Positions 1 to 64,000 of a stretch of DNA of 64,000 nucleotides are shown in pieces. The notes beneath the pieces were generated by a model, which was given only the letters and a program-made list of their open reading frames with translations, was not told the origin of the DNA and did no database searches. Made by a program: the position numbers and the translations under genes. The stretch is taken from positions 64,001 to 128,000 of the forward strand of contig JADJFV010000035.1 of the NCBI GenBank assembly GCA_016708435.1. The letters run 5' to 3'. This DNA is from Leptospiraceae bacterium (GTDB lineage: Bacteria; Spirochaetota; Leptospiria; Leptospirales; Leptospiraceae). Positions within the stretch are counted from its first letter, which is position 1, and every line of letters begins with the position of its first letter.

Positions 1-45
1 GATGTAAACTTAATCGTTCCATTTAGTTGTAAATCAAGACTTTGT

Positions 46-1160
46 TTGTCTTGCTATCGCAAGAAACTTTTTGGTTGGTCGGTTAATCTTTCTCATATAC
101 TAAACGTAGACTTGCGGCATATTCATGTTACCTTTACAATTCCTGGAACTGTATCTAATATTCTTCTTCAAAGAAGAGGCGAAGTCGAAGATATGATTTC
201 CGTAGCAGCAGAAGTTTACAAGAAAGAATTAATCAAATTCGCAAAACTGAAATTTAAGAAGGAAGAATTTACGATTAGCGACAAAGATTGGTTACCCCTG
301 TCACCTCGAACGGCTTCATCGTGAGAGGTCTATCTTGCTTAATACAACCGTTCTTTTGTCAGATAGATTTCTCACGCTCGAAGTTCCACCCGCTGTCGCC
401 GCTACCGCCAAGCGAGGTTCGAAATGACAGTTTAAATTTTAATCCTCATGTTCATCTCGTGGGGACTACGGCAATTATCCACAAAGAAACGAAAGAAGTT
501 TTGCATCTCTCGTTTTTAAGATACAAGAAATTTGCGTTCTCATGGATGAAAGCTTTTTGTAAACATTACGAAAAAGAAAAAGTCCTTACGAAAGCGGAAT
601 GTCTTGTTATCCAAAACAAATACAAAAATGGTTTTCATGTATATTTTCAGCCGATTGCAGGCGATGAGAAAGAACCATTATTTAGAACAGCGGAGTATAT
701 TGCATCAGGATTTTTTCACAATTCGCAAATTCAAAAAGTAGATGATGGTTCGGCAAGCTTGCCGAGGCAACCAACCGGATTAGCAACTGTTACCTTTCGA
801 TACAAGAGTTGGGTAGAGAAAGATACAAGAGAGAAAAGTTTTCAAGAACAAACAATTGATGTTTATGAATTCATGGCGCGGATGTTATTTTTTCTACCTG
901 AACCAAACCGAAAAATGATTCGTTATTATGGAATCTATGCAAACCGAATAAAAGAAAAGCTTGAGTTCATCGAACAACGAACTTGGGCTAAGGCTATTGA
1001 GAATAGTTTTGACGCAAAACCGCAAAACTGCCCAGACTGTTTTAAAAAGATGCAGCTAACCGTTGTTTATTCATATTCAGCTAGAAAAACGATTGAAGGA
1101 TTAAAAAAGACGCATACTTATTTGAACGGTTACTTTCGACCAAAGGCGCGAGCACCATGA
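46..1160 (+). pseudogene. IS91-family rolling-circle (HUH/Y2) transposase. The N-terminus runs off the window start. The gene is split into two frames by a 133-bp palindromic element inserted at 298-430.
   Basis: A Cys cluster at nt 1-60 (SCKSRLCLSCYRKK) looks like the Zn finger. Motif I is HVTFTIPG, the HUH motif is NPHVHLVGT, and the double-Tyr motif is RYYGIYANR. ORFs 46-324 and 288-1160 are in different frames. The first 48 codons of the second ORF are encoded by the inserted element. Confidence 0.6.
298..430 (+). repeat. Palindromic MITE-like element, copy 1. Its termini are CTGTCACCTCGAAC ... GTTCGAAATGACAG.
   Basis: It has 14-bp terminal inverted repeats plus an inner inverted pair, GTGAGAGGTCTATCT / AGATAGATTTCTCAC. 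Related copies lie at 23725-23858, 32661-32829 and 58407-58507. Confidence 0.75.
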
Positions 1161-1274
1161 TTAATGAGGAACTTTGAATACTAAATTTTGAATGAGATTG
1201 ACATTTTTTACAGCCAAGTTTTTCTTGGATACCAGAGGTATATCTTCACAATAGTCGGGCTTTTAAATTGAGGC

Positions 1275-1412
1275 AAAATTTTACCCCGTTTAGTTCATAA
1301 CACCTTATTATGAATGAAACACAATCCACTTTTGCTTTAAGCTTTTAACTTTGTAGGATAGAAGGAGATAGAATCATGGGAGAAGTTGGATGCAGATTAC
1401 TAGAAAGAGATA
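1275..1412 (+). repeat. Dispersed direct repeat of about 135 bp, copy A (AATTTTACCCCGTTTAGTTCA...GGATGCAGATTACTAGAAAGA)
   Basis: Near-identical copies occur at 3259-3392 and 4036-4158, and a partial copy at 6127-6160. All sit at gene-unit junctions. Confidence 0.8.
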
Positions 1413-1439
1413 ATAGTTTTTCCTGATATCTCTGAGTCA

Positions 1440-1649
1440 ATGTTGAGAGAAAGAGCAGAAATTGTAAGAAAGTCTATTGAAACTTTATCACTAACACATC
1501 AAGGAGAATCACTAGGAAAAATAACATTATCCGCAGGAGTTGCGATGTTTCCGATACATGGAGTAGACAATAATTCTATTATAGCCGCGGCAGATACAGC
1601 TTTATATAAAGCCAAACAAAATGGAAGAAATAGAGTCGAATTTGTATAG
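1440..1649 (+). pseudogene. C-terminal fragment of a GGDEF diguanylate cyclase (remnant)
   Basis: The 69 aa end in YKAKQNGRNRVEFV, the typical GGDEF C-terminus. Upstream domain parts are absent. The fragment starts immediately after repeat copy A. Confidence 0.6.
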
Positions 1650-1731
1650 AATATCTTTATGTTAGGTACACTCAAAGTGAAAGAGATTACAGTAAGAAAA
1701 AATATAACAAACAAAAAAGAGGAGTTTAAAT

Positions 1732-3220
1732 TTGCAGTTTATTGTAGATAATTTTGAATTAGTTACCTTTACTCTTTCTATCCTGGTAATTATTAGTATA
1801 TTTGCCAGTAAGTTTTCAATTCGCTTTGGTCTCCCTTCCTTACTTATTTTTTTAGTAATTGGAATGCTAGCTGGTTCTGATGGAATTGGAAGAATTTTTT
1901 TTGAAGATCATAAAATTTCTCAGATCATAGGAATTATCGCACTAGTGTATATATTATTTGCTGGAGGTCTCGAAACTAATTTACAAGAAACTACTCCTAT
2001 AATTAAAGATGGGCTAATACTTGCCAACCTTGGAGTTTTGTTAACTGCACTTCTAATGGCTTTTCTGGCGTATTATTATTTACATTTTAGTTTTTTAGAA
2101 GCATTTCTTTTAGGTTCGATTGTTTCTTCTACCGATGCGGCTTCTGTATTTGGTTTGCTTCGGACAACAGGGATAGGACTCAAGGGAAAATTAAAACCAC
2201 TTTTAGAATTTGAATCTGGAAGTAATGATACAGCCGCAGTAATTCTCACAACTACTTCCATTCAATTACTTTTGAATCCACAAATTAATTATTGGGGAGT
2301 TGCTCTTTCTGTAGTTTTACAAATTTCTATTGGAAGTCTCATGGGTTATTTCAGTGGGAGGCTAATCGCTATTTTACTCAATAGAATTGGACTAGAGCAT
2401 GAAGGATTGTATACAGTTCTTACGATCGCGTATATATACGCAGTTTATTCAGTCACAAATTTTTTACAGGGAAATGGGTTTCTTGCAGTGTATGTTTGCG
2501 GAATCATATTAGGAAATTCTAAATTTATCCACAAAAGAACTATCATCATGTTTGTAGATGGTCTTTCCTGGCTTATGCAGATTTTAATGTTTTTAACTCT
2601 TGGATTATTAGTTTATCCTTCTAGGCTTATTCCGATTATTATTCATGGAATGGTCTTTGCCTTTTTTTTTCTAACTTTTTGTTGCGAGACCCATTGCAGT
2701 ATTTCTTTGTTCAATAGGTTCCAAGTATACATTCAAAGATAAATTATTTCTTTCTTGGGTAGGACTTAGAGGGGCAACTCCCATTATCCTCGCTACGTTT
2801 CCTTTTACTAGTGGAATAGCACAATCTGAAACTATTTTTAACATTATTTTTTTTATTGTTCTTACTTCATTGCTTCTCCAAGGAAGTACGATTGTTAAGT
2901 CGGCTAACTTACTAGGACTTGCTTTAAAACAAAAAAAGGGCTCTCTCTATCCTTTTGAATTTGAAAACAGAGAAAATAGTCCAACTAAACTAGTAGAATT
3001 TATCGTACCCTATAATTCTGATGTAGCCAATAAACCTCTTGTAGGACTCAAAATTCCAGAAGGTTGTTTGATTACTCTTATTTGCCGAGGCGAGGAGTAT
3101 ATAATTCCCAATGGTAAAGCAATTTTACAAGGAGGAGATGTAATCTTAGTCCTTATGACAAATGATTCCGAGACCGAATTTGGAAAAATTTTATCTTCTC
3201 ACAATCCGATTCTAGATTAA
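1732..3220 (+). pseudogene. K+/H+ antiporter NhaP2/CvrA-type (CPA1 exchanger domain plus C-terminal TrkA-C), frameshifted
   Basis: Frame 1 (1732-2742) has about 10 TM helices and then reads ...FFFLTFCC. A shifted frame gives ARPIAVFLCSIGSKYTFKDKLFLSWVGLRG... and a TrkA-C-like C-terminus (ORF 2870-3220). Deleting one T from the T5 run at 2676-2680 restores a continuous protein (LTFVARPIAV). A T9 run lies at 2662-2670. Confidence 0.6.
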
Positions 3221-3258
3221 GATATTACTATTTCTCTGATTGAATCTGGTAACTTTGT

Positions 3259-3392
3259 AAATTTTACCCCGTTTAGTTCATTACACCTTATTATGAAAGA
3301 AACGAAAGTCCGATTTTGCTTTATGCTTTAGTTTTGTGGGATAGAAGGAAATAGAATTATCGAGAAGTTGGATGCAGATTACTAGAAAGAAA
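3259..3392 (+). repeat. 135-bp dispersed direct repeat, copy B
   Basis: It aligns with 1275-1412 over its full length. Confidence 0.8.
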
Positions 3393-3583
3393 GACTCATA
3401 TAGCCTACACCCAATTAGCCGCTTGGTTAATGGTTAATGAAATTTTATATAGCAAAGATTAATCAATGAGATGCAAATATCGCAAATTTTTCACTGTGCG
3501 CAAGTGCGTAATAACAGGAAAAAAATAATTGAGAGCAAATAGAATTTCTTGACATTGCCTGAATTCTAAACCAGAATAATTTT

Positions 3584-4006
3584 ATGAAGAAGAAATATAA
3601 ACTCAGTGCGATAAATACGAAAGAGGAAGCTATCGAAGAAGCCTATCGTTATTTGGAAAATGCAAAAGAGACACTGTCTAAAATTCCTATCGAAGACGGG
3701 ATTTATATGGATTCTAAATTTGTGCGCGAAGCATCGGGTATTGCGTATTTGGCGCCACTTCTTGCGATTGATGGCTATCTAATCGGGAAAGGAATTCCTA
3801 AAAATAAACTTCCAAAATCCACCGAGCATTACTGGGATGTCATTCCTAAAATTCCTTACAATGCAAAGCTTAGAAATAAATTTACTTCCGTCTATGAGAA
3901 CCTGCATCTCTTTGGTTATTACCGTGGTGGTGTAAATGTTGAAATGATTAAAGATGGAATGAAACACGCAAAAGAAATCGTTGATATGTTTAAAGATGCC
4001 GCTTGA
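3584..4006 (+). CDS. Hypothetical protein of 140 aa. It is a single-gene unit flanked by repeat copies B and C.
   Basis: This is a clean ORF. An AG-rich stretch lies upstream. No family was recognised with confidence. Confidence 0.5.
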   Translation: MKKKYKLSAINTKEEAIEEAYRYLENAKETLSKIPIEDGIYMDSKFVREASGIAYLAPLLAIDGYLIGKGIPKNKLPKSTEHYWDVIPKIPYNAKLRNKFTSVYENLHLFGYYRGGVNVEMIKDGMKHAKEIVDMFKDAA

Positions 4007-4035
4007 GTAATCTCTTTGGGTTAAACTAGACCTAT

Positions 4036-4158
4036 AAAATTTTACCCCGTTTCGTTCAAAGCAACTCTTTATGAATAAGGAGCAATCCGATTTTGCGTTA
4101 AGCTTTTAATTTGTGGGATAGAATTATAGGAGAAGTTGGATGCAAATTGCTAGAACAA
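4036..4158 (+). repeat. 135-bp dispersed direct repeat, copy C
   Basis: It aligns with copies A and B. The middle is divergent but both ends are conserved. Confidence 0.75.
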
Positions 4159-4185
4159 GAAGTTTACAGACCATTAGCCGCTTTA

Positions 4186-4368
4186 CTATTTGTAATTTTC
4201 AATGAAAATAATTGATTCTGCTGCGATAATTGGTTTCGACCAAAAATAGCCTTGTCCATAATCGCAATTTAATTCTTTAAGTTTTATTCTAATATGTTCT
4301 TCTTCTATTCCTTCTGCAACTGTTCGAATTCCCATACTAGATGCCATTTGAATGATTGCATTTACCAA
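4186..4368 (-). pseudogene. C-terminal fragment of an EAL phosphodiesterase domain (remnant)
   Basis: The 60 aa read ...GIRTVAEGIEEE...YGQGYFWSKPI. The rest of the domain is absent. It abuts repeat copy C. Confidence 0.55.
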
Positions 4369-4419
4369 TGATTTCGTCTAGGCGCTGTCCCTCAAGAGTG
4401 AAGAATATAGAAATACAAA

Positions 4420-6042
4420 TTAGGATTGAGTAAGATTTTGTGAATTTTTCTTCAATACATCTATCTGATCATGGAGAGCGGTAACTGAAAGAGAAAGATT
4501 TTCCGTAGAATGATTGATAGTCTCCATGGCTTTGTGAATTTCTTTGTTTCCATTTTTCTGCTCGGAAGCAATTTGACCTATTTGCTCCGAAAGAGTATAC
4601 AAATGATCGAAAGTTTCTTTCAGTTTAAGATTTACTTTTTTCTCAATGTCCACTTGCTCTTCCAATTCTCTGACATCTTTTTCAATTCGTCCAAGATCTG
4701 AATTTTGTTTTTCAACTTTGCTCCTGACTTCAACAGATAATAAATTGCCTTTTTCCATTTGAGCGGAAGATTCTTTTACGATTAAGTCAATTTCTCTGGC
4801 ATTTGTGGATGATTTTTCTGCCAATTTCCCTACTTCCTGAGCGACCACGGCAAATCCTTTTCCATTTTCACCGGCTCTTGCTGCTTCAATGGAAGCGTTG
4901 AGAGAAAGAAGACTGGTCTGGCGAGCAATTTCAGACATCATCTGGTTGATTTTAGTTACTCTCATAAATGATTCTTTTAATTCTACTAGTAATGAATTGA
5001 GTCTATCAGTAGAAATTTTTACTTCCATGCTGTATTTAGAACTGGTTTTAACATCTTTCGCAATCTGATCTGTTTTGCTTTTGACTGTGTTACTGATTTC
5101 ACTCAATTCATCAAAGTCCTGATCTACAATTTTAACTCTTTTGATTTGCTCCTCTACTAATTGAGCAGAGCTTTCAGAAGAGGCGGAGAGTTCTTCTATA
5201 GATGCTGAAATTTCTTCTACCGAGGCAGCTTGATTTTGGGATTGATTGCTCAATGTTCCAGACATTGTTTGAAGATTTGATATTGTATGGACAAGCTGAT
5301 TTGCAGATTCGGACATTCGTTTGGATTGTATTTGAATCATCTGCTGAGCCGAGACGGATAAGTCTAATTCATTTTTCAACTCTCTTTGCATTGAATTCAT
5401 AAGCGAGACTATAATGCTCAAGCAAAAAAGAATTGCCATTAAGAATAGAACTTTTTGGATTTCATTGGATATAACGATACTATTTGCCCATAGCATACCG
5501 GGATAAGAAGCCATTGTTGTCTTCGAGCCAAGAGATATGCTAAAAAAAAGGGAACCAACATATAGGATAATAACACCAAATCCGATGAACAGAAGGGATT
5601 TAGGTTTGAACAGGAATGAGGAATATATAATTATAAAAATAAATACAACATAATAGCTACTAGCATTAATTGCAATGCTCGCATCTCTCGAACTATAATT
5701 GTATATATCTATATAATAAACAAGACCAAGTAACAACAAATCTATAATCAGAATATTGTTCATCCACGAATCCGATATTTCTTTGCCTTGCTTTCGATAT
5801 ACGGAAGGAATAAATCCATTTAGAAAATAAATCAGAGTTCCCGCTAGATTGAAGAAAAAACTGACAGTTCCCCACTCGATCAAAGAGGAAATAAGCAAAA
5901 TGATACTCAAACCGTATTTTGTTTTTATCAGTAAAGAAACTCCTCGGTTAAGTTTTTGAGTATCTAAATTAGTCGATTGGTTAGCTTGCATGCAGATTTT
6001 CCTCCACCCGGTTTGCCAAATACAGCGATGCGATTCAAACAA
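4420..6042 (-). CDS. Methyl-accepting chemotaxis protein
   Basis: It has N-terminal TM segments and a C-terminal MA signalling domain ([37 protein letters not shown]). The start may be an internal Met near 5991. Confidence 0.8.
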
Positions 6043-6126
6043 TTACCCTCTTTAAAAAATTTAAATTCTAATACTTCAAGATAAATTAATAAGAACTATT
6101 GTGAGTCATTCATTTTTACAAATGAA

Positions 6127-6160
6127 AATTTTTACTCCGTTTAGTTTAAAACATCTCTCT
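6127..6160 (+). repeat. Partial copy D of the 135-bp repeat (5' ~35 bp only)
   Basis: AAATTTTTACTCCGTTTAGTTTAAAACA matches the 5' end of copies A-C. Confidence 0.5.
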
Positions 6161-6402
6161 TTAGCAACGAAAAAGCCTGTTGGCATCTCTGTCAATTATG
6201 AAGGCAGGGAAGAGCCAGGGGAGCAGTTATTCACGAATCCATTTAGGAGTCCCGCGGTCAGTAACGTCTGCCATTTCTCATTTCCATCATTAGGATGTTG
6301 CCAACCAACTATTTTGCAATTGCAAAGGGCGGCAATGAGTAAAATACCTTTCAAAAACCAAGTCATCGCTATCTTCTTCGAAATTCTCATCTAAATTATA
6401 CA

Positions 6403-6436
6403 TCTACACCACAAAAAAACTGCGAGGTGTTATATC
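6403..6436 (+). repeat. Junction repeat R1 (ACACCACAAAAAAACTGCGAGGTGT), copy 1
   Basis: The same 25-mer recurs at 7240-7262 and 8272-8296. Confidence 0.6.
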
Positions 6437-6578
6437 CCCAATGGCACCGACTGTGATGGTATCAGAGGAAATAGATACAGATGTTCCAAAATTATCATTT
6501 GCCTTTGCTTTGGCTCGTGTAAAAACAAAAAAAGTATTTCCTCTTGACAAAGAGCCAATTTCAAACAAAGTAAGGAGC

Positions 6579-7178
6579 ATGGACAACTTAGCGCGTAAAC
6601 TTTTCACCGAAGAAGAATACTTAGAAATAGAAAGACAGGCAACCGATAAAAGTGAATATTACAAGGGAGAAATCTTCGCTATGGCAGGAGCGAAGCGAAA
6701 GCACAATCTCTTAGTCACAAATCTATGCAGGGAGATCAGTTCCATCCTCAAGAACAATCCCTGCGAAGTCTATCCTTCTAATATGAGAGTAAAAAACAAG
6801 ACAGATAGATTTTATACCTATCCCGATGTAACCATCGTTTGTGGAAAGCCGGAATTCTTGGATGACGACGAAGATGTCCTTACAAATCCAACTGTTATTA
6901 TAGAAGTTTTATCTACTTCTACCGAGAAATACGACAGGGGAGGAAAATTTGCTCTCTATCGAAATATACCTTCCGTTCAAGAATACATTTTGGTAGGCTC
7001 CGAAGAAAAGAAAATAGAGTCCTTCTTTCGCAAAGGAGATGAATGGATTTTTCGGGAATCTAAAAACGAATCTTCATATCACTTCCGCTTACAATCTTTG
7101 GATATAGAACTTTCCTTAGATGACATTTATGAAAAAGTAGAACTACCTCCCAAAAGATTGCGAGAGAATTTTTTATAG
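6579..7178 (+). CDS. Uma2-family (DUF820) putative restriction-endonuclease-like protein
   Basis: Motifs are [25 protein letters not shown] and [38 protein letters not shown]. The ORF track starts at 6441. An internal Met at 6579 gives the typical ~200 aa length. Confidence 0.65.
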
Positions 7179-7179
7179 T

Positions 7180-7262
7180 CAGGAACGCACATTGAAGAAG
7201 CTATCCTTTGCTCTCCGCCAATTTCGCGCATAATTCAAATACCCCACAAAAAAACTACGAAG
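7180..7262 (+). repeat. Junction repeat: a shared 55-bp segment (CAGGAACGCACATTGAAGAAGCTATCC...ATTTCGCGCATAA) plus an R1-like 25-mer
   Basis: The 55-bp segment recurs at 9129-9183, where it encodes the C-terminus of the PIN protein. Confidence 0.7.
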
Positions 7263-7332
7263 CTTTTTAAGCTGTCTCTACCCTCTTTTTTCTCTTTACA
7301 ATTTAGAATAAGTGGAATGAGATAGAGAAACG

Positions 7333-8223
7333 ATGATTGCGAACTTAGACAACGAAGTATTTTTCAAGAAAGCATTTACGGATACGTTTGTATTGAAGCA
7401 TTTTGTAAAAGATGTTTTGGAAATGGACTTGGACTTTGACAAAGTAGAAACCGAAAAATCTTTCGATCCAAGGATTGGGAATATTGATTTTAAATATGAT
7501 ATTTTTGCAGAGTCTACGGACAAGCGGGTAATCATCGAAATCCAGAAAGTGGATTACGATTACAACTTCGATCGGTTTCTGCATTATTTTTTAATGGCAA
7601 TCGCTGAGCTTCAACGCAGTTCCAAAGACTATGGCATTGAAAAAACTGTATACGCAGTTATATTTATCACAGCTCCCTACAAGATAAATCAAAAGACTGG
7701 AATCCCCATCAAAGATGAACTTTTGATTTCTAACTTGAATCCGAAGAACATCAAGGGCGATGAATTAAATATCTATGGTCATAGTCTGTTATTTTTAAAT
7801 CCGAATTACAAAAATGCTGAAATCCCAGCGCGTATCCGAGATTGGTTGGATTTAGTTTACGAGTCCATGCACAATCCCGAAAAACCGAGCATCAACCAAA
7901 ACAACGACGGAATCAAACGAGCTTCTGAAATTCTAGACTTTGAACATATATCTCCTTCTGAATGGGAACAAAGCAAAATCCGTGAAGGCAGAAAGAAAGT
8001 GCAGCTAATAGCAAAAGAAGAAGGCGTTGAAGAAGGGAAAATTATCGGTAGAGAAGAAGGAATTAACATTGGTGTTGAGAAAGAAAGAGAGCGTTCTGAA
8101 AAAGAAAAAGAGGATGCAATCAGAAAAGCAATTTCTAAACAAAAGCTTTCCTTAGAAGAAATAGCAGAGGTCTTTGGCGTATCAGTGGAATTTGTGCAGC
8201 ATTTGCCCAAGGGCGTGGATTAA
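7333..8223 (+). CDS. Rpn/YhgA-like PD-(D/E)XK nuclease family protein (putative transposase/invertase-type, TIGR01784-like)
   Basis: The N-terminus has FFKKAF...DIFAESTDKRVIIEIQK (D..E.K nuclease core). The C-terminal region is Glu/Lys-rich and coiled. Confidence 0.55.
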   Translation: MIANLDNEVFFKKAFTDTFVLKHFVKDVLEMDLDFDKVETEKSFDPRIGNIDFKYDIFAESTDKRVIIEIQKVDYDYNFDRFLHYFLMAIAELQRSSKDYGIEKTVYAVIFITAPYKINQKTGIPIKDELLISNLNPKNIKGDELNIYGHSLLFLNPNYKNAEIPARIRDWLDLVYESMHNPEKPSINQNNDGIKRASEILDFEHISPSEWEQSKIREGRKKVQLIAKEEGVEEGKIIGREEGINIGVEKERERSEKEKEDAIRKAISKQKLSLEEIAEVFGVSVEFVQHLPKGVD

Positions 8224-8310
8224 CCCACGCCCTTGGGCAAATACGAATAATTGGGCACGCCTAACACCAATACACCACAAAAAAACTGCGAGGTGTGATA
8301 CTCGCAGTTT
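8202..8310 (+). repeat. Junction: a perfect 17-bp inverted repeat spanning the Rpn stop codon, followed by the R2 repeat (CCACGCCCTTGGG...GGGCACGCCTAACA) and then R1 with its own hairpin
   Basis: TTTGCCCAAGGGCGTGG (8202-8218) pairs with CCACGCCCTTGGGCAAA (8225-8241). R2 recurs at 9192-9235. AAACTGCGAG/CTCGCAGTTT forms a hairpin at 8283-8310. Confidence 0.7.
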
Positions 8311-8481
8311 AGAAAGTGATTGGTTATAGTGTGAAAGTTTATTGAATCTTTCGGATTTTGAGGTTGCAGTTATCAGAGAAATAGAGGCGCTGATGCCTTG
8401 CAAGTAAAGCGAACAAAGTGACAGTTGAAATTTTTAGAGACAAAAATCAGTTGATCTTTTCTAGATAGTCAATATTATACT

Positions 8482-8691
8482 TTGATAGGAGAATGTATGA
8501 CAGAAATTACAGTCAAAGTTCCGAATAACTTATTGAGCATTGCACAGAAACTTGTTGCAGACGGCTGGTTCTTGGATGAAAATGAAATTTTTCTATTGGC
8601 ATTTAGAAATTATTTAAGGACTCATTCAGATGAAATTATCACATCTTTCATTAAGGAGGATATTGAATGGGGTCTGAATGGTAAAGAATGA
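8482..8691 (+). CDS. Small antitoxin-like protein (UPF0175-like partner of the downstream PIN gene)
   Basis: The 69-aa ORF overlaps the downstream PIN-like gene start by 14 bp. This is typical antitoxin-toxin architecture. Confidence 0.45.
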   Translation: MIGECMTEITVKVPNNLLSIAQKLVADGWFLDENEIFLLAFRNYLRTHSDEIITSFIKEDIEWGLNGKE

Positions 8692-9181
8692 ATGGATTGT
8701 CGTTTGTGATGCAGGTCCAATTATTCATTTAGATGAATTAAACTGTTTAGATATACTGGATTTCCAAAAGATCTTGGTTCCTATAACTGTTTGGGAAGAA
8801 ATATTACAATACAGGCGCATTCCTTTGGAAAAAATCAAAGGGCTTGAAATCATCGAAAGAACTGATTTTACTACAGAGTTTTTAGAAATATGTAAATTAT
8901 ATGACCTGCATAAAGGAGAGGCTGCCGCTATTTTCTTATCGCTAGAATTGAAGAACTCTATATTGTTTACGGATGATGGGGCTGCGCGGTTATATGCCAA
9001 AAGTAAAAATATTGCTGTTCACGGAACAATCGGGATTCTGCTTCGAGCAGTCAGAAAAAATATCCGAAGCCCAGACAATATTATAGAAATTCTAAAAAAT
9101 ATAAAAACAAATTCTACACTTCATATTTCAGGAACGCTCATTGAAGAAGCTATCCTTGCTATCCGACAAATTCGCGCATAA
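8678..9181 (+). CDS. PIN-like nucleic-acid-binding protein (COG2405/DUF3368 type), putative toxin
   Basis: The N-terminus VVCDAGPIIHLDELNCLDIL matches DUF3368 PIN-like proteins. The protein is 167 aa. Confidence 0.55.
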   Translation: MVKNEWIVVCDAGPIIHLDELNCLDILDFQKILVPITVWEEILQYRRIPLEKIKGLEIIERTDFTTEFLEICKLYDLHKGEAAAIFLSLELKNSILFTDDGAARLYAKSKNIAVHGTIGILLRAVRKNIRSPDNIIEILKNIKTNSTLHISGTLIEEAILAIRQIRA

Positions 9182-9240
9182 CACCATTACCCCACGCCCT
9201 TGGGAAAATCAGAATAAGTGGGCACGCCTAACATCAATAC
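9129..9240 (+). repeat. Junction: a copy of the 55-bp segment that overlaps the PIN CDS 3' end, plus an R2 copy
   Basis: Compare with 7180-7233 and 8225-8278. Confidence 0.7.
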
Positions 9241-9483
9241 ATACAGATTGACTTTTAATAGATAATTCCTTTAGCGAATGAAATCTAGGACAGGAGATTC
9301 CCCCCTATAAAACTCTACAAGCACACAAACAGCCCTCCCCCATTTTGGGATAATCTACAAAACCTATCAATATAGGACAAATATGAATTTGTTGTTTACG
9401 AATTTTAGTAGGATGAATTTCTTCTGAAGCACTGGAATGTGTTCACGGGAATAAGAGTTTTTGTCGTAGGTGAGATTATAAAA

Positions 9484-9523
9484 TCTTTATCCATAAAAAC
9501 GACCTATTTTTATGGATAAAGAT
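9484..9523 (-). terminator. Perfect 16-bp stem-loop (TCTTTATCCATAAAAA / TTTTTATGGATAAAGA), a likely bidirectional terminator downstream of the LamG gene
   Basis: The inverted repeat is visible directly. The stem is AT-rich and sits 20 bp past the stop of the minus-strand gene. Confidence 0.4.
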
Positions 9524-9543
9524 TGTAAGGTGTATAGAATTTC

Positions 9544-10682
9544 TTAGTTTGAATTGGCTCCAGAAGAAATCCAATTGGCATCAGTCATGTTTTGAAGTGT
9601 GCCATTGAAACTACCTTTTTCATCAATTAGGGTTGTTCCACTAGTTGAATCAAATTTATAATAAGCAATTAAATTTGATTCTCCGGTTGGATTGCTTAAA
9701 GGAGTGTTTCTATTATTTTGGATTTCTGCTTGTGTTCTTGCCACTTTCCAGATGCGTAGATCATCCATTTTTCCTTTATAGAAAAAACCGGAAGAGGTTG
9801 GTGGATTACTACCAGGTTGTGCACCTAAAGTAACAGGACCTAAAGTGGCACTAGTTGTAGTGTCTACAGTACCAGTAATCGCACCTGCAATAAGAGTTCC
9901 ATTTTTATATACTTTGAGTCTATCTGCAGCGGCTAGCGTACCATCAAAAACTACAGCTATATGCGTCCACGTGGAAAGTGTAATACTAGCTGCTCCAGTA
10001 CCCCTGTAACCAGGCTGTGTATTATTTTGAAAAACGTTCAGCCCCGTACCCGAAAGTTCAATGTCGATTTTTGGAATGTCGCTAGTTACTTTGGTACCCA
10101 AAATAGTTACTCCAGACTCAATCAATACCCACATTTCAATTGTATAAGCAGATGCACCTCTAAGATCTGGAATCGTTCCAATAGTAACATGTTGTTTTAA
10201 AGCAACAGCACCAAACTCAAGGGCATTTCCAAACCCAAGTGTTACACATGCAATAGATATGTTAGTCACATTCGCAGTTGCCGTCCCTGTTCCACTTGAA
10301 ACCGTGCAGGTTAATCCAGTTGGTTGCGTTTTCACTGTCACAGCATAAGCCGCTGTTTTCGTTGCAAACGTGAACGTTGTCGCACCACTGGCTACAGTCA
10401 AATCGTCTCCTGCATTGTTCTGAAGCACAAGCCCAGTTGCAGTAAGTCCTGTGATTGTTCCACCGATTGCATAAGTTGCTGCCGCTCCAGTTCCAGTTCT
10501 GTAGCTGTAGCCGTCGCCACTGTTCCACTTCCTCTAGAAGCGAGTGCCGCCGCTGCGAATAGAGGTGTTTTATCATCCTCTTTTTTATTACAATTTATAA
10601 ACGTCAAAGTAGTTGCTAGGGCAATTACTGTGAGGCATTCTATCCATAGACTAAGTTCTTTTTTATTGGTTTTATTTTCCAT
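9544..10682 (-). pseudogene. LamG/concanavalin-A-like lectin-domain lipoprotein, apparently frameshifted
   Basis: The N-terminal ORF (10398-10682) has a signal peptide and a lipobox (TFINC). The body ORF (9544-10428) is Gly/Thr-rich LamG-like (DDLRIWKVARTQAEI). The two frames differ. The in-frame stop of the body frame is at 10534-10536. A GCTACA x2 tandem lies at the junction. Confidence 0.5.
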
Positions 10683-10808
10683 TTAGTTCTCCTAAATTTG
10701 TTTGAATCTTCTTAGTTTTCAGCCTACTCGCGACTCAGTCTCTAAAGGCAACCGGTTTGAACTTGGAAATTTGGTAGAAGAGCAGTTTTTTTGTTAAAAA
10801 TCTGTAGA

Positions 10809-10830
10809 AATTTAGGACTAGTCCTAAATT
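10809..10830. promoter_or_regulatory. 22-bp perfect palindrome AATTTAGGACTAGTCCTAAATT, ~140 bp upstream of the AAA-ATPase_like gene
   Basis: It is a perfect inverted repeat. A second copy lies at 15483-15506 in the divergent promoter region of the response regulator. Confidence 0.5.
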
Positions 10831-10968
10831 TTAGCATATTGCAATGTTTGATATTTTGGAAATAAATTTCATTTTTGTGAAAAAGGAAGATTTTGCCACC
10901 AATTAAGCCGATGAACACCGATTTTCTTTTAGCTTTACAAAAGGATAAAATCTTTCAAATCTGTAATT

Positions 10969-12735
10969 ATGCTCAAAATAGCTTACGGAGAAGCCAGCTT
11001 CGATAATTTAAAAAGTCAGGGTGCTACTTACATAGATAAAACTATGTTTATTCCCTTGATGGAAATCCATACAAAGTTCTTTTTCATCCGCCCTCGTAGG
11101 TTTGGAAAAAGTCTTTGGATAAGCGTATTACAAGCATACTACGATGTTGCAAAATCGGATAAATTCGATACTCTGTTTGATGGTTTGTATATTAAGGACA
11201 ATCCTACAGATTATAAAAATTCTTATCTCATTCTTAAATTTGATTTTTCTGGTATTAATACAGAGAATGAAGAGAGTTTGAAAAGCGATTTTACTTTTCG
11301 AATCAGAAGACAGGTGATTAGCTTTTTTAAATATTATAAAAGTTTTTTTAATGATGTATTTTTGGGAAGTATAGAAGAAAATTTTAAGAATCTTTCCTCG
11401 AGCCAATTGATAGCAAGAATAAAGGATGAAGTAAAATTAATAGATAAAAAACTCTATGTTCTAATTGACGAATACGATCACTTTGCCAACAAACTCGCCT
11501 CTGAGGGAAGAGAATCTTTTATTAAAAATATAATGTCCAGTGCAGGTTTTGTCAGAGAGTTTTATGAGCAGTTGAAAATTGCAAGCGGCGAAGGTGTGAT
11601 AGAGCGATTTTTTATCACAGGTGTTTCGCCAATCATGTTGGATGAGTTATCGAGTGGATTTAATATTACAAGCGATATGACAACCGATATTGATTTTAAC
11701 GAAATGCTGGGATTTACTAGTGATGAGGTCAAGGGCTTACTCAATAAAGTTGGTGATGAAAGATATTTAGATAAATCCAAAGACGAAGTTTTTCAAGATA
11801 TGGTTCATTATTATAATGGATATCGTTTTTGTGATGAAGCAGAAAAAACTCTATTTAATTCGGATATGGTTTTGTATTTTTTAGAATATTTTAATCGGAG
11901 AGGTTATCCAAAAGAATTACTCGATGAAAATGTGAAAACCGATTACAATAAACTTCGCGGACTCATCATCGGCACTAGCGGCAAAGAAAAATTACAATCT
12001 ATCATCGAAGAAATAAATTTGAACAGTTCTCTGAGTCTAACACTCGTTAAACGCTTCAACTTCTCCCAAAGGTTCAGCGATAACGAACTTAAATCATTAC
12101 TTTTTTATCTTGGGCTTCTTACTTTTTCCAATAAACCAAATCAATTTGCAATTCCCAATTACGTAATTCGCACACTCTATTGGGAATATTTACGGAAATT
12201 TCTGGAAGAAAGTCTCACAATTGAGTTTGATATGCGATTGTTGAATAATGCAATTTACGGTATGGCTGAGACCGGAGACCCTTCTGGATTAAAAGAACTC
12301 GCTGTAGATTTCTTTCAGAAGAAACTATCTAGTTATGACTACACCAATTTTTCAGAGAAGCATGTTAAATTTCTTTTTGTCTGCTATTTTACTTTGAGTA
12401 AGTTATATAACATTATCTCCGAGCGAGAAATCTCCGAAAGGAAGCGAATTGATTTATTATTCGAAGCTCATCCGGCTTATTATGAGTATGTGCAGTTTAA
12501 CTTTATCCTCGAGTTCAAATACATTCGTAAAGAAGATAGTGAGTCAGTCGCCTTAAAAAAGAAAGAAGATGCAATCAAACAAGCTGCTGAATACTACGAA
12601 ATCTACAAACGAGATTTTAAACAATTTGGTCGCGGACTTCGCTCTGTGGCAATGCTTGTTAGTCACACTAGAGACGTGGAAGTAATTGAAGTCGGTGGAT
12701 TTGGGGAGAATTTTTACAAAGAATCATTTTTCTAA
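10969..12735 (+). CDS. AAA-ATPase_like (PF09820) N-terminal domain fused to a PD-(D/E)XK nuclease domain (PDDEXK_9/DUF1703)
   Basis: The hallmark is ATYIDKTMFIPLM...FFFIRPRRFGKSLWIS. The C-terminal RIDLLFEA...FILEFKY has the D-E-K triad. Confidence 0.75.
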   Translation: MLKIAYGEASFDNLKSQGATYIDKTMFIPLMEIHTKFFFIRPRRFGKSLWISVLQAYYDVAKSDKFDTLFDGLYIKDNPTDYKNSYLILKFDFSGINTENEESLKSDFTFRIRRQVISFFKYYKSFFNDVFLGSIEENFKNLSSSQLIARIKDEVKLIDKKLYVLIDEYDHFANKLASEGRESFIKNIMSSAGFVREFYEQLKIASGEGVIERFFITGVSPIMLDELSSGFNITSDMTTDIDFNEMLGFTSDEVKGLLNKVGDERYLDKSKDEVFQDMVHYYNGYRFCDEAEKTLFNSDMVLYFLEYFNRRGYPKELLDENVKTDYNKLRGLIIGTSGKEKLQSIIEEINLNSSLSLTLVKRFNFSQRFSDNELKSLLFYLGLLTFSNKPNQFAIPNYVIRTLYWEYLRKFLEESLTIEFDMRLLNNAIYGMAETGDPSGLKELAVDFFQKKLSSYDYTNFSEKHVKFLFVCYFTLSKLYNIISEREISERKRIDLLFEAHPAYYEYVQFNFILEFKYIRKEDSESVALKKKEDAIKQAAEYYEIYKRDFKQFGRGLRSVAMLVSHTRDVEVIEVGGFGENFYKESFF

Positions 12736-12758
12736 TAAATGGAATCCCAAGTATTAAA

Positions 12759-14816
12759 ATGAAACAAATCAAAAATAAAGAATATCGTAAAAAAAAGAAT
12801 GTTATGGAAATCACGATTAGCCGCATTCTACAAACGGCAACGCTACTATTCTTTATTCTAGCCAGTATTGTATTTCAAGCCTGCACTAGCGAAAAAAAGA
12901 TTTTTCCAAAAGCAGAGAAAGGTATTCTTGATTTGCGATCTGCATCCATTGATTCCGAAATAAGTTTAGATGGAGAATGGGAATTTTATCTCTTTACGTT
13001 TATTGATCCAACAAATCCAAACTTAAACCCAGAAAAACAATTCATCCAAGTCCCTGGAATTTGGAATCAGGCAATGAAACAGGGAAAGGGTTATGCAAGT
13101 TATAGACTCCAAGTCTTGTTACCCGATACAAATTCTATTCCTCTCGCTTTTAAGGTTATGGAGAACGGGACTGCCTATAAAATGTTTGTCAACGGAATAG
13201 AAGTAGCGGCTAACGGGCAAATAGGAAAGACAAAGGAAGAAAATATCGCAGAGCATTTGCCACTTGTTGTCCCACTAAAAAACTATTCCCCAAAAATAGA
13301 AATTGTATTTCATGTGTCAAATTTTCATTATACGGATGGAGGACTTTGGTATTCAATTCAGTTGGGAGAGGATTCCAAAATCAGAAAAGCAAAAGAAAAC
13401 AAAATGCTTCTCACATTGTTTTTATGTGGAAGCATTTCAATCATGGCAATTTATCATATTGCCGTTTATCTTTTTAGAAGAAAGGATAAGTCTGCTTTAG
13501 CTTTTAGTCTTTTTTGTATCGCGATAGATTTTAGGCTTCTTGGATTCAATGAAAAGTTTTTGAATCAAATTTTTGTGGGAGATTATTTTCTAATTCTAAA
13601 TCGGATTGAATACCTGGCTTATTATTTGGCGATTCCGTTCTTTGCTAGCTTTCAGCAAATTATTTTTCCAAATGAATTTAGAAAAATATTCTTACATTTT
13701 TTTTTGATTATCTCTTCTTTATTTTCTTTAGTGGTTCTTTTGTTTGATAGTTTTATTTATACACATACAGCCTTTTACTATCATATCTATGTTCTTTTTT
13801 TTATGGGCTATTCAACGTTTGTAATGATAAAAGCAGTAACCAATAATAGAGATGGATCTAAAATTTTTACCTTTGGAATGTTTCTTCTTTTTGCTGTAAC
13901 AATAAATGATATTCTTCATTCTAAGACAATTATTCAAACAGAATTTATGGCTCCCTATGGAATGTTTGGATTTATTTTTATTCAATCCATAATGCTTTCG
14001 ATGAGATTCTCAAAGGGATTTAACATGGCAGAAAAATTAAGTCACGAACTTATACTACTCAATGCAAGTCTTGAAGATAAAATTTTAGAGCGAACAAAAG
14101 AATTAACCAAAAAAAAAGAAATAGCAGAAGAAGCAAGTCTCATCAAAGATAAATTTGTTTCGATTGTATCGCATGACTTGCGATCTCCGCTCTTAGGTGT
14201 ATCGAATATACTTGAAATCATTGACAAAAAAGAAATCGTTACAACCGAAGAAGAAAGAAAACAATTTTTAGAAATGTCTCGCGAGAGTATTAAATTTTCT
14301 TTGAAAATGATAAATGAATTATTAAACTTAAGTCGTATTGAAACCGGCAAAATCAAAGTTAAAAAACAGAATATTTCCGTGCAAGAAATGACTAAATTAT
14401 TTCTAAAAGAATTGGAACCGCAAGCTAAATTAAAAAATATTACAATCAAAACCGAAATTCCATCTCTCCTTTCTATCTATATTGATTTGGAGTTATTTCC
14501 TCAAGTCTTAAAAAATTTGATTACCAATGCAATTAAGTTTACTGAGCCGGAAGGAAATATTTTGATCCGAGGAATCGCGAGCGAAAAAGAATCAATCATT
14601 GAAATTCATGATAACGGCGTTGGGATGAGCGCCGATGAACTCAATCAAATCTTTGAGCCCGGTGCCAAAAAGACAAGGCTTGGAACTTCTGGTGAAATTG
14701 GAAGTGGAATGGGATTATTTATTTGTAAATACATTGTAGATGCACACGGTGGAAAAATCCAATTCATAAGCGAAGAAGGGGTTGGAACAATTTGTAAAAT
14801 TATTTTACCGATATAG
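12759..14816 (+). CDS. Sensor histidine kinase with a 7TMR-DISM extracellular domain, 7TM region, HisKA and HATPase_c
   Basis: It has a signal/TM segment, an extracellular ~180 aa domain (WEFYLF...HYTDGGLW), then 7 TM helices. H-box is SIVSHDLRSPL. G-boxes are HDNGVGM and GSGMGL. Confidence 0.8.
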   Translation: MKQIKNKEYRKKKNVMEITISRILQTATLLFFILASIVFQACTSEKKIFPKAEKGILDLRSASIDSEISLDGEWEFYLFTFIDPTNPNLNPEKQFIQVPGIWNQAMKQGKGYASYRLQVLLPDTNSIPLAFKVMENGTAYKMFVNGIEVAANGQIGKTKEENIAEHLPLVVPLKNYSPKIEIVFHVSNFHYTDGGLWYSIQLGEDSKIRKAKENKMLLTLFLCGSISIMAIYHIAVYLFRRKDKSALAFSLFCIAIDFRLLGFNEKFLNQIFVGDYFLILNRIEYLAYYLAIPFFASFQQIIFPNEFRKIFLHFFLIISSLFSLVVLLFDSFIYTHTAFYYHIYVLFFMGYSTFVMIKAVTNNRDGSKIFTFGMFLLFAVTINDILHSKTIIQTEFMAPYGMFGFIFIQSIMLSMRFSKGFNMAEKLSHELILLNASLEDKILERTKELTKKKEIAEEASLIKDKFVSIVSHDLRSPLLGVSNILEIIDKKEIVTTEEERKQFLEMSRESIKFSLKMINELLNLSRIETGKIKVKKQNISVQEMTKLFLKELEPQAKLKNITIKTEIPSLLSIYIDLELFPQVLKNLITNAIKFTEPEGNILIRGIASEKESIIEIHDNGVGMSADELNQIFEPGAKKTRLGTSGEIGSGMGLFICKYIVDAHGGKIQFISEEGVGTICKIILPI

Positions 14817-15420
14817 AGATTTCTTCTTTTAATTTGTGTAGCAGCTCCGTGTTGTTATTCGCATTGTATTTTTTACGAAGCTTGTAGATATAGTATTCAA
14901 CTGTCTTTTCTGACTTACAAATCTTTTTTGCAATTTCGGAATATTCTAATCCTATTGCTAAGAATCCTAAAATTTCAAACTCAAGTGGTTTTAATTTTTG
15001 TTCTCTTTTCTTTTGAGTTAGATAAATTTTCAATTCATCAGAACAATAAAAAACTCCTTTCATGGCCTGCATAATAATTGTAGGCAAATAGGTAATAGGC
15101 TCTGATTTTAAAACATAGGAATCGGCTCCAAGTCTTCCTGCTTGAAAAAAACTTTGAATTCCATTGTGCATTGTAAAAATTATTATTTTTAAATTGGGAT
15201 AGTTCTCTTTTAGAATTCTGAGTAGTTCAAAATTTTGTGCTCCTGGCATGTCCAAATCCAGAATAGCTAGGTCTATCTCGTTGTTTTGCAAAAACTCTAG
15301 GACAGAATTTCCATCCTGAAAAATACCGCAGACTTCTAGCCTGATATCCGATTTTAAAACAGCTTTCACTCCTGCCGTTACAACGGAATGATCGTCTGCT
15401 ATAATGACCCTAATTTTCAT
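14800..15420 (-). CDS. Two-component response regulator, NarL/LuxR family (REC + HTH_LuxR)
   Basis: The REC domain has IIADDH and LAILDLDMPG. The C-terminal LuxR HTH is EFEILGFLAIGLEYSEIAKKICKSEKTVEYYIYKLRKK. The 3' end overlaps the HK gene convergently. Confidence 0.85.
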   Translation of the reverse strand: MKIRVIIADDHSVVTAGVKAVLKSDIRLEVCGIFQDGNSVLEFLQNNEIDLAILDLDMPGAQNFELLRILKENYPNLKIIIFTMHNGIQSFFQAGRLGADSYVLKSEPITYLPTIIMQAMKGVFYCSDELKIYLTQKKREQKLKPLEFEILGFLAIGLEYSEIAKKICKSEKTVEYYIYKLRKKYNANNNTELLHKLKEEISISVK

Positions 15421-15482
15421 GTAAATCTAAAATAAGAAACACGACTAATTTAGAAAGTCCGAAAATTTTCAAGGGAATAGAA

Positions 15483-15506
15483 AAACTAGGACTAGTCCTA
15501 AACTTT
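15483..15506. promoter_or_regulatory. Second copy of the TAGGACTAGTCCTA palindrome, in the divergent intergenic region between the RR gene and the lipoprotein gene
   Basis: AAACTAGGACTAGTCCTAAACTTT. The core 14 bp are identical to 10813-10826. Confidence 0.5.
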
Positions 15507-15717
15507 TAAACAAATTGTGCGAAAAAATTTAATTCTTGTTAAGGATAGGTAAGGCATTTATAGTTATGAGCTTTTCGGCTTTCGGATTGAAATTAGCAAA
15601 ACTGAAATAAAAGCTAGGAATAGCGTAGATAGAAAAAGAATTACTTGAAATTATTGGGATAGCTTTTATTATTTCCGGCATTCATGAAAAGGTAGCTTGA
15701 GCGCGAGGAGCAAAAAA

Positions 15718-18129
15718 ATGAAACGGGAAACCTTAGATAAAAAAATACCGACCTTATTTATCGTAATCTTTTTTACATTTTGCAATCTAGGGAACCATAA
15801 TACAAAAGAAGAAAATGAATCCTTGTTCACAAATTTGGGATTACTGTTTAGCAGAGCCAATCGACTTACTGTATCAGGCTCTGCAGTAAAAGGAATTGTT
15901 AAAAATGGAAAAGTGTCAATTAGCACCGTAGAAAAAGATGGAAGTTGTAATTCCTCTCAGAGTCTTGCCACTGGAACTACAGACATAACTGGACTCTATT
16001 CTATTTATTATAACAAAGTAGGGGGAATGATTTGTATTACTATTTCCGGCGATCAAAATACTACCATGTATGATGAGAAATCTGGAAAAGACTTACCGGT
16101 TCCATCTACTTCTGATTTTAAACTGGTTTCTATTCTTCCTGAAAGTAAATTTTCTAGTAATTCAAAAAAGAACGCTCTCATCTCTCCCTTTTCAAAATTA
16201 TTATCCAAAAGAATGGAAACCTTAATTAAGCAGGCAGGAGAAGGGGCAGATGTATCGGCACTTTACAAAAAGGCAAGCAAAGAAGTAGTCATCCGATTCG
16301 GTTTAAGTTCTGGTCTTTCAAGTGCTTCGCAAAAAAACAAACGACTTCTAGAAATCAGACCCAGTATTTTAGATTCAGATTATCCAGAATTGGATGATCT
16401 TGTAATAGAACTAGACAACCCGAATAGCCCTATCTCTGCTAAATATCTTTCTGTGCTGGCAGGTTTTTCACAACTGGCAAATTCTTACAAAAAAGAAACG
16501 GAAGTTAAAGTAACAGATGTAGATTCAGTAATAAACGCATTTGCTTCTGATTTTGAGGATGGAGTTTTTGACGGAAAAAATGGTTCGGGCAGTACAGTTA
16601 CATTGGGGGCTGGTCAAAGGCAACTAACGTTTTCTTCCAATCCTCTTACTACTATTTTGCTACCCGCGATTTCCACTTATCTGCAAGAAGGAGGAAATTT
16701 GAGCGTAGGTGTGCCAGGAACAGCAACATCTACAATCACGATAACTCAATTCACAAATCAAACTCAGTTTAATGACAATAGCCCAATCATATCTACTACA
16801 ACAACTACTACACCTACCACCACGCCAACCCCTACGCCTGTGGTAACTCCGATAACTCTCAGCATAACAGCATTTAGTTTTACGGATACTGTAAACGGTT
16901 TAAGCAAAACCTATAACGGCATAATAACTGGAAGCAATATTACAATCGATATACCCTATGGAAAGCTTACGTCCGCGATTCCTTCTATTACTACAAATGC
17001 TACTACCATCATGGCTCCTTCTGCTGTAACAAGCGGAGTAACTTTGTTAGACTTTACAAACCCTGTCACACTTACTCTAAGTGCTGCCAATGCGGCTAAT
17101 GTAGTGTATACCGTTACAGCGTATCCGATAACGCCTGTAGCAGATACAGGTCAGACGATTTGTTTTAACAATGCAACCCCTCAAGGATCTTGCGCTACTA
17201 CAACGGCCACCTTCCCAAATCAGGATGGAGAACTTTTAAATTTTCCAAATGCAAAAGGAACACAAGCTATTTCGACTAACCCCGGTTACCCAAATGATCA
17301 AATCAATCAAGATACTTTAAAAGGTATCGTTTGGAAAACATGCCACGAAGGTCAAACAGGACCAACTTGTGCTGGAGGAACAGCTTCTACCAATAATCAT
17401 GCATCAGCTACTACGCTATGTGGTAATTTGAATTCAGCAAATTCTGGAGCAGGCTATGCTGGATTAAAAAATTGGAGATTGCCGAATGTTTATGAATTGA
17501 ACCAATTATTGGAACTTAACGGTAGCACGACGAATAACAACTATTGGAATGCAACTTTTTTCCCAAATGCACCAGCAGGAGGTTTAAGCAGATGGACTTC
17601 TTCATTAATATTGCCAGCGGCTACTAGTGCTATGACCCAAACTACTGAATACATTCAAAACCAGGCTACTTCCACTCCCAATTATGTTCAATGCGTGAGT
17701 GGACCCGCTTCTCCCGCTTTTGATATGGTTGATAATGGAGATGGAACAATTTTTGATAAAAGAACTAAATTGATTTGGCAAAGATGTGCTTTTGGACAAA
17801 CTAATGATGCTACCTGTTCAGGTGCTCTCGCAACTAAAACCTGGACTAATTCATTGTTAGATTGTAAGAATTTAACTTTAGCAGGAAAGTCTTGGAGACT
17901 TCCCAATGCGAATGAATTTTTGACTCTAGTGGATTTGTCTATTACCACTGTTCCAAAAGTGAATCCTACTCTTTTTCCTAATTTTGGTGTTGCAAATTAT
18001 GAGACTAGTTCAACCAATCAAAATAATCTTGCCTATTCCCATATTTTTGATACCAATGCTACTGGCTTTTATGGATGGTCAGGGAAAGGAAGTGTTTACA
18101 ATTCCCGTTGCGTGGCTGGTCCTGAATAA
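15718..18129 (+). CDS. Large lipoprotein with an N-terminal conserved module, a Thr/Pro linker, and C-terminal 2x DUF1566 (Lcl C-terminal-like) repeats
   Basis: The lipobox is FTFCN. The linker is TTTTTPTTTPTPTP. Two DUF1566-like repeats are NWRLPNVYELNQLLEL and SWRLPNANEFLTLVDL. The first ~350 aa are ~70% identical to ORF 35091-37646. Confidence 0.7.
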   Translation: MKRETLDKKIPTLFIVIFFTFCNLGNHNTKEENESLFTNLGLLFSRANRLTVSGSAVKGIVKNGKVSISTVEKDGSCNSSQSLATGTTDITGLYSIYYNKVGGMICITISGDQNTTMYDEKSGKDLPVPSTSDFKLVSILPESKFSSNSKKNALISPFSKLLSKRMETLIKQAGEGADVSALYKKASKEVVIRFGLSSGLSSASQKNKRLLEIRPSILDSDYPELDDLVIELDNPNSPISAKYLSVLAGFSQLANSYKKETEVKVTDVDSVINAFASDFEDGVFDGKNGSGSTVTLGAGQRQLTFSSNPLTTILLPAISTYLQEGGNLSVGVPGTATSTITITQFTNQTQFNDNSPIISTTTTTTPTTTPTPTPVVTPITLSITAFSFTDTVNGLSKTYNGIITGSNITIDIPYGKLTSAIPSITTNATTIMAPSAVTSGVTLLDFTNPVTLTLSAANAANVVYTVTAYPITPVADTGQTICFNNATPQGSCATTTATFPNQDGELLNFPNAKGTQAISTNPGYPNDQINQDTLKGIVWKTCHEGQTGPTCAGGTASTNNHASATTLCGNLNSANSGAGYAGLKNWRLPNVYELNQLLELNGSTTNNNYWNATFFPNAPAGGLSRWTSSLILPAATSAMTQTTEYIQNQATSTPNYVQCVSGPASPAFDMVDNGDGTIFDKRTKLIWQRCAFGQTNDATCSGALATKTWTNSLLDCKNLTLAGKSWRLPNANEFLTLVDLSITTVPKVNPTLFPNFGVANYETSSTNQNNLAYSHIFDTNATGFYGWSGKGSVYNSRCVAGPE

Positions 18130-18144
18130 TGACTATAAGACAAA

Positions 18145-18915
18145 TTAATACAACAGATGCTTCACAGTAGTTCCTTTGTTGATGAGTTGTTTAAGGGAAT
18201 CAATGCCAATCTTTATCTGTAAGTCCACATAATCCTTAGTAACCTCATTGTCGCTTTGTTCGGTTTTAATTCCGTCGGGTTCCATTGGTTGATCGGATAC
18301 GAGTAGTAGTGCGCCGGCTGGTATTTCGTTGTAGAAGGCAGTTGAGAAGATGGTTGCTGTTTCCATATCAATTGCCATGGCGCGAATTTTTTTAAGGTAG
18401 TTTTTAAATTCAGAATCCCATTCCCATACTCTTCTATTTGTTGTGTAGACCGTTCCTGTCCAATAGTCCTGGTTGTAGTCTCGAATTGTTGTAGATATCG
18501 CTTTTTGTAAGGCGAATGCGGGAAGGGAAGGGACTTCGGGGGGATAATAGTCATTTGACGTTCCTTCTCCTCTTATTGCCGCAATAGGAAGAATGAAATC
18601 ACCTAGATCGTTTTTCTTCTTTAAACCTCCGCATTTTCCTAAGAATAAACAGGCTTGTGGTTTGATGGCACTGAGACAATCCATGATCGTTGCGGCATTG
18701 GGACTACCCATTCCGAAGTTAATAATCGTTATCCCCTCAGAAGTAGCACTTCGCATCGGTCTATTCAAGCCATCTACTTTTACATTATGCCAGTCTGCAA
18801 ATTTCTGAACATAATTATCAAAGTTCGTCAGTAGTATATAACTTCCAAAGGCATCGAGTGTAACACCCGTATACCGCGGAAGCCAGCTTTCAACGATTTC
18901 TTTCTTTGTCTTCAT
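18145..18915 (-). CDS. amn: AMP nucleosidase (PNP_UDP_1 family catalytic domain)
   Basis: INFGMGSPNAATIMDCLSAIKPQACLFLGKCGGL...GDFILPIAA matches the Amn catalytic core pattern. The start is taken at MKTKK. The upstream extension in the ORF track reads into a low-complexity repeat. Confidence 0.75.
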   Translation of the reverse strand: MKTKKEIVESWLPRYTGVTLDAFGSYILLTNFDNYVQKFADWHNVKVDGLNRPMRSATSEGITIINFGMGSPNAATIMDCLSAIKPQACLFLGKCGGLKKKNDLGDFILPIAAIRGEGTSNDYYPPEVPSLPAFALQKAISTTIRDYNQDYWTGTVYTTNRRVWEWDSEFKNYLKKIRAMAIDMETATIFSTAFYNEIPAGALLLVSDQPMEPDGIKTEQSDNEVTKDYVDLQIKIGIDSLKQLINKGTTVKHLLY

Positions 18916-18927
18916 AGTAAGTTCCTT

Positions 18928-19262
18928 TTGCCACAGAGGGGCAGAGGGGCGGGGGGCCAAAAATAATTATTTTTTTTTATTATTAATAAAAGGAGGGTGG
19001 ATGATATTAAAAAACCCCCCCTCTCTTTCTTTTTTTTTTTAATAAAACCAAAAAAAAAAAAACAAAAAAAAAAAACCCCCTGCCACAGGGGCCCAGGGGC
19101 AAAGGGGCCCAGAGTAAAATTTTTTTTTCCCATTTTTTAATAAAGGCGGGGTGGAAATTAAAAAAAAAACCTTTTCTTCCCTTTTTATTTAATTAATAAA
19201 CTAAAAAAAAAAACAAAAAAAAAAAAATCAAAATATCCTCTCGGTGCGCCTCTGTGGCGGTC
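18928..19262. repeat. Expanded copy of the CACAGAG terminal-inverted-repeat element, with a homopolymer-rich low-complexity interior
   Basis: The left end is TTGCCACAGAGGGGCAGAGG. The right end is CTCTCGGTGCGCCTCTGTGGCGG. The interior is made of A, T, C and G homopolymer runs with an internal ~120-bp tandem duplication. Confidence 0.55.
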
Positions 19263-19267
19263 CCTGT

Positions 19268-19986
19268 TTACTGCGAAGTTTTAACGTAAGGTGCGATGAG
19301 TGATTGGACATGTCCAGCTAATGTCTTGCTATCCATTGTTTTGATTGTATCTACTGTGACAGGAGGAAGGATTGTAATTGTGACATCGGCTGGTTTCATG
19401 ATTCCGTTATTCTTTTCCAGTATATCTGCTGTTCCATCGATTGCGATTGGAACGATAGGCACCATAGCATCCATTGCCAGTCTCACACTTCCTGGTTTAA
19501 AGCTTTGAACCGGTCCACCTTTACTTCTTGTGCCTTCGGGGAAGATAACAAGAGAATGCCCCTGCTTGAGAACTTCTACTCCAGTCCCAATTGCCTCTGC
19601 TGATTTTGCACGATTTGATCTATCCATAAAAACACAATTCATCACTCGCATCCAAGCGCCTACAATTGGAATTTTTAATACTTCTACTTTTGAAATAAAC
19701 CCAAATGGTTTAGGAACAAATCCAATGAGCACAGGAATATCAAAACTTCCCTGGTGATTGGCTACTATTACGACTGCTCCTTTCGGAAGGTTCTCAGCGC
19801 CAACTACTGTTATCCGCCCACCTACAATATTAACTAAACCTTTAGCCCATTTGCGGGGAGTTTTATTTTTCTCCCAATCTGTTTCTTCTACTGTCGCTAA
19901 ATTTACTCTGCTTGCAATCCATCTCTCTATGAAACTCGCAAACCCTCGTATAAAAAAATACAAATAAAATCCAATTGTTCTAAACA
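19268..19986 (-). CDS. plsC: 1-acyl-sn-glycerol-3-phosphate acyltransferase
   Basis: The HX4D motif is VANHQGSFD. FPEGTRS is also present. The start is taken at MFRTIGFYLYFF. The upstream extension (PQCLCGK) is a translation of the repeat. Confidence 0.75.
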
Positions 19987-20006
19987 TGAAAACTCCTTTA
20001 GGAATT

Positions 20007-20141
20007 TTGCCACAGAGACACTGAGGCACAGAGATATTTATTTTCATCTCTGCTTTGGGAACGATATTTATTATAACTCATTTGTAAACATAATTTCCGA
20101 ACATTTACTTTCTTCTCTGCGACTCTGTGTCTCCGTGGCAA
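20007..20141. repeat. CACAGAG TIR element copy A (TTGCCACAGAGACACTGAGGCACAGAG ... CTCTGCGACTCTGTGTCTCCGTGGCAA)
   Basis: It has 27-bp terminal inverted repeats flanking an ~80-bp AT-rich core. Confidence 0.7.
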
Positions 20142-20147
20142 TCTTAC

Positions 20148-20543
20148 TCAACTCATCTCTTGCTCTAATATCTTTCTGAATTCACTAGGAATAGAAAGCT
20201 TTGTATCAAGCCGATAGTCGTAATAGACTTGCACAGTCTTTGCTTTTGCATAGATAATTTTTGTTTTTGGGTTAATAATATTTGCCGCAAAGTCCCAGGA
20301 AGTAGTTCCAACTCTTGAAACCCATGTGTGCACATCTGCTTCTTCCCCCGGCCGTAGTGAATTTAAAATATCTAGCTCTACTCTGACTAGAACAAAAGGA
20401 ATATCCTGTAAAGTCTTGATAGAAATATATTTTTTGCAAAAGTCTAATCTTCCAAGTTCTAAGTAAGAACTGTATACAGAGTTATTGACTCTCTGCATTG
20501 GATCCATATCACTAAATCGAATTTGTATTGGTGTAATTATCAT
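20148..20543 (-). CDS. Acyl-CoA thioesterase, hotdog fold (YbgC/4HBT-like)
   Basis: 131 aa. The N-terminal IRFSDMDPMQRVNNSVYSSY is typical of 4HBT thioesterases. Confidence 0.65.
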   Translation of the reverse strand: MIITPIQIRFSDMDPMQRVNNSVYSSYLELGRLDFCKKYISIKTLQDIPFVLVRVELDILNSLRPGEEADVHTWVSRVGTTSWDFAANIINPKTKIIYAKAKTVQVYYDYRLDTKLSIPSEFRKILEQEMS

Positions 20544-21577
20544 ACGAAGTAAATTCTGTTCCGTCCATTTTCTTTGGCTTTGTATAAGAGTTCATCGGAG
20601 CGTTTGAGCATAGTATCAGGTGAGTCTTGATCGGATAATGACGTGAAGCCTCCAGAAGTAGTTACTTGCCAGGGAACTCCACTGAAACTATGCGCCTCAA
20701 TTACTAAATCATTTGCCCGAACGGTTGATTGTATAATCTTTGCAATTTCTTTAAGCACATCATCTCCAGTCAAATGCCCTAGAGTGTCATTTATTTTTTT
20801 GAAATAATCTACATCCATGATTCCCTGACAGAATGGTTGTGATTTTTTTCTTGCGAGTAAAATATGGTGCACGAGTAAATCCATCATATAACGACGATTA
20901 AACACACCTGTCAATGGGTCTTTGACTGAGATGCTTTCTAAGATTGTGTTTTTTCTTCTGAGTTCTTCTTCTAAGTGAAATGTCTTTCGCCTTGCGTATT
21001 CGATTGTCAGAGTAGTCATAAATCCAACAAAGGAATACAAAAATATTTTTGTAATTGTAAGTCCATTTATTTTATCCATATGAAGTGTTGCCAAACACAG
21101 AGTAAACCCAATAACAATAAATAAATAAATGATTGCATAAAAAAGAATGCGAGTTCTAAGGATAAGAGGAATCGACATAGCTACAAAGGCAAACAACGAT
21201 AAGTCCTCTCCATGAAATAGATTTAGAATATTGATTGATAAAGCGCCAATGATAAAAATCGTAAAATACAATAAATAGATAAAGTGAACTTTCTTATGTT
21301 TTACATTTAGAAAATAAAATAGAATGGAAAATAATACAGTGGTTACAAGCAAACAACCATATACCGCTACATAGATTGAATAAGAAAAAGATTGTCTATC
21401 CACACTCGGATAAAAAATATGCTGCAATAAGAAGCTTAAGGATGCAATAAATACAACACCGGCAAATCGAGGAAAACGATTCCAATTTTTCATCGCATTG
21501 AACACGATGTATTTATCTCTCTGGATTCCTCCCAACTGAGACATTCTTCGCCTGTATGTATTTAGTAAGTATTTCAT
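20540..21577 (-). CDS. Membrane-anchored GGDEF-domain protein with a degenerate active site
   Basis: It has 6-7 N-terminal TM helices. The GGDEF fold markers are present (GVFNRRYM, GHLTGDDVLKEIA, ELLYKAKENGRNRIYFV). The GG(D/E)EF position reads HSFSG. Confidence 0.7.
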   Translation of the reverse strand: MKYLLNTYRRRMSQLGGIQRDKYIVFNAMKNWNRFPRFAGVVFIASLSFLLQHIFYPSVDRQSFSYSIYVAVYGCLLVTTVLFSILFYFLNVKHKKVHFIYLLYFTIFIIGALSINILNLFHGEDLSLFAFVAMSIPLILRTRILFYAIIYLFIVIGFTLCLATLHMDKINGLTITKIFLYSFVGFMTTLTIEYARRKTFHLEEELRRKNTILESISVKDPLTGVFNRRYMMDLLVHHILLARKKSQPFCQGIMDVDYFKKINDTLGHLTGDDVLKEIAKIIQSTVRANDLVIEAHSFSGVPWQVTTSGGFTSLSDQDSPDTMLKRSDELLYKAKENGRNRIYFV

Positions 21578-21612
21578 AATAAGACTTTTGCGCTGGCATT
21601 ATGCGATAAGAC

Positions 21613-22494
21613 TTAAAGTATAACTGCGTTTTTTGCAGTCATTAATTTTTTTTGAATTACGATTCCTGGATTGCCGAGTGCTTTTTTAAATTGCTTCTCT
21701 GAAAAGTTCGCAACGATTTCATAGCATTGCTTATAGAAGGCTTCCTGGTCGTCTAGATATCCTTTCCATACCTCGCGAGTGAATTCATGAGTGAGAAATT
21801 GTTTTCGCTTACGAGAGGAGCTTTGTCCTTCTGGACTTAAGAAACTCAACTGGTCGGAAATTTCCATTGGTGTAAATTTTAATTGAAGCAAAGCTTCTTC
21901 CATGAGTGCCATCTCTACATAGGAAATATAATCCGACAACTGATCCCAGAATTCGAATCCTGCACTTCCATAATTACTCAGGCAGTGAAAACTTGTGCAT
22001 ACGGAGCTACGTGATTTCCAGATTCCACAATTATTTCTTTTGCGATCGTAATAAGGACAAAGCCAATCTTCTCTATTTCCAAACTCATTGTCTTTTCGTT
22101 TTGCAAATTTAATCTGGTGGGGCATGGGTGCGACAATTCCAATCGGTAATGCGTATTCTCTATTCTTAATCTTTGCTTTTATTCGCTCTAATACTTCTTT
22201 CGGTGTAGTAGGGGTTAATAGGATTTGTCCGATGAGATAGTTTGTTTGAAAAGGATGAAAGGTGCAACATTTTAAATGAGCTTGGTATTTTCTATGGTCT
22301 GGACTTTTTCCGTTACTGAGTGCACAGTTATCGCAAGTGGCTTTTGTTTCTTTTATCGCAAAATCAAGAATAGCCTCTGGAAATAGTTTATGATAGATAG
22401 AAGGAAGTATATTTCTAATCACTAGCCATTGCCTCAGCTGCAATCCAAGAAGTTGTCCATGCATTTTGGAAATTAAATCCGCCTGTGATCCCAT
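21613..22494 (-). CDS. Cys-rich protein, possibly YkgJ/UPF0153 family (CxxCxxCC Zn/Fe-chelating domain)
   Basis: The segment is ATCDNCALSNG...KCCTFHPF, with further Cys clusters (CPYY...CGIWK...CTSFHC). The start is uncertain and overlaps the upstream gene. Confidence 0.4.
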   Translation of the reverse strand: MGSQADLISKMHGQLLGLQLRQWLVIRNILPSIYHKLFPEAILDFAIKETKATCDNCALSNGKSPDHRKYQAHLKCCTFHPFQTNYLIGQILLTPTTPKEVLERIKAKIKNREYALPIGIVAPMPHQIKFAKRKDNEFGNREDWLCPYYDRKRNNCGIWKSRSSVCTSFHCLSNYGSAGFEFWDQLSDYISYVEMALMEEALLQLKFTPMEISDQLSFLSPEGQSSSRKRKQFLTHEFTREVWKGYLDDQEAFYKQCYEIVANFSEKQFKKALGNPGIVIQKKLMTAKNAVIL

Positions 22495-23644
22495 CTATAT
22501 CAATCACTTCACCGGCAAAATACATACCGGAAATAATTCTGCTTTCCATTGTTCTAAAATCGATTTCTTTTCTATTGACTCCACCGCAAGTAACGAACTC
22601 TTCTTTGAAAATGGATTTACCGTCTACTTCGTATATACTGCTACATATTTCTTCTCTCAGTCGATTTAATTCTGCATTGGAAATTTCAGACCATCTTTTC
22701 TCAAGAGAGATATTTGCATTTCTTAAAAAAGATTCCCAGAGCCTAGATGCCAATCCAAATTGGGAATTCGCTGAAATCTTTTTAGCGGGGGATTCCTGTT
22801 TAATGGCTGTTATCCGTGAAATGAATTCTTCTCCTGTCACTTGCCCTAACCAATTTACTTTTACTTTTGCTTTGTAATCACAGTCTGCAAAGCTTTTCGC
22901 TTCCCAGGCAGAGAGTCGTAAGACAGCAGGACCACTGAGTCCCCAGTGGGTAATTAGGATTGGTCCCTGTTGTGGTTTTCCTTTTGGTAGTAGGCGAATT
23001 TCTCCATTGGGAACAGAGAGCCCCGGTAGATCTTTGATTCTTGAATCAGGAATATGCAAAGTGAATAAGGAAGGGACTGGTTTTTCGATTGTATGACCGA
23101 GGGAATCGAGCCATCCCCATACTTTTCTGTTTGAGCCTGTGGCTACTAGCAATTTGTCGAAGGTTTGGTTTTGTTCCTTTGAATCGACGAGGCAAAATTT
23201 CTTTTCTTTCTTTGTGTTATCAACGTAGATTGCAGTGATTGGATTCTCTAGACGAATTTCTACTCCTGCCTCGATTGCCTCTCTTGTGAGACAGTCAATG
23301 ATTGTAGAAGAAGTATTGGTAACAGGAAACATTCTTCCGTCTGCTTCTGCTTTTAATTTAACACCATGAGTTTCAAACCATTGGACTGTATCTCTTGGTT
23401 GAAATCGTTCAAAGGCTGCTCTTAGTTCTTTAGAGCCTCGCGGATACTTCTCGGAAAGTGCAACAGGGTCGTATAAGTTGTGGGTAACATTGCATCTACC
23501 ACCACCGGAAATTTTTACCTTTGCAAGTGGCTCATTTCCTTTCTCTAATAAAACAATATTGGCCTTTCCCTTCATTTGCTTAGCTATTTGGATTGCACCA
23601 AAATATCCAGCAGCCCCACCCCCTAGGATTCCAATTTGTTTCAT
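22415..23644 (-). CDS. HI0933-like NAD(P)/FAD-dependent oxidoreductase (BaiN/RdsA family flavoprotein)
   Basis: The N-terminal Rossmann motif is IGILGGGAAGYFGA. GGGRCNVTH is also present. 409 aa. Confidence 0.8.
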   Translation of the reverse strand: MKQIGILGGGAAGYFGAIQIAKQMKGKANIVLLEKGNEPLAKVKISGGGRCNVTHNLYDPVALSEKYPRGSKELRAAFERFQPRDTVQWFETHGVKLKAEADGRMFPVTNTSSTIIDCLTREAIEAGVEIRLENPITAIYVDNTKKEKKFCLVDSKEQNQTFDKLLVATGSNRKVWGWLDSLGHTIEKPVPSLFTLHIPDSRIKDLPGLSVPNGEIRLLPKGKPQQGPILITHWGLSGPAVLRLSAWEAKSFADCDYKAKVKVNWLGQVTGEEFISRITAIKQESPAKKISANSQFGLASRLWESFLRNANISLEKRWSEISNAELNRLREEICSSIYEVDGKSIFKEEFVTCGGVNRKEIDFRTMESRIISGMYFAGEVIDIDGITGGFNFQNAWTTSWIAAEAMASD

Positions 23645-23698
23645 CTATTCCATGAACGGTCTTGTTATTCCTATGTCAAGTTAAGAGAGGTATTATTG

Positions 23699-23891
23699 CA
23701 ATGCTGTCAACTTAAGAATTGTTTCTGTCATTTCGAACATCGCTTGGCGGTAGGATTTGCGGCTAAGCAAATGGGTGGATGTGAGAAATCTATATGGCAA
23801 TACAACGATAGTATTAAGCTAGATAGACCTCTCACGATGAAGCAGTTCGAGGTGACAGGAGAAAAGCACTTTCCTTAAGTTGACAGCATTG
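23699..23891. repeat. Palindromic MITE-like element copy 2 (23725-23858, reverse orientation), nested within an outer 18-bp inverted repeat, CAATGCTGTCAACTTAAG / CTTAAGTTGACAGCATTG
   Basis: The termini are CTGTCATTTCGAAC ... GTTCGAGGTGACAG. The outer inverted repeat is perfect. Confidence 0.7.
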
Positions 23892-24022
23892 TCCATCTGT
23901 GGCAATCCGTTATCATTTTGGTTAGATGAGCGAGAGTTAGAATCAAATACTGAGAAATATCATGTTTTTTTTAAATTATATTTTCTGGTAAAAAAGGGGG
24001 GTTTTATATTTAAGCTAATAGT

Positions 24023-25114
24023 ATGATAGTAATGACGAAAAATTCAATTGATAAAATGACGAGTCTTCGTAATTTTTGGCAAGAAAATCGTTTCCAACTA
24101 GGGATACCCCTGATCGATATTCAGCATCTGTGGTTACTCTATATTATAACAACTTTAGAAGCATCTCTTTCTAATGCTGAGAGTTTAAGCGAGACCCTAA
24201 AAGATTCAATTGTAGGAATCATTGATTATATAACAGAGCATTTTAGCTTAGAAGAAGAAATCCTAAAAGAGTTTAAGTATCCCGGATTTGAAGAGCATGT
24301 AAAGCATCATAGACAGTTCGTGGATACGCTCCAAGATAAGCATGACTTAGCGAATACGAATGAGTTAGCCGCTCTAGGTCTTTTGAACATGTTACAGAAA
24401 TGGTTGTTTCAGCATATTTTGAAAGACGATAGGATGTATGTAGATTTTTTCAAAAGAAATTCAATTGATGTAAAACCGTTCTGTCAAGAAATTCTAATTA
24501 AGAAAAAATACAATATCACCAAGAAGCAAGGAGATGTGTATAAAGAAATTTGTAACTTTAGACAAACGGAAATTGAAGAAGTCATCAGTGAGAATATGGT
24601 GGAAGACATTCTGCATATTTGGAAATCTCACAATCTATCTCTTAATCTCCCTCTAATCGACTTACAACATATTTGGCTTCTTAAGATGGTAATCCAATTA
24701 GATAAAGCTGTTAAGACTATGGGGACGACCAAAAAAGGCGAGGTGTTTAACCAAGTTATCGAAGAAGCAGTTGAATATACCGTTAAGCATTTTACTCTCG
24801 AAGAGCGAATCATGAAAGAGTTTCGCTATCCAGAAATTCTAAATCATTTTCATCAACATGAATCTTTTGTTGGTTTCATCAAGCAAAGAAGAAAAGAAAA
24901 TGAATCAGGCGATAGCATGGCAGCATTTCACCTAACGCAAGATCTAAAGACATGGCTTCTATCGCATATCGCACACGAAGATAAGAAACTAGCATTATTT
25001 CTAAAAGATAAAATGAAAGAAGTAAATGAATTTACCCGACATCTTCAACACAAAGGGGAGGTTGCAATTGACCCCGGACAAAGGAACTTCTACAAAAAAA
25101 TCACAAGAGAATAA
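24023..25114 (+). CDS. Hemerythrin-like metal-binding protein with two tandem bacteriohemerythrin domains
   Basis: Two H-HxxxE-type repeats are present: HFSLEEEILKEFKYPGFEEHVKHHRQF and HFTLEERIMKEFRYPEILNHFHQHESF. Confidence 0.65.
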   Translation: MIVMTKNSIDKMTSLRNFWQENRFQLGIPLIDIQHLWLLYIITTLEASLSNAESLSETLKDSIVGIIDYITEHFSLEEEILKEFKYPGFEEHVKHHRQFVDTLQDKHDLANTNELAALGLLNMLQKWLFQHILKDDRMYVDFFKRNSIDVKPFCQEILIKKKYNITKKQGDVYKEICNFRQTEIEEVISENMVEDILHIWKSHNLSLNLPLIDLQHIWLLKMVIQLDKAVKTMGTTKKGEVFNQVIEEAVEYTVKHFTLEERIMKEFRYPEILNHFHQHESFVGFIKQRRKENESGDSMAAFHLTQDLKTWLLSHIAHEDKKLALFLKDKMKEVNEFTRHLQHKGEVAIDPGQRNFYKKITRE

Positions 25115-25134
25115 TGGCTGCTTCGTAGACTTGT

Positions 25135-25342
25135 TTGCCACAGAGTCACGGAGGCACAGAGGGGTTTTAGGAGAGCCTAATTCATATTATCCTAATTATT
25201 TTCGTGATTCGGGTTTGTGTCTATGATACTTAGATGAAAATCATTTAATTCAAAGCTTTCATAAGCTCTCTTTAAATTGATGCATACGAATTTAAAAATA
25301 ACCAAACAAAAAACTCCGTGTCTCTGTGCCTCTGTGGCAAAT
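25135..25342. repeat. CACAGAG TIR element copy B
   Basis: The left end is TTGCCACAGAGTCACGGAGGCACAGAG. The right end is CTCCGTGTCTCTGTGCCTCTGTGGCAA. Confidence 0.7.
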
Positions 25343-25348
25343 AATCTT

Positions 25349-26098
25349 TTATAGTATATTCCACTCAGTGCAGTATTTTCTGAATAGGTCAAAGCCGGAG
25401 AGGTCAATAGGCGTTATCCGGTAATGCAATTCTTTTTTTAAATAAGAATTTAACATATCAACAGTAAATCTTTTTTCGCTAGAAATAATTTCTTCTAGAT
25501 GCTCTATTCCATAATCTAGCGAATCCAAAAAGAACGAATCAGAAAAACTCGCTCCTTTAGGAAATGCCCAGAAAGCAAATACAAAAGAAAGATTTGTTTC
25601 TTTGTGCCACCACTCTGCTAAATCAAAAACTTCATAGGTAGAAGAATCCCAGGTAGCAAGGAGTGCATTGTCTCCAAAGAGCAAATGGGAATTATGCGCG
25701 TTTTGTATATTTTCTAGAATTAGACTTGGATCTGTGGGGATTACTTCGATTAGTCTTCCAGTCTCTTTTTTGAGTAGGGTCTGTAATAGTGCTACACTAC
25801 TACGAGAACCTGCATCTGTATAAATTCTATCCGGCGGAAAGGACTCCTTTTTATTTTTGAAAAACAAAATAGATCGAACCTTCTCTTTCGCGCATACTCC
25901 GCAGGCAGTTGAATAGGATAATACTGATTCGTTTCGAATGCACTCTACAGAAGAAATAAGTGCCGTGTCAAGCTCGCCCTTTAGTAACATATCTTTTAGC
26001 ACAGAAGGATTTTCAAATACAAGCTCATGCGATCCCGTCTTCTCAAATCCGTAAGTAAGCGGTCTCGCGTTTAGATGCTTTACAATTCCTATTTTCAT
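25349..26098 (-). CDS. MqnA/MqnD-family protein (futalosine-pathway menaquinone biosynthesis; chorismate dehydratase-like)
   Basis: The N-terminal MKIGIVKHLNARPLTYG resembles the MqnA signature. The periplasmic-binding-protein-like fold length is 249 aa. Confidence 0.55.
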   Translation of the reverse strand: MKIGIVKHLNARPLTYGFEKTGSHELVFENPSVLKDMLLKGELDTALISSVECIRNESVLSYSTACGVCAKEKVRSILFFKNKKESFPPDRIYTDAGSRSSVALLQTLLKKETGRLIEVIPTDPSLILENIQNAHNSHLLFGDNALLATWDSSTYEVFDLAEWWHKETNLSFVFAFWAFPKGASFSDSFFLDSLDYGIEHLEEIISSEKRFTVDMLNSYLKKELHYRITPIDLSGFDLFRKYCTEWNIL

Positions 26099-26272
26099 CT
26101 TATCGCAATGATTATGGGGCGAGGGTTTTGGGGAATTAAAATTTTTTGGGAGGAGTTATGGGCTTTCTGGTTCTATTAGACAATGGAGTTCGATTATTCT
26201 GTGATTTCTTATCTTCTGAATAGGTTAATGCAATTTGGAGAACTGGCAATTGTATCATACCACCCTTTATCC

Positions 26273-26318
26273 AGCCTTCGGTCTGCCTTCGATCAGCGTT
26301 CGATTAGCCTTCGATCAG
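26273..26318. repeat. Short tandem repeat, ~11 bp x4 (CCTTCGATCAG-like)
   Basis: The four units are AGCCTTCGGTCTG, CCTTCGATCAG, CGTTCGATTAG and CCTTCGATCAG. Confidence 0.6.
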
Positions 26319-26484
26319 ACAATGATAAAAAACGAAAGCAAACCGCACGGTTTAGGAGTGTAAGTCAATCTTTTGAATACGGTAATCCTATCCTATTACA
26401 ACGAATCCATAACCTTTTGATGCAGGAAGTATAGGGGTTGTGTAAAGGCATGATTTTCTCACACTTCATGATCAGTATAAATGC

Positions 26485-26616
26485 GCCGCACACAGAAAAG
26501 AGTCAATAGCCCTATCGAGATCAATCCTCTTTGTGAACTCTGTGCACTCTGTGAGAAATATGAATAGGAATAAAGTTGGCACAGACTCATAAACAACCTC
26601 AGTGCCTCGGTGGCAA
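26485..26616. repeat. Degenerate CACAGAG element copy C
   Basis: The right end is CCTCAGTGCCTCGGTGGCAA. The interior has CTCTGTGCACTCTGTGAG. The left end is decayed. Confidence 0.45.
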
Positions 26617-26864
26617 ATTTCCTTAAAGGTACTTAAAACCCGTATAGCCTAATGGCTGTAAACCTCAGAATTTGGAGTACAAGCGGCTAATTGCTGTATG
26701 TACTAATCAAGCGTTATGCGTAATTGATGTTTAGTACAAGTAATGAAAATAAGGTTAAAATAAGATTTTTTTAGTTATAAAATAAAAAAATCCTTTAGCA
26801 TTTCCCAAAACGTACCGTTTACTTTAATGAAATCAATCCGACATAAATAAAAGCAGGCACAAAC

Positions 26865-27149
26865 TTGGAAAAAAAGCAACCTAACACACAACCTCTCAAT
26901 GTGGTTCCATCGCAAAAGACGAATGATCCGCAAGCAGTAAATCCTTCTCCTAATTTTAAAAAAATCCTTTCTAGGTATGTAAACTATCGCGGGATCGACA
27001 TCGTTCTTTATTTAAAAGATGGGACTGTTATTGAACTAGATAAGAATCGTAAGCTAGATGGGGATGTCGTGATTAAAAATGGCAAAGAAGGAATCGTTGC
27101 GAGAATTGAACTTTCTGATATCAGAAAGGCAGATTTCTTTGCTGCTTAA
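26865..27149 (+). CDS. Hypothetical protein of 94 aa, upstream of rpsU
   Basis: Only the ORF is seen. No family was recognised. Confidence 0.4.
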   Translation: MEKKQPNTQPLNVVPSQKTNDPQAVNPSPNFKKILSRYVNYRGIDIVLYLKDGTVIELDKNRKLDGDVVIKNGKEGIVARIELSDIRKADFFAA

Positions 27150-27275
27150 AAAAGCAATTCTAGACTCAAGAATCAAAAATATTTCTTGCCCTCTTATTAA
27201 TTTTTAAAATCGTAGTTATATTAGTATTTCCCTGCCTTCTCGGTTTAGGGAAATAAACGTTTAAAAGGAGATTAG

Positions 27276-27485
27276 ATGGTAGGAATCATTATTAAAGAGG
27301 GAGAATCCATAGAGGGAGCACTCAGAAGATTCAAAAGAGATTGTGCAAATGCAGGTATTTTAAGCGAAATCAAGAAAAGAGAACACTTCGAAAAGCCTAG
27401 CGTTATTAAGAAAAAAGCCATAGACACAGCTAGAAGAAAGCGTGACAAAAAGAAACGCATTTTCGCTAAAAAAGAAAAGATTTAA
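27276..27485 (+). CDS. rpsU: 30S ribosomal protein S21
   Basis: ALRRFKRDCANAGILSEIKKREHFEKPS matches the S21 consensus (ALRRFKRSCEKAG...RRREFYEKP). Confidence 0.9.
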   Translation: MVGIIIKEGESIEGALRRFKRDCANAGILSEIKKREHFEKPSVIKKKAIDTARRKRDKKKRIFAKKEKI

Positions 27486-27572
27486 TTAATCCCCAATAGG
27501 ACTGTGTAAGAAAATTTATTTTTACACACCCCCTAAGGTATCCCTTTATATTTCGAATCCATCGGTATAGCT

Positions 27573-28031
27573 ATGTCTTTACAAACTCAAATAAATGAAG
27601 ATTTGAAGTCTGCCCTCAAGTCTAAGGAAGAGCCAAAACTCTCTACCCTTCGCTTGTTAAAATCAGATATTCAATACGAATTGACTAAGACCGGTGTGTC
27701 TACATTAAACGACGATCAGGTCATTGCTTTGATTAGAGCGAACTCCAAGAAGCGTCGAGAGAGCGCAAGTGAATACAGAAAGGCAAATAGGGAAGACTTA
27801 GCAGTCAAGGAAGAAACGGAAGATGCAATTCTTGCTTCTTATCTCCCTGCTAATATGCCAGAAGCCGAACTGAGAGAAGTGATTCTTCGCGTCATAAAGG
27901 AATTAGCCCCTAAGAGTCCTGCTGAAGCTGGCAAAGTAATTGGCAAAGTCATGCAAGAAGTAAAAGGAAAAAACGCAGACGGCTCTCTTGTATCTAGCTT
28001 GGTTAAATCCTTGATGTCAGAGGCATCTTAA
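27573..28031 (+). CDS. GatB/YqeY domain-containing protein
   Basis: It has an NEDLKSALKSKEEPKLSTLRLLKSDIQ YqeY-type N-terminus. It sits in the rpsU-dnaG-rpoD context. Confidence 0.8.
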   Translation: MSLQTQINEDLKSALKSKEEPKLSTLRLLKSDIQYELTKTGVSTLNDDQVIALIRANSKKRRESASEYRKANREDLAVKEETEDAILASYLPANMPEAELREVILRVIKELAPKSPAEAGKVIGKVMQEVKGKNADGSLVSSLVKSLMSEAS

Positions 28032-28039
28032 CAGTCTCT

Positions 28040-29860
28040 GTGCAAATTAGCACCGATTTCGTTCCACGTGTAAAAAGAGAAGTCGGGCTAGAAGCTTATA
28101 TTTCTCGCTTTGTAAAACTCAAAAAGAATGGAAGGCGGCTACTTGGTCTTTGCCCCTTCCACAATGAAAAATCCCCTTCGTTTACCGTATCCCCCGACCT
28201 GGGAGTCTATCACTGCTTTGGTTGTGGAAAATCAGGTGATTTATTTCGATTCGTCATGGATTTTGAGCGAGTTGACTTTAATCGGGCAAAAGAAATTCTA
28301 TCTGAATATTCTGGGATTCCGATTAAGGATGGACATGGGGGTAATAATGAGTTTGCTGAAAAGAATGCTCTTTATGCTCTCAACCAAAAATTTCTAGATT
28401 ACTTCGTTAAGAATCTCAACTCCGAGGAAGGAAAGACGGCAAGGCAGTATCTAAAGACACGTGAGATATTAGAGCCGGAAATTTTACATTTTAAACTTGG
28501 CTTTAGTCTTCCCGGTTTTGACAATTGGAAGAAAATGTCTCTCTCCGAGGAAGAAGTTCGAAATGCAGTTAAACTAGGTCTACTAAAAGCAAGCGCTACG
28601 AACCGAAGTCATCTCTACGATTTCTATCGAGAAAGAATCATGTTTCCAATCTTTGAGCCAGGCGGTAAAGTCGCGGGCTTTGGTGGTAGAACGATTCAGA
28701 CAAGCGAAGAAGCAAAATACATCAACAGTCCTGCTTCTCTTATATATGACAAAGGGAAGATGTTCTATAATCTTTTTAATGCGCAAAATTCCATTCGTAA
28801 AACCAAGACTGCTTTTCTTGTGGAAGGCTATTTAGATGTAATTGGACTTTTCTCGAAAGAGTTTGATAATGTAATTGCTCCCCTTGGAACTTCTTTGACC
28901 GAGAAGCAGGTTCGCACTCTTAAAAATTATGCAGATAAAGTAACCATTCTATTTGATGGGGATGGAGCCGGGCGCAAAGCTGCCTTCCGAGCAACAGAAA
29001 TTTGCATCAAGGAAAATCTATCTGCGGATATTCTACTTCTGGAAAATGGCATCGATCCATTCGACCTTTCTAGGCAAAAGACCAGAGTGGAAATCCTTGC
29101 ACTTTTTAGTAAACCAATTCCTTCCTCTGACTTTGTAATCCAGGAGACCATGCAGAATACGACTCCTGCCTCTAAGCCGGAGCAAAAGAAGAAAGCAATT
29201 GAAAATCTATTTCAATTTATCAAGACTCTAGAAAAAGAAACAGATAAGCAATCTTATTTAGCCGAAGGTGCCAAGTATTTAGGTCTAAGCTTTGCGGCGA
29301 TTTTAAATGACTTCAAAAAAGAAGCAGTACCTAATTTTGAGCCTAAGAAAGACGATAATAGAAATAAGCCTGTAGCCAAACCAAATTCTACATCGCCTGC
29401 AATTAAATACGAAAGAAAACTGATTTCCATGCTAATTTTAAACGACTCCCTTTTACATCATATTAACGAGGTTTTAGACCAAGAATTCTTTGATTCTGAA
29501 AGTTCTATCCTACGTGACTTGATTTACAATCGTTTCTTGGGAAATGAAGAGATTAGCTATGAATCCATTTTAGATTCCGGTATTGATGATTCTACTATTA
29601 GCGCGATTACTCCGTTTATTATGGAGGAAGTCGAATTAAAAGAATTACCAGAAGAAGAAAAGGAACTCATTTTTAGAGAAGCATTTTTGCAACAGAGAAA
29701 GTTTGTTATTGATTCACAGATTAGTAAACTTTCCCTAAGTCAAAATTATTTAGAGAATTCGCAAACAGATTTAGAAAAGCTAATGGTTCTTAGAAAAGAA
29801 AAACAAACAATTCTAGAAACAATTGGATCGCTCAGTTTAGCCAAGAAAGAGGTAAATTAA
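28040..29860 (+). CDS. dnaG: DNA primase
   Basis: The CHC2 zinc finger is CPFHNEKSPSFTVSPDLGVYHCFGCGKSGD. The Toprim region has FLVEGYLDV and ILFDGDGAGRKAA. Confidence 0.9.
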   Translation: MQISTDFVPRVKREVGLEAYISRFVKLKKNGRRLLGLCPFHNEKSPSFTVSPDLGVYHCFGCGKSGDLFRFVMDFERVDFNRAKEILSEYSGIPIKDGHGGNNEFAEKNALYALNQKFLDYFVKNLNSEEGKTARQYLKTREILEPEILHFKLGFSLPGFDNWKKMSLSEEEVRNAVKLGLLKASATNRSHLYDFYRERIMFPIFEPGGKVAGFGGRTIQTSEEAKYINSPASLIYDKGKMFYNLFNAQNSIRKTKTAFLVEGYLDVIGLFSKEFDNVIAPLGTSLTEKQVRTLKNYADKVTILFDGDGAGRKAAFRATEICIKENLSADILLLENGIDPFDLSRQKTRVEILALFSKPIPSSDFVIQETMQNTTPASKPEQKKKAIENLFQFIKTLEKETDKQSYLAEGAKYLGLSFAAILNDFKKEAVPNFEPKKDDNRNKPVAKPNSTSPAIKYERKLISMLILNDSLLHHINEVLDQEFFDSESSILRDLIYNRFLGNEEISYESILDSGIDDSTISAITPFIMEEVELKELPEEEKELIFREAFLQQRKFVIDSQISKLSLSQNYLENSQTDLEKLMVLRKEKQTILETIGSLSLAKKEVN

Positions 29861-29863
29861 AAA

Positions 29864-31615
29864 ATGGAAAACTTACAAAGTCTCCCAGAAGTACAAAGAA
29901 TTATCGCGATTGGTAAAGCCAATAGCGAAGTATCCTACGATGAAATCAATGAGATACTTCCTGATAAAATTTTAAACTCCGAAAAAATCGACGATGTATT
30001 TACGCTCTTACATGAATTGGGGATAGAAGTAGTTGAGGAATACAGTAAGAAGTCGGTTGAGGCTCCTGTAATTCCACCCAAAGAGGAAAAGCCTACCAAA
30101 AAGAAAAAAGAAACCTCTTCTATTTCTGCTACTTCAGAAGATCCGATTCGTCTTTATCTAAAAGAAATTGGAAAAGTAAGTTTGATTTCGGGGGAAACAG
30201 AAGTTTTCCTCGCTAAGAGAATTGAGAAGGGCGAAAAGATCATTGAAGAAACAATTCTTTCTTCTAGCATTCTTCGGGCTAACTTCGCTAAGCTCATGCC
30301 TAAGATCAAAAGCAAAAAGATAAAAGTCTACGAATTAGTAAAGGTAGACAAGCTGTATGCGCTAAACCAAAACGAAGCAGACAAACTCGAAAAAGTTTTC
30401 TTCTCCAATATGGACATCATTCAAAATGAAGAAAAAGTTTATAACGAGTCCGTAAACCGAATTAAAAAATATTCTGAGAACAGTAAGAAATACAAAGAGC
30501 TTAGAGAAAAAATTGAAATCACTTCTTCTAAGATTGATAATGCCACTCGTATGATTGGTGTATCGCAAAGAGAAATTCAAAAGATTTCTCAGAAGATAAA
30601 ATCAATGGTATTTCGTATCAAAGAAATCGACAGACATTTTCTTAAAATCAAAGCTCGCTATGGTCATGATGTTAAGGAGATAAAGACGTTTAACCGCTTC
30701 ATCGAGAAAAACGAGAACATCGAAGAAATTGAAAAGATGATGGGTATCGACATCGACGAAGTAAGAGAAGTCATCAAAGACATTCGCAATAACGAACGTA
30801 AGCTCCGTCGTATGGAACAAGAAGCCGGTTCCTCCACTATAGAGATTAAAGAGTGGGGCGAAAAAATCATGAAAGGGGAAAGAGAAATTTCCCAGGCTAA
30901 GAAAGAATTAGTAAAAGCTAATTTACGTCTAGTAGTTTCTATTGCGAAACGTTATGCGAACCGTGGTATGCATTTCTTTGATTTAATTCAAGAAGGAAAT
31001 ATCGGTCTTATCAAAGCAGTCGATAAATTCGAATACAAAAAAGGTTATAAATTTTCTACCTATGCAACTTGGTGGATTCGTCAAGCGATTACCCGCGCGA
31101 TATCTGATCAAGCTAGAACGATACGTGTTCCTGTTCATATGATTGAGCAGGTAAACAAAGTTATCCGCGAGGCTCGTCTATTTGTGCAAGAATTTGGTCG
31201 TGACCCGACTAATGAAGAAATTGCAGAAAGACTGGGCTGGCCTGTTCAAAAAGTTAAGTCCGTTAAAAACGTAGGACGCGAACCTATCTCTTTAGAAATT
31301 CCTGTTGGCTCAGAAGAAGATTCTGAACTAGGAGATTTTATTGAAGATAAAGAAGTAGAGTCACCGCTTAATTCTGCTGCTGGAAGTATTTTAGCAGAGC
31401 AGATTCGTCAGGTCTTGCATACTCTTCCTGCTCGTGAGCAAAAGGTTATCCGTATGCGATTTGGGTTAGATGATGGTTATGCGCAAACTCTCGAAGAAGT
31501 AGGATATCAGTTTAAGGTGACAAGGGAGCGTATTCGTCAGATTGAAGCTAAAGCCTTAAGAAGACTTCGTCACCCGACTAGATCTAAGAAGTTGAAGGAT
31601 TATATTCTAGATTAA
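29864..31615 (+). CDS. rpoD: RNA polymerase sigma-70 factor RpoD
   Basis: Region 1.2 is [13 protein letters not shown]. Region 2 is [33 protein letters not shown]. Region 4 is [30 protein letters not shown]. Confidence 0.95.
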
Positions 31616-31821
31616 AAAATAAGGGCTGAGTAAAAAAATGCAGGAGTCTATCTATTCGCGTTAAGCAATCAGATATTTTTTACCAGCCCCAAAATCAGAC
31701 ACACAATTTATCTAGTTAAATTATCGTCTGAGTTCAAAATTTACACTGAAACTTTTTTTATTAAAATTTGATAATATAGGATAAGAATATGTTAAATCTC
31801 TCTAGAAATTCTATAATAAGG

Positions 31822-31962
31822 TTGCCACAGAGTCACAGAGGCACAGAGAAAGGAGAGGATAGAGGATTTAATTTAACGAATAGGTTTTTAAAAAGTTTTT
31901 CTAACATTTCGAAAATTCTTAATGTATTTTCCCCCTCCGTGCCTCAGTGTCTCTGTGGCAAA
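31822..31962. repeat. CACAGAG TIR element copy D
   Basis: The left end is TTGCCACAGAGTCACAGAGGCACAGAG. The right end is CTCCGTGCCTCAGTGTCTCTGTGGCAA. Confidence 0.7.
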
Positions 31963-31965
31963 TCT

Positions 31966-32631
31966 ATGCTACGCTTTATCGGGCGGGTTTTTGTTTTACT
32001 ATTCATTCTATCACTGAGTGCGTGCTTTGAGTATGAAGAGACGATTAATTTTAAGAAAGGGTTTGCTGGATTTGTTGAGATTACATATACCGTGCCACTC
32101 AATAATAAATCAGACAATACTGTGATTAAGTTTCTTCCTATTTATGAAGATGACATTAACAAAAGAATCAACAAAGGCTTGTTTTCTAAAAATCTAAAGA
32201 TCAAAGATTACACTCTCAAATACTTAGAGAAGAATGAAAAAGAAATCAATCCTATGTTTCAAAAAAAAGCACGCGTGAATTATAAAATTGAATTTAACGA
32301 CTTAGCAGTGTTAGACGGAGTTCTACTCGGCTCTCTATTTGTCAAAAAACGATCTAACAATAGTATCAGCGTAAAGCGAGAATTCAAATCAGTTCTTAAA
32401 CCAATTGACCAAACATCCACTACAGGCGAAAAAAAGATTTTATCTGAATCTACTCGTTTACTCGGAGAAGGATTCATTGCCTTTAGAGTCAACTTTCCGT
32501 TAACCTCAGAATGTCGCTCTAGTAAGGGAGATGTGAGTCTAGGCTCAGTCTATTACAAAATCCCTCTTGTGGATACTGTCGATAAGCCGGGACCAAAGTC
32601 CTGGGATTATACGATTACGATGTTGTATTAA
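31966..32631 (+). CDS. Hypothetical lipoprotein
   Basis: The signal peptide is MLRFIGRVFVLLFILSLSAC. The start of the upstream ORF-track extension lies inside repeat D. Confidence 0.55.
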   Translation: MLRFIGRVFVLLFILSLSACFEYEETINFKKGFAGFVEITYTVPLNNKSDNTVIKFLPIYEDDINKRINKGLFSKNLKIKDYTLKYLEKNEKEINPMFQKKARVNYKIEFNDLAVLDGVLLGSLFVKKRSNNSISVKREFKSVLKPIDQTSTTGEKKILSESTRLLGEGFIAFRVNFPLTSECRSSKGDVSLGSVYYKIPLVDTVDKPGPKSWDYTITMLY

Positions 32632-32660
32632 GATGAATTCAATTCAGGGATTTTTGATTA

Positions 32661-32829
32661 CTGTCACCTCGAATAGCTTCACCATGAGAGGTCTATCTTG
32701 CTTACCCTCGCTGCGAAGTTATAAACGCCTTTGTATACTATCCTATCGTTTCATTGCCAGATAGATTTCTCACATCCAGCCATTTGCTTAGTAGCAAATA
32801 CAACCGCTAAGCGATGTTCGAAATGACTG
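32661..32829 (+). repeat. Palindromic MITE-like element copy 3
   Basis: The termini are CTGTCACCTCGAAT ... GTTCGAAATGACTG. The inner inverted pair is GAGAGGTCTATCT / AGATAGATTTCTCAC. Confidence 0.75.
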
Positions 32830-32909
32830 TGTAATTCCTTACCTTAAGGACAAAGAGCAATCATCTTCTTACCTCGATGACCCTGAAGGCAGAACATTTG
32901 TTTTTACCT

Positions 32910-33113
32910 TCACAAGAACTTTAACATGCTCACCATAAGTCCCGTGTTGACAAGCATGAGACCTGCGACCCAACGAACGGTGGATGATCGAAAAAAAATG
33001 CTCGCCAACTCTTTTGCCTTTGCTTCATCGAATTTAGCACTTTTCAGCCGCTCGTATATTTTTAAAGAATCCATTGTATGTTCCATACCATAGTTAGGTA
33101 AAAAGAAAAGCAT
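32910..33113 (-). CDS. Small hypothetical membrane protein (67 aa)
   Basis: Only the ORF is seen. It has a C-terminal hydrophobic segment. Low support. Confidence 0.3.
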   Translation of the reverse strand: MLFFLPNYGMEHTMDSLKIYERLKSAKFDEAKAKELASIFFRSSTVRWVAGLMLVNTGLMVSMLKFL

Positions 33114-33334
33114 TTTGTGGTTCTTTTATGACAAATATCAGTTTATTTTTATTTACTGTGTTTAAAAAGAAAGTTGCAATTAAAAATAAATATTGTCTTT
33201 CTTGGATTTAGTTTATTAGAGAATAGTAAAAAAACGACCGCTGTATAGCAAAGGCAAAACCTAGATTAAAAACAACATAATCGAGGACTGTTCATTTGTA
33301 TCCACGGTGGTAATCATTTAAAATAAGAGGTAAT

Positions 33335-34828
33335 ATGAATCCATTTATTCAATCAAAAGTTATGACAGCAGAAGATGTGGCAAATAGAATGCCATTACAA
33401 GGAACAATTGCAACGAGTGGTTTTACTCCTGCCGGTTACCCGAAAGTAATCCCTAAAGCCTATGCTGCAAGAATAGAAAAAGAGAAACTCGCCGGAAAGA
33501 ATCCTTGGTTTAATCTATACACTGGTGCTTCAACCGGAGATGAGCTTGACGGAGTTCTTGCACGCACTGGATGTATGAAGAAACGTTTACCGTTTCAATC
33601 CTCTGCTGATGTTCGTAATCGAATCAATGCAGGAGAAATTGATTTCGTAGATATGCACTTAAGTCATGTGGCACATTATATCCGCGATGGAATTTTAGAT
33701 CCAATTGATGTTGCAATCGTTGAAGCAGTAGATGTTTCCTCTGACGGTAGAATATGGTTAACCACATCTTCCGGGATGAGTAGAACTTACTTGCATCATG
33801 CAAATGAAATTTATATCGAATTAAATTCTCGTCCTCCATTGGAATTGAAAGGCTTCCATGACTTAACCGCTCCAGAGCAACCTCCTCATGGAAGGTCAGT
33901 TCCTATTAGCCGCGTTGATGATCGAATTGGTAGACCTTATGTTGTAGTCGATCCTGACCGCATAAAGGGAATTGTTCTCACTGATTTGGATGATTCTACT
34001 GGCGAATTTAAAGCTCCCGATCAAAACAGTGTATTAATTGCACAGCATATACTAGAATTTATTTTATTTGAGATTAAGAAAGATAGAATTCCAAAAGAAT
34101 ATCTTCCGTTTCAATCAGGTGTTGGAAATGTGGCTAATGCTGTATTATCCTGTATTGCAAAGGATAAAAGATTTCATGAAATTGAAATGTGGACAGAAGT
34201 ATTACAGGACTCCATCTTTGATGTTCTAGAAGTTGGTAAACTTCGTTGTGCTTCTACATCGGCACTTACCTTTTCGAAAGCAGGTCATGAAAAGTTCTTA
34301 CATGATATTAATGAGTTACGGTATAAGTTCATTATCCGCCCACAAGAAATTTCCAATCATCCAGCCCTTGTGAGAAGTCTTGGTATCATTGCGATGAATA
34401 CAGCGCTTGAAGCAGATATTTATGGAAACGTAAACTCTACTCACGTAGCGGGAACAGGAATGATGAATGGTATTGGGGGTAGTGGGGATTTTGCGCGAAA
34501 TGCTTACGTGTCTATCTTCATGGCACCGTCAGTTGCTAAAGGTGGAGCTATTTCTGCATTTGTTCCAATGGTTTCGCATGTGGATCATACAGAACATGAC
34601 ACACAGATCATCGTATCCGAGCAAGGACTTGCGGATATTCGTGGTTTGGCGCCAAGGAAGAGAGCTGAGGTTATCATCGAAAAATGTGTTCATCCTTCTT
34701 ACCGAGATGCAATGCGTGAATACACAAAGGAATCCTATGCTACTGCTAAAACAAAGCACACTCCTCACAATCTAAAGAAAGCTTTTGATTGGCATATCAA
34801 ACTTCTTGAAACGGGAAGTATGAAGTAA
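33335..34828 (+). CDS. Acetyl-CoA hydrolase/transferase family protein (succinyl-CoA:acetate/propionate CoA-transferase type)
   Basis: 497 aa, with family-wide similarity. GIGGSGDFARNAYVSIFMAPS is in the C-terminal domain. Confidence 0.8.
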   Translation: MNPFIQSKVMTAEDVANRMPLQGTIATSGFTPAGYPKVIPKAYAARIEKEKLAGKNPWFNLYTGASTGDELDGVLARTGCMKKRLPFQSSADVRNRINAGEIDFVDMHLSHVAHYIRDGILDPIDVAIVEAVDVSSDGRIWLTTSSGMSRTYLHHANEIYIELNSRPPLELKGFHDLTAPEQPPHGRSVPISRVDDRIGRPYVVVDPDRIKGIVLTDLDDSTGEFKAPDQNSVLIAQHILEFILFEIKKDRIPKEYLPFQSGVGNVANAVLSCIAKDKRFHEIEMWTEVLQDSIFDVLEVGKLRCASTSALTFSKAGHEKFLHDINELRYKFIIRPQEISNHPALVRSLGIIAMNTALEADIYGNVNSTHVAGTGMMNGIGGSGDFARNAYVSIFMAPSVAKGGAISAFVPMVSHVDHTEHDTQIIVSEQGLADIRGLAPRKRAEVIIEKCVHPSYRDAMREYTKESYATAKTKHTPHNLKKAFDWHIKLLETGSMK

Positions 34829-35090
34829 CCGATTTCTTTCCATTTTAACTAGGTGCTCTGAGTGAGTGCCTGGTTAAATGCCGGACAATTCGCAGTATTC
34901 GCCTATAGGTATATCTCCATGGAGAGTTACGCCGGACAAGAATTTGAATACTTTTCCAATTTTAGAATCTTAAGGAGGTCGATAGCCTGAATTTAAACTA
35001 CTAAAAAAAGAATTTGCTTGAAATTATTAGGATAACATTTACAATTCTCCGCATTAATGAAAATGAGTTTAGAGAGCAGGGAATAAAAAA

Positions 35091-37646
35091 ATGAAATGGA
35101 AATCCTTAGATAAAAACTTACTACTACTATTAATCATATCTTTGCTACCACTTTGTAAACAAGGAACCGCGAATACTAAAGAAGACAAAGAATCCTTATT
35201 CACAAATTTTGGCTTACTCTTTAATAGATCCAATCGACTTACTGTTTCAGGCTCTGCAGTCAAAGGAATTATTAAAAACGGAAAAGTGTCAATCAACACT
35301 TTAGGAAAGGATGGGACATGTAATTCTTCTCGGAATATTGTAACTGGAACTACAGATATAACCGGATTCTACTCAATTACTTATGACAAAACAGGTGGAA
35401 TGATTTGTGTTACCGTATCGGGGGAACAAAATACAACAATGTATGATGAGAAAACAGCAAAAGATTTATCTATTCCCTCTACTTCTAATTTTAAGTTAGT
35501 ATCCATTCTGCCTGAAAGTAAATTTTCTAGTAACACAAAAAAAAATACTCTCCTATCTCCCTTTTCAAAATTATTATCCAAAAGAATGGAATCCTTAATT
35601 AAACAGTCAGGAGAAGGAGGAGATGTATCCGCACTTTACAGAAAGGCAAGTAAAGAAGTAGTCATTCGATTTGGTTTAAGTTCTGGTCTTTCAACTGCTT
35701 CTCAAAAAAGCAAATCGACTTTAGAAATAAATCCAAGCATCTCTGATTCAGACTATCCAGAATTGGATGATTTGGCAATTGAGCTAGACAACCCAAATAG
35801 CCCTATCTCTGCCAAAGCTTTTTCTGTGCTAGCTGGTTTTTCCCAACTTGCAAATTCTTACAAAAAAGGAACAGATGTTGATATATCCGATATAGATGCA
35901 ATGATAGAAGCCTTTGCTTCTGATTTTGAAGATGGAGTTTTTGACGGGAAAAATAGTTCGGGAAACACAATTACAGTGGGGTCTGGCCAAAGGCAACTAA
36001 CGTTCTCTTCCACTCCGCTCACTACCATTTTACTACCTGCCATTTCCACTTATCTACAAGAGGGAGGAAAATTAAATGTAGGTGTACCAGGAACGCCAAC
36101 GTCTACCATCACGGTAACTCAATTTACAAATCAAACCCAATTTAATGATAATACTCCAATCCTATCTACGACAACTACTCCAACCAATACAACTCCTGTA
36201 ACGACCACACCGACGCAAAATACCATTCCACCAAAAGTCCTTTCGCTAACGCCTACAAATAATTCTACAAATGTTTTAATTGGAACTCCTATTACCATTG
36301 TCTTTGATAAGCCAATGGACATTACAACACTTACGATGATTTCTATGGATGGCACTTGCGCGGGCAATATCCAATTATCCACAAATAATTTTACAACTTG
36401 CATGGGTGGAACGGTTTCTCTCTCTGCTGATCAACTAACAGTGAGTATAACTCCTAAAACTTCCCCCTGTGTTGAATCTACTTATACTTTGCAGTTTAAA
36501 GTATCAACTGGTGTTAAGGATACTACGGGTAATCCGCTTACCTCTGAGTTTTTAAATACAACTACATTTCAAACGCAACAGGCATTTGTTAGAGTAGGCA
36601 TATCCGGCGGTTCAAATATTGTAAATGCATTGGCCGTATCTTGTAATACTTTGTTTGTAGGTGGAAATTTTACAACGGTTGGTAGTTCTACGCGAAATAA
36701 TATTGCTGCTATTAATTTAGCAACAGGTCTTGAGACTCCAATTAATATGGGGACGAATAACACTGTTAATGCATTGCTCGTAAACGCAGGAATTGTTTAT
36801 TTGGGTGGAATATTTACAAATGCAGGTGGTCAAGGTCGAAACAATGTTGCGGCTATCGATCCACTTACGGGAACGGCTACTCCCTGGAATCCGAATGGGA
36901 GTGGTCAAGTAATGTCTTTAGTTTATAACGGAGCAACGGTTTATGCAGGAGGAGCATTTACTACGATAGGGGGACAGGCTCGAAATCGAATTGCTGAATT
37001 AGACCTTGCTAACGGTAATGCAACTGCTTGGAATCCTAATGCTAGCCTTGGAACAATCAATGCGATAGCGTATGATGCAACTAACGTTTACCTTGGTGGA
37101 AATTTTACATCGGCAAATATTGGCGGGCAAACCTATACTCATCTCGCTGCTGTATCTCGAACTACCGGAGCAGGAGTTGCAGGCTGGTGTCCAACAACGA
37201 CTACTTTTCCTGTAAGCGCATTGGTATTAACTGGTGGAGTTCTATTTGCAGGGGGAACTTTTGGTGGAAATCTTTGCTCACTCACTATCTATAATTTTGG
37301 TGGACTTAATCCAGCAAATGCGGCTAGTAGTGGTTATCCGTCAGGAGGAGGGACAGGGGCAGGTGCTGGGGTCAATGCACTTGCAGTGAGTGGGAATAAT
37401 TTATATGTAGGTGGAGCCTTCAATGGGGCTGGTGCCTTTTTTAATCAGGTTAGAAATTATTTGGGATCGACTACTACTGCTGGGGTTCTTAATTCTTGGG
37501 ATCCGAATGCGAACAATACTGTGAACGCAATCACAACCGTAGGCTCAGCCGTAATTATAGGAGGGACTTTTACTACGATTAATGGAGGCACGGCTGTGAA
37601 TAGACTTACAATCGTTGATGCAAATACTGGACTCATTAGACCTTAG
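35091..37646 (+). CDS. Large lipoprotein paralog with the same N-terminal module and Thr/Pro linker as 15718-18129, but C-terminal Ig-like plus ~55-aa beta-propeller-type (delta-60-like) repeats
   Basis: The lipobox is LPLC. The repeats are LFVGGNFTTVGSSTRNNIAAINLATG, VYLGGIFTNAGGQGRNNVAAIDPLTG, VYAGGAFTTIGGQARNRIAELDLANG, and so on. Confidence 0.7.
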   Translation: MKWKSLDKNLLLLLIISLLPLCKQGTANTKEDKESLFTNFGLLFNRSNRLTVSGSAVKGIIKNGKVSINTLGKDGTCNSSRNIVTGTTDITGFYSITYDKTGGMICVTVSGEQNTTMYDEKTAKDLSIPSTSNFKLVSILPESKFSSNTKKNTLLSPFSKLLSKRMESLIKQSGEGGDVSALYRKASKEVVIRFGLSSGLSTASQKSKSTLEINPSISDSDYPELDDLAIELDNPNSPISAKAFSVLAGFSQLANSYKKGTDVDISDIDAMIEAFASDFEDGVFDGKNSSGNTITVGSGQRQLTFSSTPLTTILLPAISTYLQEGGKLNVGVPGTPTSTITVTQFTNQTQFNDNTPILSTTTTPTNTTPVTTTPTQNTIPPKVLSLTPTNNSTNVLIGTPITIVFDKPMDITTLTMISMDGTCAGNIQLSTNNFTTCMGGTVSLSADQLTVSITPKTSPCVESTYTLQFKVSTGVKDTTGNPLTSEFLNTTTFQTQQAFVRVGISGGSNIVNALAVSCNTLFVGGNFTTVGSSTRNNIAAINLATGLETPINMGTNNTVNALLVNAGIVYLGGIFTNAGGQGRNNVAAIDPLTGTATPWNPNGSGQVMSLVYNGATVYAGGAFTTIGGQARNRIAELDLANGNATAWNPNASLGTINAIAYDATNVYLGGNFTSANIGGQTYTHLAAVSRTTGAGVAGWCPTTTTFPVSALVLTGGVLFAGGTFGGNLCSLTIYNFGGLNPANAASSGYPSGGGTGAGAGVNALAVSGNNLYVGGAFNGAGAFFNQVRNYLGSTTTAGVLNSWDPNANNTVNAITTVGSAVIIGGTFTTINGGTAVNRLTIVDANTGLIRP

Positions 37647-37752
37647 ACAAAATCTAGAAATGCTCTAGAGATTGCTAAAAAACTTTTCTTTTTTAGTTTG
37701 AAATTTCTCTATTAGTCAGCAAAGTGTAATCTAATTATCTAAGGAGTCTATC

Positions 37753-38376
37753 TTGAATCAAAAAAGTTTTTCTAAATTTCTAATACTATTACTCGTGAGT
37801 CTTCTCATGAACTGCGGCTACAATCGCATACAGGAACTCGATGAAGAGGTTAATGCAAATATGGCGGAGATATTAAATCAATACAAACGTCGCGCTGATT
37901 TAATCCCAGGACTTGTAAAAATTGTAGAAGGCTATGCAAGTCATGAAAAAGAAGTGTTAGTTGAAATCACAAAGGCACGTAGTAGTGTAGGTGGCTTACA
38001 AGCGACACCAGAACTAGTAAACAATCCAGAAGCATTTAAGAATTTTCAAAACGCACAGAACTCTCTTGGCTCTGCTTTACAACGTCTTCTTGTGGTAACA
38101 GAGCGTTATCCTGATCTCAAAGCTAACGAAGGCTTTCGAGATTTACAAGCGCAATTAGAAGGAACAGAAAACAGAATCGCAGTAGCCAGAGGACGTTATA
38201 TAAAAGCTGTTCAGGAATACAATGTCACCATTCGTCAATTTCCAACAGTGTTAACTGCTAAAATGTTTGGGTATGGAACTAAGACTTCTTTTACAACTGA
38301 GAATGAAGCGGATATTAAGAATTTGCCGTCTGATATTTCTAAACCACCTGAAATGGATTTCGGGAAGAAGAAATAA
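37753..38376 (+). CDS. LemA family protein
   Basis: It has an N-terminal TM/lipobox segment. The hallmark is NQYKRRADLIPGLVKIVEGYASHEKEVL...LLVVTERYPDLKAN. Confidence 0.85.
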   Translation: MNQKSFSKFLILLLVSLLMNCGYNRIQELDEEVNANMAEILNQYKRRADLIPGLVKIVEGYASHEKEVLVEITKARSSVGGLQATPELVNNPEAFKNFQNAQNSLGSALQRLLVVTERYPDLKANEGFRDLQAQLEGTENRIAVARGRYIKAVQEYNVTIRQFPTVLTAKMFGYGTKTSFTTENEADIKNLPSDISKPPEMDFGKKK

Positions 38377-38378
38377 GA

Positions 38379-38588
38379 TTTGCCACCGAGGTACGGATTC
38401 GATAAACTCACCGCAGGCGCCGACACAGAGGGAATTTTAATTCTATTCATGTACATCGTGTGAAAGAGAGTCATAGAAAATATGATTCAAATGAAGTATT
38501 GTAACAGAATCACAACTAACCTTAATTACGAAAACAAATAGAGTTTTTTAAAAAGAACTCTATTTCTCTCTCTTTGTCTCTGTGGCAA
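38379..38588. repeat. CACAGAG TIR element copy E (left end degenerate)
   Basis: The left end is TTTGCCACCGAGGTACGG...GCCGACACAGAGGG. The right end is CTCTCTTTGTCTCTGTGGCAA. Confidence 0.55.
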
Positions 38589-38689
38589 TTAGCTATGTTG
38601 TGTAGTTACAATTGTGTAAAAAATTATTCTTGCTAGTATTCAGTCTCTTTGCATCCTGTTTGTCATCCTTTTTAATTTAGTGAGTCAAA

Positions 38690-40816
38690 ATGAAATTAAC
38701 GTTACGATTATTTCTATTCCTTGTAATTTTACTTGGTTTATTTTGCGAGAAGAAACAAGATAAAGCCGCTTTTAATGAACGAGAATCCAAAGGAAAAATG
38801 GATTTAACGAATTGGGATTTTGGGAAGCAAGGCTACAAGAAATTAGATGGTGAGTGGAGGTTTTATTGGAAGGAACTCAGACCACCAGAAGATGCTATGC
38901 TTGAAGTAACTTCTGATCATTATTCGACAATTAAAGTCCCAGGCTCTTGGAATGATTTTATGGTAGACGGTAAAAAAGTGGGCGGCTCGGGCTTTGCTAC
39001 CTATGCGCTTTATCTACATTTGCCTCCATCGTTAAAAGGAAAAATACTTACACTCAAAATTCCGCATATGGGAACGGCTTATAGACTTTTTGTGGATAAC
39101 GAGCTATTAGCCGAAAATGGAGTAGTTGGAAAATCCTACGAAGATATGAAACCTCAATATCTAAGTTTGACTCGTAGTTTTATTGTTAGCAGTGAATCTG
39201 TGTTAATCACCATCCATGTTTCCAATTTTCATCATAGGAAAGGAGGAATTCGTTTTGACTCGCTTTATTTAGGAAAAGAAGAACAACTCCAGGCTTTACA
39301 GGCAAGCAATACAATTTATATTTTTTTCTTAATGGGAAGCTTGGTCATAATGGCGATTTACCATTTTGGTTTATTTTTCTTACGAAAAGAAGATATTGCC
39401 GCCCTTGTGTTTGGAATCTTTTGCTTTCTAGTTTCTATTCGTTTATTCTTTATTGGCGATGTGTGGATAACGTCTATTTATCCCACTTTAGATTGGTATT
39501 GGATGTATCGGTTTGAATATCTTTCTTTGTATTTTTCTGCGCCCACATTTACCTTATTCACTTTCTATGTATTTCGAAGTGAGTTCAATAAAAAGGTTTT
39601 GTATTTGACGCTTCCAATTTATATTTCGTTATCTGCTTTAGTTTTATTTTCAAAGCCCAGTGTTTTTTCTCTAAGTCTTAATTTCTTTCAAGGAATTGCA
39701 GTTTTAAATTCTCTGTATATTCTTTTTGTTATTATTCTTGCCATTATTCGGGCAAAGGAAGGTGCGATTGCTGCACTTATAGGTTTTGTTTTATTTGTAT
39801 TTACAATTATAAATGATTTGCTTTATAATAATGAAATCATTCTAACGGGTTACGGTAATTTGCTTCCACTTGGAGTATTTCTCTTTATATTTTCTCAATC
39901 TTTTATTCTATCTCAAATCTTTTCTAATGCGTTTAAATCAATTAAAACTCTTTCGAAGAACCTAAGCCAAACAAATGAGGCATATGGTCGTTTTGTGCCA
40001 GTTGAATTTTTGAAGTATCTTAATAAAAAAAGCATTGTGGATATTCAACTAGGCGATCAGATGCAAAAAGAAATGGCGATTCTATTTTCAGATATTCGTT
40101 CCTTTACAGATTTAAGTGAGAAACTTACTCCACGAGAAAATTTCAACTTTTTAAATTCTTATTTGAAGCGGATGAGTCCTATTATCCAGAAAAACAATGG
40201 CTTCATTGATAAATACATTGGAGATGCGATCATGGCTTTGTTTCCAGGAGAAGTAGAAGAGTCCATTCAAGCTGCGATTGAAATGCAAAAGGAAGTTCGT
40301 GTTTACAATCAACATAGACTAAAGGAAGGATATGATCCAATTAAAATTGGTTGTGGAATTCACACTGGAAATTTGATGCTTGGAATTATTGGAGCAGATG
40401 CTAGAATGGAAGGAACGGTGATTGCTGATTCGGTAAATGTTGCTTCTAGAATTGAAGGACTTACAAAAGTGTATGACGCATCTATTTTGATTAGCGATGT
40501 GATTCTTAAAAAGCTAAAAGACCCTTCCATTTTTCATTACAGATACATTGACAAAGTAAAAGTTAAAGGCAAAACAGAATATACCGTTATCTATGAAATC
40601 TATGATGGGCAGCCTAATTTTATGATTGAGTTGAAAACCCAAACTAAAGAATTCTTTGAAGAGGGAATTACATTATACTATGAAAAGAATTTTAAAGATG
40701 CCATTCCTGCTTTCTTACGGGTAATGGATATTAACCCAAATGATGTAGCTTGTGCCATTTATTTAAAGCGAGCAAAGTATTATCTGGAAAATGGAATTGT
40801 AGAATTCTTGGAGTGA
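38690..40816 (+). CDS. Class III adenylate/guanylate cyclase with a 7TMR-DISM extracellular domain and 7TM region
   Basis: The CYC domain has AILFSDIRSFTDLSE...FIDKYIGDAIMALFPG. The N-terminal sensor module is paralogous to the HK at 12759 (WRFYWKELRP...HHRKGGIRF). Confidence 0.8.
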   Translation: MKLTLRLFLFLVILLGLFCEKKQDKAAFNERESKGKMDLTNWDFGKQGYKKLDGEWRFYWKELRPPEDAMLEVTSDHYSTIKVPGSWNDFMVDGKKVGGSGFATYALYLHLPPSLKGKILTLKIPHMGTAYRLFVDNELLAENGVVGKSYEDMKPQYLSLTRSFIVSSESVLITIHVSNFHHRKGGIRFDSLYLGKEEQLQALQASNTIYIFFLMGSLVIMAIYHFGLFFLRKEDIAALVFGIFCFLVSIRLFFIGDVWITSIYPTLDWYWMYRFEYLSLYFSAPTFTLFTFYVFRSEFNKKVLYLTLPIYISLSALVLFSKPSVFSLSLNFFQGIAVLNSLYILFVIILAIIRAKEGAIAALIGFVLFVFTIINDLLYNNEIILTGYGNLLPLGVFLFIFSQSFILSQIFSNAFKSIKTLSKNLSQTNEAYGRFVPVEFLKYLNKKSIVDIQLGDQMQKEMAILFSDIRSFTDLSEKLTPRENFNFLNSYLKRMSPIIQKNNGFIDKYIGDAIMALFPGEVEESIQAAIEMQKEVRVYNQHRLKEGYDPIKIGCGIHTGNLMLGIIGADARMEGTVIADSVNVASRIEGLTKVYDASILISDVILKKLKDPSIFHYRYIDKVKVKGKTEYTVIYEIYDGQPNFMIELKTQTKEFFEEGITLYYEKNFKDAIPAFLRVMDINPNDVACAIYLKRAKYYLENGIVEFLE

Positions 40817-41082
40817 TTTTTTAAGATTACCACCGATGGACACCGATAAAAGAACGATAAAAAAAAGATATGGATTCAAATTAAATTTTCATTATTAAAG
40901 ACCAATTGTATTCTTTAAAGGTGTTTATTCGCGGTAAAACCATTTTATGTCGCAGTATATGTCTTGACATCAACAATTAATTTCACATACTTGGAATATA
41001 CTCCTTCAACTCTTAAGATCAAATTACCTGATCAGATAGCAAAGAATTCAATGTGAGGATAACTCACAGGGAAAAGCATTTC

Positions 41083-43365
41083 ATGCAAAAATCAAACGAT
41101 ATCCGCAAGGTAGCATTCCTTGGGGATTATCTCCCGCGTAAATGCGGTATAGCCACATTTACCAACGACCTTCGCACTGCCGTTTCACAAGAGTTTAAAT
41201 CCATGCAATGCTTAGTCGTTCCAGTGAACGATATAGAGAGTAATTATGATTATCCGACAGAAGTTCGTTTTGAAATTGCAGAGCAAGATATACCTTCCTA
41301 TCTTCGTGCAGCCGATTTCTTAAATATAACAAATGTAGATGTATTATGCGTGCAACATGAGTTTGGGATATACGGTGGTTTGGCGGGAAGTCATGTGCTT
41401 GCACTTCTACATGAACTACGAATGCCGATAGTTACAACACTTCATACAATACTTAGAGAACCTAATGTAGAGCAAAGACGCGTTATGCGCGAATTGATTC
41501 GGTTATCCACTCGACTAGTAGTCATGACAGAAAAAGGGAAAGAATTTCTCTTAGATATTTATCAAGTGCCTGAAAAGAAAATAGACTTAATACCACACGG
41601 AATTCCTGACATGCCTTTCGCAGATCCGAACTATTTCAAGGATGAATTCGGCGTTGCTGGCAAACAGGTATTACTCACATTCGGACTTTTATCTCCCAAT
41701 AAAGGAATTGAGTTTGCATTAAGGGCACTTCCTCGAATTGTAAAAGATTTTCCGAACATTGTATTCATTGTAGTGGGACAGACGCACCCCAATTTACTTC
41801 GTAATGAAGGAGAACTATACCGGTTAAGTCTTGAGAGGCTTGCAAAAGATTTGGGAGTGCAAAAGCATGTAGTCTTCTTCAATCGGTTTGTAGAACAAGG
41901 CGAACTCATGCGATTTATTGGTGCTGCAGATATATATTTAACTCCGTATCTTACTGAAACGCAAATCACATCCGGGACTCTGGCTTATGCATTCGGAGCG
42001 GGTAATGCTGTTATATCTACACCTTACTGGCATGCAAAGGAATTATTAGCCAACAACCGAGGAAAACTTATTCCATTTCAAGATGCTGGATCAATTGCAG
42101 ATGCAGTGATTGATTTGTTGCATGATGAATCATTTCGTCATTCTCTTCGTAAGAATGCATTTCAAATAGGAAGAGAAATGACTTGGAGTAATGTGGCAAT
42201 AAACTATGTAAAATCTTTTTATCAGGCAGGTCAAGATCATAGTTTTGTTGGACGAAAGTCTTCTCCGATTAAAACGCTAGATGAACAACCGGACCAATTA
42301 CCTGCTTTGAAATTTGATCATCTATTGCGACTTACTGATTCAACTGGAATTTTTCAACATGCTAGTTTTACCGTTCCAAATTTTACAGAAGGATATTGCA
42401 CGGATGATAATGCAAGGGCGTTGCTACTTACATTAATGCTTAGAAAATCAGGCAATAGTATTTATCGGATAAATGAATTAGCCGCTACTTATTCTGCTTT
42501 TTTAAATTATGCCTTTAATCGACAGAATCATCGGTTCCGAAATTTTATGAGCTTTGATAGACGTTGGTTAGAAGAGGTAGGCTCGGAGGACTGTCATGGT
42601 CATGCTCTTTGGGCATTAGGTTATTGTGTTGGCAGTGCGGATAATGGAAGTTTATCTATGCTTGCTGCTGAACTATTTGAGAAGGCACTTCCTGTTGCTG
42701 CTGATTTTTCTTCACCACGTGCTTGGGCATTGACATTAATTGGAGTTGATCATTATTTACAGAGGCTAAGCGGAGATAGACGTGCAAGCCATATCCAAGA
42801 ATCTTTAGTTGCTAAATTATTGCAGCGTTATGCAGATGCATCAAGTGAAGATTGGCAATGGTTTGAAAATGGACTTTCTTACGCCAATGCAAAGCTTTCT
42901 CATGCATTAATCTTGAGCGGCAAACGAACGAATAACCACACAGCACTCGCTATTGGTCTTAAAACATTGCGCTGGCTTGTAAAATTACAAACATCAGAAG
43001 CGGGATCCTTTAGACCTGTAGGATCGAATGGATTTTTTCAGAAGGGAGGGGAAAGAGCAATCTTTGATCAGCAACCAATTGAAGCACAAGCTATGGTATC
43101 CGCTTGTATTGAGGCTTACTATGCGACAGGCGACATGTCTTGGGCGGTGGAAGCACGGAGAGCATTCGAATGGTTCTTAGGAAGAAACGATTTAGGATTG
43201 GCAATGTATGATTCAAACAGTGGTGGTTGCAGAGATGGACTTCATATAGATCGCGTAAGTCAAAATGAAGGATGTGAGTCTACTCTGGCATTTCTCTTGG
43301 CACTTTCAGAAATGCAAACATTGCAAAGCACTCTCATTAGTTTTAAAGATCCGGCAGGAGAATAA
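41083..43365 (+). CDS. GT4-family glycosyltransferase fused to a C-terminal (alpha/alpha)6-barrel glycoside-hydrolase-like domain
   Basis: The N-terminal ~390 aa are GT-B fold GT4 (VVGQTHPN...; E-x7-E region). The C-terminal ~370 aa have YCTDDNARALL and WALGYCVG, typical of six-hairpin glycosidases. Confidence 0.6.
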   Translation: MQKSNDIRKVAFLGDYLPRKCGIATFTNDLRTAVSQEFKSMQCLVVPVNDIESNYDYPTEVRFEIAEQDIPSYLRAADFLNITNVDVLCVQHEFGIYGGLAGSHVLALLHELRMPIVTTLHTILREPNVEQRRVMRELIRLSTRLVVMTEKGKEFLLDIYQVPEKKIDLIPHGIPDMPFADPNYFKDEFGVAGKQVLLTFGLLSPNKGIEFALRALPRIVKDFPNIVFIVVGQTHPNLLRNEGELYRLSLERLAKDLGVQKHVVFFNRFVEQGELMRFIGAADIYLTPYLTETQITSGTLAYAFGAGNAVISTPYWHAKELLANNRGKLIPFQDAGSIADAVIDLLHDESFRHSLRKNAFQIGREMTWSNVAINYVKSFYQAGQDHSFVGRKSSPIKTLDEQPDQLPALKFDHLLRLTDSTGIFQHASFTVPNFTEGYCTDDNARALLLTLMLRKSGNSIYRINELAATYSAFLNYAFNRQNHRFRNFMSFDRRWLEEVGSEDCHGHALWALGYCVGSADNGSLSMLAAELFEKALPVAADFSSPRAWALTLIGVDHYLQRLSGDRRASHIQESLVAKLLQRYADASSEDWQWFENGLSYANAKLSHALILSGKRTNNHTALAIGLKTLRWLVKLQTSEAGSFRPVGSNGFFQKGGERAIFDQQPIEAQAMVSACIEAYYATGDMSWAVEARRAFEWFLGRNDLGLAMYDSNSGGCRDGLHIDRVSQNEGCESTLAFLLALSEMQTLQSTLISFKDPAGE

Positions 43366-43367
43366 AT

Positions 43368-44870
43368 ATGGAAAAAGAAAAACAATCAAAAGAAATCGAT
43401 ATTTCGGCAAAGAAAATAAAGGCAGTTCATGCAAAGAGAATTGGACCTACTCTTACACCGGATCGTTCCAGAGTGCTCATGCGTCCTTTTTTTCCCGTGA
43501 AAAAAGAAATCGCGAGACGAATAGTGTCTCAAGTAATGACTCTATCTGATTTTGAAGTAGCGGATTTACTGAAGCAGGTATTGGGTGAATTTGAAAATAG
43601 GCATGAGAATGTAGAGCTAATCTTTAAAAACCGCTACTTACAAGTTCATAAATTCATCGGTGATCTAGAAGATACTTCTATTGAGCGGCAAACACTAATT
43701 GGCTCTTACTTCTCACATGAATATTCTCCTGAGTCTGCTGCTTTGTTCAATCCTTCCATCGTGCTTCATCCCGATCAGACGGAACTTCCTTCTGGCTCTA
43801 TCCGCTTTATATTAAGTCTTCGGGCTACAGGAGAAGGACATATTTCTTCCATTACGTTTCGAACAGGGAATGTGAACGCAAAACATAGAGTTACCCTCAC
43901 ACCATCTGTTCCATTTGTAGTAGAGCCAAAACCAATTAATAACTTAGTTTATGAGAAGGGGCTATTTACTCGTAAACTCCAAGAAGCAGGACTGCATAAT
44001 TCATTTTGTAAACAAGTATTAGAGCAATTGCAGAATGAGTTTGTTCTACATGATTTAAGAAGAGTTCTCGAAGCGGAGAGGGGCAAGATGGGATCCTTTG
44101 ATGTAATTACTGATCGTGCAGCTCATGGTATATTGCTATTAGCCGAATCAAACTTTGAAGTAGAATTTAATGTAAATAGTCAGACTTCCCAGAGAGTATT
44201 ATTTCCATCTGTTCCCAGTCAAAGCAATGGAATTGAAGATGCGAGATTTGTTCGTTTCGAAGAAGATGATCACAGTTTTACATACTATGCAACCTATACA
44301 GCGTATGACGGCAAAATAACATTACCCCAAATGCTAGAGACTAAAGACTTTGTGCATTTTAAATTTCTAACACTTAACGGTCCTGCCGTGCAAAATAAGG
44401 GAATGGCTTTATTTCCTAAAAAGATAAGTGGAGCTTACGCAATGTTATCCCGCCAGGATGATGAAAATATATTACTGATGTATTCAGACAATATTCACTT
44501 CTGGCAAACACCTACTTTACTTTTAAAGCCAAAAGAGCCCTGGGAATTTGTAAAAATTGGAACTTGTGGTTCTCCCATTGAAACGGATGCTGGTTGGTTA
44601 GTATTAAGTCATGGAGTAGGACCTATGCGTAGATATTGTCTTGGTGCATTTCTCTTGGACTTAAAAGATCCTTCGCGGGTAATTGGTCGTTTGCGTGAGC
44701 CACTCCTTGTGCCGAATGAAGCAGAGAGAGAAGGCTATGTTCCAAACGTTGTATATACTTGCGGAGCACTATTGCATGAACATGAACTGATAATTCCCTA
44801 CGCGATGAGTGATTATGGAACTAGCTTTGCCTCAGTAGGTCTCGATGAGTTATTAGAGTCGATGGAATAG
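43368..44870 (+). CDS. GH130-family glycoside phosphorylase-like protein (DUF377/PF04041)
   Basis: FNPSIVLH, GIEDARFVRF...YYATYTAYDG, and YCLGAFLLDLKDPSRVIGRLREPLLVPNEAEREGYVPNVVYTCGAL all match GH130 patterns. Confidence 0.65.
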   Translation: MEKEKQSKEIDISAKKIKAVHAKRIGPTLTPDRSRVLMRPFFPVKKEIARRIVSQVMTLSDFEVADLLKQVLGEFENRHENVELIFKNRYLQVHKFIGDLEDTSIERQTLIGSYFSHEYSPESAALFNPSIVLHPDQTELPSGSIRFILSLRATGEGHISSITFRTGNVNAKHRVTLTPSVPFVVEPKPINNLVYEKGLFTRKLQEAGLHNSFCKQVLEQLQNEFVLHDLRRVLEAERGKMGSFDVITDRAAHGILLLAESNFEVEFNVNSQTSQRVLFPSVPSQSNGIEDARFVRFEEDDHSFTYYATYTAYDGKITLPQMLETKDFVHFKFLTLNGPAVQNKGMALFPKKISGAYAMLSRQDDENILLMYSDNIHFWQTPTLLLKPKEPWEFVKIGTCGSPIETDAGWLVLSHGVGPMRRYCLGAFLLDLKDPSRVIGRLREPLLVPNEAEREGYVPNVVYTCGALLHEHELIIPYAMSDYGTSFASVGLDELLESME

Positions 44871-45098
44871 TCAGGATTGATTTAATAGATCAATATAATG
44901 TTTTATTTGTGTTTGTGTCCAGCGGAGTTGATCAATTAAGTGGAGGATAATAGGGATTGACTCATCGTTCGCTCCGAATTCTTGTTTTAAATCTTGTATC
45001 AGTAATATTCTATCGAGGTCTTCTTTGTCTAAAGTTTTTTTCAGTATCAATTGGGATAATCCAATCCCTTTCGATACAATCATGAATAAAGAATTCAT
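44871..45098 (-). CDS. cbpM: CbpM-like chaperone modulator (MerR-like)
   Basis: A 75-aa ORF lies immediately downstream of the cbpA-like DnaJ gene. IPIILHLIDQLRWTQTQIKHY resembles the CbpM C-terminus. Confidence 0.45.
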   Translation of the reverse strand: MNSLFMIVSKGIGLSQLILKKTLDKEDLDRILLIQDLKQEFGANDESIPIILHLIDQLRWTQTQIKHYIDLLNQS

Positions 45099-45130
45099 TT
45101 ATTCCATACAATTCAATAATTTCGGTGATT

Positions 45131-46039
45131 TCATATACCATGATCTTCGCTCCGCGCTCTAGGATTATAGGGATTTTTTTTAGTCCACGTTTTTATAAAT
45201 TCTTTGAATTCAGAATCCATATGTTCCGGAAGGGTTATCTTAATAATTACAATTTGGTCTCCACGCGTTTTGCCTTTTATCGGCATTCCTTTTTCCTTTA
45301 TGCGAAGTTTTGTTCCAGTGTTAACGTTAGGCGGAATTGTCATCATAATTGTTCCATCTATCGTTGGAATTTTGATTGTCGCTCCATTGACTGCTTCGTC
45401 TAGACTAATTGGAATTTCAACTTCTAAATTGCTTTCATTTATTTTAAAAATAGAAGAAGGTCTTATATTTATTTCAATGTAGGCATCACCGGGTTGACCT
45501 TTTCCTATTCCCTGACCACCCTGATTTTTAATTCGTAATTTTTCTTTATTTTCAATGCCCGCTGGGATTTTTATTTTTAATCTCTTTCCAGCACCAAGAG
45601 TAACTTCTTTTTCTATACCATGTATCGCATCTTTTAGGTCAATCTCAAGGCTAAATAGATGATCTTTTCCTGGTAAATCTGCATTACCCGCACCTCTACC
45701 AGAAAAGAAAGTCTTGAAGAGGTCATCTGCATCTCCATCAAAATGATAGGCATACCGTCCACCATCTTCTTGATAATCATTGGAATAGGTTCTAGCTTTC
45801 TTCGATGATTCTGTAAATTGTTCATCGTGAATGCCTTTCTCAAATTTTTCACGGGCTTCTTTATTTTCAATTTGCTTGAAAGCTACGCTGATTTCTTTGA
45901 ATTTTGGCTCCATGTCCTTGTTATTTGGATTTAAGTCAGGATGGAATTTTTTGGCTAGTGCTCTATAGGCTTTTTTGATTTCTTCATCTGTTGCGTTTTT
46001 CTTTACACCAAGGATTTCGTATGGATCTTTCATAATCAA
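45131..46039 (-). CDS. cbpA: DnaJ-family curved-DNA-binding protein CbpA-type (J-domain, no Zn finger)
   Basis: The J-domain is [34 protein letters not shown] DnaJ_C beta-domain follows and no CxxCxGxG repeats are present. 302 aa. Confidence 0.75.
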
Positions 46040-46142
46040 TTGCCATTTATGAATGTAAAGAATTTTGGATAGAGTGATTTAATAGTCATTAAATACATAC
46101 GACTAGTAAATCAAAAAAGGTTTTCTTTGCCTATTACTTTTT

Positions 46143-49028
46143 TTAAAAACTCGCTTGAAAGTCAACCATCACTCTTCTACCTTCTCGGATATAATCGAAG
46201 GGATAATCTGCTCTACGCGCTAACGTTTGGTGTGAATTGAATAAGTTGGTTACGTAAAGACCTAGCTGCATACTTTCTGCGAATTTGTAGGATACTCGAA
46301 AGTTGACGCTAATCCATGCTGGGACATTCTTCGGACGGTATTGGGGAAAAGAGTAAGGATTGCTATTTGTATTACTTGTGTTGTATCCTGTGAGCGGATC
46401 TATTGGACCTTGGTCATTGGTTCGTCTGTATACTGCACCCTGTCTCTGGAGGCTAATAGAGCCTATCCACTTTTCCCATGTTGAGGATATACCAGCATTA
46501 GCCGTATATCCAGGTGAGTTTTTAATTTCGTTTGGATGTTTTGAAATTGTAGCATCTAAATTATTATCCAAAAACCGATAGAATCTAGAATAATTAACGA
46601 AGGTTGAAAAATATTTAAATGAAGTTAGAAGCTCTGTTTCAATTCCTCTTGTCCCAAGTGTATAAGCATTCACGATTGAATTACTCGTTCCGCTGTAATC
46701 AATTGCGTTTTCAAACCTTGTATTAAATCCATTGATGCGCAAATTGAAATTGGAATTAATCGTCCAATCCATTGCAATCTCACTAGTCTTAATTACCTCT
46801 GGGCTAATTTTTCTAGGATTATTCGAACCTCCCACATAAGTATTGACACCGAATAATTCCCCAGCCGATGGCTCTCTGAATGCTCTTCCTATCATCGCTT
46901 TAAATGTAAGTCTATCCGAAAAAAAATAAACAATCCCACCGCGTGGACTTGTTCTGCGGTAAGTCTTATGCTCGTTAGGCACAAACGGTGCACTTAAGTA
47001 TTGGCTGGGAATATTATAAGTGGTTGATTCTTGTGTGTTGGGGTCAGTTACTGTTATCCCCGGAATGCCAATCCAATTTTTATATGGCTCATCTATCCCT
47101 CGAAATTTAATAGATGTTTCATCATAACGGATACCGGCTGTAAACTCCACTTTATTGTTAAAGAGTTTACCACTCGTTAGCTGCGCAAAAGGAGCTATTT
47201 TTAGAATAGGACGATTTTGTATCCACTCCATGGAAGGGTTTAGAGGAAGAAATGCTCCGCTTGGGTTTGTGTTCTGGTCTCCTAGGATATTCATATTTAT
47301 ATTGCTATTATGGCTAATGTCTCCGTTATAAGAAAGTCGATTTCCTTCTACTCCTGCAACAAATGTTCCTCCGTTGGAAAGTAAATAGGTCAATTGTGCG
47401 CGCAAGAATAGATTCTCTATTTTTGATTTTAGATTTTCGGTTACACCGGACGGATAATCAGGACTATTCGGTAGTGCCCTGTAGTTATAATCCCAGTATC
47501 CGTTATTGTAGCGCATAACGTATTCTTGGCTTAATTTATCTGAAATATTCTTGGAATACTTTGCAGTGAATACATCTCTATATTCAGTTTGTCTGTCTTT
47601 TATATCAGGGACATTCTGCAACCAACCATCGAATGCTTGGTAATTCCATTTCTGTCTATGGTATTGAAAAGATAATCCTTTTAAATCACCTTCCCCTTCC
47701 AACTTTGTGAACAGGTAATAACTATTACGCTCATCTCGGTGTTGAAATTTTTGCAAAAACCCAAATGCATCTTTTCTTCCTGAGCCGTCATAGTTTGTAT
47801 AATTATTTCCATCTGTTTCATAGGAATTATAACTAACCACATGAGAAAACATTTTTCCTTTATTGCCAGTAATTAAATCATAAATTCGAGTTCCATAGTC
47901 TCCCATTCTGGCTCTAAGTTTTAAAGCTCCGTTTAAATCAGAGCCGGAAAATGTATTCAGAGATATAACGCCGTTAGTCGCATTGGAACCATAAAGTGCA
48001 GATCCAGGTCCCCGAATAACTTCTAGAGATTTAATCATATTTAGAGGAGTAATTTCCCAGGTAAGAGCTGTCCCATAAAATAAATCGTTATGTTGAACTC
48101 CATCAACAAGCATAAGCAAATGATTGTTATTCCAACCTTCATACATACCCCTTGATGAAACAGTTCTACGATCGTTTACTTGAGAAGGGGCAAAGCCCGG
48201 TAGCTGGAAGAGAATATCATTAATAGAAACCCTTCCATAATCTCTGATCTCTTTATCAGAAATTACAGATACAATATTGGGTGCTTCATTTGTTTTCTTT
48301 GCAATCTTAGTAGCGGATACTGTTACTTGTCCCTGTAATAAATCGAATACTTCTGTGGCTGCTTGCTCTGCGGCTTTTTCATTTGTCTGCAAGTATGGTT
48401 TTAGTTTTTCGGATAAGCGAGAAGAGGATGCGTATTGTTCTAAATTGCTGGGATTTTTTTTCTTATTTGGATTGGACCTGAGGATAAGAGATGTTTTGTT
48501 TGCTAATTTCTCTACGATAGACTGATCGCTTTCTTTTAATTCCTCTTTATCTAATTGTAATCCTTCTGATTGATAAATTTCATCGGTGATACTGTAAGCA
48601 TCTATCATTTGTCCGCTCTCGGGGTCATATACTTGGATGTATAAATTTAAGTTTGAGTCAGAGTTTTTTTTATTGTAAAATCCTTCGAGGAGAAAACGCG
48701 CATTAGCCTGCTTTGCCTCCGTTAGTCTTTCTGATGTAGTAGATTTAGTTGAATCAACTGGATTCAAACCTGACCCTTGAATTTTTTTGTTTAGTGTAGA
48801 TTGAATTTCTTTCTCTATATTTGAGTTTCGATCTGATTCATGAGGTTGAAAATTTCCAATATACACTGTCTTTGATGGAGTAACCTGCTGGGCATGAAGA
48901 ACTATCGAGTTAAAAAAAATAAGCCCGAGCAAATACAGAGCTAATCTTAATTTACCAATAGAATAGTGAACTGATGAGGAATATACAGTTTTCAAGGTTT
49001 TCTCCCATTGCAGGTTTGCGAATTGCAA
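46143..49028 (-). CDS. TonB-dependent outer-membrane receptor
   Basis: It has a signal peptide, a plug domain, a ~700-aa beta-barrel and a terminal aromatic residue (..FQASF). Confidence 0.75.
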   Translation of the reverse strand: MQFANLQWEKTLKTVYSSSVHYSIGKLRLALYLLGLIFFNSIVLHAQQVTPSKTVYIGNFQPHESDRNSNIEKEIQSTLNKKIQGSGLNPVDSTKSTTSERLTEAKQANARFLLEGFYNKKNSDSNLNLYIQVYDPESGQMIDAYSITDEIYQSEGLQLDKEELKESDQSIVEKLANKTSLILRSNPNKKKNPSNLEQYASSSRLSEKLKPYLQTNEKAAEQAATEVFDLLQGQVTVSATKIAKKTNEAPNIVSVISDKEIRDYGRVSINDILFQLPGFAPSQVNDRRTVSSRGMYEGWNNNHLLMLVDGVQHNDLFYGTALTWEITPLNMIKSLEVIRGPGSALYGSNATNGVISLNTFSGSDLNGALKLRARMGDYGTRIYDLITGNKGKMFSHVVSYNSYETDGNNYTNYDGSGRKDAFGFLQKFQHRDERNSYYLFTKLEGEGDLKGLSFQYHRQKWNYQAFDGWLQNVPDIKDRQTEYRDVFTAKYSKNISDKLSQEYVMRYNNGYWDYNYRALPNSPDYPSGVTENLKSKIENLFLRAQLTYLLSNGGTFVAGVEGNRLSYNGDISHNSNINMNILGDQNTNPSGAFLPLNPSMEWIQNRPILKIAPFAQLTSGKLFNNKVEFTAGIRYDETSIKFRGIDEPYKNWIGIPGITVTDPNTQESTTYNIPSQYLSAPFVPNEHKTYRRTSPRGGIVYFFSDRLTFKAMIGRAFREPSAGELFGVNTYVGGSNNPRKISPEVIKTSEIAMDWTINSNFNLRINGFNTRFENAIDYSGTSNSIVNAYTLGTRGIETELLTSFKYFSTFVNYSRFYRFLDNNLDATISKHPNEIKNSPGYTANAGISSTWEKWIGSISLQRQGAVYRRTNDQGPIDPLTGYNTSNTNSNPYSFPQYRPKNVPAWISVNFRVSYKFAESMQLGLYVTNLFNSHQTLARRADYPFDYIREGRRVMVDFQASF

Positions 49029-49145
49029 CTCTACTTCTAAAAGAATTCTTGTAAAGGAAAAACTATTTTTTTATTATGAATATTGAGGTTATTCTGAATA
49101 CAACTACATTCCAATATCTTTACATTCAAAATTTCTAATTTAAAA

Positions 49146-50309
49146 TTACTTCGCTTTCCCATACTTAGCTAAAAACTTTTCTATGAGAGGGAAAATTTCT
49201 CTCTTCGCATTCTTTCCCATGACGAGGCAAGCATGACCGTAATTTCCACTGAAGCCTTCGCTCTCAGAAATGGTGTGGAATTCTTTGTATTTAGAATTTA
49301 CTTTGTTATATACTGACTTGAGACTGCTTGGAGTGGCTACGTTATCGTATCCGCCGGCGATGAATAGAATCGGACAGGTAATTTCAGTTTGCAATTCTGT
49401 GTAATTGTATTTTTCGTCAAGAGAAACTATATCGCCACCCTTTGCAACCCAATTGAGCATTTGTGTCATGAGTCCATCTGGAATATTTTCAATACCAACT
49501 AGCATTTTCTTAACTGTGTTCTTAGGAGTGACTTGGGGATTATAAAAAAATTCTTTAAGTGGAGAATTAAATAAACTAACGAACGGCAAAATGAACTTAG
49601 CCAGTAGTTTTATATCTACTCTCTTAGAAAAAGAAATATACTTCAGAGCAATCTTTCCAAGCACTGGACTAGAGTGTGCAAGGTTACCCGGACCTCCTAG
49701 AGAGACGAAACTTTTAATCTTGTCTTTTTGTTTTTTCTGAGAAATTCCAAGATAAGAATATAAAATCATAGCACCCATTGAATGCGCTACCCAATTGATT
49801 TTTGGTTTACCGGAAATATTACATACTTCATTTATAATTGCTGGAACATCTTTCTCTACTATATCATCGAAAGAAAAGTTTTCATTTTCTGATTCTGTAT
49901 AGGATTCACCACAGCCTCTAAGAGATACGGCATACACATCGTAGCCGATAGTCTTTAAATGATAGGCAAGGGAATGGTCTGTGTCTAAATCCATGAAGTA
50001 TTTATTGGTTATAATTCCATGAACGAGGATAATAGGCATTGCACCCATTAGAGGCTTATGCGGTTTATGCCTGTGAATAGCAAGATTCCAACTGTTATTT
50101 GTGATAGCAAAGAAAACTTCATCCGCAATATCAGACACTGGATATTTTTTTAAAAAATATCTTTTATACAAAGGGTAGGTTAAAAATGATACAAGCAGAA
50201 TGATTGATAGAATCAGCAGAAAGAAGCCACCTAGAATGCTGATGCAAATTAATAAAAGGATTGTGCTCGGAAAGGAAAATTTCTTTGTTTTAGTTTTTTT
50301 TTGACTCAC
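49146..50309 (-). CDS. Membrane-anchored alpha/beta-hydrolase (lipase/esterase-like)
   Basis: It has an N-terminal TM segment. The GXSXG nucleophile elbow is AHSMGAM. HG and GG oxyanion motifs are present. Confidence 0.6.
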   Translation of the reverse strand: MSQKKTKTKKFSFPSTILLLICISILGGFFLLILSIILLVSFLTYPLYKRYFLKKYPVSDIADEVFFAITNNSWNLAIHRHKPHKPLMGAMPIILVHGIITNKYFMDLDTDHSLAYHLKTIGYDVYAVSLRGCGESYTESENENFSFDDIVEKDVPAIINEVCNISGKPKINWVAHSMGAMILYSYLGISQKKQKDKIKSFVSLGGPGNLAHSSPVLGKIALKYISFSKRVDIKLLAKFILPFVSLFNSPLKEFFYNPQVTPKNTVKKMLVGIENIPDGLMTQMLNWVAKGGDIVSLDEKYNYTELQTEITCPILFIAGGYDNVATPSSLKSVYNKVNSKYKEFHTISESEGFSGNYGHACLVMGKNAKREIFPLIEKFLAKYGKAK

Positions 50310-50359
50310 ATATTTTAAAAAAATTTATTTCACTCCATTGTCAAGTAAAGGAATATTGT

Positions 50360-50803
50360 ATGAACGATTTAAATTATCAACCCTATCGCTCGCCAAATGG
50401 CTGGTATATGCTTGCTTTTCCCGAACACTGGGAGGTCGAGGTGATTGAAGAGATTCCTGCATTTTATGATCCAGATGGTGCAGGCGCATTGCAAGTATCT
50501 GCCTTTGAAAATAAACTAGGCACCTATGATTTGGCAGAAGAGTTAGCAAGATTCTTGGCTTTTCATAAAATCGAATACGATGAAAACTGCATCGCTAGTT
50601 TTACCAATAACCTGGGCAGCAAAATCAAAGCCTGCGAATTTATCTCAGAAGAAAGATTCTGGTTGGTCTATATGATTTCCTTTCGCTCTAAATTAATCGT
50701 CTGCACTTACAATAGCGATGAGAAGCCCGACAAAGAGTTATCCATCATGCTCACAAATATCATTAGCTCAATCCGATTCTTACAAGCGGAAAATCTGAAT
50801 TAG
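50360..50803 (+). CDS. Hypothetical protein (147 aa)
   Basis: Only the ORF is seen. Confidence 0.4.
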   Translation: MNDLNYQPYRSPNGWYMLAFPEHWEVEVIEEIPAFYDPDGAGALQVSAFENKLGTYDLAEELARFLAFHKIEYDENCIASFTNNLGSKIKACEFISEERFWLVYMISFRSKLIVCTYNSDEKPDKELSIMLTNIISSIRFLQAENLN

Positions 50804-50941
50804 CCATTGCAAGGCATAGAATTACACACTAAAAAGAACTGATAAGGATTTTTATTCGCGGTATCATATTCATAACTTGTCTGCAAAAATACGCAGTTTA
50901 GCGTATTGCCATTTTTTATTCAGAGTGATAGAGTTATCCCT

Positions 50942-51586
50942 ATGAAAATACCAATGAAAGAAAAAAAGTTAGTGTATGGTGTCCTAATAGGGGATGAGAG
51001 TTTTCAGGCTGCCATCATAGGTCTTTTAAAAATAAGACCGGAAGTTGGCAGTATCATTGAATTCTCTTCACCGGAAGTTGCTTTAAAATTAGATTCTCTT
51101 TCTCAAGTTGATTTTTTAATCATTGATTGCCGTTTAGATGGAATTGCATTTTTAGGACAGTCTCGAGTAAGAAGTTTGCAAATTCCTAAATTGATTCTAG
51201 CGGATTATAATATTGAGTCAAAAGTATTTGATGCTCTGAAATATGGAGCAACAGGTTATATGTTAAAGGAAGAAATTTATTCGTTTAATAAAATTTTGGA
51301 AATTCTAATCGGTAATGGAGTCTATATTTCTCCAACAGCACTATTACAAGTTATCAATTATTTTAGGAAAATGGAAATGTCTGCGTTAAATCCCGAACAT
51401 CTTACGGAACGAGAAAGGATAGTTCTCAAAGAATTTTCGGAAGGACATGCTCCCAAGCAAATTGCAGAGAATTTAACTATTAGCATCGCCACGGTTCGTT
51501 CTCATATTCAAAATATTTATCGTAAACTAGAAGTAAGCAATCAAATCCAACTTATCCAAAGAGTAAAAGAAAAAGGTTTGGTTTAA
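50942..51586 (+). CDS. LuxR-family response-regulator-like protein (REC-like + HTH_LuxR), orphan
   Basis: The C-terminal HTH is LTERERIVLKEFSEGHAPKQIAENLTISIATVRSHIQNIYRKL. The receiver-like domain has IIDCRLDG. Confidence 0.65.
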   Translation: MKIPMKEKKLVYGVLIGDESFQAAIIGLLKIRPEVGSIIEFSSPEVALKLDSLSQVDFLIIDCRLDGIAFLGQSRVRSLQIPKLILADYNIESKVFDALKYGATGYMLKEEIYSFNKILEILIGNGVYISPTALLQVINYFRKMEMSALNPEHLTERERIVLKEFSEGHAPKQIAENLTISIATVRSHIQNIYRKLEVSNQIQLIQRVKEKGLV

Positions 51587-51653
51587 AATTTGATGAAGTC
51601 GAGCATATTCGAGATATATGATAATTTACCTTTCAAATCAAATACAAAAAAAA

Positions 51654-53403
51654 TCAGCTTGTGTATAAGCTTTCACTCACATACAGGCTATTACCCTCAA
51701 TTTTCTTTGACTGCTTTTTTGCTTTTGCTGCCAAATCTGCAATGTCTACGTAAGACTTGCATTTAGCTGTAGAGTTAGGATCAACTACACCTATGGATAA
51801 ACTTATTAGAGGATAAAATTTTTTCTCACCGTATCTACTTTCTGCGTGAATACCGCCTGCTTTTAGATCATCCTCTTTATAATGTTTGGAAATAATATTT
51901 TTAAACTTTCCCAAAATCACTTCACATCGATAATACCAATTTTCACAGGTAAAAATTACAATAAAATCATCTCCACCTATATGGCCAACTTGACCATTCT
52001 CTATCGGAACACATTCAATGAGAATATTTCCTAATGCTTTTATTATTTCATCTCCAGCGGAATATCCATATATATCGTTAAACGGTTTGAAGTTATCTAA
52101 ATCAAAATAGGCAACACTGAACGGTATTCTTTTTTCTAGAGATCGATTAATGCACTCGTTTATTGGGACACTACCCGGTAAAAGAGTAAGAGGGTTAGCA
52201 TGTCTGGCATATTTAATTTGCAAGTGCGTAATTTCTTCCAATACATCCATAATAGTTCCGATTCCCGCATACTTATTATTATGCGTGATGATAAATGCAG
52301 TATCATTTCTCATTGTGGAAGTTAATTGTTTACTGACTGCCTGAATTGAAATATTTGCATCAATGCTTAATGGAGTTTTATCTATAAAATGCCTAATGGG
52401 TTTTTTCCCATGCAATTCTAATCCATAACGAGTGGAAAATAATTTAGAAATAAATAATTCACGAAATATAATTCCCGTTCCTGTATGATTGTCAACTAAG
52501 GGTAAGATAGTAAGTGAACTGTTCTGCTGAAACAATAGCATAACTTCTGAAATGGGCATTTCGGAAGAGACTGGTTGAATAAAATTACAAATACTAGATA
52601 TTGGTTTTGTAGAATTAAATGGATCATAGTCATTATTTGGATTTTCTGAAACAAACAATTGGCTATCAATATGTTTTAAAGGAAAAAGTGCAGGTCTTCC
52701 AAAGTAATTTCCTTGTGCGTGCGTTATTCCAAGTTTTTCGATTGTCCTAAATTCTTCTTCTGTTTCAACACCTGTTGCGATTACATTGCAATGAAGGGAG
52801 CTTGCAATATTTTGAATGGACGATATAAATTTAAATTTAATTGGATCTTCAGCAATGCCTTCCACAAAATGATTATTTATTTTTATATATTCAGGCAGTA
52901 TCTCTGACCAGAATTTTAATCCAGAGTAGCTTGTGTCTAAATCATTCAATGCTATTTCAAATCCCATATCTCTGTATTTTTAATGCAGTTTTAAGCATTA
53001 AATCACTATTATCCGTTGGTTGATATTCTTTTAATTCAATTACAATGCTACTCGGTGCAATTCCAAATTCTTCAAGAAAATTAAGTAGCATGCTCTGTTC
53101 AAAATCTGCCTCTATAAATGTTGATACATTGACACTAATAAAAAGTTTTTCTCTTATACCTAAACTAGCATAACGATGTATAATTGATTCTTGTGTAATT
53201 AATTCAAGTTTTTTAAGTAGATTAAAATGATTTGCAATGCTGAATAATTTTGCATTGCTGTGTAACGGACTGTCCGAAGGTCCGCGAATGATTGCTTCAT
53301 AACCAATTATATTTTTATATGTCAAAGATACAATCGGTTGAATATATAGGTTCACTTTCTTATTAGTGAGAATATGGATTAATTCTTGTTTTATATTTTG
53401 CAT
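51654..53403 (-). pseudogene. EAL-CBS-GGDEF protein with unusual domain order, degenerate motifs and a frameshift inside the EAL domain
   Basis: ORF 52957-53403 is the EAL N-half (YQPIVSL...GYEAIIRGP). ORF 51654-52967 continues the EAL domain in another frame (GFEIALNDLDTSYSGL), then a CBS pair, then GGDEF with GGDDF. One extra G/C in the CCC run at 52963-52965 causes the frame change. Confidence 0.6.
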
Positions 53404-53710
53404 TTTTTTCTTACGACTATTAAACGAACGAATGGTGCTCTATTAATTAGATCCATAATATTTTTTTTGAAATGAATCAACAAGACTGGAATAAAAGGCA
53501 TCAAAAATACTTTCGCTTGAATATCTTTCAAAAAATTATCATTTCAGTTACAAAATTGCATTTTAACAAAGGGATAAATATTTTATCATGTAATTGAAAC
53601 GTAATGTTATAATTGAAAAAATGAATCAATTTAATTTGACTAATCTTTATGCAATAAATACTTTGGCGGTAACTTCGTATTAGGCGAAGAATTATATTTA
53701 GAGGCGTGTC

Positions 53711-53947
53711 ATGTCAAAAGAAAAAAAAGAGTTAGAGTGCAAAATGGTTGGTTCAGTAAGTGAAGTGAATACTCAATTAAAACTTCTTTTAGATGCATTT
53801 TCAGAAGGCAATATCGTGATTGCTGACGGCGAGGATGTAGTTCGATTGTCGCCTGCTGGTTCTGTATCTCTCGAAATAGATACAAATGTAAAGAGCGAAA
53901 AAGAAAAATATATATTGAGATATCTTGGAAAAAACCTAAGCCTGTAG
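53711..53947 (+). CDS. Small hypothetical protein (78 aa)
   Basis: Only the ORF is seen. It lies in an AT-rich intergenic island. Confidence 0.35.
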   Translation: MSKEKKELECKMVGSVSEVNTQLKLLLDAFSEGNIVIADGEDVVRLSPAGSVSLEIDTNVKSEKEKYILRYLGKNLSL

Positions 53948-54089
53948 AATCTATTCCACCTTCTTTTACTATTTCATCAAAAGCATTGGAAACAGAATAA
54001 CTACTCTGTAGTAGCGGATAAGTAGATGTAAATAATATGAGTCATGGTGATATAGGAATTAATGGGGGTTATCTGCGTCTTATACTTTT

Positions 54090-54353
54090 TTAAATAGGTT
54101 TTGAGCCATTCCATTTCTCATGGATTGGGCTTATAATATCGCCAATGAAAAGGACGGTATCTTTTGCGCACCCGAAAGAAGACATTTTAGAATTATTTTT
54201 TATTGGAACCAACTTAGCCATGGGAATTCCACGTTTAGTAATTGTTAATTCAGGATAAAGATTTCCAACATCCTCAAGGATTTTTAAACATTGTGCTTTA
54301 AATTTTCCAGCTGCAATTTCCATTATTCCCTCCACTAAATTGACTATAGTCAT
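54090..54353 (-). CDS. Phd/YefM-type antitoxin domain protein (orphan)
   Basis: The core is MTIVNLVEGIMEIAAGKFKAQCLKILEDVGNLYPELTITKRGIPMAKLVP. The C-terminal FGCAKDTVLFIGDIISPIHEKW resembles the VapB/Phd C-terminal motif. The ORF track extends upstream to 54485. Confidence 0.5.
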   Translation of the reverse strand: MTIVNLVEGIMEIAAGKFKAQCLKILEDVGNLYPELTITKRGIPMAKLVPIKNNSKMSSFGCAKDTVLFIGDIISPIHEKWNGSKPI

Positions 54354-54494
54354 TTCACTATGGTTATTTGAAGTAGTCAAGTGATAATCAACAATTTCAA
54401 TATCAAGCGCATTGCAATCTATAACTCGTTGGTGCTTTAAAATTTGTAAAACCGCAGCAATATCGTAATTTGCCCATAGATTCAATTATTATTT

Positions 54495-55460
54495 TTATTT
54501 CGATAGAATCCATTTTTTATCTACAAAATTTATTTTTGCAGAATCTGGTAAAAAATTCCTTTCATCTGAAAAATCATTAAAATATAAAATGTTAACAGAA
54601 TTATTGTTCATCCAAACCGGGGAAAGAATTCCTTCTTTAATACTAAATTCTTCCTCTAATTCATTATTATTTTGATGATTAACAAAATAAATTTTTAAGC
54701 CATTCCCGCAATAATAAGCTGGCGTTCCGTCGGGACAATAATCAGCATCAATTAGTTTCGTATAATCGTCTGATATTACAGGATAATTCCAAAACTCATA
54801 GTCTTTTCCTGATTTAGAATTGATTAGCATTATTCTACTACCTTCGTAGTATTGTATGACAAGGGAATAATAATTAATTTCAGGGATATGTTCTAAAAAT
54901 CGGTAGAATCTACTTACTTCTGTGTTTCCATCTTTCAAAATTAACTTTTCTCCATTCTCTAGTGAAAGAATCAATTCATTTACATTTCGCTGAACGAGTT
55001 TACTGAATTCAATTTTCTTTAATTGAATTGGTTCAATTTTATTATAACATTCAAATGAATTAGAAATTCCTTCACAAATAGCTTTCCATTTTTGGTTTGG
55101 CGCATAACTATGAAAATTTCCCGGAGATTCTTTCACGATGTAGCCAGAAAAAACCCAACCACGTCCAAATTTAGATTCTATTAACACCCAGTGGTCTTTA
55201 ATGCTATTTACAATATCTTCTCTGGAATCTGTTTCTATATGCTTTAGCTTAGTGCGAAAAGGTAATAAATAAATGGATTTACTTTTTATATCTGGCTTTT
55301 CTCGTAGATGAATTCCTGATTTCGATGAAGTCCAAAAATAAATTTCTTCTTCTTTTTTTATATCTTCTTTTTGAACATTTATTTCCTTTGGGAGTTCAAT
55401 ATTTTTTTCTTTGCAAAATCCAAAAAGGAGAATTAGTAATAAGAGTTTAGAGAACATCAT
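54495..55460 (-). CDS. Secreted hypothetical protein with a bacterial SH3-like segment
   Basis: It has a signal peptide (MMFSKLLLLILLFGFC). FWTSSKSGIHLREKPDIKSKSIYLLPFRTKL is SH3b-like. Confidence 0.5.
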   Translation of the reverse strand: MMFSKLLLLILLFGFCKEKNIELPKEINVQKEDIKKEEEIYFWTSSKSGIHLREKPDIKSKSIYLLPFRTKLKHIETDSREDIVNSIKDHWVLIESKFGRGWVFSGYIVKESPGNFHSYAPNQKWKAICEGISNSFECYNKIEPIQLKKIEFSKLVQRNVNELILSLENGEKLILKDGNTEVSRFYRFLEHIPEINYYSLVIQYYEGSRIMLINSKSGKDYEFWNYPVISDDYTKLIDADYCPDGTPAYYCGNGLKIYFVNHQNNNELEEEFSIKEGILSPVWMNNNSVNILYFNDFSDERNFLPDSAKINFVDKKWILSK

Positions 55461-55562
55461 AATTAGAATATTTTTTTCTGTTTAACAACTTTCATTTGAT
55501 TTTTTCCACTGTAACAACAAATCACCGTTATCCACTACAGCTCCAACGGAGCGCAATACCTC

Positions 55563-55603
55563 TCCGGCATGGGTGCAAGCCCATGCCGACTATTTCTATT
55601 TGT
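55563..55603 (+). terminator. GC-rich hairpin (GGCATGGG-TGCAAG-CCCATGCC) followed by a T-rich tract
   Basis: The stem and the downstream TATTTCTATTTGTTTC are seen directly. There is no obvious plus-strand gene upstream, so the function is uncertain. Confidence 0.3.
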
Positions 55604-55611
55604 TTCAAATC

Positions 55612-56319
55612 CTAAAGCGGAGGTTTATCGGCTTCCGGGTTTTGCCGCAGATATTCTTCAACTGTCTGTTGTTTTTTGGCGAGTCTAGACAAGTGGTCGT
55701 TAATGATGTTGGCAAAGTTAAGTTTTCCGTTTACGATTTCGAATCTTTCTGATTCCATTGTGCCTAGATCAATTTCATCTTTGATTTCATTTGCTTTTTT
55801 AGCAAGGTCTTCTGCTTTTTTCCAATAGGGAATTGCTTCTTTGTAAAACCCTTCCGCTACTTTGAAAGATTTTTTTAGATCATAGGCGTAGTCTAGATTT
55901 TGAAAGTATACATGTCGTTTGTCATAGAGAGAGGCTATTCGCATATAGGCGCGCATGATTTGTAAGTTCATGTGCATACTCACGAGTAGCCTGTATTTAT
56001 GATATTCCTTTTCGTTCTTCACTTTGCATAGAGCATTGTTTGGTTGACGAAACCGGCTTTCTAAACCAATTTTTAAAAAGTAAATATCTTTTCTTAAATC
56101 ATCTTCACCGTAGTGGAGTTTGAGACCATAGAGTTCGTAGTAATCTTCTAAAAATCTTGGATTCCATTTGTGTAGTTTGTAAGGAACCCATTCGGAGAAT
56201 TTTGTTTTTACTCCGTTCATTTCGTAATCGTAGTTGTAGTTTAGATCTACTTCAGCGGCTAAGCTAGAGTAGGCTAGAAGGAGTAAGGCTATATAAATTT
56301 TTTTAGGAATTAATTTCAT
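55612..56319 (-). CDS. Secreted hypothetical protein (235 aa)
   Basis: It has a signal peptide. No family was recognised. Confidence 0.5.
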   Translation of the reverse strand: MKLIPKKIYIALLLLAYSSLAAEVDLNYNYDYEMNGVKTKFSEWVPYKLHKWNPRFLEDYYELYGLKLHYGEDDLRKDIYFLKIGLESRFRQPNNALCKVKNEKEYHKYRLLVSMHMNLQIMRAYMRIASLYDKRHVYFQNLDYAYDLKKSFKVAEGFYKEAIPYWKKAEDLAKKANEIKDEIDLGTMESERFEIVNGKLNFANIINDHLSRLAKKQQTVEEYLRQNPEADKPPL

Positions 56320-56387
56320 GGATGTATTTTCCGAGAATCGAGAATTAGCGAAACACTATTTAGATTGTCGGAAAAGAAAACTTCATT

Positions 56388-56414
56388 CCATAGATGGTTT
56401 TCTTCTATCTATGG
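56388..56414 (-). terminator. Hairpin CCATAGAT...ATCTATGG with flanking T-rich tracts on both strands. It is a likely terminator for rluD.
   Basis: The inverted repeat is seen directly. T runs lie on both sides. Confidence 0.35.
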
Positions 56415-56454
56415 CAGGCTTTTTACTTTGTATAAGATGACCTTTGCTCATCTC

Positions 56455-56549
56455 CGGTCTAGCTACGCTTATTTCTTCGGTAATTGTCCGGACTAAATTG
56501 CCCTTACTACCCGACCTAGACCGAAGCTACAAGCGTAGCTGAACCGGTG
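56455..56549 (-). ncRNA. Candidate structured RNA element in the rluD 3' region or the 5' region of the downstream gene
   Basis: The arms are nested and complementary: CCGGTCTAGCTACGCTT (56455-56471) pairs with AAGCGTAGCTGAACCGG (56533-56549), and the inner pair is CTTCGGT / ACCGAAG. Confidence 0.25.
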
Positions 56550-56571
56550 ATGAGTTATAGGATACTTATAT

Positions 56572-57507
56572 TCACCTAAACTCCGCTTCTGCTTCGAAGC
56601 GAGTGAATCGTTCTGGAAAAGGAAGAGTAAATTCGATTGTCTTACGCTTGAATGGATGTTTGAACTTGATGGACTGCGAAAAAAGTAAAAGTCCATACTG
56701 GGAGAATTCATTTCCTGTTCTCGAATACAGCATATCGCCCACAACCGGACAGCCCATATTTTGAAAGTGAACACGAATTTGGTGAGTGCGTCCTGTTTCG
56801 ATTTTGATTTCGGCTAGGGAAAAGTTTCGGCTCTTGCGAGAAGAAATGGATTTCATAATCTTGTAGGTCGTAATTGCTTTACGTCCATCTTTACGCACGC
56901 ACATTTTGAGTCGCTCTGTAGGATGACGTCCAAGGGGTAATTCTATTCTACCTTCCGGAAGTTGCGGAGTTTGCACAAGCCACGCATAATAGGTCTTTTC
57001 CACTTCTCGTTTTTGAAACATGCTAGAAAGCTTTATATGAGCTTTGTCTGTCTTTGCAATAATCATTAAACCCGAAGTGGGCTTATCTAATCTATGCACG
57101 ATTCCGGGACGAATTTCCCCACCTATTTGGGAAAGGTTTTTGAAATAGTAGAGAAGTCCATTTACGAGACTAGGAGAATCGTCACCGGGTCCGCCATGCG
57201 AGGCTATGCCTGCTGGTTTATTGATGATTACAAATTCCTCTTCTTCATAGATTATCTCGATTGGCATTTCGACCGGTTCTAGATTAAGCTTTGGCTTTGG
57301 GGGAATTGTGATTTCAAATACTTCCCCTGATTTTACCCTAAAATTGGGTTTTAGCTTGTATTTTGGGTTCGAGACACAAAGAATATGTCCGTTTTTAATC
57401 CATTTTTGGATAGATGTTCGAGAAATATCGTCTCCTGTGGATTGCGCGAGGAATTGGTCTAGGCGGAAGTCGTTTTGGTCTTCCTGAACGTTAATTGTTA
57501 TTATCAT
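56572..57507 (-). CDS. rluD: RluA-family 23S rRNA pseudouridine synthase (RluD-like, with an S4 domain)
   Basis: The catalytic motif is HRLDKPTSGLMIIAKTD. The N-terminal S4-like segment is FRLDQFLAQ. Confidence 0.75.
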   Translation of the reverse strand: MIITINVQEDQNDFRLDQFLAQSTGDDISRTSIQKWIKNGHILCVSNPKYKLKPNFRVKSGEVFEITIPPKPKLNLEPVEMPIEIIYEEEEFVIINKPAGIASHGGPGDDSPSLVNGLLYYFKNLSQIGGEIRPGIVHRLDKPTSGLMIIAKTDKAHIKLSSMFQKREVEKTYYAWLVQTPQLPEGRIELPLGRHPTERLKMCVRKDGRKAITTYKIMKSISSRKSRNFSLAEIKIETGRTHQIRVHFQNMGCPVVGDMLYSRTGNEFSQYGLLLFSQSIKFKHPFKRKTIEFTLPFPERFTRFEAEAEFR

Positions 57508-57606
57508 GAAATTTCGTTTAAGGTATTAAAAATGGTTTTAAAATAAAATATATATTTCTACTGTGGTAATATTCAAAATTCATTATTAGAAAGGAAGCAT
57601 TTATTT

Positions 57607-58323
57607 ATGAATAGACAATTTATTAAAACTGCCCTCGTGATCGGGATTGTATCTACTTCGTTAGCATTTTGTAGTTCTAACGACAAGAAAGCCGCTCCAG
57701 ATCCAAAAGATACTAAACCTGTGGAAGATACAAAGCCTACTGATAGTTCTGCCGCAGAGCCAAAAGATGTTAAGCCTGTTGATGATGCAAAGGATGCAAA
57801 AGATTCCACCGTTGCTAAACGTGACCTAGCGAATCCTGGTGAAGAGTTATTTGCTCAATTGAATGAGTCTTTAAAATCTGCTCGTTATCCTGACGGTAAA
57901 GCTATTGAAGGATTTGCTTACAAAAAATGGGAAATTCCTAACAAGAAAGATTTTATTAAGTGGATAAAAGATTCTGGAGCCGTATTGAAGAAAGGTCTGG
58001 ATGATCTTCCTGCAATTTATACCTTAGAAATTGCTGGGCACACAGATACTGTTGGTCCTGAAACTCCGGAAGGGGCAAAAAAAGGAAATATGTTCTACTC
58101 TGAGCAAAGAGCAAAAGAAGTTAAACAAGCTCTTGTTAAGTTAGGATTCCCTGAAAAGAGAATCGCAACCAAAGCAATGGGTTCTTCTAATCCAATTCCT
58201 GGCATTCCAGGAGAAAGTGCTCAAAACAGACGTGTTACATTCCAATTCCTTGTAACAGAAGCTCCTGCAACTGATTCTACTGACAGCGCTCCAAAGACAG
58301 ACGTTAAAGACGAATCCAAATAA
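57607..58323 (+). CDS. OmpA-family lipoprotein (Loa22-like)
   Basis: The lipobox is LAFCSS. The C-terminal OmpA domain is LEIAGHTDTVGP...NRRVTF. Confidence 0.75.
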   Translation: MNRQFIKTALVIGIVSTSLAFCSSNDKKAAPDPKDTKPVEDTKPTDSSAAEPKDVKPVDDAKDAKDSTVAKRDLANPGEELFAQLNESLKSARYPDGKAIEGFAYKKWEIPNKKDFIKWIKDSGAVLKKGLDDLPAIYTLEIAGHTDTVGPETPEGAKKGNMFYSEQRAKEVKQALVKLGFPEKRIATKAMGSSNPIPGIPGESAQNRRVTFQFLVTEAPATDSTDSAPKTDVKDESK

Positions 58324-58406
58324 TTTAAAGTAATTGCATTTCGACTTACGCTCCCTTCGACTTCGCTCAGGGAGCGGTGATATTTGACTCTGATCAAGAA
58401 TTATCC

Positions 58407-58507
58407 CTGTCATTTCGAACTGCCTTACCGTGAGAAATCTATCTGCCTTAATGCAATAGTTCTAAGAGAGATAGACCTCTCACGAAGAAGCATGTTCGAG
58501 GTGACTG
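58407..58507 (-). repeat. Palindromic MITE-like element copy 4 (shortest, 101 bp)
   Basis: The termini are CTGTCATTTCGAAC ... GTTCGAGGTGACTG. The inner pair is GTGAGAAATCTATCT / AGATAGACCTCTCAC. Confidence 0.7.
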
Positions 58508-58523
58508 TAAGGTTTTTTTACCC

Positions 58524-58871
58524 ATGAAAGTTTATGAATACAAAGGTTGCTCTACTTGTAAAAACGCTCTTAAGTTTCTAGATGCAAAAAAAATTCCCTA
58601 CACCAAAATTCCAATTCGAGAAAACCCACCAACACTTACTGAGCTGAAGAAAGCTTTGAAGTTTCTGAATGGTGATACTAAAAAACTATTTAATACTTCC
58701 GGTCAAGACTACAAAGCTCTCAATCTAAAAGATAAATTACCTGCGATGAATGAAGAAGACAAATTGAAGCTATTGAATTCAAATGGAAACTTAGTCAAAA
58801 GACCGTTTGTTATTTCTCCGGACTTCGTTTTAGTTGGTTTTAAAGAAGAAGACTGGAAGAACGTATTTTAG
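58524..58871 (+). CDS. ArsC/Spx-family protein (YffB-like)
   Basis: The N-terminal MKVYEYKGCSTCKNALKFL has the CxxC-like redox motif. 115 aa. Confidence 0.7.
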   Translation: MKVYEYKGCSTCKNALKFLDAKKIPYTKIPIRENPPTLTELKKALKFLNGDTKKLFNTSGQDYKALNLKDKLPAMNEEDKLKLLNSNGNLVKRPFVISPDFVLVGFKEEDWKNVF

Positions 58872-59476
58872 ATTCGGTCGAAGCCTTTTCCTTCTCTGAG
58901 CACTTCCATTTCATCAGTAGTAAAATCGAGAATGGTAGACATTTCTACTTTTGCAATTCCCCCATCGATGATCGCTTCTACTTGATTTCCGAATAAATCT
59001 TCTAGATCATTAATATCAGTGAGATAAGCATCTCCTGAAAAAACGGAAGTGCAAGTCAATGTGCCATCATGCACTTTCAGTAATTCTTGTATAAAAATGC
59101 TTTCCGGGATTCGAATACCGATTGTTTTTACTTTTGTATTTGCAACTGTCCAGCGTGGTATATTTCGATTAGCCTTTAGAATAAATGTAAACGGTCCGGG
59201 TGTAATTCGTTTCATCAATTTGAATGCATCGTTTGGTAGAAATTCTACATACTCTGAAACAGTTGATATATCGGGGCAGAGAATCGAAAGAGGTTTGTGC
59301 TTATCTGAATGTTTTAGCTCGTGTAACTTTTCAATTCCTTTCTTTGATTTGGAGTCCGCGATGATTGCGTATACCGTATCCGTTGGAAAAATATAAACGG
59401 CACCATTTTTAAGATTTTCTGAAATGGCTTTTAGTGCACGAATTTCTGGATTTTTAGGATGAAGGTTAAGTATCAT
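58868..59476 (-). CDS. tsaC: L-threonylcarbamoyladenylate synthase (YrdC/Sua5 family)
   Basis: The motif is GAVYIFPTDTVYAIIAD. 202 aa. Confidence 0.75.
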   Translation of the reverse strand: MILNLHPKNPEIRALKAISENLKNGAVYIFPTDTVYAIIADSKSKKGIEKLHELKHSDKHKPLSILCPDISTVSEYVEFLPNDAFKLMKRITPGPFTFILKANRNIPRWTVANTKVKTIGIRIPESIFIQELLKVHDGTLTCTSVFSGDAYLTDINDLEDLFGNQVEAIIDGGIAKVEMSTILDFTTDEMEVLREGKGFDRI

Positions 59477-59501
59477 AGCGTTCGACGTATCGGAAAACAG
59501 T

Positions 59502-59756
59502 CTAATTTGATTTTTTAGATTCGGGTTCTAAGTTTAAGGGGTTACACACTGTATTGCGCCCTTTATAGCTCTCTAGCATTTTATTGTAATCTATGACTCC
59601 ATCGTCATTGAATAAATCTCTACGGATATAATGCTCTCCATTTTCGTAATAATTGCCAATACTATCACAATCATTGATGTCAATATTGGCATGGCTTTTT
59701 TCTCTTTCCACAATTGGCTTGGAAAAATACCAAGCCAAGTATGAGGTAAATGGCAA
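59502..59756 (-). CDS. Hypothetical protein (84 aa)
   Basis: Only the ORF is seen. Confidence 0.3.
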   Translation of the reverse strand: MPFTSYLAWYFSKPIVEREKSHANIDINDCDSIGNYYENGEHYIRRDLFNDDGVIDYNKMLESYKGRNTVCNPLNLEPESKKSN

Positions 59757-59767
59757 ATGCTTTCATT

Positions 59768-60781
59768 TTATTTTTTTGCTGGCTCTGTTGTCGGTGTTGG
59801 AGTAGTCTTTGCATCTTTTGATTCTTTTGCGTCTTTAGAATCCTTTGCATCTTTCTTAGGCTCAGGATTTGGTTTATCCAATTCCTTATTTGTATTTAAT
59901 TCGCCATATTTATTTGTGAGCCCCTTTTTAATTTGTTCTCTTTCTTTCTCTCTTTCTTTTTCTCTTGCAACAAATACAAGTCCGAGTGAATCATCGTATT
60001 CTTTTAAATATTCTTTTGGAATATAGTCATCATCTAATAAAAGATTCTTGCTAACTCGTTCTGGTAGTTTAAGATTTTTATTTTTATGTTTATTGATAGT
60101 GTAATAGATTTTGAACAGACTTTGAAGTGCATTTTTTTGTTCATATAATGCATCTATATGATTGGATTTCGCAGTCAAGACTTGTGAAGATGTAGAAAAT
60201 TCATTCGCTATCACAAGTTGCTTTTCTAATACCGGATAAATATTATCATCCGTATCAGAGTTTACTTTTAAATCCACTAGTTGAAAGGAAGCTTCCGCGT
60301 AGAGCTTATTGTAAGTATCCGCATACTTCTTTGAAAAAGCTTGTGCCTCTGTATTTAAATCAATATAGTTCTGTTCAAAAATTCTTCTAGAAGAGATATA
60401 ATTCTTTTCTTGGAATTTGATACTTGCGTCTACATAGTTTTTCATGATAACGCCGAATTTAGGCTCTGCATCAAAATTCAAAAAAGAGCTTTTCATTTTT
60501 TTTAAGTGCTTTAAATTATTTCTTTTATAATCCGCTGAAACAATTTGTGGATCTACAGTCACTGTGCCTGTTTCCATCTTGAGAGGTTTTCCTTCCTCTT
60601 TTTTTTCAGTAGGAGTCTTTGCTGCTTCCGGTGCACTCGGTGCATTCTTTACTTCTTTAACGCTTACTTGACCAAAAAGAGAAAGCGTAAAGCAAAATAG
60701 AAAAGGAATCAAACTGAGTTTACTACATGTCGTGGGGGAATTGGATTTAATAAATGTAAAGAAAGAAGTATGCGTTTTCAT
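59768..60781 (-). CDS. Secreted or lipoprotein hypothetical with a low-complexity KDAKDSKDAKESKDAK C-terminus
   Basis: It has a signal peptide. The Lys/Asp-rich repeat is at the C-terminus. Confidence 0.5.
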   Translation of the reverse strand: MKTHTSFFTFIKSNSPTTCSKLSLIPFLFCFTLSLFGQVSVKEVKNAPSAPEAAKTPTEKKEEGKPLKMETGTVTVDPQIVSADYKRNNLKHLKKMKSSFLNFDAEPKFGVIMKNYVDASIKFQEKNYISSRRIFEQNYIDLNTEAQAFSKKYADTYNKLYAEASFQLVDLKVNSDTDDNIYPVLEKQLVIANEFSTSSQVLTAKSNHIDALYEQKNALQSLFKIYYTINKHKNKNLKLPERVSKNLLLDDDYIPKEYLKEYDDSLGLVFVAREKEREKEREQIKKGLTNKYGELNTNKELDKPNPEPKKDAKDSKDAKESKDAKTTPTPTTEPAKK

Positions 60782-60828
60782 AGTATACTTATTATCGACA
60801 TTTTTACACTTTACGTAAGAGTGGGTGT

Positions 60829-61389
60829 ATGTTAATTTTAAAGTCTGCCTCTCCTAGAAGACAGCAAATCCTAAAAGACCTAAAACTAAAATTTCTAGCT
60901 GAGCCTTCTCATATAAACGAAGATGCAAGAATAAAAGAGTCTCCCCTTTCCTATCTACAAAGAGTAACAATTGCTAAATTGGAGCTAGAAAAAGCAAAAT
61001 CAGGGAAAGTTTATATTTCCTCCGATACAATTGTTGTCTTGGAAAATCAAATTCTTGGAAAGCCAGTAAATTTTACCGAGGGTATGGAAATTCTCGCGCG
61101 ACTGTCGGGAAAAGCTCATACTGTTTATTCAGGAATTGGAATTGCTAAGAAAGGCGAGGTTTTTTATGACTACGATGAAACAACAGTTGAGTTTAAGCCT
61201 TGGGGAAAAGAAGAAATTGCTGTTTATTTGAATGAATGCAAACCCTACGACAAAGCAGGATCATATGGAATTCAGGATGAAAAAAGCCCAGTTCTACGCT
61301 TTACTGGATCGTATTCGAATGTGCTGGGCTTTCCGTTAAGAAAGTTCTACCAACACTATTCAATTTGGAAGGAATTCTTAAGCCAATAA
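60829..61389 (+). CDS. maf: Maf-like nucleotide pyrophosphatase
   Basis: The N-terminus LILKSASPRRQQIL is present. 186 aa. Confidence 0.8.
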   Translation: MLILKSASPRRQQILKDLKLKFLAEPSHINEDARIKESPLSYLQRVTIAKLELEKAKSGKVYISSDTIVVLENQILGKPVNFTEGMEILARLSGKAHTVYSGIGIAKKGEVFYDYDETTVEFKPWGKEEIAVYLNECKPYDKAGSYGIQDEKSPVLRFTGSYSNVLGFPLRKFYQHYSIWKEFLSQ

Positions 61390-61605
61390 ATCTAAAATTG
61401 CCCCACGATCAACAGGGACTTTGCCCTTGTCTGACATAGCCTGACGACCATTTTTAAAATCTTTAAAGGCAGATTGGTTAAAATAGTTGTCGTTAGAGTA
61501 AACCTTGTTTACTTGTTCTATTGGAGCGTAAGTATAGATTGGTCGAATGTAAGCGAGTGGCTCAGAAACGAGTGATATTTTTTGTGCACCTTCACCAAAG
61601 TTCAT
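61378..61605 (-). CDS. Hypothetical protein (75 aa)
   Basis: Only the ORF is seen. Confidence 0.3.
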   Translation of the reverse strand: MNFGEGAQKISLVSEPLAYIRPIYTYAPIEQVNKVYSNDNYFNQSAFKDFKNGRQAMSDKGKVPVDRGAILDLLA

Positions 61606-61649
61606 AATGTTTTACCTCTTTTACTTATCGGATTTAGTGTACCAGAAAT

Positions 61650-62759
61650 ATGGCAGAAAAACAAGCAAAAAAAAAGGAAATCACAGAATTTAAGAATTTT
61701 CCAGAGTTTCTAGCTCAATACCAAGCTAAAAAGTCATTGCCACAGGTATTTATCTATGTTTCTACGGATTCTTTTGAATTTGATTTAGTCACAGAAACCT
61801 ATCGAAATGAGCTTACTACAAGCGGTGAGCCTTTAGAAGTCGTAGTTTATGTGGCAGAGAGTGGTGACTTTGAAAAGCTTTTCTCTGAGATGTTTAATTT
61901 CAGCATGTTTTCAAGCCAGAAGCTTCTTATCATTCGCTCCGGCGCTGATTTCTTTAAATCAATCCTGACTGCTGGAAAAAAGGAAATGTATGACTCCTTC
62001 AGACGAAATATTCCTAATCTCGCCGAAAAAGTCTATGTTCTATTGCACTATGATTCTAAGGATATTCCTGCAAAGCTAGCGAATCTTTTCGACAATCGAT
62101 TTGCCCTATTAAAAAATCGTAACTTTTACGCGGACGAGAGACGTCCTGCCCTAGAAGGAATTCTAAAAACCGAAAAGGTTCACTTAGAAGACGCTGCACG
62201 AGACGAGTTCATTCATCGAATTCAACCGAACACAGGCGCCTACATCAAAGCAATTCGTAAATTGAAGCTAATGCTTAATAAAAAGGAATTTACCCTTCCT
62301 GATATAGAAGAGGTGCTCTTCAATCGGGCAGAATTTAACCCATTTCAGTTGGTTGATTTGCTCTTTAGCAATAATAAGCATGAATTCTTTCGGGAGTTTT
62401 CCAAGTTTAAGCCTGGACCGGAAAGCACATTCGTCTATCTTTCTTTACTCACAGCCCTTCTAAACCGAGCAGATGAAGTAAGAAAGGCAAAGATTCTACT
62501 TAAACGGTTTAGAGATGAGAATGATGCTGAGTTTTTTAAATACTTAGGCATGGCTTCTTATTCGGATGGTAGAAAGAAGTTCACAAAAGGACGACTTCGT
62601 AGAGAAACTAGGCTATTTACAAAGCAAGCCCTTGACTTTCTCTATGCATTGGTCTTGGATCTCAATATAAAGGCAAAATCTAGCTCGATTAAGGATGAGG
62701 GTAATTTTTACATCATGAGAGAGTTCGATAAATTATTTGCAATACTATCATCGAGTTGA
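61650..62759 (+). CDS. holA: DNA polymerase III delta subunit-like
   Basis: 369 aa. The N-terminal layout VFIYVSTDSFEFDLV ... KLLIIRSGADFF resembles HolA. Confidence 0.5.
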   Translation: MAEKQAKKKEITEFKNFPEFLAQYQAKKSLPQVFIYVSTDSFEFDLVTETYRNELTTSGEPLEVVVYVAESGDFEKLFSEMFNFSMFSSQKLLIIRSGADFFKSILTAGKKEMYDSFRRNIPNLAEKVYVLLHYDSKDIPAKLANLFDNRFALLKNRNFYADERRPALEGILKTEKVHLEDAARDEFIHRIQPNTGAYIKAIRKLKLMLNKKEFTLPDIEEVLFNRAEFNPFQLVDLLFSNNKHEFFREFSKFKPGPESTFVYLSLLTALLNRADEVRKAKILLKRFRDENDAEFFKYLGMASYSDGRKKFTKGRLRRETRLFTKQALDFLYALVLDLNIKAKSSSIKDEGNFYIMREFDKLFAILSSS

Positions 62760-62850
62760 CATTTTATTCCCTCCTTCCATTATGTCTCTTACCTTATTAG
62801 AAATTCTTTTTGTTTTAGAAAAAGAATGCTTTTAAGCCGAAAATAGATGT

Positions 62851-63108
62851 ATGGAGAAGAAATTGATACAAGAGTTAGAACCTTTGTCCGTGAGTAGCTT
62901 TACCCCTTTTTCAACGCCAGCTTTTTCCAGTTCCGATCTTTTTGCTATGCACAAAGTTATTCTAAATTGTGCAGATAGTTTCACCGAATACCTAAATAAA
63001 TCAAAAGAACCAATTCGTTTTACTGATAATGTGGTTCCTTTAAAAAAGGAATTTATAAAATTTACTACATTGCCAGACAACTTTCAAAGTCTATTCGGGG
63101 AAATTTAA
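62851..63108 (+). CDS. Hypothetical protein (85 aa); the strand assignment is ambiguous
   Basis: A competing minus-strand ORF lies at 62832-63080. Confidence 0.25.
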   Translation: MEKKLIQELEPLSVSSFTPFSTPAFSSSDLFAMHKVILNCADSFTEYLNKSKEPIRFTDNVVPLKKEFIKFTTLPDNFQSLFGEI

Positions 63109-63133
63109 ACGGCAAATCTTCATTCACCGGTGC

Positions 63134-63559
63134 TTGGTAATGAAAAAGAAAATTTTGTATGTAGACTTAGATGGTGTCCTTGCGGATTATGAATCTGCAA
63201 AAGCAATCACAACAGAAAAAGAGAGAAAGCAAAAAGGTTTTTTTGAAAACCTCCCACCCATTGAAGGCGCAATTGAAGCTTTCAAAAAATTATCAAAGAA
63301 ATACGAAACCTATTTTTTATCCACAGCTCCTTGGACAAATATTCATGCACCTTCTGAAAAAAGAATCTGGGTTGAAAAGCATCTAGGAAGATATGCATTT
63401 AAAAAATTAATTCTAACGCATAACAAGGGTTTGCTTAAGGGCGATTTTTTAATTGACGATCGAACCAGGAATGGAGTCAAAGAGTTTGAAGGTGAGCATA
63501 TTCACTTTGGATCAGAAAAATTTAAAACTTGGAATGATGTCCTGGATTACTTATTGTGA
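63134..63559 (+). CDS. 5'(3')-deoxyribonucleotidase (HAD superfamily, NT5C-like)
   Basis: HAD motif I is [12 protein letters not shown]. 141 aa. Confidence 0.6.
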
Positions 63560-64000
63560 TTGAAAAACTAATCGAATTCTCGATAAAAAAAAAGTATATA
63601 GTTATTGCCTTAACACTCATTGTCTCCTTAATCGGACTTTTCAGTGCATCTAAACTCTCCGTCGATGCTGTGCCCGATGTGACTAATGTGCAAGTATCCG
63701 CTGTGACTACTTCACCCGGACTTTCTCCAATGGAAGTAGAGCAGTTTATTACAAACCCTATCGAGTTACAGTTAATGGGAATTCCGGGAGCAACGGAGAT
63801 AAGATCAATTTCGCGCACTGGCATTAGCAGTGTAACAGTGATCTTTGATGACAATGTAAATATTTGGTTTGCTAGGCAATTAGTAACTGAGAGACTCAAA
63901 GTAGCTGACAAAGAAATTCCACCCGAATACGGACAACCGGAATTATCCCCTGTCGCTACTGCATTAGGGGATATCTATGAGTTTGTGCTAACGTCGGATA
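63556..64000 (+). CDS. RND efflux transporter permease (CzcA/AcrB family), 5' partial; it continues past the window end
   Basis: A GTG start overlaps the preceding stop. The N-terminus is [65 protein letters not shown]. Confidence 0.7.

Follow-up and report, generated by a model that had tools for sequence, protein, structure and literature searches.

Co-oriented repeats behind an IS91-family transposase gene, strain-variable blocks and gene remnants in Spirochaetota

In a 64-kb stretch of Leptospiraceae DNA, referred to here as the window, two short remnants of signalling genes lie among co-oriented repeats, which raises the question of whether the repeats broke these genes and what kind of sequence they are. 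A preliminary description of the locus proposed that both fragments end exactly at repeat copies, that recombination or insertion at the repeats disrupted pre-existing signalling genes, and that the repeats are accordingly breakpoints or ends of mobile elements and not passive spacers. The last proposal is supported by the breaks between strains at the repeat edges, by the position and the terminal motif of the repeats in relatives, and by other genes truncated in the same manner, while the two former ones hold only in part.

Repeat units and the transposase gene preceding them

According to nhmmer searches with a repeat profile, the repeats of about 135 bp are confined within the window to positions 1275-6172, just downstream of a transposase pseudogene. 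The three direct copies described previously are present, and a fourth one, consisting of the left part only, was added, all of them being co-oriented on the + strand. Unit A (1275-1408) starts 115 bp past the transposase stop codon and is followed by unit B (3259-3390, delimited by repeat search and alignment), unit C (4036-4160, internally 11 bp shorter) and the partial unit D (6125-6172, from profile matches and alignment), which ends the array. Unit B is a mosaic, with likeness to one unit type on its left and to a different one on its right. Past unit D, homology to the 5′ end of a gene on the minus strand sets in at position 6179; this gene is called as 702 aa in L004 and as 257 aa in L002.

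The gene preceding the array belongs to the IS91-family HUH-Y2 transposases, occupies positions 1-1160 of the + strand and extends past the left end of the window. The Pfam domain Y2_Tnp was detected in it with E = 5e-15, and in L001 the domain Zn_Tnp_IS91 was found on the upstream half of the gene. Intact relatives are 410-422 aa long and keep the HUH (PHVH) and RYYGxY motifs, which are invariant in 17 relatives. The gene thus has the two domains, the HUH motif and the catalytic tyrosines of the IS91/ISCR family, with the window copy being a pseudogene, as it is at this locus in all strains sampled. It is split at 298-430 and has lost about 35 bp of coding sequence; relatives align only to segments 1-297 and 429-1408 of the window. 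The interruption (298-430) is a MITE-like element of 133 bp with terminal inverted repeats of 14 bp (CTGTCAyyTCGAAC) and an internal palindrome, and it is not present in the homologous transposase genes of L007-L011. Further copies of this element were observed at 32661 and 58407, together with a single arm at 23821.

Comparison of independent loci revealed no terIS or other conserved left end upstream of the transposase gene, and the homology between loci begins 28-72 bp before the start of the gene or inside it. The missing terIS agrees with ISCR elements and not with IS91 proper. The right ends of the units, in turn, resemble the published ISCR oriIS terminus TTCCTATAC. This is clearest in related lineages, where the units terminate in ...TTGAATTTCCTATGTATC (L022), ...CAGATTCCTATATATT (L016) and ...AAGTTCCTATGTGG (L041). 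The published termini are GCGGTTGAACTTCCTATACC for ISCR27, located 236 bp past the transposase stop codon, and ...ACTTCCTATACCC for ISCR1 (PMC8894482; PMC13023784). In the window's own lineage the terminus has diverged (ATTACTAGAAAGA versus TTCCTATAC), and the oriIS assignment is therefore based here on position and on homology with the relatives. The bases that follow the unit ends are A-rich, without a fixed tetranucleotide.

Several other readings of the unit were considered and rejected. A MITE would be expected to show inverted repeats, target-site duplication and dispersal, but the two ends of the unit do not form an inverted repeat and the copies are restricted to the array downstream of the transposase gene. 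Interpretation as an attC-like site or a structured RNA was dismissed as well, because covariation is absent and single-strand folding gave no significant gain over shuffled sequence in most lineages, a significant hairpin among related lineages being found only in L069 and L041. A short peptide reading frame within the unit (ATG at 1376) was discarded since this ATG is kept neither in copy B nor in the copies of L003. Finally, a unit composed of two half-sites that cross over at a fixed central point, the left one belonging to the upstream block and the right one to the block downstream, was abandoned because the oriIS-like motif occupies the right end and not the middle. Partial unit copies of both kinds do occur, and some junctions resemble slippage at microhomology. 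Rfam gave no matches in the whole window at gathering thresholds and nothing relevant in a permissive E-value search of 1-6500, no tRNA genes were found, and a promoter and terminator scan of 1100-6400 detected nothing linked to the units.

Gene remnants and blocks between the units

Both fragments noticed originally, C-terminal pieces of 69 aa (GGDEF) and 60 aa (EAL) devoid of the rest of their domains, turned out to be real, with their broken ends located differently. The first is the 3′ remnant of a GGDEF diguanylate cyclase gene on the + strand (1410-1649). Its annotated ORF (1440-1649, 69 aa) covers positions 98-161 of the 161 in Pfam GGDEF. When translation is extended in frame upstream of the ATG, the match grows to 85-161 and starts at codon 1410-1412 ('IIVFPD'), immediately past the expected place of the GGDEF motif. 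The upstream stop codon (1401-1403) falls inside repeat A, whose consensus ends at 1408. The gene is thus broken at the right edge of repeat A, within 2 bp, and not some 30 bp after the repeat as first reported. The GGDEF motif and everything N-terminal to it are missing, leaving the catalytic domain incomplete, and the alignment to DosC begins directly after the GGDEF motif of that protein. The remaining part of the gene is not found upstream of the element, which makes it more likely that the fragment was already truncated on arrival, inside a captured segment, than that the gene was broken in place, as initially suggested. A homolog search for a close full-length relative yielded nothing beyond this 69-aa fragment itself and two further short ones, and the paralog proposed for comparison (20540-21577) is uninformative, being only 29% identical. 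The next gene (1732-3220, +) encodes an NhaP-type Na+/H+ antiporter with Pfam domains Na_H_Exchanger and TrkA_C. It is intact in L001 (491 aa) and frameshifted in the window by a 4-bp insertion, TCTA, at about 2670. Neither the homolog search nor a metagenome scan found a donor locus with a full-length GGDEF gene beside NhaP, and the scan, performed with NhaP, returned relatives at 41-50% identity only, with no matching GGDEF gene upstream.

A single gene lies between units B and C (3584-4006, +), encoding a DUF5618 protein (Pfam DUF5618, E = 7e-31). An identical protein is present in L002-L006, with different neighbours.

The second remnant, the 3′ part of an EAL phosphodiesterase gene on the - strand (4186-4395), follows unit C. 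Its ORF (4186-4368, 60 aa) corresponds to positions 191-236 of the 236 in Pfam EAL. The padded translation extends the match to 179-236, through an in-frame TAG (4378-4380), up to about 4395, so that this remnant, too, is without a complete catalytic domain and additionally carries an in-frame stop. The EAL end facing repeat C is indeed near it, at 25 bp from the repeat edge, but it is the intact natural stop codon (4186-4188). The broken 5′ end is situated about 25 bp from the stop codon (4420-4422) of a methyl-accepting chemotaxis protein (MCP) gene, and no repeat copy is present there. The EAL gene is thus broken elsewhere than at a repeat, beside the 3′ end of the MCP gene, and the proposal that signalling genes were broken at repeats applies to the GGDEF gene only. 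The MCP gene (4420-6042, -; Pfam MCPsignal) appears intact and is called as 523 aa in L001, L003 and L006, all of which share the junction with the EAL remnant. A separate, earlier event beside the MCP gene probably truncated the EAL gene, the remnant then being carried in with its block.

Five near-identical or closely related assemblies were compared at this locus: the window, L001, L002, L012 and L003/L006. The transposase gene, unit A and/or the flanks are common to them, whereas the DNA between the units differs, and homology between the strains breaks at 1406-1416, the right edge of unit A, and at 3259, the left edge of unit B. The first break is seen in L002 and L012, which have the same transposase gene and the same left flank and whose homology to the window stops there. 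The second is seen in L003/L006, whose homology begins exactly at 3259. In L012, a P-type ATPase gene is cut flush at the right end of a unit (Hydrolase 74-191/191), and the DNA directly at the edge of unit A has 26% GC compared with 38-41% in adjacent sequence. Between strains that are 99% identical, units are mosaics whose crossover points vary, and conversion patches occur as well. Such mosaics fit homologous recombination alone as the source of strain differences and, as the transposase is dead in every strain sampled, the recent differences could stem from it entirely.

Arrays in other Spirochaetota

The same layout, a transposase gene followed by one to about ten further direct copies of a unit of about 130 bp, was found in many genomes of Spirochaetota, cultured Leptospira included. 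We compared 20 loci whose transposase gene is complete and flanked on each side by 5 kb or more. Direct copies are present within 5 kb downstream of the transposase in 10 of them (20 copies in total) and an upstream copy in only one; only one inverted copy was seen. Units within an array are 97-100% identical, with sharp and constant ends on both sides. The array of L022 holds up to about ten further solo oriIS-type units of about 130 bp without a transposase gene, and the right ends of its units are abutted by internal pieces of two genes, cheA and a phosphorylase gene (PNP_UDP_1). Likewise, in Leptospira soteropolitanensis L041 an MCP gene is cut flush at the right end of a unit, with MCPsignal positions 34-164 of 172 matched from residue 2. 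The blocks across the arrays comprise several genes in both orientations, internal gene fragments and non-coding pieces. Right ends of units fall inside open reading frames in 46% of cases versus 78% for random positions, and the junctions are thus not random cuts. Head-to-tail tandem units and duplicated right termini, present in L041, L047, L011 and L002, suggest activity at the right end. Isolates of L. soteropolitanensis and L. yanagawae agree at both ends of the array, namely in the transposase gene and first unit on one side and in the last unit and right flank on the other, but the blocks between these shared ends are wholly different. Literature searches returned no published description of such arrays.

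Possible origin of the arrays

We consider it probable that each repeat represents the right, oriIS-type end of a rolling-circle element of the IS91/ISCR family, and that the array is a collection of capture products, each bounded by a solo oriIS. Copy A would be the end of the element itself, with B, C and the partial D as solo ends without a transposase gene, and the co-oriented array would split the region into unrelated blocks, namely the GGDEF remnant with NhaP, DUF5618, and the EAL remnant with MCP. The observations are what the units are and where they lie, that the blocks vary between strains, that homology breaks where units begin or end, and that the layout recurs across Spirochaetota; from these we infer the steps of nicking, circle formation and insertion, and with them the mechanism of array growth, as follows. 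The HUH-Y2 transposase would nick at the right edge of an oriIS, and rolling-circle displacement would proceed leftwards, ending at the next nick site or, as in one-ended transposition, at an arbitrary point. The product would be a circle of captured DNA and one oriIS, which could re-insert at the nicked position next to an oriIS already in place. In this way a block could begin, on its left, within a gene, and this would explain the flush cut of the GGDEF gene at unit A. Blocks would subsequently be deleted and shuffled by homologous recombination among the units. In IS91, initiation takes place at oriIS and termination fails in 1-10% of events, whereupon adjacent DNA is mobilised, and insertion takes place as a single-stranded circle beside a target tetranucleotide (PMC13181058). 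In the present arrays the captured blocks would lie downstream of oriIS and not on the terIS (upstream) side as in canonical IS91, and solo oriIS copies are therefore needed. A further-reaching model, which we put forward tentatively as a possibility, describes an integron-like gene-capture platform of Spirochaetota driven by the IS91/ISCR HUH-Y2 transposase. Here the solo oriIS would be both the start and the stop of rolling-circle excision, and a block with one oriIS would be a mobile cassette inserting beside a resident oriIS, thus building strain-variable arrays with foreign DNA and gene fragments.

Alternatively, the 135-bp unit could be a small non-autonomous element hopping locally into native DNA behind the transposase gene, with homologous recombination between units deleting DNA and cutting genes at the unit edges, in which case the blocks would be native and immobile. 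Sharp, constant unit ends on both sides are compatible with this, and tandem units would correspond to a unit able to insert alone. The mosaics and conversion patches, the differences among strains despite the dead transposase at the locus, and the fact that hardly any block is common to different arrays also fit. However, the units are not dispersed: none occurs elsewhere in the window, and the 20 loci have a single upstream copy compared with 20 downstream ones. Furthermore, in L022, the only case inspected, no ORF of at least 60 aa that could continue cheA is present in the block following its fragment, the low GC content at the edge of unit A in L012 departs from that of its region, and the two Leptospira species with the same flanks and different blocks would call for a large common ancestral array. 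On balance, we regard local hopping as unlikely, yet as deserving consideration.

Far more doubtful is an integron-type array without integrase (CALIN), in which the repeats would be attC sites and a tyrosine integrase from another locus would recombine them. Co-oriented repeats of about 130 bp between strain-variable blocks, toxin-antitoxin-like and DUF genes nearby, and a GTTGGAT motif in the unit that agrees with the attC core pattern GTTRRRY speak for it. The called genes within 10 kb in L001-L006, however, include no Phage_integrase-type gene, the long imperfect hairpin of attC is lacking (DNA folding z-scores for the two strands lie between -0.63 and +0.49), compensatory pairs are absent from the consensus fold, the blocks contain multiple genes, facing either way, besides internal pieces of genes, and the array is always located behind an IS91-family transposase gene. 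It is just as improbable that the abutments are only apparent, due to chance or to contigs mis-joined at the repeated sequence. Many contigs do end just past the transposase gene, and L012, a short contig from Nanopore data, sits in the bin of an unrelated taxon, but the junctions of unit A with GGDEF and of EAL with MCP recur in independent NCBI, JGI and ENA assemblies, and arrays also occur in the genomes of isolates and on contigs ranging in length from hundreds of kb up to 2.3 Mb.

If the units are oriIS copies, as we favour, their closest counterparts are the ISCR elements (ISCR1, ISCR2, ISCR27), the IS91-like 'common regions', which likewise have an HUH-Y2 transposase, no recognisable terIS, and foreign, often truncated DNA adjoining the oriIS edge. 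Their oriIS lies about 100-250 bp past the transposase gene, as unit A does, and its terminus is of the TTCCTATAC type, with the clearest likeness to the unit ends of related lineages. Repeated ISCRs, however, are whole copies with a transposase gene accompanying each oriIS, whereas here one transposase gene is followed by solo units, each bounding a different block, and the hosts are chromosomes of Spirochaetota and not resistance plasmids. One-ended transposition of IS91, IS801 and IS1294, in which initiation at oriIS and failure of termination mobilise adjacent DNA of arbitrary length, is comparable too, and would account for genes cut at the far end of a captured segment. Unlike the present elements, those have a defined terIS, and the DNA that they capture lies upstream of their transposase gene; to our knowledge, arrays of solo oriIS copies have not been reported from them. 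Sedentary chromosomal integrons share a fixed platform gene at one end, co-oriented repeats of about 130 bp that are highly similar within an array, and strain-variable blocks, but the arrays studied here have no tyrosine integrase and no attC hairpin, and their blocks are not single promoterless genes. Eukaryotic Helitrons also use an HUH-Y2 nuclease and gather host gene fragments via imprecise termination. They differ in that they are dispersed, carry a helicase domain and take up sequence at their 3′ terminator end, while the elements described here are bacterial, lack a helicase domain and form one array per transposase gene.

The pick-up of neighbouring genes, many resistance genes included, by ISCR and IS91 elements is still largely a model, and the arrays offer a natural series for it, with one transposase, several solo origin ends, different segments and base-pair-sharp junctions. 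HUH enzymes are in use for DNA-protein tagging and genome writing, and the short DNA sites of the units would lend themselves to direct tests with such an enzyme in purified form. Should the blocks be mobile, the arrays would represent a second, mechanistically unrelated route to integron-like cassette arrays and a bacterial counterpart of the capture of gene fragments by Helitrons, and they would account for a hypervariable island in Leptospiraceae, including cultured saprophytic Leptospira.

Repeat units and broken genes in the window

Within the AT-rich DNA of the window, direct repeat units lie downstream of an IS91-family transposase gene (Pfam Y2_Tnp), with copies A, B and C at about 1275-1408, 3259-3390 and 4036-4160, respectively. 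A profile built from these three copies matched a partial unit D (6125-6172), which forms the terminus of the array, and no further copy in the 64 kb; all copies are on the plus strand. Repeat A begins 115 bp 3' of the transposase stop codon, and the repeat consensus ends at 1408 with …CTAGAAAGA. The units had no Rfam family match and no obvious promoter or terminator.

According to the preliminary description, a GGDEF fragment begins about 30 bp past repeat A, and both this and an EAL fragment are broken at repeats. ORF 1440-1649 (plus strand) corresponds to the final third of the GGDEF domain in Pfam, and ORF 4186-4368 (minus strand) to the final fifth of the EAL domain. When the translation was read across stop codons, each given as X, and scanned against Pfam, GGDEF homology was found to start at codon 1410-1412 ('IIVFPD', profile position 85 of 161), directly behind the site of the GGDEF motif. 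As the repeat consensus ends at 1408, the gene is broken within 2 bp of the right edge of repeat A, much closer than had been proposed. EAL homology extends from the natural stop (4186-4188) past an in-frame TAG (4378-4380) as far as about 4395 (profile 179-236 of 236), a limit some 25 bp away from the MCP gene's stop codon (4420-4422). No repeat is present at this broken end, while the end facing repeat C is the intact 3' end of the gene, 25 bp from the unit. The earlier finding is therefore half right in detail, holding for GGDEF and not for EAL, and right in spirit; ORF 20540-21577, suggested as a close GGDEF paralog, is just 29% identical to the fragment. The NhaP-type antiporter gene, intact (491 aa) in L001, the locus of a near-identical strain (Leptospiraceae-type metagenome-assembled genome GCA_016718635.1, 99.1% identity to the window), is frameshifted at 2668-2676 by a 4-bp TCTA insertion and neighbouring substitutions. 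The gene has either become a pseudogene recently or been misassembled.

Full-length relatives of the transposase have 410-422 aa and invariant HUH (PHVH) and RYYGxY motifs, and the upstream half of the gene in L001 matches Zn_Tnp_IS91. The window copy is a pseudogene, disrupted by a MITE-like element of about 133 bp (298-430), with about 35 bp of coding sequence gone in comparison with loci L007-L011, and the transposase at this locus is dead in every sampled strain. The MITE-like element, with further copies at 32661-32790 and 58407-58500 and a lone arm at 23821-23836, has 14-bp terminal inverted repeats CTGTCAyyTCGAAC (7 matches in the window, 0.17 expected by chance) and an internal 15-bp palindrome CGTGAGAGGTCTATCT…AGATAGAtttCTCACG. 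A second family of small elements, bounded by inverted repeats, seems to be represented by a 25-nt motif, GCCACAGAGnCACnGAGGCACAGAG (6 matches, 0 expected), in three intergenic inverted pairs 100-200 bp apart (20009/20139, 25137/25338 and 31824/31959). A 300-nt direct repeat of 76% identity (15633-15932 and 35006-35305) covers the starts of ORFs 15697-18129 and 35091-37646, which are apparently paralogous; the product of the former has Lcl_C in related loci.

Units as junctions between strains

The left flank (RuvB and a 319-aa gene), transposase gene and unit A are common to metagenome and genome contigs from this or very close strains, as are, on the right, the AAA-ATPase/PDDEXK_9 gene and the sequence from the histidine kinase onwards. 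The DNA between the units differs. Homology of the window to L002 ends at 1406-1408, and to L012, 98% identical over 1-1416 with the MITE included and having the left flank of L001, at 1416; homology to L003/L006 begins precisely at position 3259, where B has its left edge. The neighbours of the DUF5618 gene vary across loci, with three different ones on the left and three on the right. The units themselves are mosaic, as in the L003 copy of B, where the left part resembles another L003 unit and the right part B, and in unit B a patch of five substitutions separates two 99%-identical strains, a sign that units also undergo homologous recombination or gene conversion with one another. Just to the right of unit B (3424-3437), the copy number of a TGGTTAA microsatellite is 2 in the window and 7 in L001.

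The right border of the array cuts to a strain-dependent extent into a minus-strand gene, of which 6179-6434 is the 5' remnant (702 aa, Beta_helix, in L004; 257 aa in L002/L005). A second strain-variable stretch follows (6179-10430; Uma2, PDDEXK_2, a DUF3368 pair and a Laminin_G-like gene), where strains are distinguished by deletions and duplications between short repeats (6395, 7230, 8261; 8219/9186; 7208/9156), among them a palindrome resembling a terminator, ACTGCGAG…CTCGCAGT; a 54-bp stretch behind Uma2 (7179-7235) duplicates the DUF3368 gene's 3' end.

Related arrays and genes cut at unit edges

A scan based on an alignment of these transposases, covering one genome for each species, yielded 80 loci, nearly all in Spirochaetota, including Leptospiraceae, Turneriella and the cultured Leptospira soteropolitanensis, L. 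yanagawae, L. vanthielii and L. kemamanensis. At many of them, a sequence of about 130 bp lies about 110-140 bp 3' of the transposase gene and recurs farther downstream in direct orientation, up to about 10 times in 10 kb (L022), at spacings of 0.2-4 kb. Twenty loci had a full transposase gene and 5 kb or more of sequence on either side; direct copies occurred within 5 kb downstream in 10 of these (20 copies in total), one had a copy upstream, and a single copy was inverted. Unit ends are sharp to the base pair, and units are 97-100% identical inside one array and about 80% between two paralogous arrays of one genome. Many contigs break just 3' of the transposase gene, which a repeat would be expected to cause. 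L. soteropolitanensis and L. yanagawae have the same transposase gene, first unit, last unit and right flank, with different blocks between. One Turneriella block (L042, 18100-18966) holds an apparently intact rRNA adenine dimethylase gene (Pfam RrnaAD 7-262 of 263), a family to which the Erm and KsgA methyltransferases belong.

Other genes are also cut at unit right edges. In L012, DNA of 26% GC (3718-6004), beside DNA of 38-41% GC, is joined directly to unit A and codes for the C-terminal portion of a P-type ATPase cut at the unit (Hydrolase profile 74-191 of 191, frame open right to the unit), a CcoS-like protein and a small c-type cytochrome. It looks like DNA from a different, low-GC organism, and the junction may be a chimeric assembly, the contig being short and binned to Saprospirales. 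An MCP gene is cut at a unit in L041 (MCPsignal profile 34-164 of 172, from residue 2), while in L022 an internal cheA fragment fills block 13193-13820 exactly and a PNP_UDP_1 fragment (profile 69-162 of 233) lies in a 360-bp block. Another L022 block consists of the last ~30 bp of a transposase gene, spacer and unit, the appearance expected of a rolling-circle product that terminated early within the element. In L041, L047, L011 and L002, head-to-tail tandem units and duplicated right termini point to repeated insertion at the unit right edge. Open frames from the unit edge are rarer than at random positions (46% vs 78%), and gene cutting concerns some junctions only, not all.

Possible origin of the arrays

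In IS91/ISCR elements, transposition starts at the oriIS end, 3' of the transposase gene (PMC13181058; PMC13023784). Termination at terIS fails in 1-10% of IS91 events, mobilising adjacent DNA (PMC13181058), and ISCR elements lack terIS (PMC13023784); none was found upstream of the transposase genes studied here either. The published oriIS termini are GTGGTTTATACTTCCTATACCC for ISCR1 (PMC13023784) and GCGGTTGAACTTCCTATACC, 236 bp 3' of the stop codon, for ISCR27 (PMC8894482). Units behind related transposase genes end in …TTGAATTTCCTATGTATC (L022), …CAGATTCCTATATATT (L016), …AAGTTCCTATGTGG (L041) and …ATTCCTAGAAAGT (L069), and those of the window in …GATTACTAGAAAGA. Transposase family and oriIS position agree with IS91/ISCR, as does the oriIS motif in the relatives. 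From this location and these termini, the unit is read as a putative oriIS-type end of an IS91-like element, diverged in the window's own lineage.

The transposase could nick the right edge of oriIS and displace the bottom strand leftwards until another identical nick site is reached or the process stops at some arbitrary position. The product, a circle containing captured DNA and one oriIS, would re-insert next to a resident oriIS, after which homologous recombination between units could delete and shuffle blocks. Such capture would account for the GGDEF gene cut flush with unit A, for blocks with several genes or gene fragments in either orientation, for the apparently foreign DNA in L012 and for the strict orientation and position of the array. 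Its weak points are the missing terIS, the dead transposase and the donor locus of the GGDEF-NhaP block, not found by homolog search and metagenome scan; the first placement of a solo oriIS beside new DNA lies outside what it explains. The main alternative, in which solo units insert locally into native DNA and deletions follow, explains the mosaic units and does not require cassette mobility, but we consider it less likely, as it fits poorly with the apparently foreign L012 DNA, with the two Leptospira species having shared flanks and wholly different blocks, and with the one case examined, the L022 cheA fragment, behind which no ORF could continue the gene.

Solo oriIS units devoid of transposase genes and bounding strain-variable blocks resemble an integron in layout, but the array was rejected as one, since neither IntI, among genes called within 10 kb in L001-L006, nor attC-like folding of the units was seen. 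Full-text searches found no published description of such solo-oriIS arrays. The parts themselves are of the IS91/ISCR kind.

Follow-up and report, generated by a model that had tools for sequence, protein, structure and literature searches.

A strain-variable chromosomal locus of an uncultured Leptospiraceae bacterium in which copies of a predicted terminator repeat lie between nuclease and toxin-antitoxin-like genes

In the stretch of DNA analysed here, 64 kb from a Leptospiraceae bacterium (the window), the segment from 6196 to 9543 is probably the recombination-scarred core of a strain-variable hotspot of an uncultured Leptospiraceae bacterium, where direct copies of a short repeat, R1, drive deletions; we put the probability of this reading at roughly 60%. 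A sequence-only reading of the window had claimed that three short repeats flank the nuclease and toxin-antitoxin (TA) genes of the segment, a gene content of defence or addiction type, and that the repeats are junctions of exchangeable units. These points are borne out: all three repeats are present close to where they had been placed, and in related metagenome contigs the same chromosomal locus carries different genes, which shows that the block varies and has not been passed on by vertical descent alone.

Repeats, genes and gene remnants

R1 (ACACCACAAAAAAACTGCGAGGTGT) occurs in exact form at 6406-6430 (R1a) and 8272-8296 (R1c) and in degenerate form at about 7240-7265 (R1b), where the core CCACAAAAAAACTRCGA covers 7244-7260. 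The copies are direct repeats of 25-45 bp, 0.8-1.9 kb apart, all in one orientation regardless of gene orientation. Of the three positions reported earlier, 8272 is exact, 6408 lies 2 nt inside the first copy, and 7240 marks the degenerate copy. R2 is found at 8219-8274 (R2a) and 9186-9241 (R2b) with a mutual identity of 89%; its sub-motif CCACGCCCTTGGG starts at 8225 and 9192, as the sequence-only reading had it, and its sub-motif GGGCACGCCTAACA at 8253 and 9220. An inverted CCACGCCCTTGGG lies at 8206-8218, within the 3' end of the Rpn-like gene. The third repeat, a 55-bp segment, is present at 7179-7235 and 9128-9181, with 97% identity over the first 30 nt, a 1-nt indel and then 83%. All three repeat families are far above chance expectation; for R1, two matches were reached in 0 of 100 shuffles.

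The array is anchored on the left by the 5' stub of a lipoprotein gene on the minus strand (6196-6390), of which 6274-6390 corresponds to the first 39 codons of a 257-aa lipoprotein gene that is intact in the related loci L001-L008 (90% identity over 39 aa, E = 8.5e-20, tblastn). R1a, on the plus strand, has a left flank of the lipoprotein type; on its right, nothing is left of the R1 hairpin but the loop and the first part of the right arm, 4 nt long (TGTTATATCCCC, to 6439). Directly to the right of R1a lies a non-coding minus-strand stub (6434-6511) from the 3' part of an FG-GAP-repeat surface-protein gene. This stub is 57-75% identical, over 22-26 aa per repeat unit, to the 564-aa FG-GAP protein of L022 (best E = 1.9e-6, tblastn against the repeat units), and the gene caller flagged FG-GAP_2 on the stub's strand in L012.

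The plus-strand gene at 6579-7178 is solidly assigned to the Uma2 family of PD-(D/E)XK endonucleases (Pfam Uma2, E = 5e-32), in line with the earlier call; its start is likely the ATG at 6579, after an AAGGAG ribosome-binding site, and the longest ORF runs from 6441. Abutting its stop codon, the plus-strand copy of the 55-bp segment at 7179-7235 is a decayed stub, frameshifted and non-coding, left from the 3' end of a PIN/DUF3368 toxin gene, and the copy at 9128-9181 is coding, as SGTLIEEAILAIRQIRA* of a 167-aa ORF. That the segment is coding at one place and non-coding at the other had been recognised previously; the 1-nt indel in the stub is also seen in the spacing of repeat families D3 and D4 (1948 vs 1949 nt).

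R1b (plus strand), which lacks a hairpin partner, forms the left boundary of the Rpn-like unit, and the same degenerate junction is found in L025, a locus from a related species. The divergent Rpn-like/PDDEXK_2 nuclease gene (7333-8223, plus strand) encodes 296 aa, and its family matches fall below the curated cut-offs (Pfam PDDEXK_2, 25.3 bits against 27.4, E = 1.4e-5; NCBIfam TIGR01784 Rpn, 33.7 bits against 52.1, E = 3.2e-8). A near-perfect palindrome with 21-bp arms (inverted repeat I1, 8201-8242, 95% complementary) is centred on its stop codon, folds at -24 kcal/mol and is kept in L025 and L031 without compensatory changes. R2 is the distal arm of this palindrome plus a duplicate of the TAAC...CCCAC spacer: R2a (plus strand) begins with the palindrome's right arm and continues through a spacer to GGGCACGCCTAACACCAATACA, a variant of the PIN stop-codon context CGCGCATAACACCAATACC, and R2b (plus strand) has neither a palindrome partner nor an R1 after it.

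The only complete junction module in the window (8255-8340) contains R1c, on the plus strand, a 10-bp hairpin AAACTGCGAG/CTCGCAGTTT (8283-8310) and an outer imperfect stem ACCAAT/ATTGGT. To its right lies what is probably a non-coding minus-strand stub from an NHL-repeat surface-protein gene, covering the C-terminal end (8342-8413), a weak assignment from tblastn matches to the NHL-type proteins of L001, L007 and L025 (E = 0.05-0.9) that are repeated over several repeat units. The left edge of this stub is overlapped by GTTTATTGAATCTTTCGGATTTTG, which in intact genes encodes the conserved end ...K(I/V)R(K/R)IQ*, and positions 8263-8353 match L001 11018-11107 at 82% (blastn).

The TA-like two-gene unit follows on the plus strand (8497-9181), with a candidate promoter at 8451-8478. 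It pairs a 64-aa partner (8497-8691) with an overlapping 167-aa DUF3368/PIN-like protein (8678-9181), whose match to Pfam DUF3368 is weak (24.4 bits against a cut-off of 27.3, E = 2.7e-5). The sequence-only reading had named the partner UPF0175, an assignment that is not confirmed, since the protein matched no family in profile searches; its Rpn-like and PIN calls stand at sub-cut-off level. Homology to other haplotypes stops at 9241/9242, the end of R2b. Beyond this point lies the window-specific 3' flank of a Laminin_G_3 allele of the variable gene (9242-9543, minus strand; Pfam Laminin_G_3), which has its own terminator-like hairpin (inverted repeat I3, 9479-9527) and stands where other strains have the R1-hairpin module; 9196-10261 has no blastn match in L001-L012.

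R1 as half of a predicted terminator

To judge from its sequence, R1 is composed of an A-tract and the left stem of the predicted 10-bp hairpin. On the minus strand, 8310-8283 scans as an intrinsic terminator with a 10-bp stem, an 8-nt loop and the T7 tail TTTTTTTG; single-stranded folding of the junction gives this stem as well. The R1-hairpin module lies past minus-sense stop codons in related haplotypes and in two related species-level lineages, among them those of genes encoding 520 aa in L001, 467 aa in L025 and 159 aa in L022, at distances of 7-30 nt; in the window, only stubs remain of the minus-sense genes that the module would end. Both sequence and position are those of a putative Rho-independent terminator of the minus strand. 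Moreover, the 19-nt R1 core has mismatches in three of nine distinct hairpin-less copies and in one of 14 hairpin-bearing copies, a difference that fits constraint on a terminator, not on a recombination core. The sequence-only reading had missed that R1 is half of this predicted hairpin, that R2 is half of a palindrome spanning the Rpn-like stop codon, and that minus-strand gene stubs follow R1a (clearly) and R1c (weakly).

Gene content and exchange points among related strains

The PIN-type TA pair, a DUF433 pair and the block of the Uma2 and Rpn-like nucleases are each present or absent among the related contigs, and at least six arrangements occur between a DUF5618 or lipoprotein gene and a PDDEXK_9 AAA-ATPase gene. 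With different content between the same conserved flanking genes, the locus is a strain-variable chromosomal hotspot. In L032, the DUF433 pair comes directly after R1 and the PIN TA unit is absent. L001-L008 have R1 with its hairpin, the TA pair, R1 and the DUF433 pair, mostly followed by another R1-hairpin module and the variable gene (L007 is without that module). In L009 and L010, the Uma2 gene, the PIN stub, R1b, the Rpn-like gene and R2 are added ahead of the TA pair, and L036 has the order PIN, R2, R1-hairpin. The variable gene keeps its signal peptide (MENKTNKKELSLW...) and has an NHL, FG-GAP, Lcl_C or Laminin_G_3 body depending on strain or lineage, which shows that replacement at this spot is frequent. 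The conserved pieces are unequal in identity (blastn), at 91.9% for 6274-6434 against L001 9464-9624 and 98.9% for the TA unit.

In every comparison, the sequence on the left of R1 is that of the upstream unit and the sequence on its right that of the downstream unit, which places the exchange within R1. Indel boundaries fall in a stretch of 25-30 bp inside R1 (L032 vs L001; L001 vs the window), and in L032 the 10 nt to the left of R1 are still of the lipoprotein type. Breakpoints follow GAGGTGTTA for the DUF433 unit, ...ATCCCC for the Uma2 unit, CGARGC for the Rpn-like unit and CCCCACA in L009, and one lies just left of R1 at 9241. Breakpoints thus lack nucleotide precision, differing by up to ~12 nt between units.

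Such boundaries might also arise if R1 were a site-specific recombination core, integron- or dif-module-like, whose recombinase is encoded at another place in the genome; units would then enter R1 as circles and could be cut out again, leaving R1 at every boundary. The single direct orientation of the copies and the confinement of indel boundaries to 25-30 bp agree with this explanation, as do the clustering of unit starts in the hairpin loop, an extended module with 8-bp terminal inverted repeats ATAACACC...GGTGTTAT (read from the sequence) and a cargo of TA pairs and nucleases typical of chromosomal cassette arrays. R1 is also unusually conserved between lineages: its left arm is invariant across L022, L025 and L031, though the neighbouring genes are 78-91% identical, and the right arm of the hairpin varies (CTCGCAGTTT vs CCCCGCAGTTT) with no compensating change. 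In a plain terminator one would expect more drift than this left arm shows, so R1 may have a sequence-specific role. Nevertheless, we consider a dedicated site-specific system unlikely. Besides the scatter of breakpoints, one R1 is cut to CCCCACA and another is missing at 9241; hairpin-less copies are decaying (R1b, in two lineages), and the stubs after R1a and, less clearly, R1c are not predicted by circle integration. The collections searched gave no R1 away from this locus and none on a mobile element. No tyrosine or serine recombinase and no integrase, intI included, was found in a scan of 38 of the window's 41 ORFs of 150 aa or more, and none was called within ±10 kb in 10 places.

The nucleases themselves could have spread the units by homing, with the Uma2 or Rpn-like enzyme cutting an intact R1 hairpin in genomes without the gene and repair from a nuclease-bearing copy carrying the gene into the site and disrupting the hairpin. 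Both nuclease genes do adjoin R1 copies with a destroyed or degenerate hairpin (R1a, R1b), NCBIfam names the Rpn family recombination-promoting nucleases, and a second lineage (L025) repeats the R1b and R2-R1 boundaries of the Rpn-like unit. However, units free of nucleases, namely the TA and DUF433 pairs, have boundaries of the same kind, no cleavage specificity is known for these proteins, and the Uma2 gene, in the contexts of 10 contigs read by exact sequence, stands in one fixed arrangement with no sign of independent spread. Homing is thus very improbable as the source of the array.

Integron-like and dispersed-repeat explanations

TA cassettes are common in chromosomal integrons, and GCCTAAC within R2 fits the R'' consensus RYYYAAC, as its minus-strand form GTTAGGC fits GTTRRRY (both read from the sequence). 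The locus might accordingly be taken for an integron remnant (CALIN), with the junctions as species-specific attC sites and IntI since lost or located elsewhere. The complete module 8255-8340 indeed folds as single-stranded DNA into a bulged imperfect hairpin of ~80 nt on both strands (z = -4.6 plus strand, -4.3 minus strand). The other three of the four window junctions do not: 6395-6480 (z = +0.35), 7170-7300 and 9125-9270 (z = +0.8), all with z values from +0.35 to +0.8, fold no better than shuffles, contrary to the attC expectation raised by the sequence-only reading, and at most one site in the window resembles an attC. GCCTAAC, matched there to the R'' consensus without a convincing R' box, is not a paired R'' box but a variant form of GCATAAC, the context of the PIN stop codon. 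Between 6000 and 9700, neither strand contains a RYYYAAC...GTTRRRY pair spaced 50-150 nt, and in the predicted fold of the complete module the AAC triplet does not pair with the GTT triplet. Exchange takes place in R1 and, whichever strand is read, not at the G|TT of an R' box, as the lipoprotein-type 10 nt of L032 illustrate. Among spirochaetes, only the Treponema clade was found with integrons in a 2013 comparative study (PMC3607928). With no integrase among the ORFs scanned or within ±10 kb in 10 places, no attC boxes, one of four junctions folding and exchange in R1, the integron explanation is rejected as scarcely credible. An Rfam search gave sub-threshold microRNA noise only.

R1 and R2 are short, partly palindromic and intergenic, and in L036 R2 stands between 17-bp direct repeats TAACACCATTACCCCAC that resemble a target duplication, features of a small non-autonomous mobile element (MITE- or REP-like) inserted independently between genes. 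An element of this kind would be dispersed, but the copies are confined to the variable segment. R1, R2 and the 55-bp segment have no further copies in the 64-kb window, where an unfiltered search with a covariance model built on the R1-hairpin module gave three matches, all within 6.4-8.3 kb (8255-8340, 102.9 bits; 7224-7298, 30.2 bits; 6389-6462, 27.9 bits; next E = 0.34). The repeats are likewise absent from the flanks of 13 related loci (200 kb), with 39 of 39 matches inside the variable segment, and were not found in phage, plasmid or viral collections. The exact R1 19-mer was found in two relevant species genomes of 185,579 and in eight relevant metagenome contigs, all relevant matches in these two public collections coming from this one locus type. 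R1 alone is also without terminal inverted repeats, and a genuine dispersed MITE of the window (four copies, terminal repeat CTGTCAYYTCGAAC) behaves quite differently from R1 and R2. A dispersed REP- or MITE-type repeat is highly doubtful on these grounds, and the refuting case named by the sequence-only reading, REP-like elements found genome-wide, is not borne out in the window, the 13-locus flanks or the collections searched.

Probable successive replacement at the locus

Besides the invariant left arm of R1 and the statistical weakness of the NHL stub, two points count against a recombination-scarred hotspot. Unrelated units start within ~12 nt of one hairpin-loop point, a clustering tighter than random illegitimate joining would give, and 25-30 bp of identity is close to the minimum for RecA-dependent recombination. 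There may also be a trans-acting recombinase, or additional R1 copies, elsewhere in the genome.

Several known systems share features with the locus. Orphan cassette arrays follow polymorphic toxin genes, rhs, cdi and maf among them. There too, displaced 3' fragments stand in series, and a short sequence that is coding once and non-coding next is the trace of one replacement after another by recombination. What is conserved in those arrays is the end of the toxin core, at which C-terminal toxin domains are swapped together with immunity genes, whereas the conserved element here is mainly a predicted terminator and the units are unrelated genes. The minimal mobile elements of Neisseria, which is naturally transformable and has DNA-uptake sequences, are also different gene sets at the same site between conserved chromosomal genes, exchanged through flank recombination without a dedicated recombinase, with mosaic short repeats at the junctions. 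Unlike the genome-wide repeat family of Neisseria, the repeat here is a predicted terminator half-site at a single locus. Minimal mobile elements and intergenic mosaic repeat arrays of Neisseria are mentioned in PMC3082526 and PMC1538595.

Integron cassette arrays and CALIN (attC clusters lacking integrases; Cury et al. 2016, PMC4889954) resemble the locus in their co-oriented, short, partly palindromic junctions between small accessory genes including TA pairs, in units present or absent between strains and in ORF ends that run into the junction element. The locus differs from them in having no IntI, no paired R''/R' boxes and mostly unfolded junctions, in exchange within a shared 25-bp core instead of at G|TT, and in junction elements that are near-identical, belong to one locus and are followed by a stub at one junction at least, probably two. 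The Acinetobacter dif modules bounded by pdif (XerC/XerD) sites (PMC6449649) are likewise small, often carry TA pairs, have sites of ~28 bp and are shuffled without an element-encoded recombinase. However, pdif sites have two 11-bp arms, a 6-bp spacer and alternating orientation, unlike the R1 copies, which are all direct. By the dif consensus, from which the host's own dif may differ, only GCGCATAA to the left of R1 resembles a XerC arm, with no XerD-like arm after it. The locus described here is chromosomal and has no GC-skew switch.

In the reading that we favour, that of a recombination-scarred hotspot, the R1 hairpin would natively end both the variable surface-protein gene and the DUF433 operon, each on the minus strand, and the locus would hold several copies of one predicted terminator module. 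A module copy would be followed by a displaced minus-strand surface-protein stub, clearly at R1a (FG-GAP) and weakly at R1c (NHL), or would stand behind a plus-strand gene's 3' end (CGCGCATAACACCAATACC, the context of the PIN stop codon); the 55-bp segment after the Uma2 gene would be a frameshifted relic of the PIN 3' end. We infer that successive replacements and insertions stacked these modules of terminator and stub, with nuclease and TA genes between them, the right side probably anchored by long homology, supplied by the PDDEXK_9 gene together with the conserved end of the variable gene that encodes the signal peptide, and the left side joined illegitimately. Homologous or slippage-type recombination between the direct R1 repeats would now delete units, which recombination in the long flanks would bring back. 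Deletion and re-introduction together would give rise to the cassette-like presence and absence of units among strains of this Leptospiraceae bacterium.

Short repeats around the nuclease and toxin–antitoxin genes

All three short repeats that the sequence-only reading had placed around the nuclease and toxin–antitoxin (TA) genes are present, with coordinates correct to within 2 nt. R1 (ACACCACAAAAAAACTGCGAGGTGT), located by pattern search on the forward strand, is exact at 6406-6430 (R1a) and 8272-8296 (R1c) and degenerate at approximately 7240-7265 (R1b), and none of 100 shuffles reached two matches. R2 occurs at 8219-8274 (R2a) and 9186-9241 (R2b) in copies that are 89% identical, and a 55-bp segment occurs at 7179-7235 and 9128-9181. 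The latter copy of this segment encodes the C-terminus of a 167-aa ORF, whereas the former begins right at the end of the stop codon of the Uma2 gene (6579-7178) and carries a 1-nt indel, its halves lying 1949 and 1948 nt from their respective partners. Because of this indel, the copy after Uma2 represents a frameshifted, non-coding relic, confirming that the segment is coding in the PIN unit and non-coding in the other.

The gene assignments held in part. The identity of Uma2 is solid (E = 5e-32). The 296-aa protein encoded at 7333-8223 is a divergent Rpn/PDDEXK_2-like nuclease with a score below the curated cut-offs, the 167-aa protein has a weak match to DUF3368 (PIN-like), and the proposed UPF0175 identity of the 64-aa partner of the latter is unconfirmed since this partner matches no family. 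Sequence searches returned no solved-structure relatives for the PIN-like and Rpn-like proteins. When the upstream regions of the Uma2 and TA (8497-9181) units were compared, similarity was found only in R1, ruling out a shared promoter or leader.

R1 is half of a predicted terminator

R1 (CCACAAAAAAACTGCGAGGTGTTA) constitutes the left half and the loop of a predicted terminator hairpin. At 8283-8310, R1 and CTCGCAGTTT pair into a 10-bp stem with an 8-nt loop, which is followed on the minus strand by seven T residues and is called an intrinsic terminator by a consensus scan. The module at 8255-8340 folds on both strands into an imperfect hairpin of ~80 nt (z ~ -4.5). In related loci, the R1-hairpin module lies 7-30 nt past the stop codons of minus-sense genes, which encode a 520-aa NHL protein in L001, a 467-aa protein in L025 and a 159-aa protein in L022, and it is also found just past the DUF433 operon. 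L022 contains none of the units and has a lone terminator between convergent genes, which is probably the ancestral state.

Gene content varies among related loci, with exchanges inside R1

Related loci were recovered by exact-protein look-ups from many metagenomes and share the same chromosomal neighbourhood. They are bordered on the left by a minus-strand gene for a 257-aa lipoprotein and on the right by a minus-strand surface-protein gene, here called the variable gene, followed by a PDDEXK_9 AAA-ATPase gene. Gene content between these borders differs among the loci, showing that the block is neither invariant nor simply vertically inherited. In L032, a DUF433 pair comes between R1 and R1h, the latter denoting R1 complete with its hairpin partner, and the variable gene comes last. 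In L001-L008, R1h precedes the TA pair, R1 precedes the DUF433 pair, and a second R1h, which L007 lacks, stands before the variable gene. L009 and L010 start with R1, Uma2, a PIN stub plus R1b, and the Rpn-like gene plus R2; R1h, the TA pair, R1 and the DUF433 pair come next, and a second PIN pair and R1h precede the variable gene. The window is arranged as L009 up to the TA pair, then continues with R2b and another variable-gene allele. L036 has PIN, R2 and R1h ahead of the variable gene, and L025, from another species-level lineage, begins with a DUF433 stub plus R1b, after which come the Rpn-like gene plus R2, R1h and the variable gene. Uma2 has one and the same arrangement in each of the 10 contigs read for the exact protein, excluding other genomic contexts for Uma2 among them.

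In the comparisons of L001 with the window and of L032 with L001, the upstream unit accounts for what lies left of R1 (e.g. ...tacatctaca) and the downstream unit for what lies right of it. Because both flanks keep their own unit identity, the exchanged interval is R1 itself (25-30 bp), supporting the proposal that the repeats are recombination junctions. The breakpoints cluster, yet differ in position between units: the DUF433 unit breaks after GAGGTGTTA, the Uma2 unit after ...TATATCCCC, keeping 4 nt of the right arm, and the Rpn-like unit after CGA(A/G)GC. In L009, R1 is reduced to CCCCACA, and the window has a further break at 9241, directly left of where R1 would be.

These features could also reflect site-specific recombination at R1. 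The left arm of R1, unlike the right arm, does not change between lineages sharing 78-91% identity elsewhere, every copy is co-oriented, and unit starts cluster in the hairpin loop. However, mismatches sit mainly in R1 copies without the hairpin (3/9 distinct copies, compared with 1/14 of those with it), a distribution that fits constraint on the predicted terminator, and we regard site-specific recombination as unlikely. Slightly less likely still, R1 could be the core site of an undescribed cassette-capture system of Leptospiraceae that needs no integron integrase, in which insertion and excision of small defence and TA units at the hairpin would be the work of an enzyme that is host-encoded or of the nuclease type. 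Such a system would explain the cross-lineage invariance, the strict co-orientation and the loop clustering of unit starts. If R1 is truly a recombination site, it would represent a new route of defence-island assembly in spirochaetes, among which Treponema is the sole clade known to have integrons (PMC3607928).

The R2 palindrome

R2 opens with 20 nt that are reverse-complementary to the final seven codons of the Rpn-like gene, so that the gene end and the R2 start make up a 21-bp palindrome with the stop codon at its centre (fold -24 kcal/mol). The R2 tail, CACGCCTAACACCAATACA, is a variant form of CGCGCATAACACCAATACC, the context of the PIN stop codon, and in L036 a 17-bp direct repeat, TAACACCATTACCCCAC, is present on both sides of R2. 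The R2 copy behind PIN neither has the partner arm nor folds; the Rpn-like unit is its most likely source, via recombination in this short repeat. The palindrome is kept in L025 and L031 with substitutions that are not compensated, and structural selection on it is rejected.

The repeats are confined to one locus and are not integron sites

Pattern searches of the 64-kb window found no further repeat copy. Run with filters off, a covariance model of 11 distinct R1-hairpin modules matched in the window only at 8255-8340 (103 bits), 7224-7298 (30) and 6389-6462 (28), the next-best match having E = 0.34, and all 39 matches in 200 kb of 13 related loci were within the variable segment and in a single orientation. 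Among 185,579 species genomes, the exact R1 19-mer CCACAAAAAAACTGCGAGG matched 10 stretches, two of them relevant (one Leptospiraceae MAG and one Spirochaetota MAG); it also matched 12 metagenome contigs, of which all eight relevant ones are of this locus type. It had no hit in the collections of viral contigs, plasmids and phages, and a phage or plasmid origin of the module is rejected. The collection scans and the unfiltered covariance model thus reject genome-wide REP or MITE elements as an explanation, the repeats being locus-confined in the window, the 13 loci and the collections. The sole Rfam matches, on the palindrome, were microRNA noise below threshold, and a known RNA family is rejected. 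So is a tRNA-linked island, since the window has no tRNA gene, and a chromosomal dif site or terminus is considered unlikely, there being no GC-skew switch and only a partial resemblance to a XerC arm.

The confinement of R1 and R2 contrasts with a truly dispersed MITE of ~100-170 bp with the terminal repeat CTGTCAYYTCGAAC, of which the window has four copies (298-430, 23725-23858, 32661-32829 and 58407-58507); eight termini were found, compared with 0.06 matches predicted by shuffles. These copies adjoin unrelated genes, including the start of an IS91 pseudogene and the end of an OmpA-family gene. The 133-bp copy at 298-430, with terminal inverted repeats CTGTCACCTCGAAC and GTTCGAAATGACAG, splits an IS91-family transposase gene (Y2_Tnp, E = 5e-15) that occupies 1-1160 and extends past the left window end.

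A motif in R2 had also been likened to an integron attC box. Against the definitions of attC structure and CALIN (PMC4889954), RYYYAAC...GTTRRRY pairs 50-150 nt apart are missing from both strands of 6000-9700, three of the four junctions do not fold as single strands, and the exchange points, lying inside R1, do not fit a crossover at an R' box in whichever module orientation. Neither intI nor any other integrase or recombinase domain of the tyrosine or serine type was found in a scan of 38 of the 41 window ORFs with a length of 150 aa or more, or within ±10 kb at 10 places. The attC reading is rejected on these grounds, and a true integron remnant is very improbable. The IS91-family Y2 transposase is likewise rejected as the recombinase of the array, being a pseudogene split by the MITE; L001-L008 have other genes left of the array, with no IS91-type transposase called.

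Gene remnants and the variable gene

Right of R1a, 6434-6511 (minus strand) is an FG-GAP repeat fragment, 57-75% identical to the repeat units in the variable protein of L022 (best E = 2e-6). The segment to the right of R1c, 8342-8413, has a weak likeness to the C-terminal repeat of NHL-type variable proteins (E = 0.05-0.9). It overlaps GTTTATTGAATC..CGGATTTTG, a motif that codes for the conserved end ...K(I/V)R(K/R)IQ* where the gene is intact. Left of R1a, 6274-6390 corresponds to codons 1-39 of the lipoprotein gene, of which L001 has an intact copy. With the PIN stub after Uma2 included, the array can be read as successive modules of a terminator and a remnant, with accessory genes between them.

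The variable gene (9544-10576, minus strand, in the window; 11093-12655 in L001, 7228-8265 in L009 and 53-1747 in L022) combines one signal peptide (MENKTNKKELSLW..., also MENKTNKKELSLWIECLTVIALATTLTFIN) with an NHL, FG-GAP, Lcl_C or Laminin_G_3 body depending on strain or lineage. Different bodies behind one signal peptide point to frequent replacement at this site. The window gene is split into two overlapping ORFs (10262-10576 and 9544-10428) and may be frameshifted.

To the left, the window has a methyl-accepting chemotaxis protein gene (4420-6042, minus strand) together with an EAL stub in place of the lipoprotein gene body (window 4093-6273 compared with L001 8729-9463). The conserved 161-bp island at 6274-6434 and the TA unit appear to have different histories, since they are 91.9% and 98.9% identical to L001, respectively.

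Other repeats and insertions

A ~140-nt module at 1260-1410, 3243-3392 and 4021-4160 (66-79% identical to the reference copy over the first 100 nt) carries a ribosome-binding site and an ORF start (ATGGGAGAAGTTGGATGCAGATTACTAGAAAGAGA); its copies lie upstream of a GGDEF fragment, upstream of a DUF5618 gene and beside the EAL stub. It is probably the first set of junction repeats, and has the look of 5' stubs in several copies, which would mirror the 3' stubs of the array. In L002 and L004-L008, an IS3-family element (rve and HTH_Tnp_1 genes, 5771-7086) is inserted in a gene left of the DUF5618 gene, and is missing from L001 and L003. Elsewhere in the window, intergenic repeats TTTGCCACAGAG(N)CAC(N)GAGGCACAGAG are dispersed in either orientation and often surround gene ends as inverted pairs (18927-20143, 25119-25342, 31806-31963 and 38562-38590), and long A/T homopolymer tracts are present at 19029-19234. 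A 300-nt direct repeat (15633-15932 and 35006-35305, 76% identical) covers the upstream region and start of two large paralogues at 15697-18129 (Lcl_C domain) and 35091-37646.

A probable recombination-scarred hotspot

A recombination-scarred hotspot is the best-supported reading of the locus. From its observed anatomy and polymorphism we infer successive replacements that would be anchored in the long conserved right flank, with left ends joined illegitimately inside the 3' part of the resident variable gene. Each replacement would leave a terminator and a stub and bring in neighbouring accessory genes, and the co-oriented R1 copies thereby produced could mediate deletions. L001 would be derivable in this way from an L009-like array and L032 from L001, and the junction of PIN stub and R1b in the window from an L025-type array of PIN-R1...DUF433-R1b. 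The variants would pass between strains through ordinary recombination in the long flanks.

In summary, the locus is a strain-variable chromosomal hotspot of repeat-mediated gain and loss, a new example in a little-studied family. It provides a worked example of how a short terminator half-site, duplicated by successive replacements, would become the breakpoint for cassette-like gain and loss of TA and nuclease genes, with an integrase found neither in the 64-kb window nor in the flanks of the related loci, and cautions that junction repeats of defence genes can mimic an integron in genome scans. Moreover, body swapping of the variable surface-protein gene may bear on antigenic or adhesive variation in this group.

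Follow-up and report, generated by a model that had tools for sequence, protein, structure and literature searches.

What role a perfect palindrome could have across the stop codon of a nuclease gene is the question raised by this locus, which lies in a 64,000-nucleotide stretch of DNA (the window) from an uncultured Leptospiraceae lineage. A sequence-only reading had described a perfect 17-bp inverted repeat at 8202-8241 with the TAA stop in its loop. Both statements are exact, and one extra A-T pair lengthens the stem to 18 perfect pairs. The left arm (8201-8218, plus strand, ATTTGCCCAAGGGCGTGG) is coding and comprises the last six codons TTG CCC AAG GGC GTG GAT (LPKGVD) plus two bases of the preceding CAT (His). 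The loop ATTAAC (8219-8224, plus strand), invariant in all full copies examined, carries the TAA at 8221-8223 that closes the ORF at 7333-8223. The right arm (8225-8242, plus strand, CCACGCCCTTGGGCAAAT) is non-coding and forms the first 18 nt past the loop. Eleven of the 18 pairs are G-C, in a window of 36.3% GC. The isolated hairpin folds at -36.5 kcal/mol as RNA (z = -8.6, with 0 of 200 shuffles equally good) and at -23.6 kcal/mol as DNA, and is the strongest of the 48 gene-end hairpins in the window (next -22.0, median -7.4 kcal/mol). Across 60 first-order Markov versions of the 64-kb window, with loops of 3-10 nt allowed, the longest perfect stem was 8-13 bp against the real 18 bp, and such a stem is far beyond chance. 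Arm matches with at most three mismatches occur at 3 places, against 0.02 expected. The palindrome is found in independent assemblies (NCBI, ENA, JGI, Logan), which excludes an assembly artefact; the contig records stem from metagenomes of wastewater type, such as the ERZ2216xxxx and Ga0558xxx series.

Beyond the right arm comes the tail of the gene-linked 3' module, ACGAATAATT (8243-8252, plus strand), with a second TAA at 8248-8250 in the frame of the ORF; homology among the three copies of the related locus L002 stops at this tail. The next stretch, GGGCACGCCTAACACCAATACACCAC (8253-8278, plus strand), is by direct sequence comparison probably a gene-end remnant, being similar to a PIN-like gene in its 3' end and flank (CGCGCATAACACCATTACCCCAC, 9173-9195). 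A similar remnant, GCGCATAA...CCCAC, comes after the allele P0251.

The ORF itself (plus strand) encodes a 296-aa PD-(D/E)XK nuclease distantly related to Rpn/TIGR01784, as judged from Pfam, NCBIfam and homologues. The cut-offs of the Rpn family (TIGR01784/PF12784) were not reached by score: Pfam PDDEXK_2 matched at E=1.4e-5 and 25.3 bits (cut-off 27.4) and NCBIfam TIGR01784 at E=3.2e-8 and 33.7 bits (cut-off 52.1). At E<=1e-10 the protein has 1654 homologues, most with PF12784, and an identical protein is annotated as 'PD-(D/E)XK nuclease family transposase [Leptospiraceae bacterium]'. On these matches it is best treated as a distant Rpn-family relative. In E. coli and its relatives, rpn genes (PMC5350276, PMC10400941) likewise encode a PD-(D/E)XK nuclease whose C-terminal region is HTH-like, have alleles differing in length by multiples of four residues (here 282-305 aa) and occur in varying surroundings, with neither terminal inverted repeats nor target duplications. 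E. coli Rpn, however, belongs to PF04754, whereas the protein here matches TIGR01784 and PF12784 only under cut-offs. Cluster members of 282, 284, 288, 289, 292, 296, 303 and 305 aa vary in EEGx/IGxE-type units, and four-residue repeat variation in the C-terminal helix, an Rpn-family trait (cf. PMC10400941), is thus present in these alleles. By C-terminal tail the alleles form three classes, HLPKGVD, K[KQ]LSE and VLAIQKE. The movement of non-autonomous rpn genes was described as unresolved in that 2023 study (PMC10400941), whose main text does not contain the word 'hairpin'.

Full copies of the palindrome were compared across 40 related loci. Each lies at the Rpn-like coding end of one gene lineage, and seven sequence variants occur. 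The copy of the window allele is present also in L005, L010, L016 and L025-L031; other full copies are those of L001, L002 (copies 1 and 3), L006 (identical in L008) and L032-L034, and copy 2 of L002 (identical in L009) is a full copy on a decayed gene remnant. The three copies of L002, a relative, lie within 8.2 kb, each at an Rpn-like gene end; the 64-kb window holds one full copy plus one half copy. Representative genomes of 185,579 species gave one match, in a MAG, and 241 million metagenome records gave five. The scan of representative genomes used a 27-nt degenerate pattern requiring AAATNNGAATAA, so diverged copies may have escaped it. A BLAST search of plasmid and phage collections with 7240-8320 gave no match. 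The palindrome is one full copy per gene and no dispersed element. The sequence-only reading had named many identical full copies at the 3' ends of core genes as the sign of a REP element; the few, gene-linked copies in the window, representative genomes, metagenome records and related loci show that it is not one. A G+C-rich palindrome adjoining a stop codon is shared with REP/BIME sequences; one full copy per 64 kb, confinement to one gene lineage and near absence from public genomes are not. Four more distant homologues (L021-L024) have no stop-straddling hairpin, and L021 has an ordinary terminator past its stop.

All seven variants are 1-3 substitutions off the perfect form and none carries a compensated change. 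Among six copies compared, 0 of 18 pairs are altered in both arms; in five pairs the only variation is loss of pairing, and one turns into G-U. L032 adds two further uncompensated changes. The pair 8205/8238 was altered three independent times. With copies this similar, the covariation test has no power. Every variant folds at -23 kcal/mol or better. A diverged paralogue shares 64% identity in the upstream coding DNA and 96-98% over the palindrome plus 8 nt (Fisher p ~0); against L003, upstream DNA is 77% identical and the palindrome stretch is unrelated (32%). The palindrome ends a ~50-nt 3' module (8201-8250) that is inherited and exchanged with one Rpn-like gene lineage. Recombination within the conserved segment just upstream would be enough to explain why paralogues agree so closely in the module, without selection on the hairpin.

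The right arm had been said to recur near 9192 without the left arm, as a half form of the same sequence. Both points stand: 8219-8274 and 9186-9241 are 89% identical, and the recurring arm occupies 9192-9209 with one mismatch. This half copy (9186-9241, plus strand, detected as a sequence repeat) comprises right arm, tail and gene-end remnant, lacks the left arm and has no fold of its own (RNA z = 0.1). It follows a PIN-like/DUF3368 gene (8678-9181, plus strand; Pfam DUF3368, PADLOC PDC-S70), whose product is 100% identical to P0121, a protein listed in 166 blocks of the collection. A remnant of the 3' end of a PIN-like gene also lies at 7179-7247 (plus strand, 87% identical to 9128-9195) and closes in CCCCAC just upstream of the Rpn-like unit. 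The half-copy junction, ...CCCCAC joined to GCCCTTGGG, is common to the window and L007, where the order is PIN end, 31-nt remainder, second PIN-end remnant and terminator. In other strains the identical PIN gene is followed in 10 of 10 cases by an 'empty' junction, ...CACCATTACCCCAC joined to AAAAAAACTGCGAGG (nine identical spellings, one variant), with no D1 sequence. The window holds the predicted precursor layout, with CCCAC repeats at 7243-7247 and 8224-8228, and deletion between these would give exactly the form of the half-copy junction. An Rpn unit behind the PIN-gene end may thus have been deleted between short CCCAC repeats, leaving the half copy at 9192, which is best explained as the leftover of a full Rpn-linked copy. 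The earlier suggestion that the hairpin arose from the half site is probably backwards. D1 was also considered as a small mobile element (35 nt plus a 15-nt duplication) and rejected: its tail is PIN-gene-end remnant and its head occurs nowhere other than as a mirror image of the Rpn-like coding end. The locus provides a worked case in which a striking palindrome and a nearby half copy need not mean a recombinase site.

Just downstream, at 8271-8310 (plus strand), lies a junction motif, ACACCACAAAAAAACTGCGAGGTGTGATA, with a 10-bp hairpin (8283-8310) flanked by A7 and T3, supported by terminator scan, fold, repeat and strain comparisons. The hairpin is matched by the terminator scan on the minus strand, folds as RNA at -16.0 kcal/mol and looks like a bidirectional terminator. 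A left copy of the 30-bp motif at 6405-6434 (plus strand) is a 96.7% repeat of the right copy within 8271-8310, and the two 30-bp direct repeats bound a strain-variable segment: L011-L015 and L017-L019 have a single copy of the motif and lack window positions 6435-8270. Excision of the segment would remove 1,866 bp. The boundaries of strain presence and absence fall at 6405-6434 and 8271-8300, not at the palindrome. Around the Rpn-like unit (~7262-8252) extends an island that varies between strains and carries toxin-antitoxin and defence-type genes; its pieces are bounded by another repeat, an A-tract with a terminator-like hairpin.

The origin of the palindrome is suggested by three allele types. 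The close allele P0251 has no hairpin; it has 33 fewer nt at the palindrome site (MAFFT alignment), and its gene end runs directly into gene-end remnant and terminator. L003 has a different perfect palindrome, of 13 bp, built on its own TAG stop. L003 and P0251 share ...TATCTGAATAGTC, and the right arm of the L003 palindrome mirrors that shared stretch. We infer an inverted duplication, specific to this lineage, of the last codons of the gene, in which a template switch or fold-back would have copied the gene's own terminal nucleotides locally; the duplication could have run from gene tail to flank or from flank to gene tail. Inverted repeats made by template switching (quasipalindrome mutagenesis; PMC5941160, PMC7202029, PMC8604942) are similar in being perfect short-spacer palindromes, in having sister alleles without the palindrome or with one made from their own end, and in variants arranged star-like around the perfect form. 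They differ in that the event here is deduced from the three allele types and that the palindrome could have been copied in either direction. The locus would show cleanly, in nature, how coding sequence becomes part of a perfect inverted repeat, independently in two sister alleles.

For the RNA, the sequence-only reading had argued that without a U-tract the hairpin is no canonical intrinsic terminator, and had kept a stabilising hairpin as its fallback. The stem has what an intrinsic terminator needs (18 pairs, 11 of them G-C, and a 6-nt loop). The sequence past the stem (ACGAATAATTGG) confirms the missing U-tract, the terminator scan, which asks for 5 T in 8, is silent, and no U-rich tract stands right past the stem (downstream UACGAAUAAUUGG). 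The absence of the U-tract makes the palindrome no canonical intrinsic terminator, and the fallback has become the reading favoured by the evidence. After ribosomes leave the last codons the stem-loop would form in the transcript and act as a U-tract-less 3' barrier that slows 3'-to-5' exonucleases, and perhaps read-through. Such a barrier would protect the 3' part of the nuclease mRNA and also insulate the downstream antitoxin-PIN operon, with actual termination presumably at the conventional hairpin 40 nt further on (8283-8310). As far as the sequence goes, the palindrome is thus probably a 3' RNA barrier or stabiliser of this kind, although its function could be nil. U-tract-less gene-end stem-loops in general (non-canonical terminators, 3' protective hairpins) are likewise stable G+C-rich stems at the 3' end on the sense strand of the gene, and other genes in the window also end so. 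Here, in contrast, the stem begins in the coding region with the stop codon in the loop, and compared with the others in the window it is perfect, much longer and stronger; its activity is putative. The closely related allele P0251 works without such a hairpin. To the joint reading, a gene-linked 3' module with an inverted-duplication origin, a deletion-scar half copy and a role as 3' RNA barrier, we give an even chance of being right.

Two rivals to the RNA barrier appear very improbable, each to much the same degree. The palindrome could be a site-specific recombination site (attC-like, dif-like or another tyrosine-recombinase core) with the 9192 copy as half site, as first proposed. Only its geometry, inverted arms around a 6-nt spacer, and its setting in an island of small cassettes favour this. 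No tyrosine or serine recombinase domain was found in the 45 scanned ORFs of at least 120 aa, including no Phage_integrase match as would mark a nearby integron integrase; the sole transposase-type match is an IS91-like Y2_Tnp at 288-1160. The recombinase-box pattern suggested earlier as a check is passed trivially by any palindrome with a 6-nt loop and so carries no information. In attC sites R'' (RYYYAAC) and R' (GTTRRRY) boxes stand at the base of an imperfect stem with extrahelical bases and a length of ~57-141 nt; here the stem is perfect (18 bp, 42 nt in total), its base is ATTT/AAAT and the only AAC/GTT is in the loop (GATTAAC/GTTAATC), missing both box consensus strings at one position. 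Nor is it repeated between cassettes as attC sites are: the 64-kb window has a single full copy and a half copy, yet three full copies lie within 8.2 kb of L002. The latter rules out a unique dif, and the palindrome arms presumably lack the dif core ATAA...TTAT. Cassette boundaries use a different repeat. Integron attC and chromosomal cassette arrays do resemble the setting, an island whose ~0.8-1.3 kb pieces carry toxin-antitoxin and defence-type genes and have between them an imperfect palindrome that recurs in a single orientation. The separating repeat, however, is the junction motif and not the stop-codon palindrome, both lack R''/R' boxes, extrahelical bases and attC length, no integrase is present and genes stand in both orientations. 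As for a transposon or IS end (IS200/IS605-type, MITE), no counterpart hairpin lies in 7248-7332 and no Y1 transposase was found, the left homology boundary varies (window 7232 in L001, 7284 in L002) and the only two-ended repeat, 7300-7315 versus 9206-9221, is a 16-nt, two-copy match. Rfam gave nothing at gathering thresholds over the whole window and only chance miRNA-type hairpin matches at permissive E-values in 6000-9700. The palindrome could instead be an operator, bound for example by the helix-turn-helix-like C-terminal domain of the nuclease or by a putative internal antitoxin. The 50-nt module, loop and tail included, is conserved in sequence beyond pairing, and RpnS domains have been described as akin to HTH motifs (PMC10400941). 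Its location is nevertheless 3', ~870 nt from the promoter region of the gene and ~210 nt upstream of a promoter-like site at 8451-8478. Alleles of 288, 292 and 296 aa keep the same arms and 6-nt spacer, so repeat number does not co-vary with site geometry, and alleles of the same domain type exist without the site.

Better placed, although still tentative and less likely than the RNA barrier, is a neutral scar, a functionless by-product of template-switch or fold-back at a recombination-prone cassette boundary that is slowly decaying. The variants 1-3 steps off the perfect form without compensation and the repeated hits at the outer pair 8205/8238 form the pattern expected if a recent palindrome decays neutrally, and P0251 does without any hairpin. 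The second, unrelated palindrome at the same place in L003 suggests mutational bias, and template switching both makes and corrects perfect inverted repeats in bacteria (PMC5941160). Independent hairpins at the same gene end in two alleles are, however, also expected from selection. The inner 10-11 pairs are unbroken wherever the gene is intact, with three inner changes only in the dead remnant, a pattern that coding constraint on the left arm could also explain, and the -23 kcal/mol or better kept by all variants also speaks against decay. Rather unlikely, by comparison, is a DNA break or recombination hotspot, in which the hairpin or cruciform is cleaved by host hairpin nucleases or the Rpn-like nuclease. 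Cleavage would set off both gene conversion among the paralogues and the rearrangement from which the half copy remains. The half-copy junction does lie at the loop/right-arm boundary; a single junction maps to the palindrome, though, and CCCAC microhomology accounts for it without cleavage. Other breakpoints fall 8 nt downstream or ~35 nt upstream, with no fixed crossover point, and at the population level it is the 30-bp junction motif that stands at the ends of the indel. The fall of paralogue identity with distance, from 98% to 77.5% (adjacent 40 nt) and 60% further out, would suit a hotspot but equally fits a conserved C-terminal coding segment. Short metagenome contigs (L027, L029, L031) end inside the right arm, E. 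coli Rpn proteins are endonucleases that raise RecA-independent recombination (PMC5350276), and rpn genes have variable ends without terminal repeats (PMC10400941). An extended form, a shade more doubtful again, holds that the gene-end palindromes are footprints of breaks made by Rpn-like or host hairpin nucleases and healed by fold-back, and that the palindrome renews itself as a hotspot, driving exchange of the 3' module and neighbouring defence cassettes independently of RecA. The two palindromes in sister alleles, the half-copy junction at the loop and the peak of paralogue identity are compatible with it. Were the hotspot true, Rpn-type nucleases would be linked mechanistically to defence-island shuffling.

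Alone, the palindrome matters little, being an unusually perfect gene-end hairpin. Stop-codon read-through was considered and rejected: the 303-305 aa alleles are longer by extra four-residue repeats, not by read-through, and on reaching the stop a ribosome would already have opened the left arm. A role in recoding is impossible for the same reason, since the ribosome at the TAA has already unwound that arm. The frame past the stop reads PTPLGKYE to the second TAA, and the frame of the PIN gene likewise leads into this peptide.

The inverted repeat at the 3' end of the Rpn-like nuclease gene (ORF 7333-8223, 296 aa) has its arms at 8201-8218 (ATTTGCCCAAGGGCGTGG) and 8225-8242 (CCACGCCCTTGGGCAAAT), perfectly paired around the loop ATTAAC (8219-8224). 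The sequence-only reading had its sequence exactly right and its pairing as perfect, and set its length at 17 bp, one pair short of the actual 18. The TAA stop (8221-8223) lies within the loop, as had been stated. G-C pairs make up 11 of the 18 in a window of 36.3% G+C. Folded on its own, the hairpin reaches -36.5 kcal/mol for RNA (z = -8.6) and -23.6 kcal/mol for DNA, and is by far the strongest local hairpin of 48 gene ends in the window (next -22.0, median -7.4 kcal/mol). Perfect stems with a 3-10 nt loop reached 8-13 bp at most in 60 Markov-1 simulations of the window, and an arm has three matches there at up to 3 mismatches (0.02 expected). No U-tract follows in the sequence and a terminator scan gave no call at the palindrome, bearing out the earlier view that it is not a canonical intrinsic terminator. 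The palindrome is real and clearly non-random, and ordinary in kind.

The host gene encodes a PD-(D/E)XK nuclease. Its matches to PF12784 and TIGR01784 (family name 'Rpn family recombination-promoting nuclease/putative transposase') lie only below cut-offs, so the name 'Rpn-like' is reasonable if imprecise; the annotation of Leptospiraceae MAGs includes this exact protein. Close alleles (protein cluster members P0241-P0264) are 282, 284, 288, 289, 292, 296, 303 and 305 aa long and vary by multiples of four residues (EEGV/EEGK/IIGR/EEGI/NIGV-type units, encoded at about 8020-8110), the kind of variation also reported for the RpnS antitoxin region in E. coli (PMC10400941). They form three C-terminal tail classes, and the palindrome accompanies the HLPKGVD tail. 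The frame remains open past the TAA to a second TAA, both here (PTPLGKYE, 8224-8250) and after the PIN-like/DUF3368 gene (HHYPTPLGKSE, 9182-9217); the second in-frame TAA is the point at which homology among the copies of locus L002 ends, and the shared frame is probably coincidence. Read-through was rejected as the source of the longer alleles, their extra length being the four-residue repeats.

Among 40 related loci gathered by protein-guided and pattern-guided searches, every full copy lies directly 3' of a coding end in this Rpn-like gene lineage. The window allele's copy is identical in L005, L010, L016 and L025-L031. Further copies occur in L001 (protein 97% identical), L002 copy 1 (93%), a diverged paralogue with an internal deletion (L002 copy 3, and L006 with its identical counterpart in L008), L032-L034 (tail HFPKGVD), and L002 copy 2 (the same in L009), whose gene is reduced to its last ~35 nt. 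A 27-nt degenerate palindrome pattern was found on one contig in representative genomes of 185,579 species and in five matches among 241 million metagenome records, and nothing similar to the region was seen in plasmid or phage collections. Full copies are few and gene-linked, and the palindrome is not a dispersed repeat. Three independent short contigs with the window allele (L027, L029, L031) end 8-14 nt into the right arm, which suggests that assemblies branch there because downstream context varies by strain.

The seven variants each lie 1-3 substitutions from the window's perfect form, which looks ancestral. Left-arm changes are G to A (TTG to TTA, synonymous) and G to T (Leu to Phe); right-arm changes are C to T, C to A, G to T and G to A. 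The dead gene remnant (L002 copy 2) carries three adjacent inner-stem changes, and L032 two further uncompensated ones. In a six-copy alignment no pair has both partners altered; in five pairs the only variation is loss of pairing, and one turns into G-U. The copies are too similar for covariation to decide anything, and the variants give no positive evidence of selection on pairing. Folding energies nevertheless stay at -23 kcal/mol or better in all variants.

Comparison of gene ends shows that the palindrome module has a history of its own. Between the window and the diverged paralogue (L002 copy 3, L006) upstream coding DNA is 64% identical and the palindrome plus the next 8 nt 96-98%; in the closer gene of L003 the upstream sequence is 77% identical, whereas the palindrome and next 8 nt are unrelated (32%). 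One close allele, P0251 (tail QLSE), has no hairpin at its gene end: TAG is followed immediately by a GCGCATAA...CCCAC remnant and then the terminator hairpin, leaving a 33-nt gap against the window (MAFFT). It shares ...TATCTGAATAGTC with L003 (tail KLSE), in which that stretch, stop codon included, is mirrored by the right arm of a perfect 13-bp palindrome, followed by a second perfect palindrome of 17 bp. Two sister alleles thus each bear a perfect palindrome made from the terminal nucleotides of the allele itself, and another has none, which is consistent with a local duplication in inverted orientation through template switching or fold-back. In bacteria, template switching is documented both to create perfect inverted repeats and to correct them (PMC5941160), and the palindrome resembles its products; it would be a lineage-specific inverted duplication at a nuclease gene end.

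The right arm recurs at 9192 without the left arm, as earlier reported (8219-8274 and 9186-9241, 89% identity), and the fold of this half copy is no more stable than that of shuffled sequence (z = 0.1). The PIN-like protein (8678-9181) is listed with identical sequence in 166 blocks of the collection. All ten strain variants retrieved continue from its stop with ...CACCATTACCCCAC joined to AAAAAAACTGCGAGG (nine identical, L016 differing in spelling), and the right arm is missing there altogether. A ...CCCCAC junction to GCCCTTGGG... occurs only in the window and L007, where the order is PIN end, a 31-nt remainder (right arm and tail), a second PIN-end-like remnant and the terminator hairpin. 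In the window a PIN-end remnant ending CCCCAC (7179-7247) precedes the Rpn-like unit, which ends ...GGATTAACCCAC joined to GCCCTTGGG and is followed by a PIN-end-like remnant (8253-8278). Deletion between CCCAC at 7243-7247 and 8224-8228 would remove the gene and left arm and leave exactly the half-copy form, so this layout could yield the junction seen in L007 and at 9192. Homology with L010 stops at 9195 and resumes at 10262 within the lipoprotein gene. Block 9196-10261 was therefore imported from a site at which an Rpn-like gene faced a lipoprotein gene, the arrangement found in L001 and L002.

A distinct 30-bp junction motif (ACACCACAAAAAAACTGCGAGG...) is usually followed by a loop and CTCGCAGTTT, forming a hairpin, in constant orientation. 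It is found in the window at 6405-6434, 7240-7261 and 8271-8310, in L010 at five positions (1726, 2561, 3594, 4511, 5771) and in L001 at four to five (1344, 1995, 2785, 5909, 6940; up to 3 mismatches, one weak). The pieces that it separates, about 0.8-1.3 kb each (in L001 as much as 3.1 kb), carry toxin-antitoxin or defence-type genes in both directions. Loci L011-L015 and L017-L019 lack window 6435-8270 and have a single motif versus two in the window (6405-6434, 8271-8300); two motif copies exactly delimit the 1,866-bp segment, carrying Uma2 and the Rpn-like gene, whose presence varies by strain. Island rearrangements therefore go through that repeat, not the palindrome. The arrangement looks like cassette shuffling via a shared bidirectional terminator; it differs from integron attC arrays in lacking attC features and an integrase.

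The best-supported account is a lineage-specific inverted duplication whose most probable role is that of a strong 3' stem-loop in mRNA, likened in its predicted activity to gene-end hairpins lacking a U-tract. The stem-loop would form only once ribosomes have cleared the last codons and has no U-tract, so protection from 3' exonucleases and a partial block to read-through would be expected rather than efficient termination. Termination could fall to the next hairpin, forty nt on (8283-8310; 10 pairs, A7 before, T3 after), which is called as a terminator for the minus strand. That the palindrome has no function at all is a less probable reading that deserves real weight. A DNA-level hotspot is distinctly unlikely: in its favour are one junction at the loop boundary, identity that peaks at the palindrome and what E. 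coli Rpn proteins are known to do (PMC5350276, PMC10400941), but each has a simpler explanation.

Site-specific recombination at the palindrome, and its use as an operator for a DNA-binding protein, are both very improbable, each failing the available tests. The attC-like or dif-like site proposed in the sequence-only reading has to be given up, the tested defining features being absent and no tyrosine or serine recombinase occurring among the 45 window ORFs of at least 120 aa scanned (10324-10686, 14042-14449, 22485-22877, 63134-63559 and 63522-63911 fell outside the scan, the first three overlapping longer, scanned ORFs). A REP element would have many copies at unrelated gene ends; here they are few and tied to one gene lineage. 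An IS end was rejected on its defining features as well. The 2023 Rpn study describes rpn genes as having variable ends and no terminal repeats (PMC10400941); this locus agrees on both, and contributes the case of one distant Rpn-like lineage with a terminal palindrome linked to the gene.

Neighbours of the Rpn-like gene are a Uma2 endonuclease (6441-7178), a small ORF with the PIN-like gene (8497-9181), a LamG lipoprotein gene on the opposite, minus strand (9544-10682) and an AAA-ATPase/PDDEXK_9 gene. Two neighbours match PADLOC candidate defence families, and elsewhere the window carries ordinary chromosomal genes, dnaG and rpoD among them. Just beyond the terminator hairpin lies TTATTGAATCTTTCGGATTTTG (window 8320-8365, L002 6035-6077, L001 6990-7030), the remnant of a minus-strand NHL/Lcl-type lipoprotein gene 3' end; it shows that a gene of that type formerly lay opposite the Rpn-like gene at this place, an arrangement retained in L001, L002 and L035. 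The LamG gene is seemingly split, its lipoprotein signal peptide being encoded by ORF 10398-10682 and the LamG portion by ORF 9544-10428 in a different frame, which could be a frameshift or a recombination junction, strain homology resuming at 10262. A second perfect 18-bp palindrome, A+T-rich with a 7-nt loop (9482-9524, AATCTTTATCCATAAAAA / TTTTTATGGATAAAGATT), lies ~20 nt downstream of that gene and is probably its terminator. A perfect 24-nt palindrome, AAATTTAGGACTAGTCCTAAATTT (10808-10831), upstream of the AAA-ATPase/PDDEXK_9 gene, is kept in L011-L019.

Among other repeats, a MITE-like element of ~135-190 nt with terminal inverted repeats CTGTCACCTCGAAC...GTTCGAAATGACAG has copies at 297-430, 23725-23859 (minus), 32661-32827 and 58430-58505 (minus), one overlapping the start of the IS91-like Y2_Tnp ORF (288-1160), the sole transposase-type match among the scanned ORFs. 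A 130-nt sequence ending ...GGAGAAGTTGGATGCAGATTACTAGAAAGAG occurs in three direct copies, 75-88% identical (1276-1408, 3259-3390, 4036-4155), and may represent a promoter and 5' region common to small ORFs that lie ahead of DUF5618-type genes. A 1.18-kb direct repeat (15630-16806 and 35002-36179, 82% identical) inside two large lipoprotein genes (Lcl_C and Big_5 types) represents their paralogous N-terminal regions.
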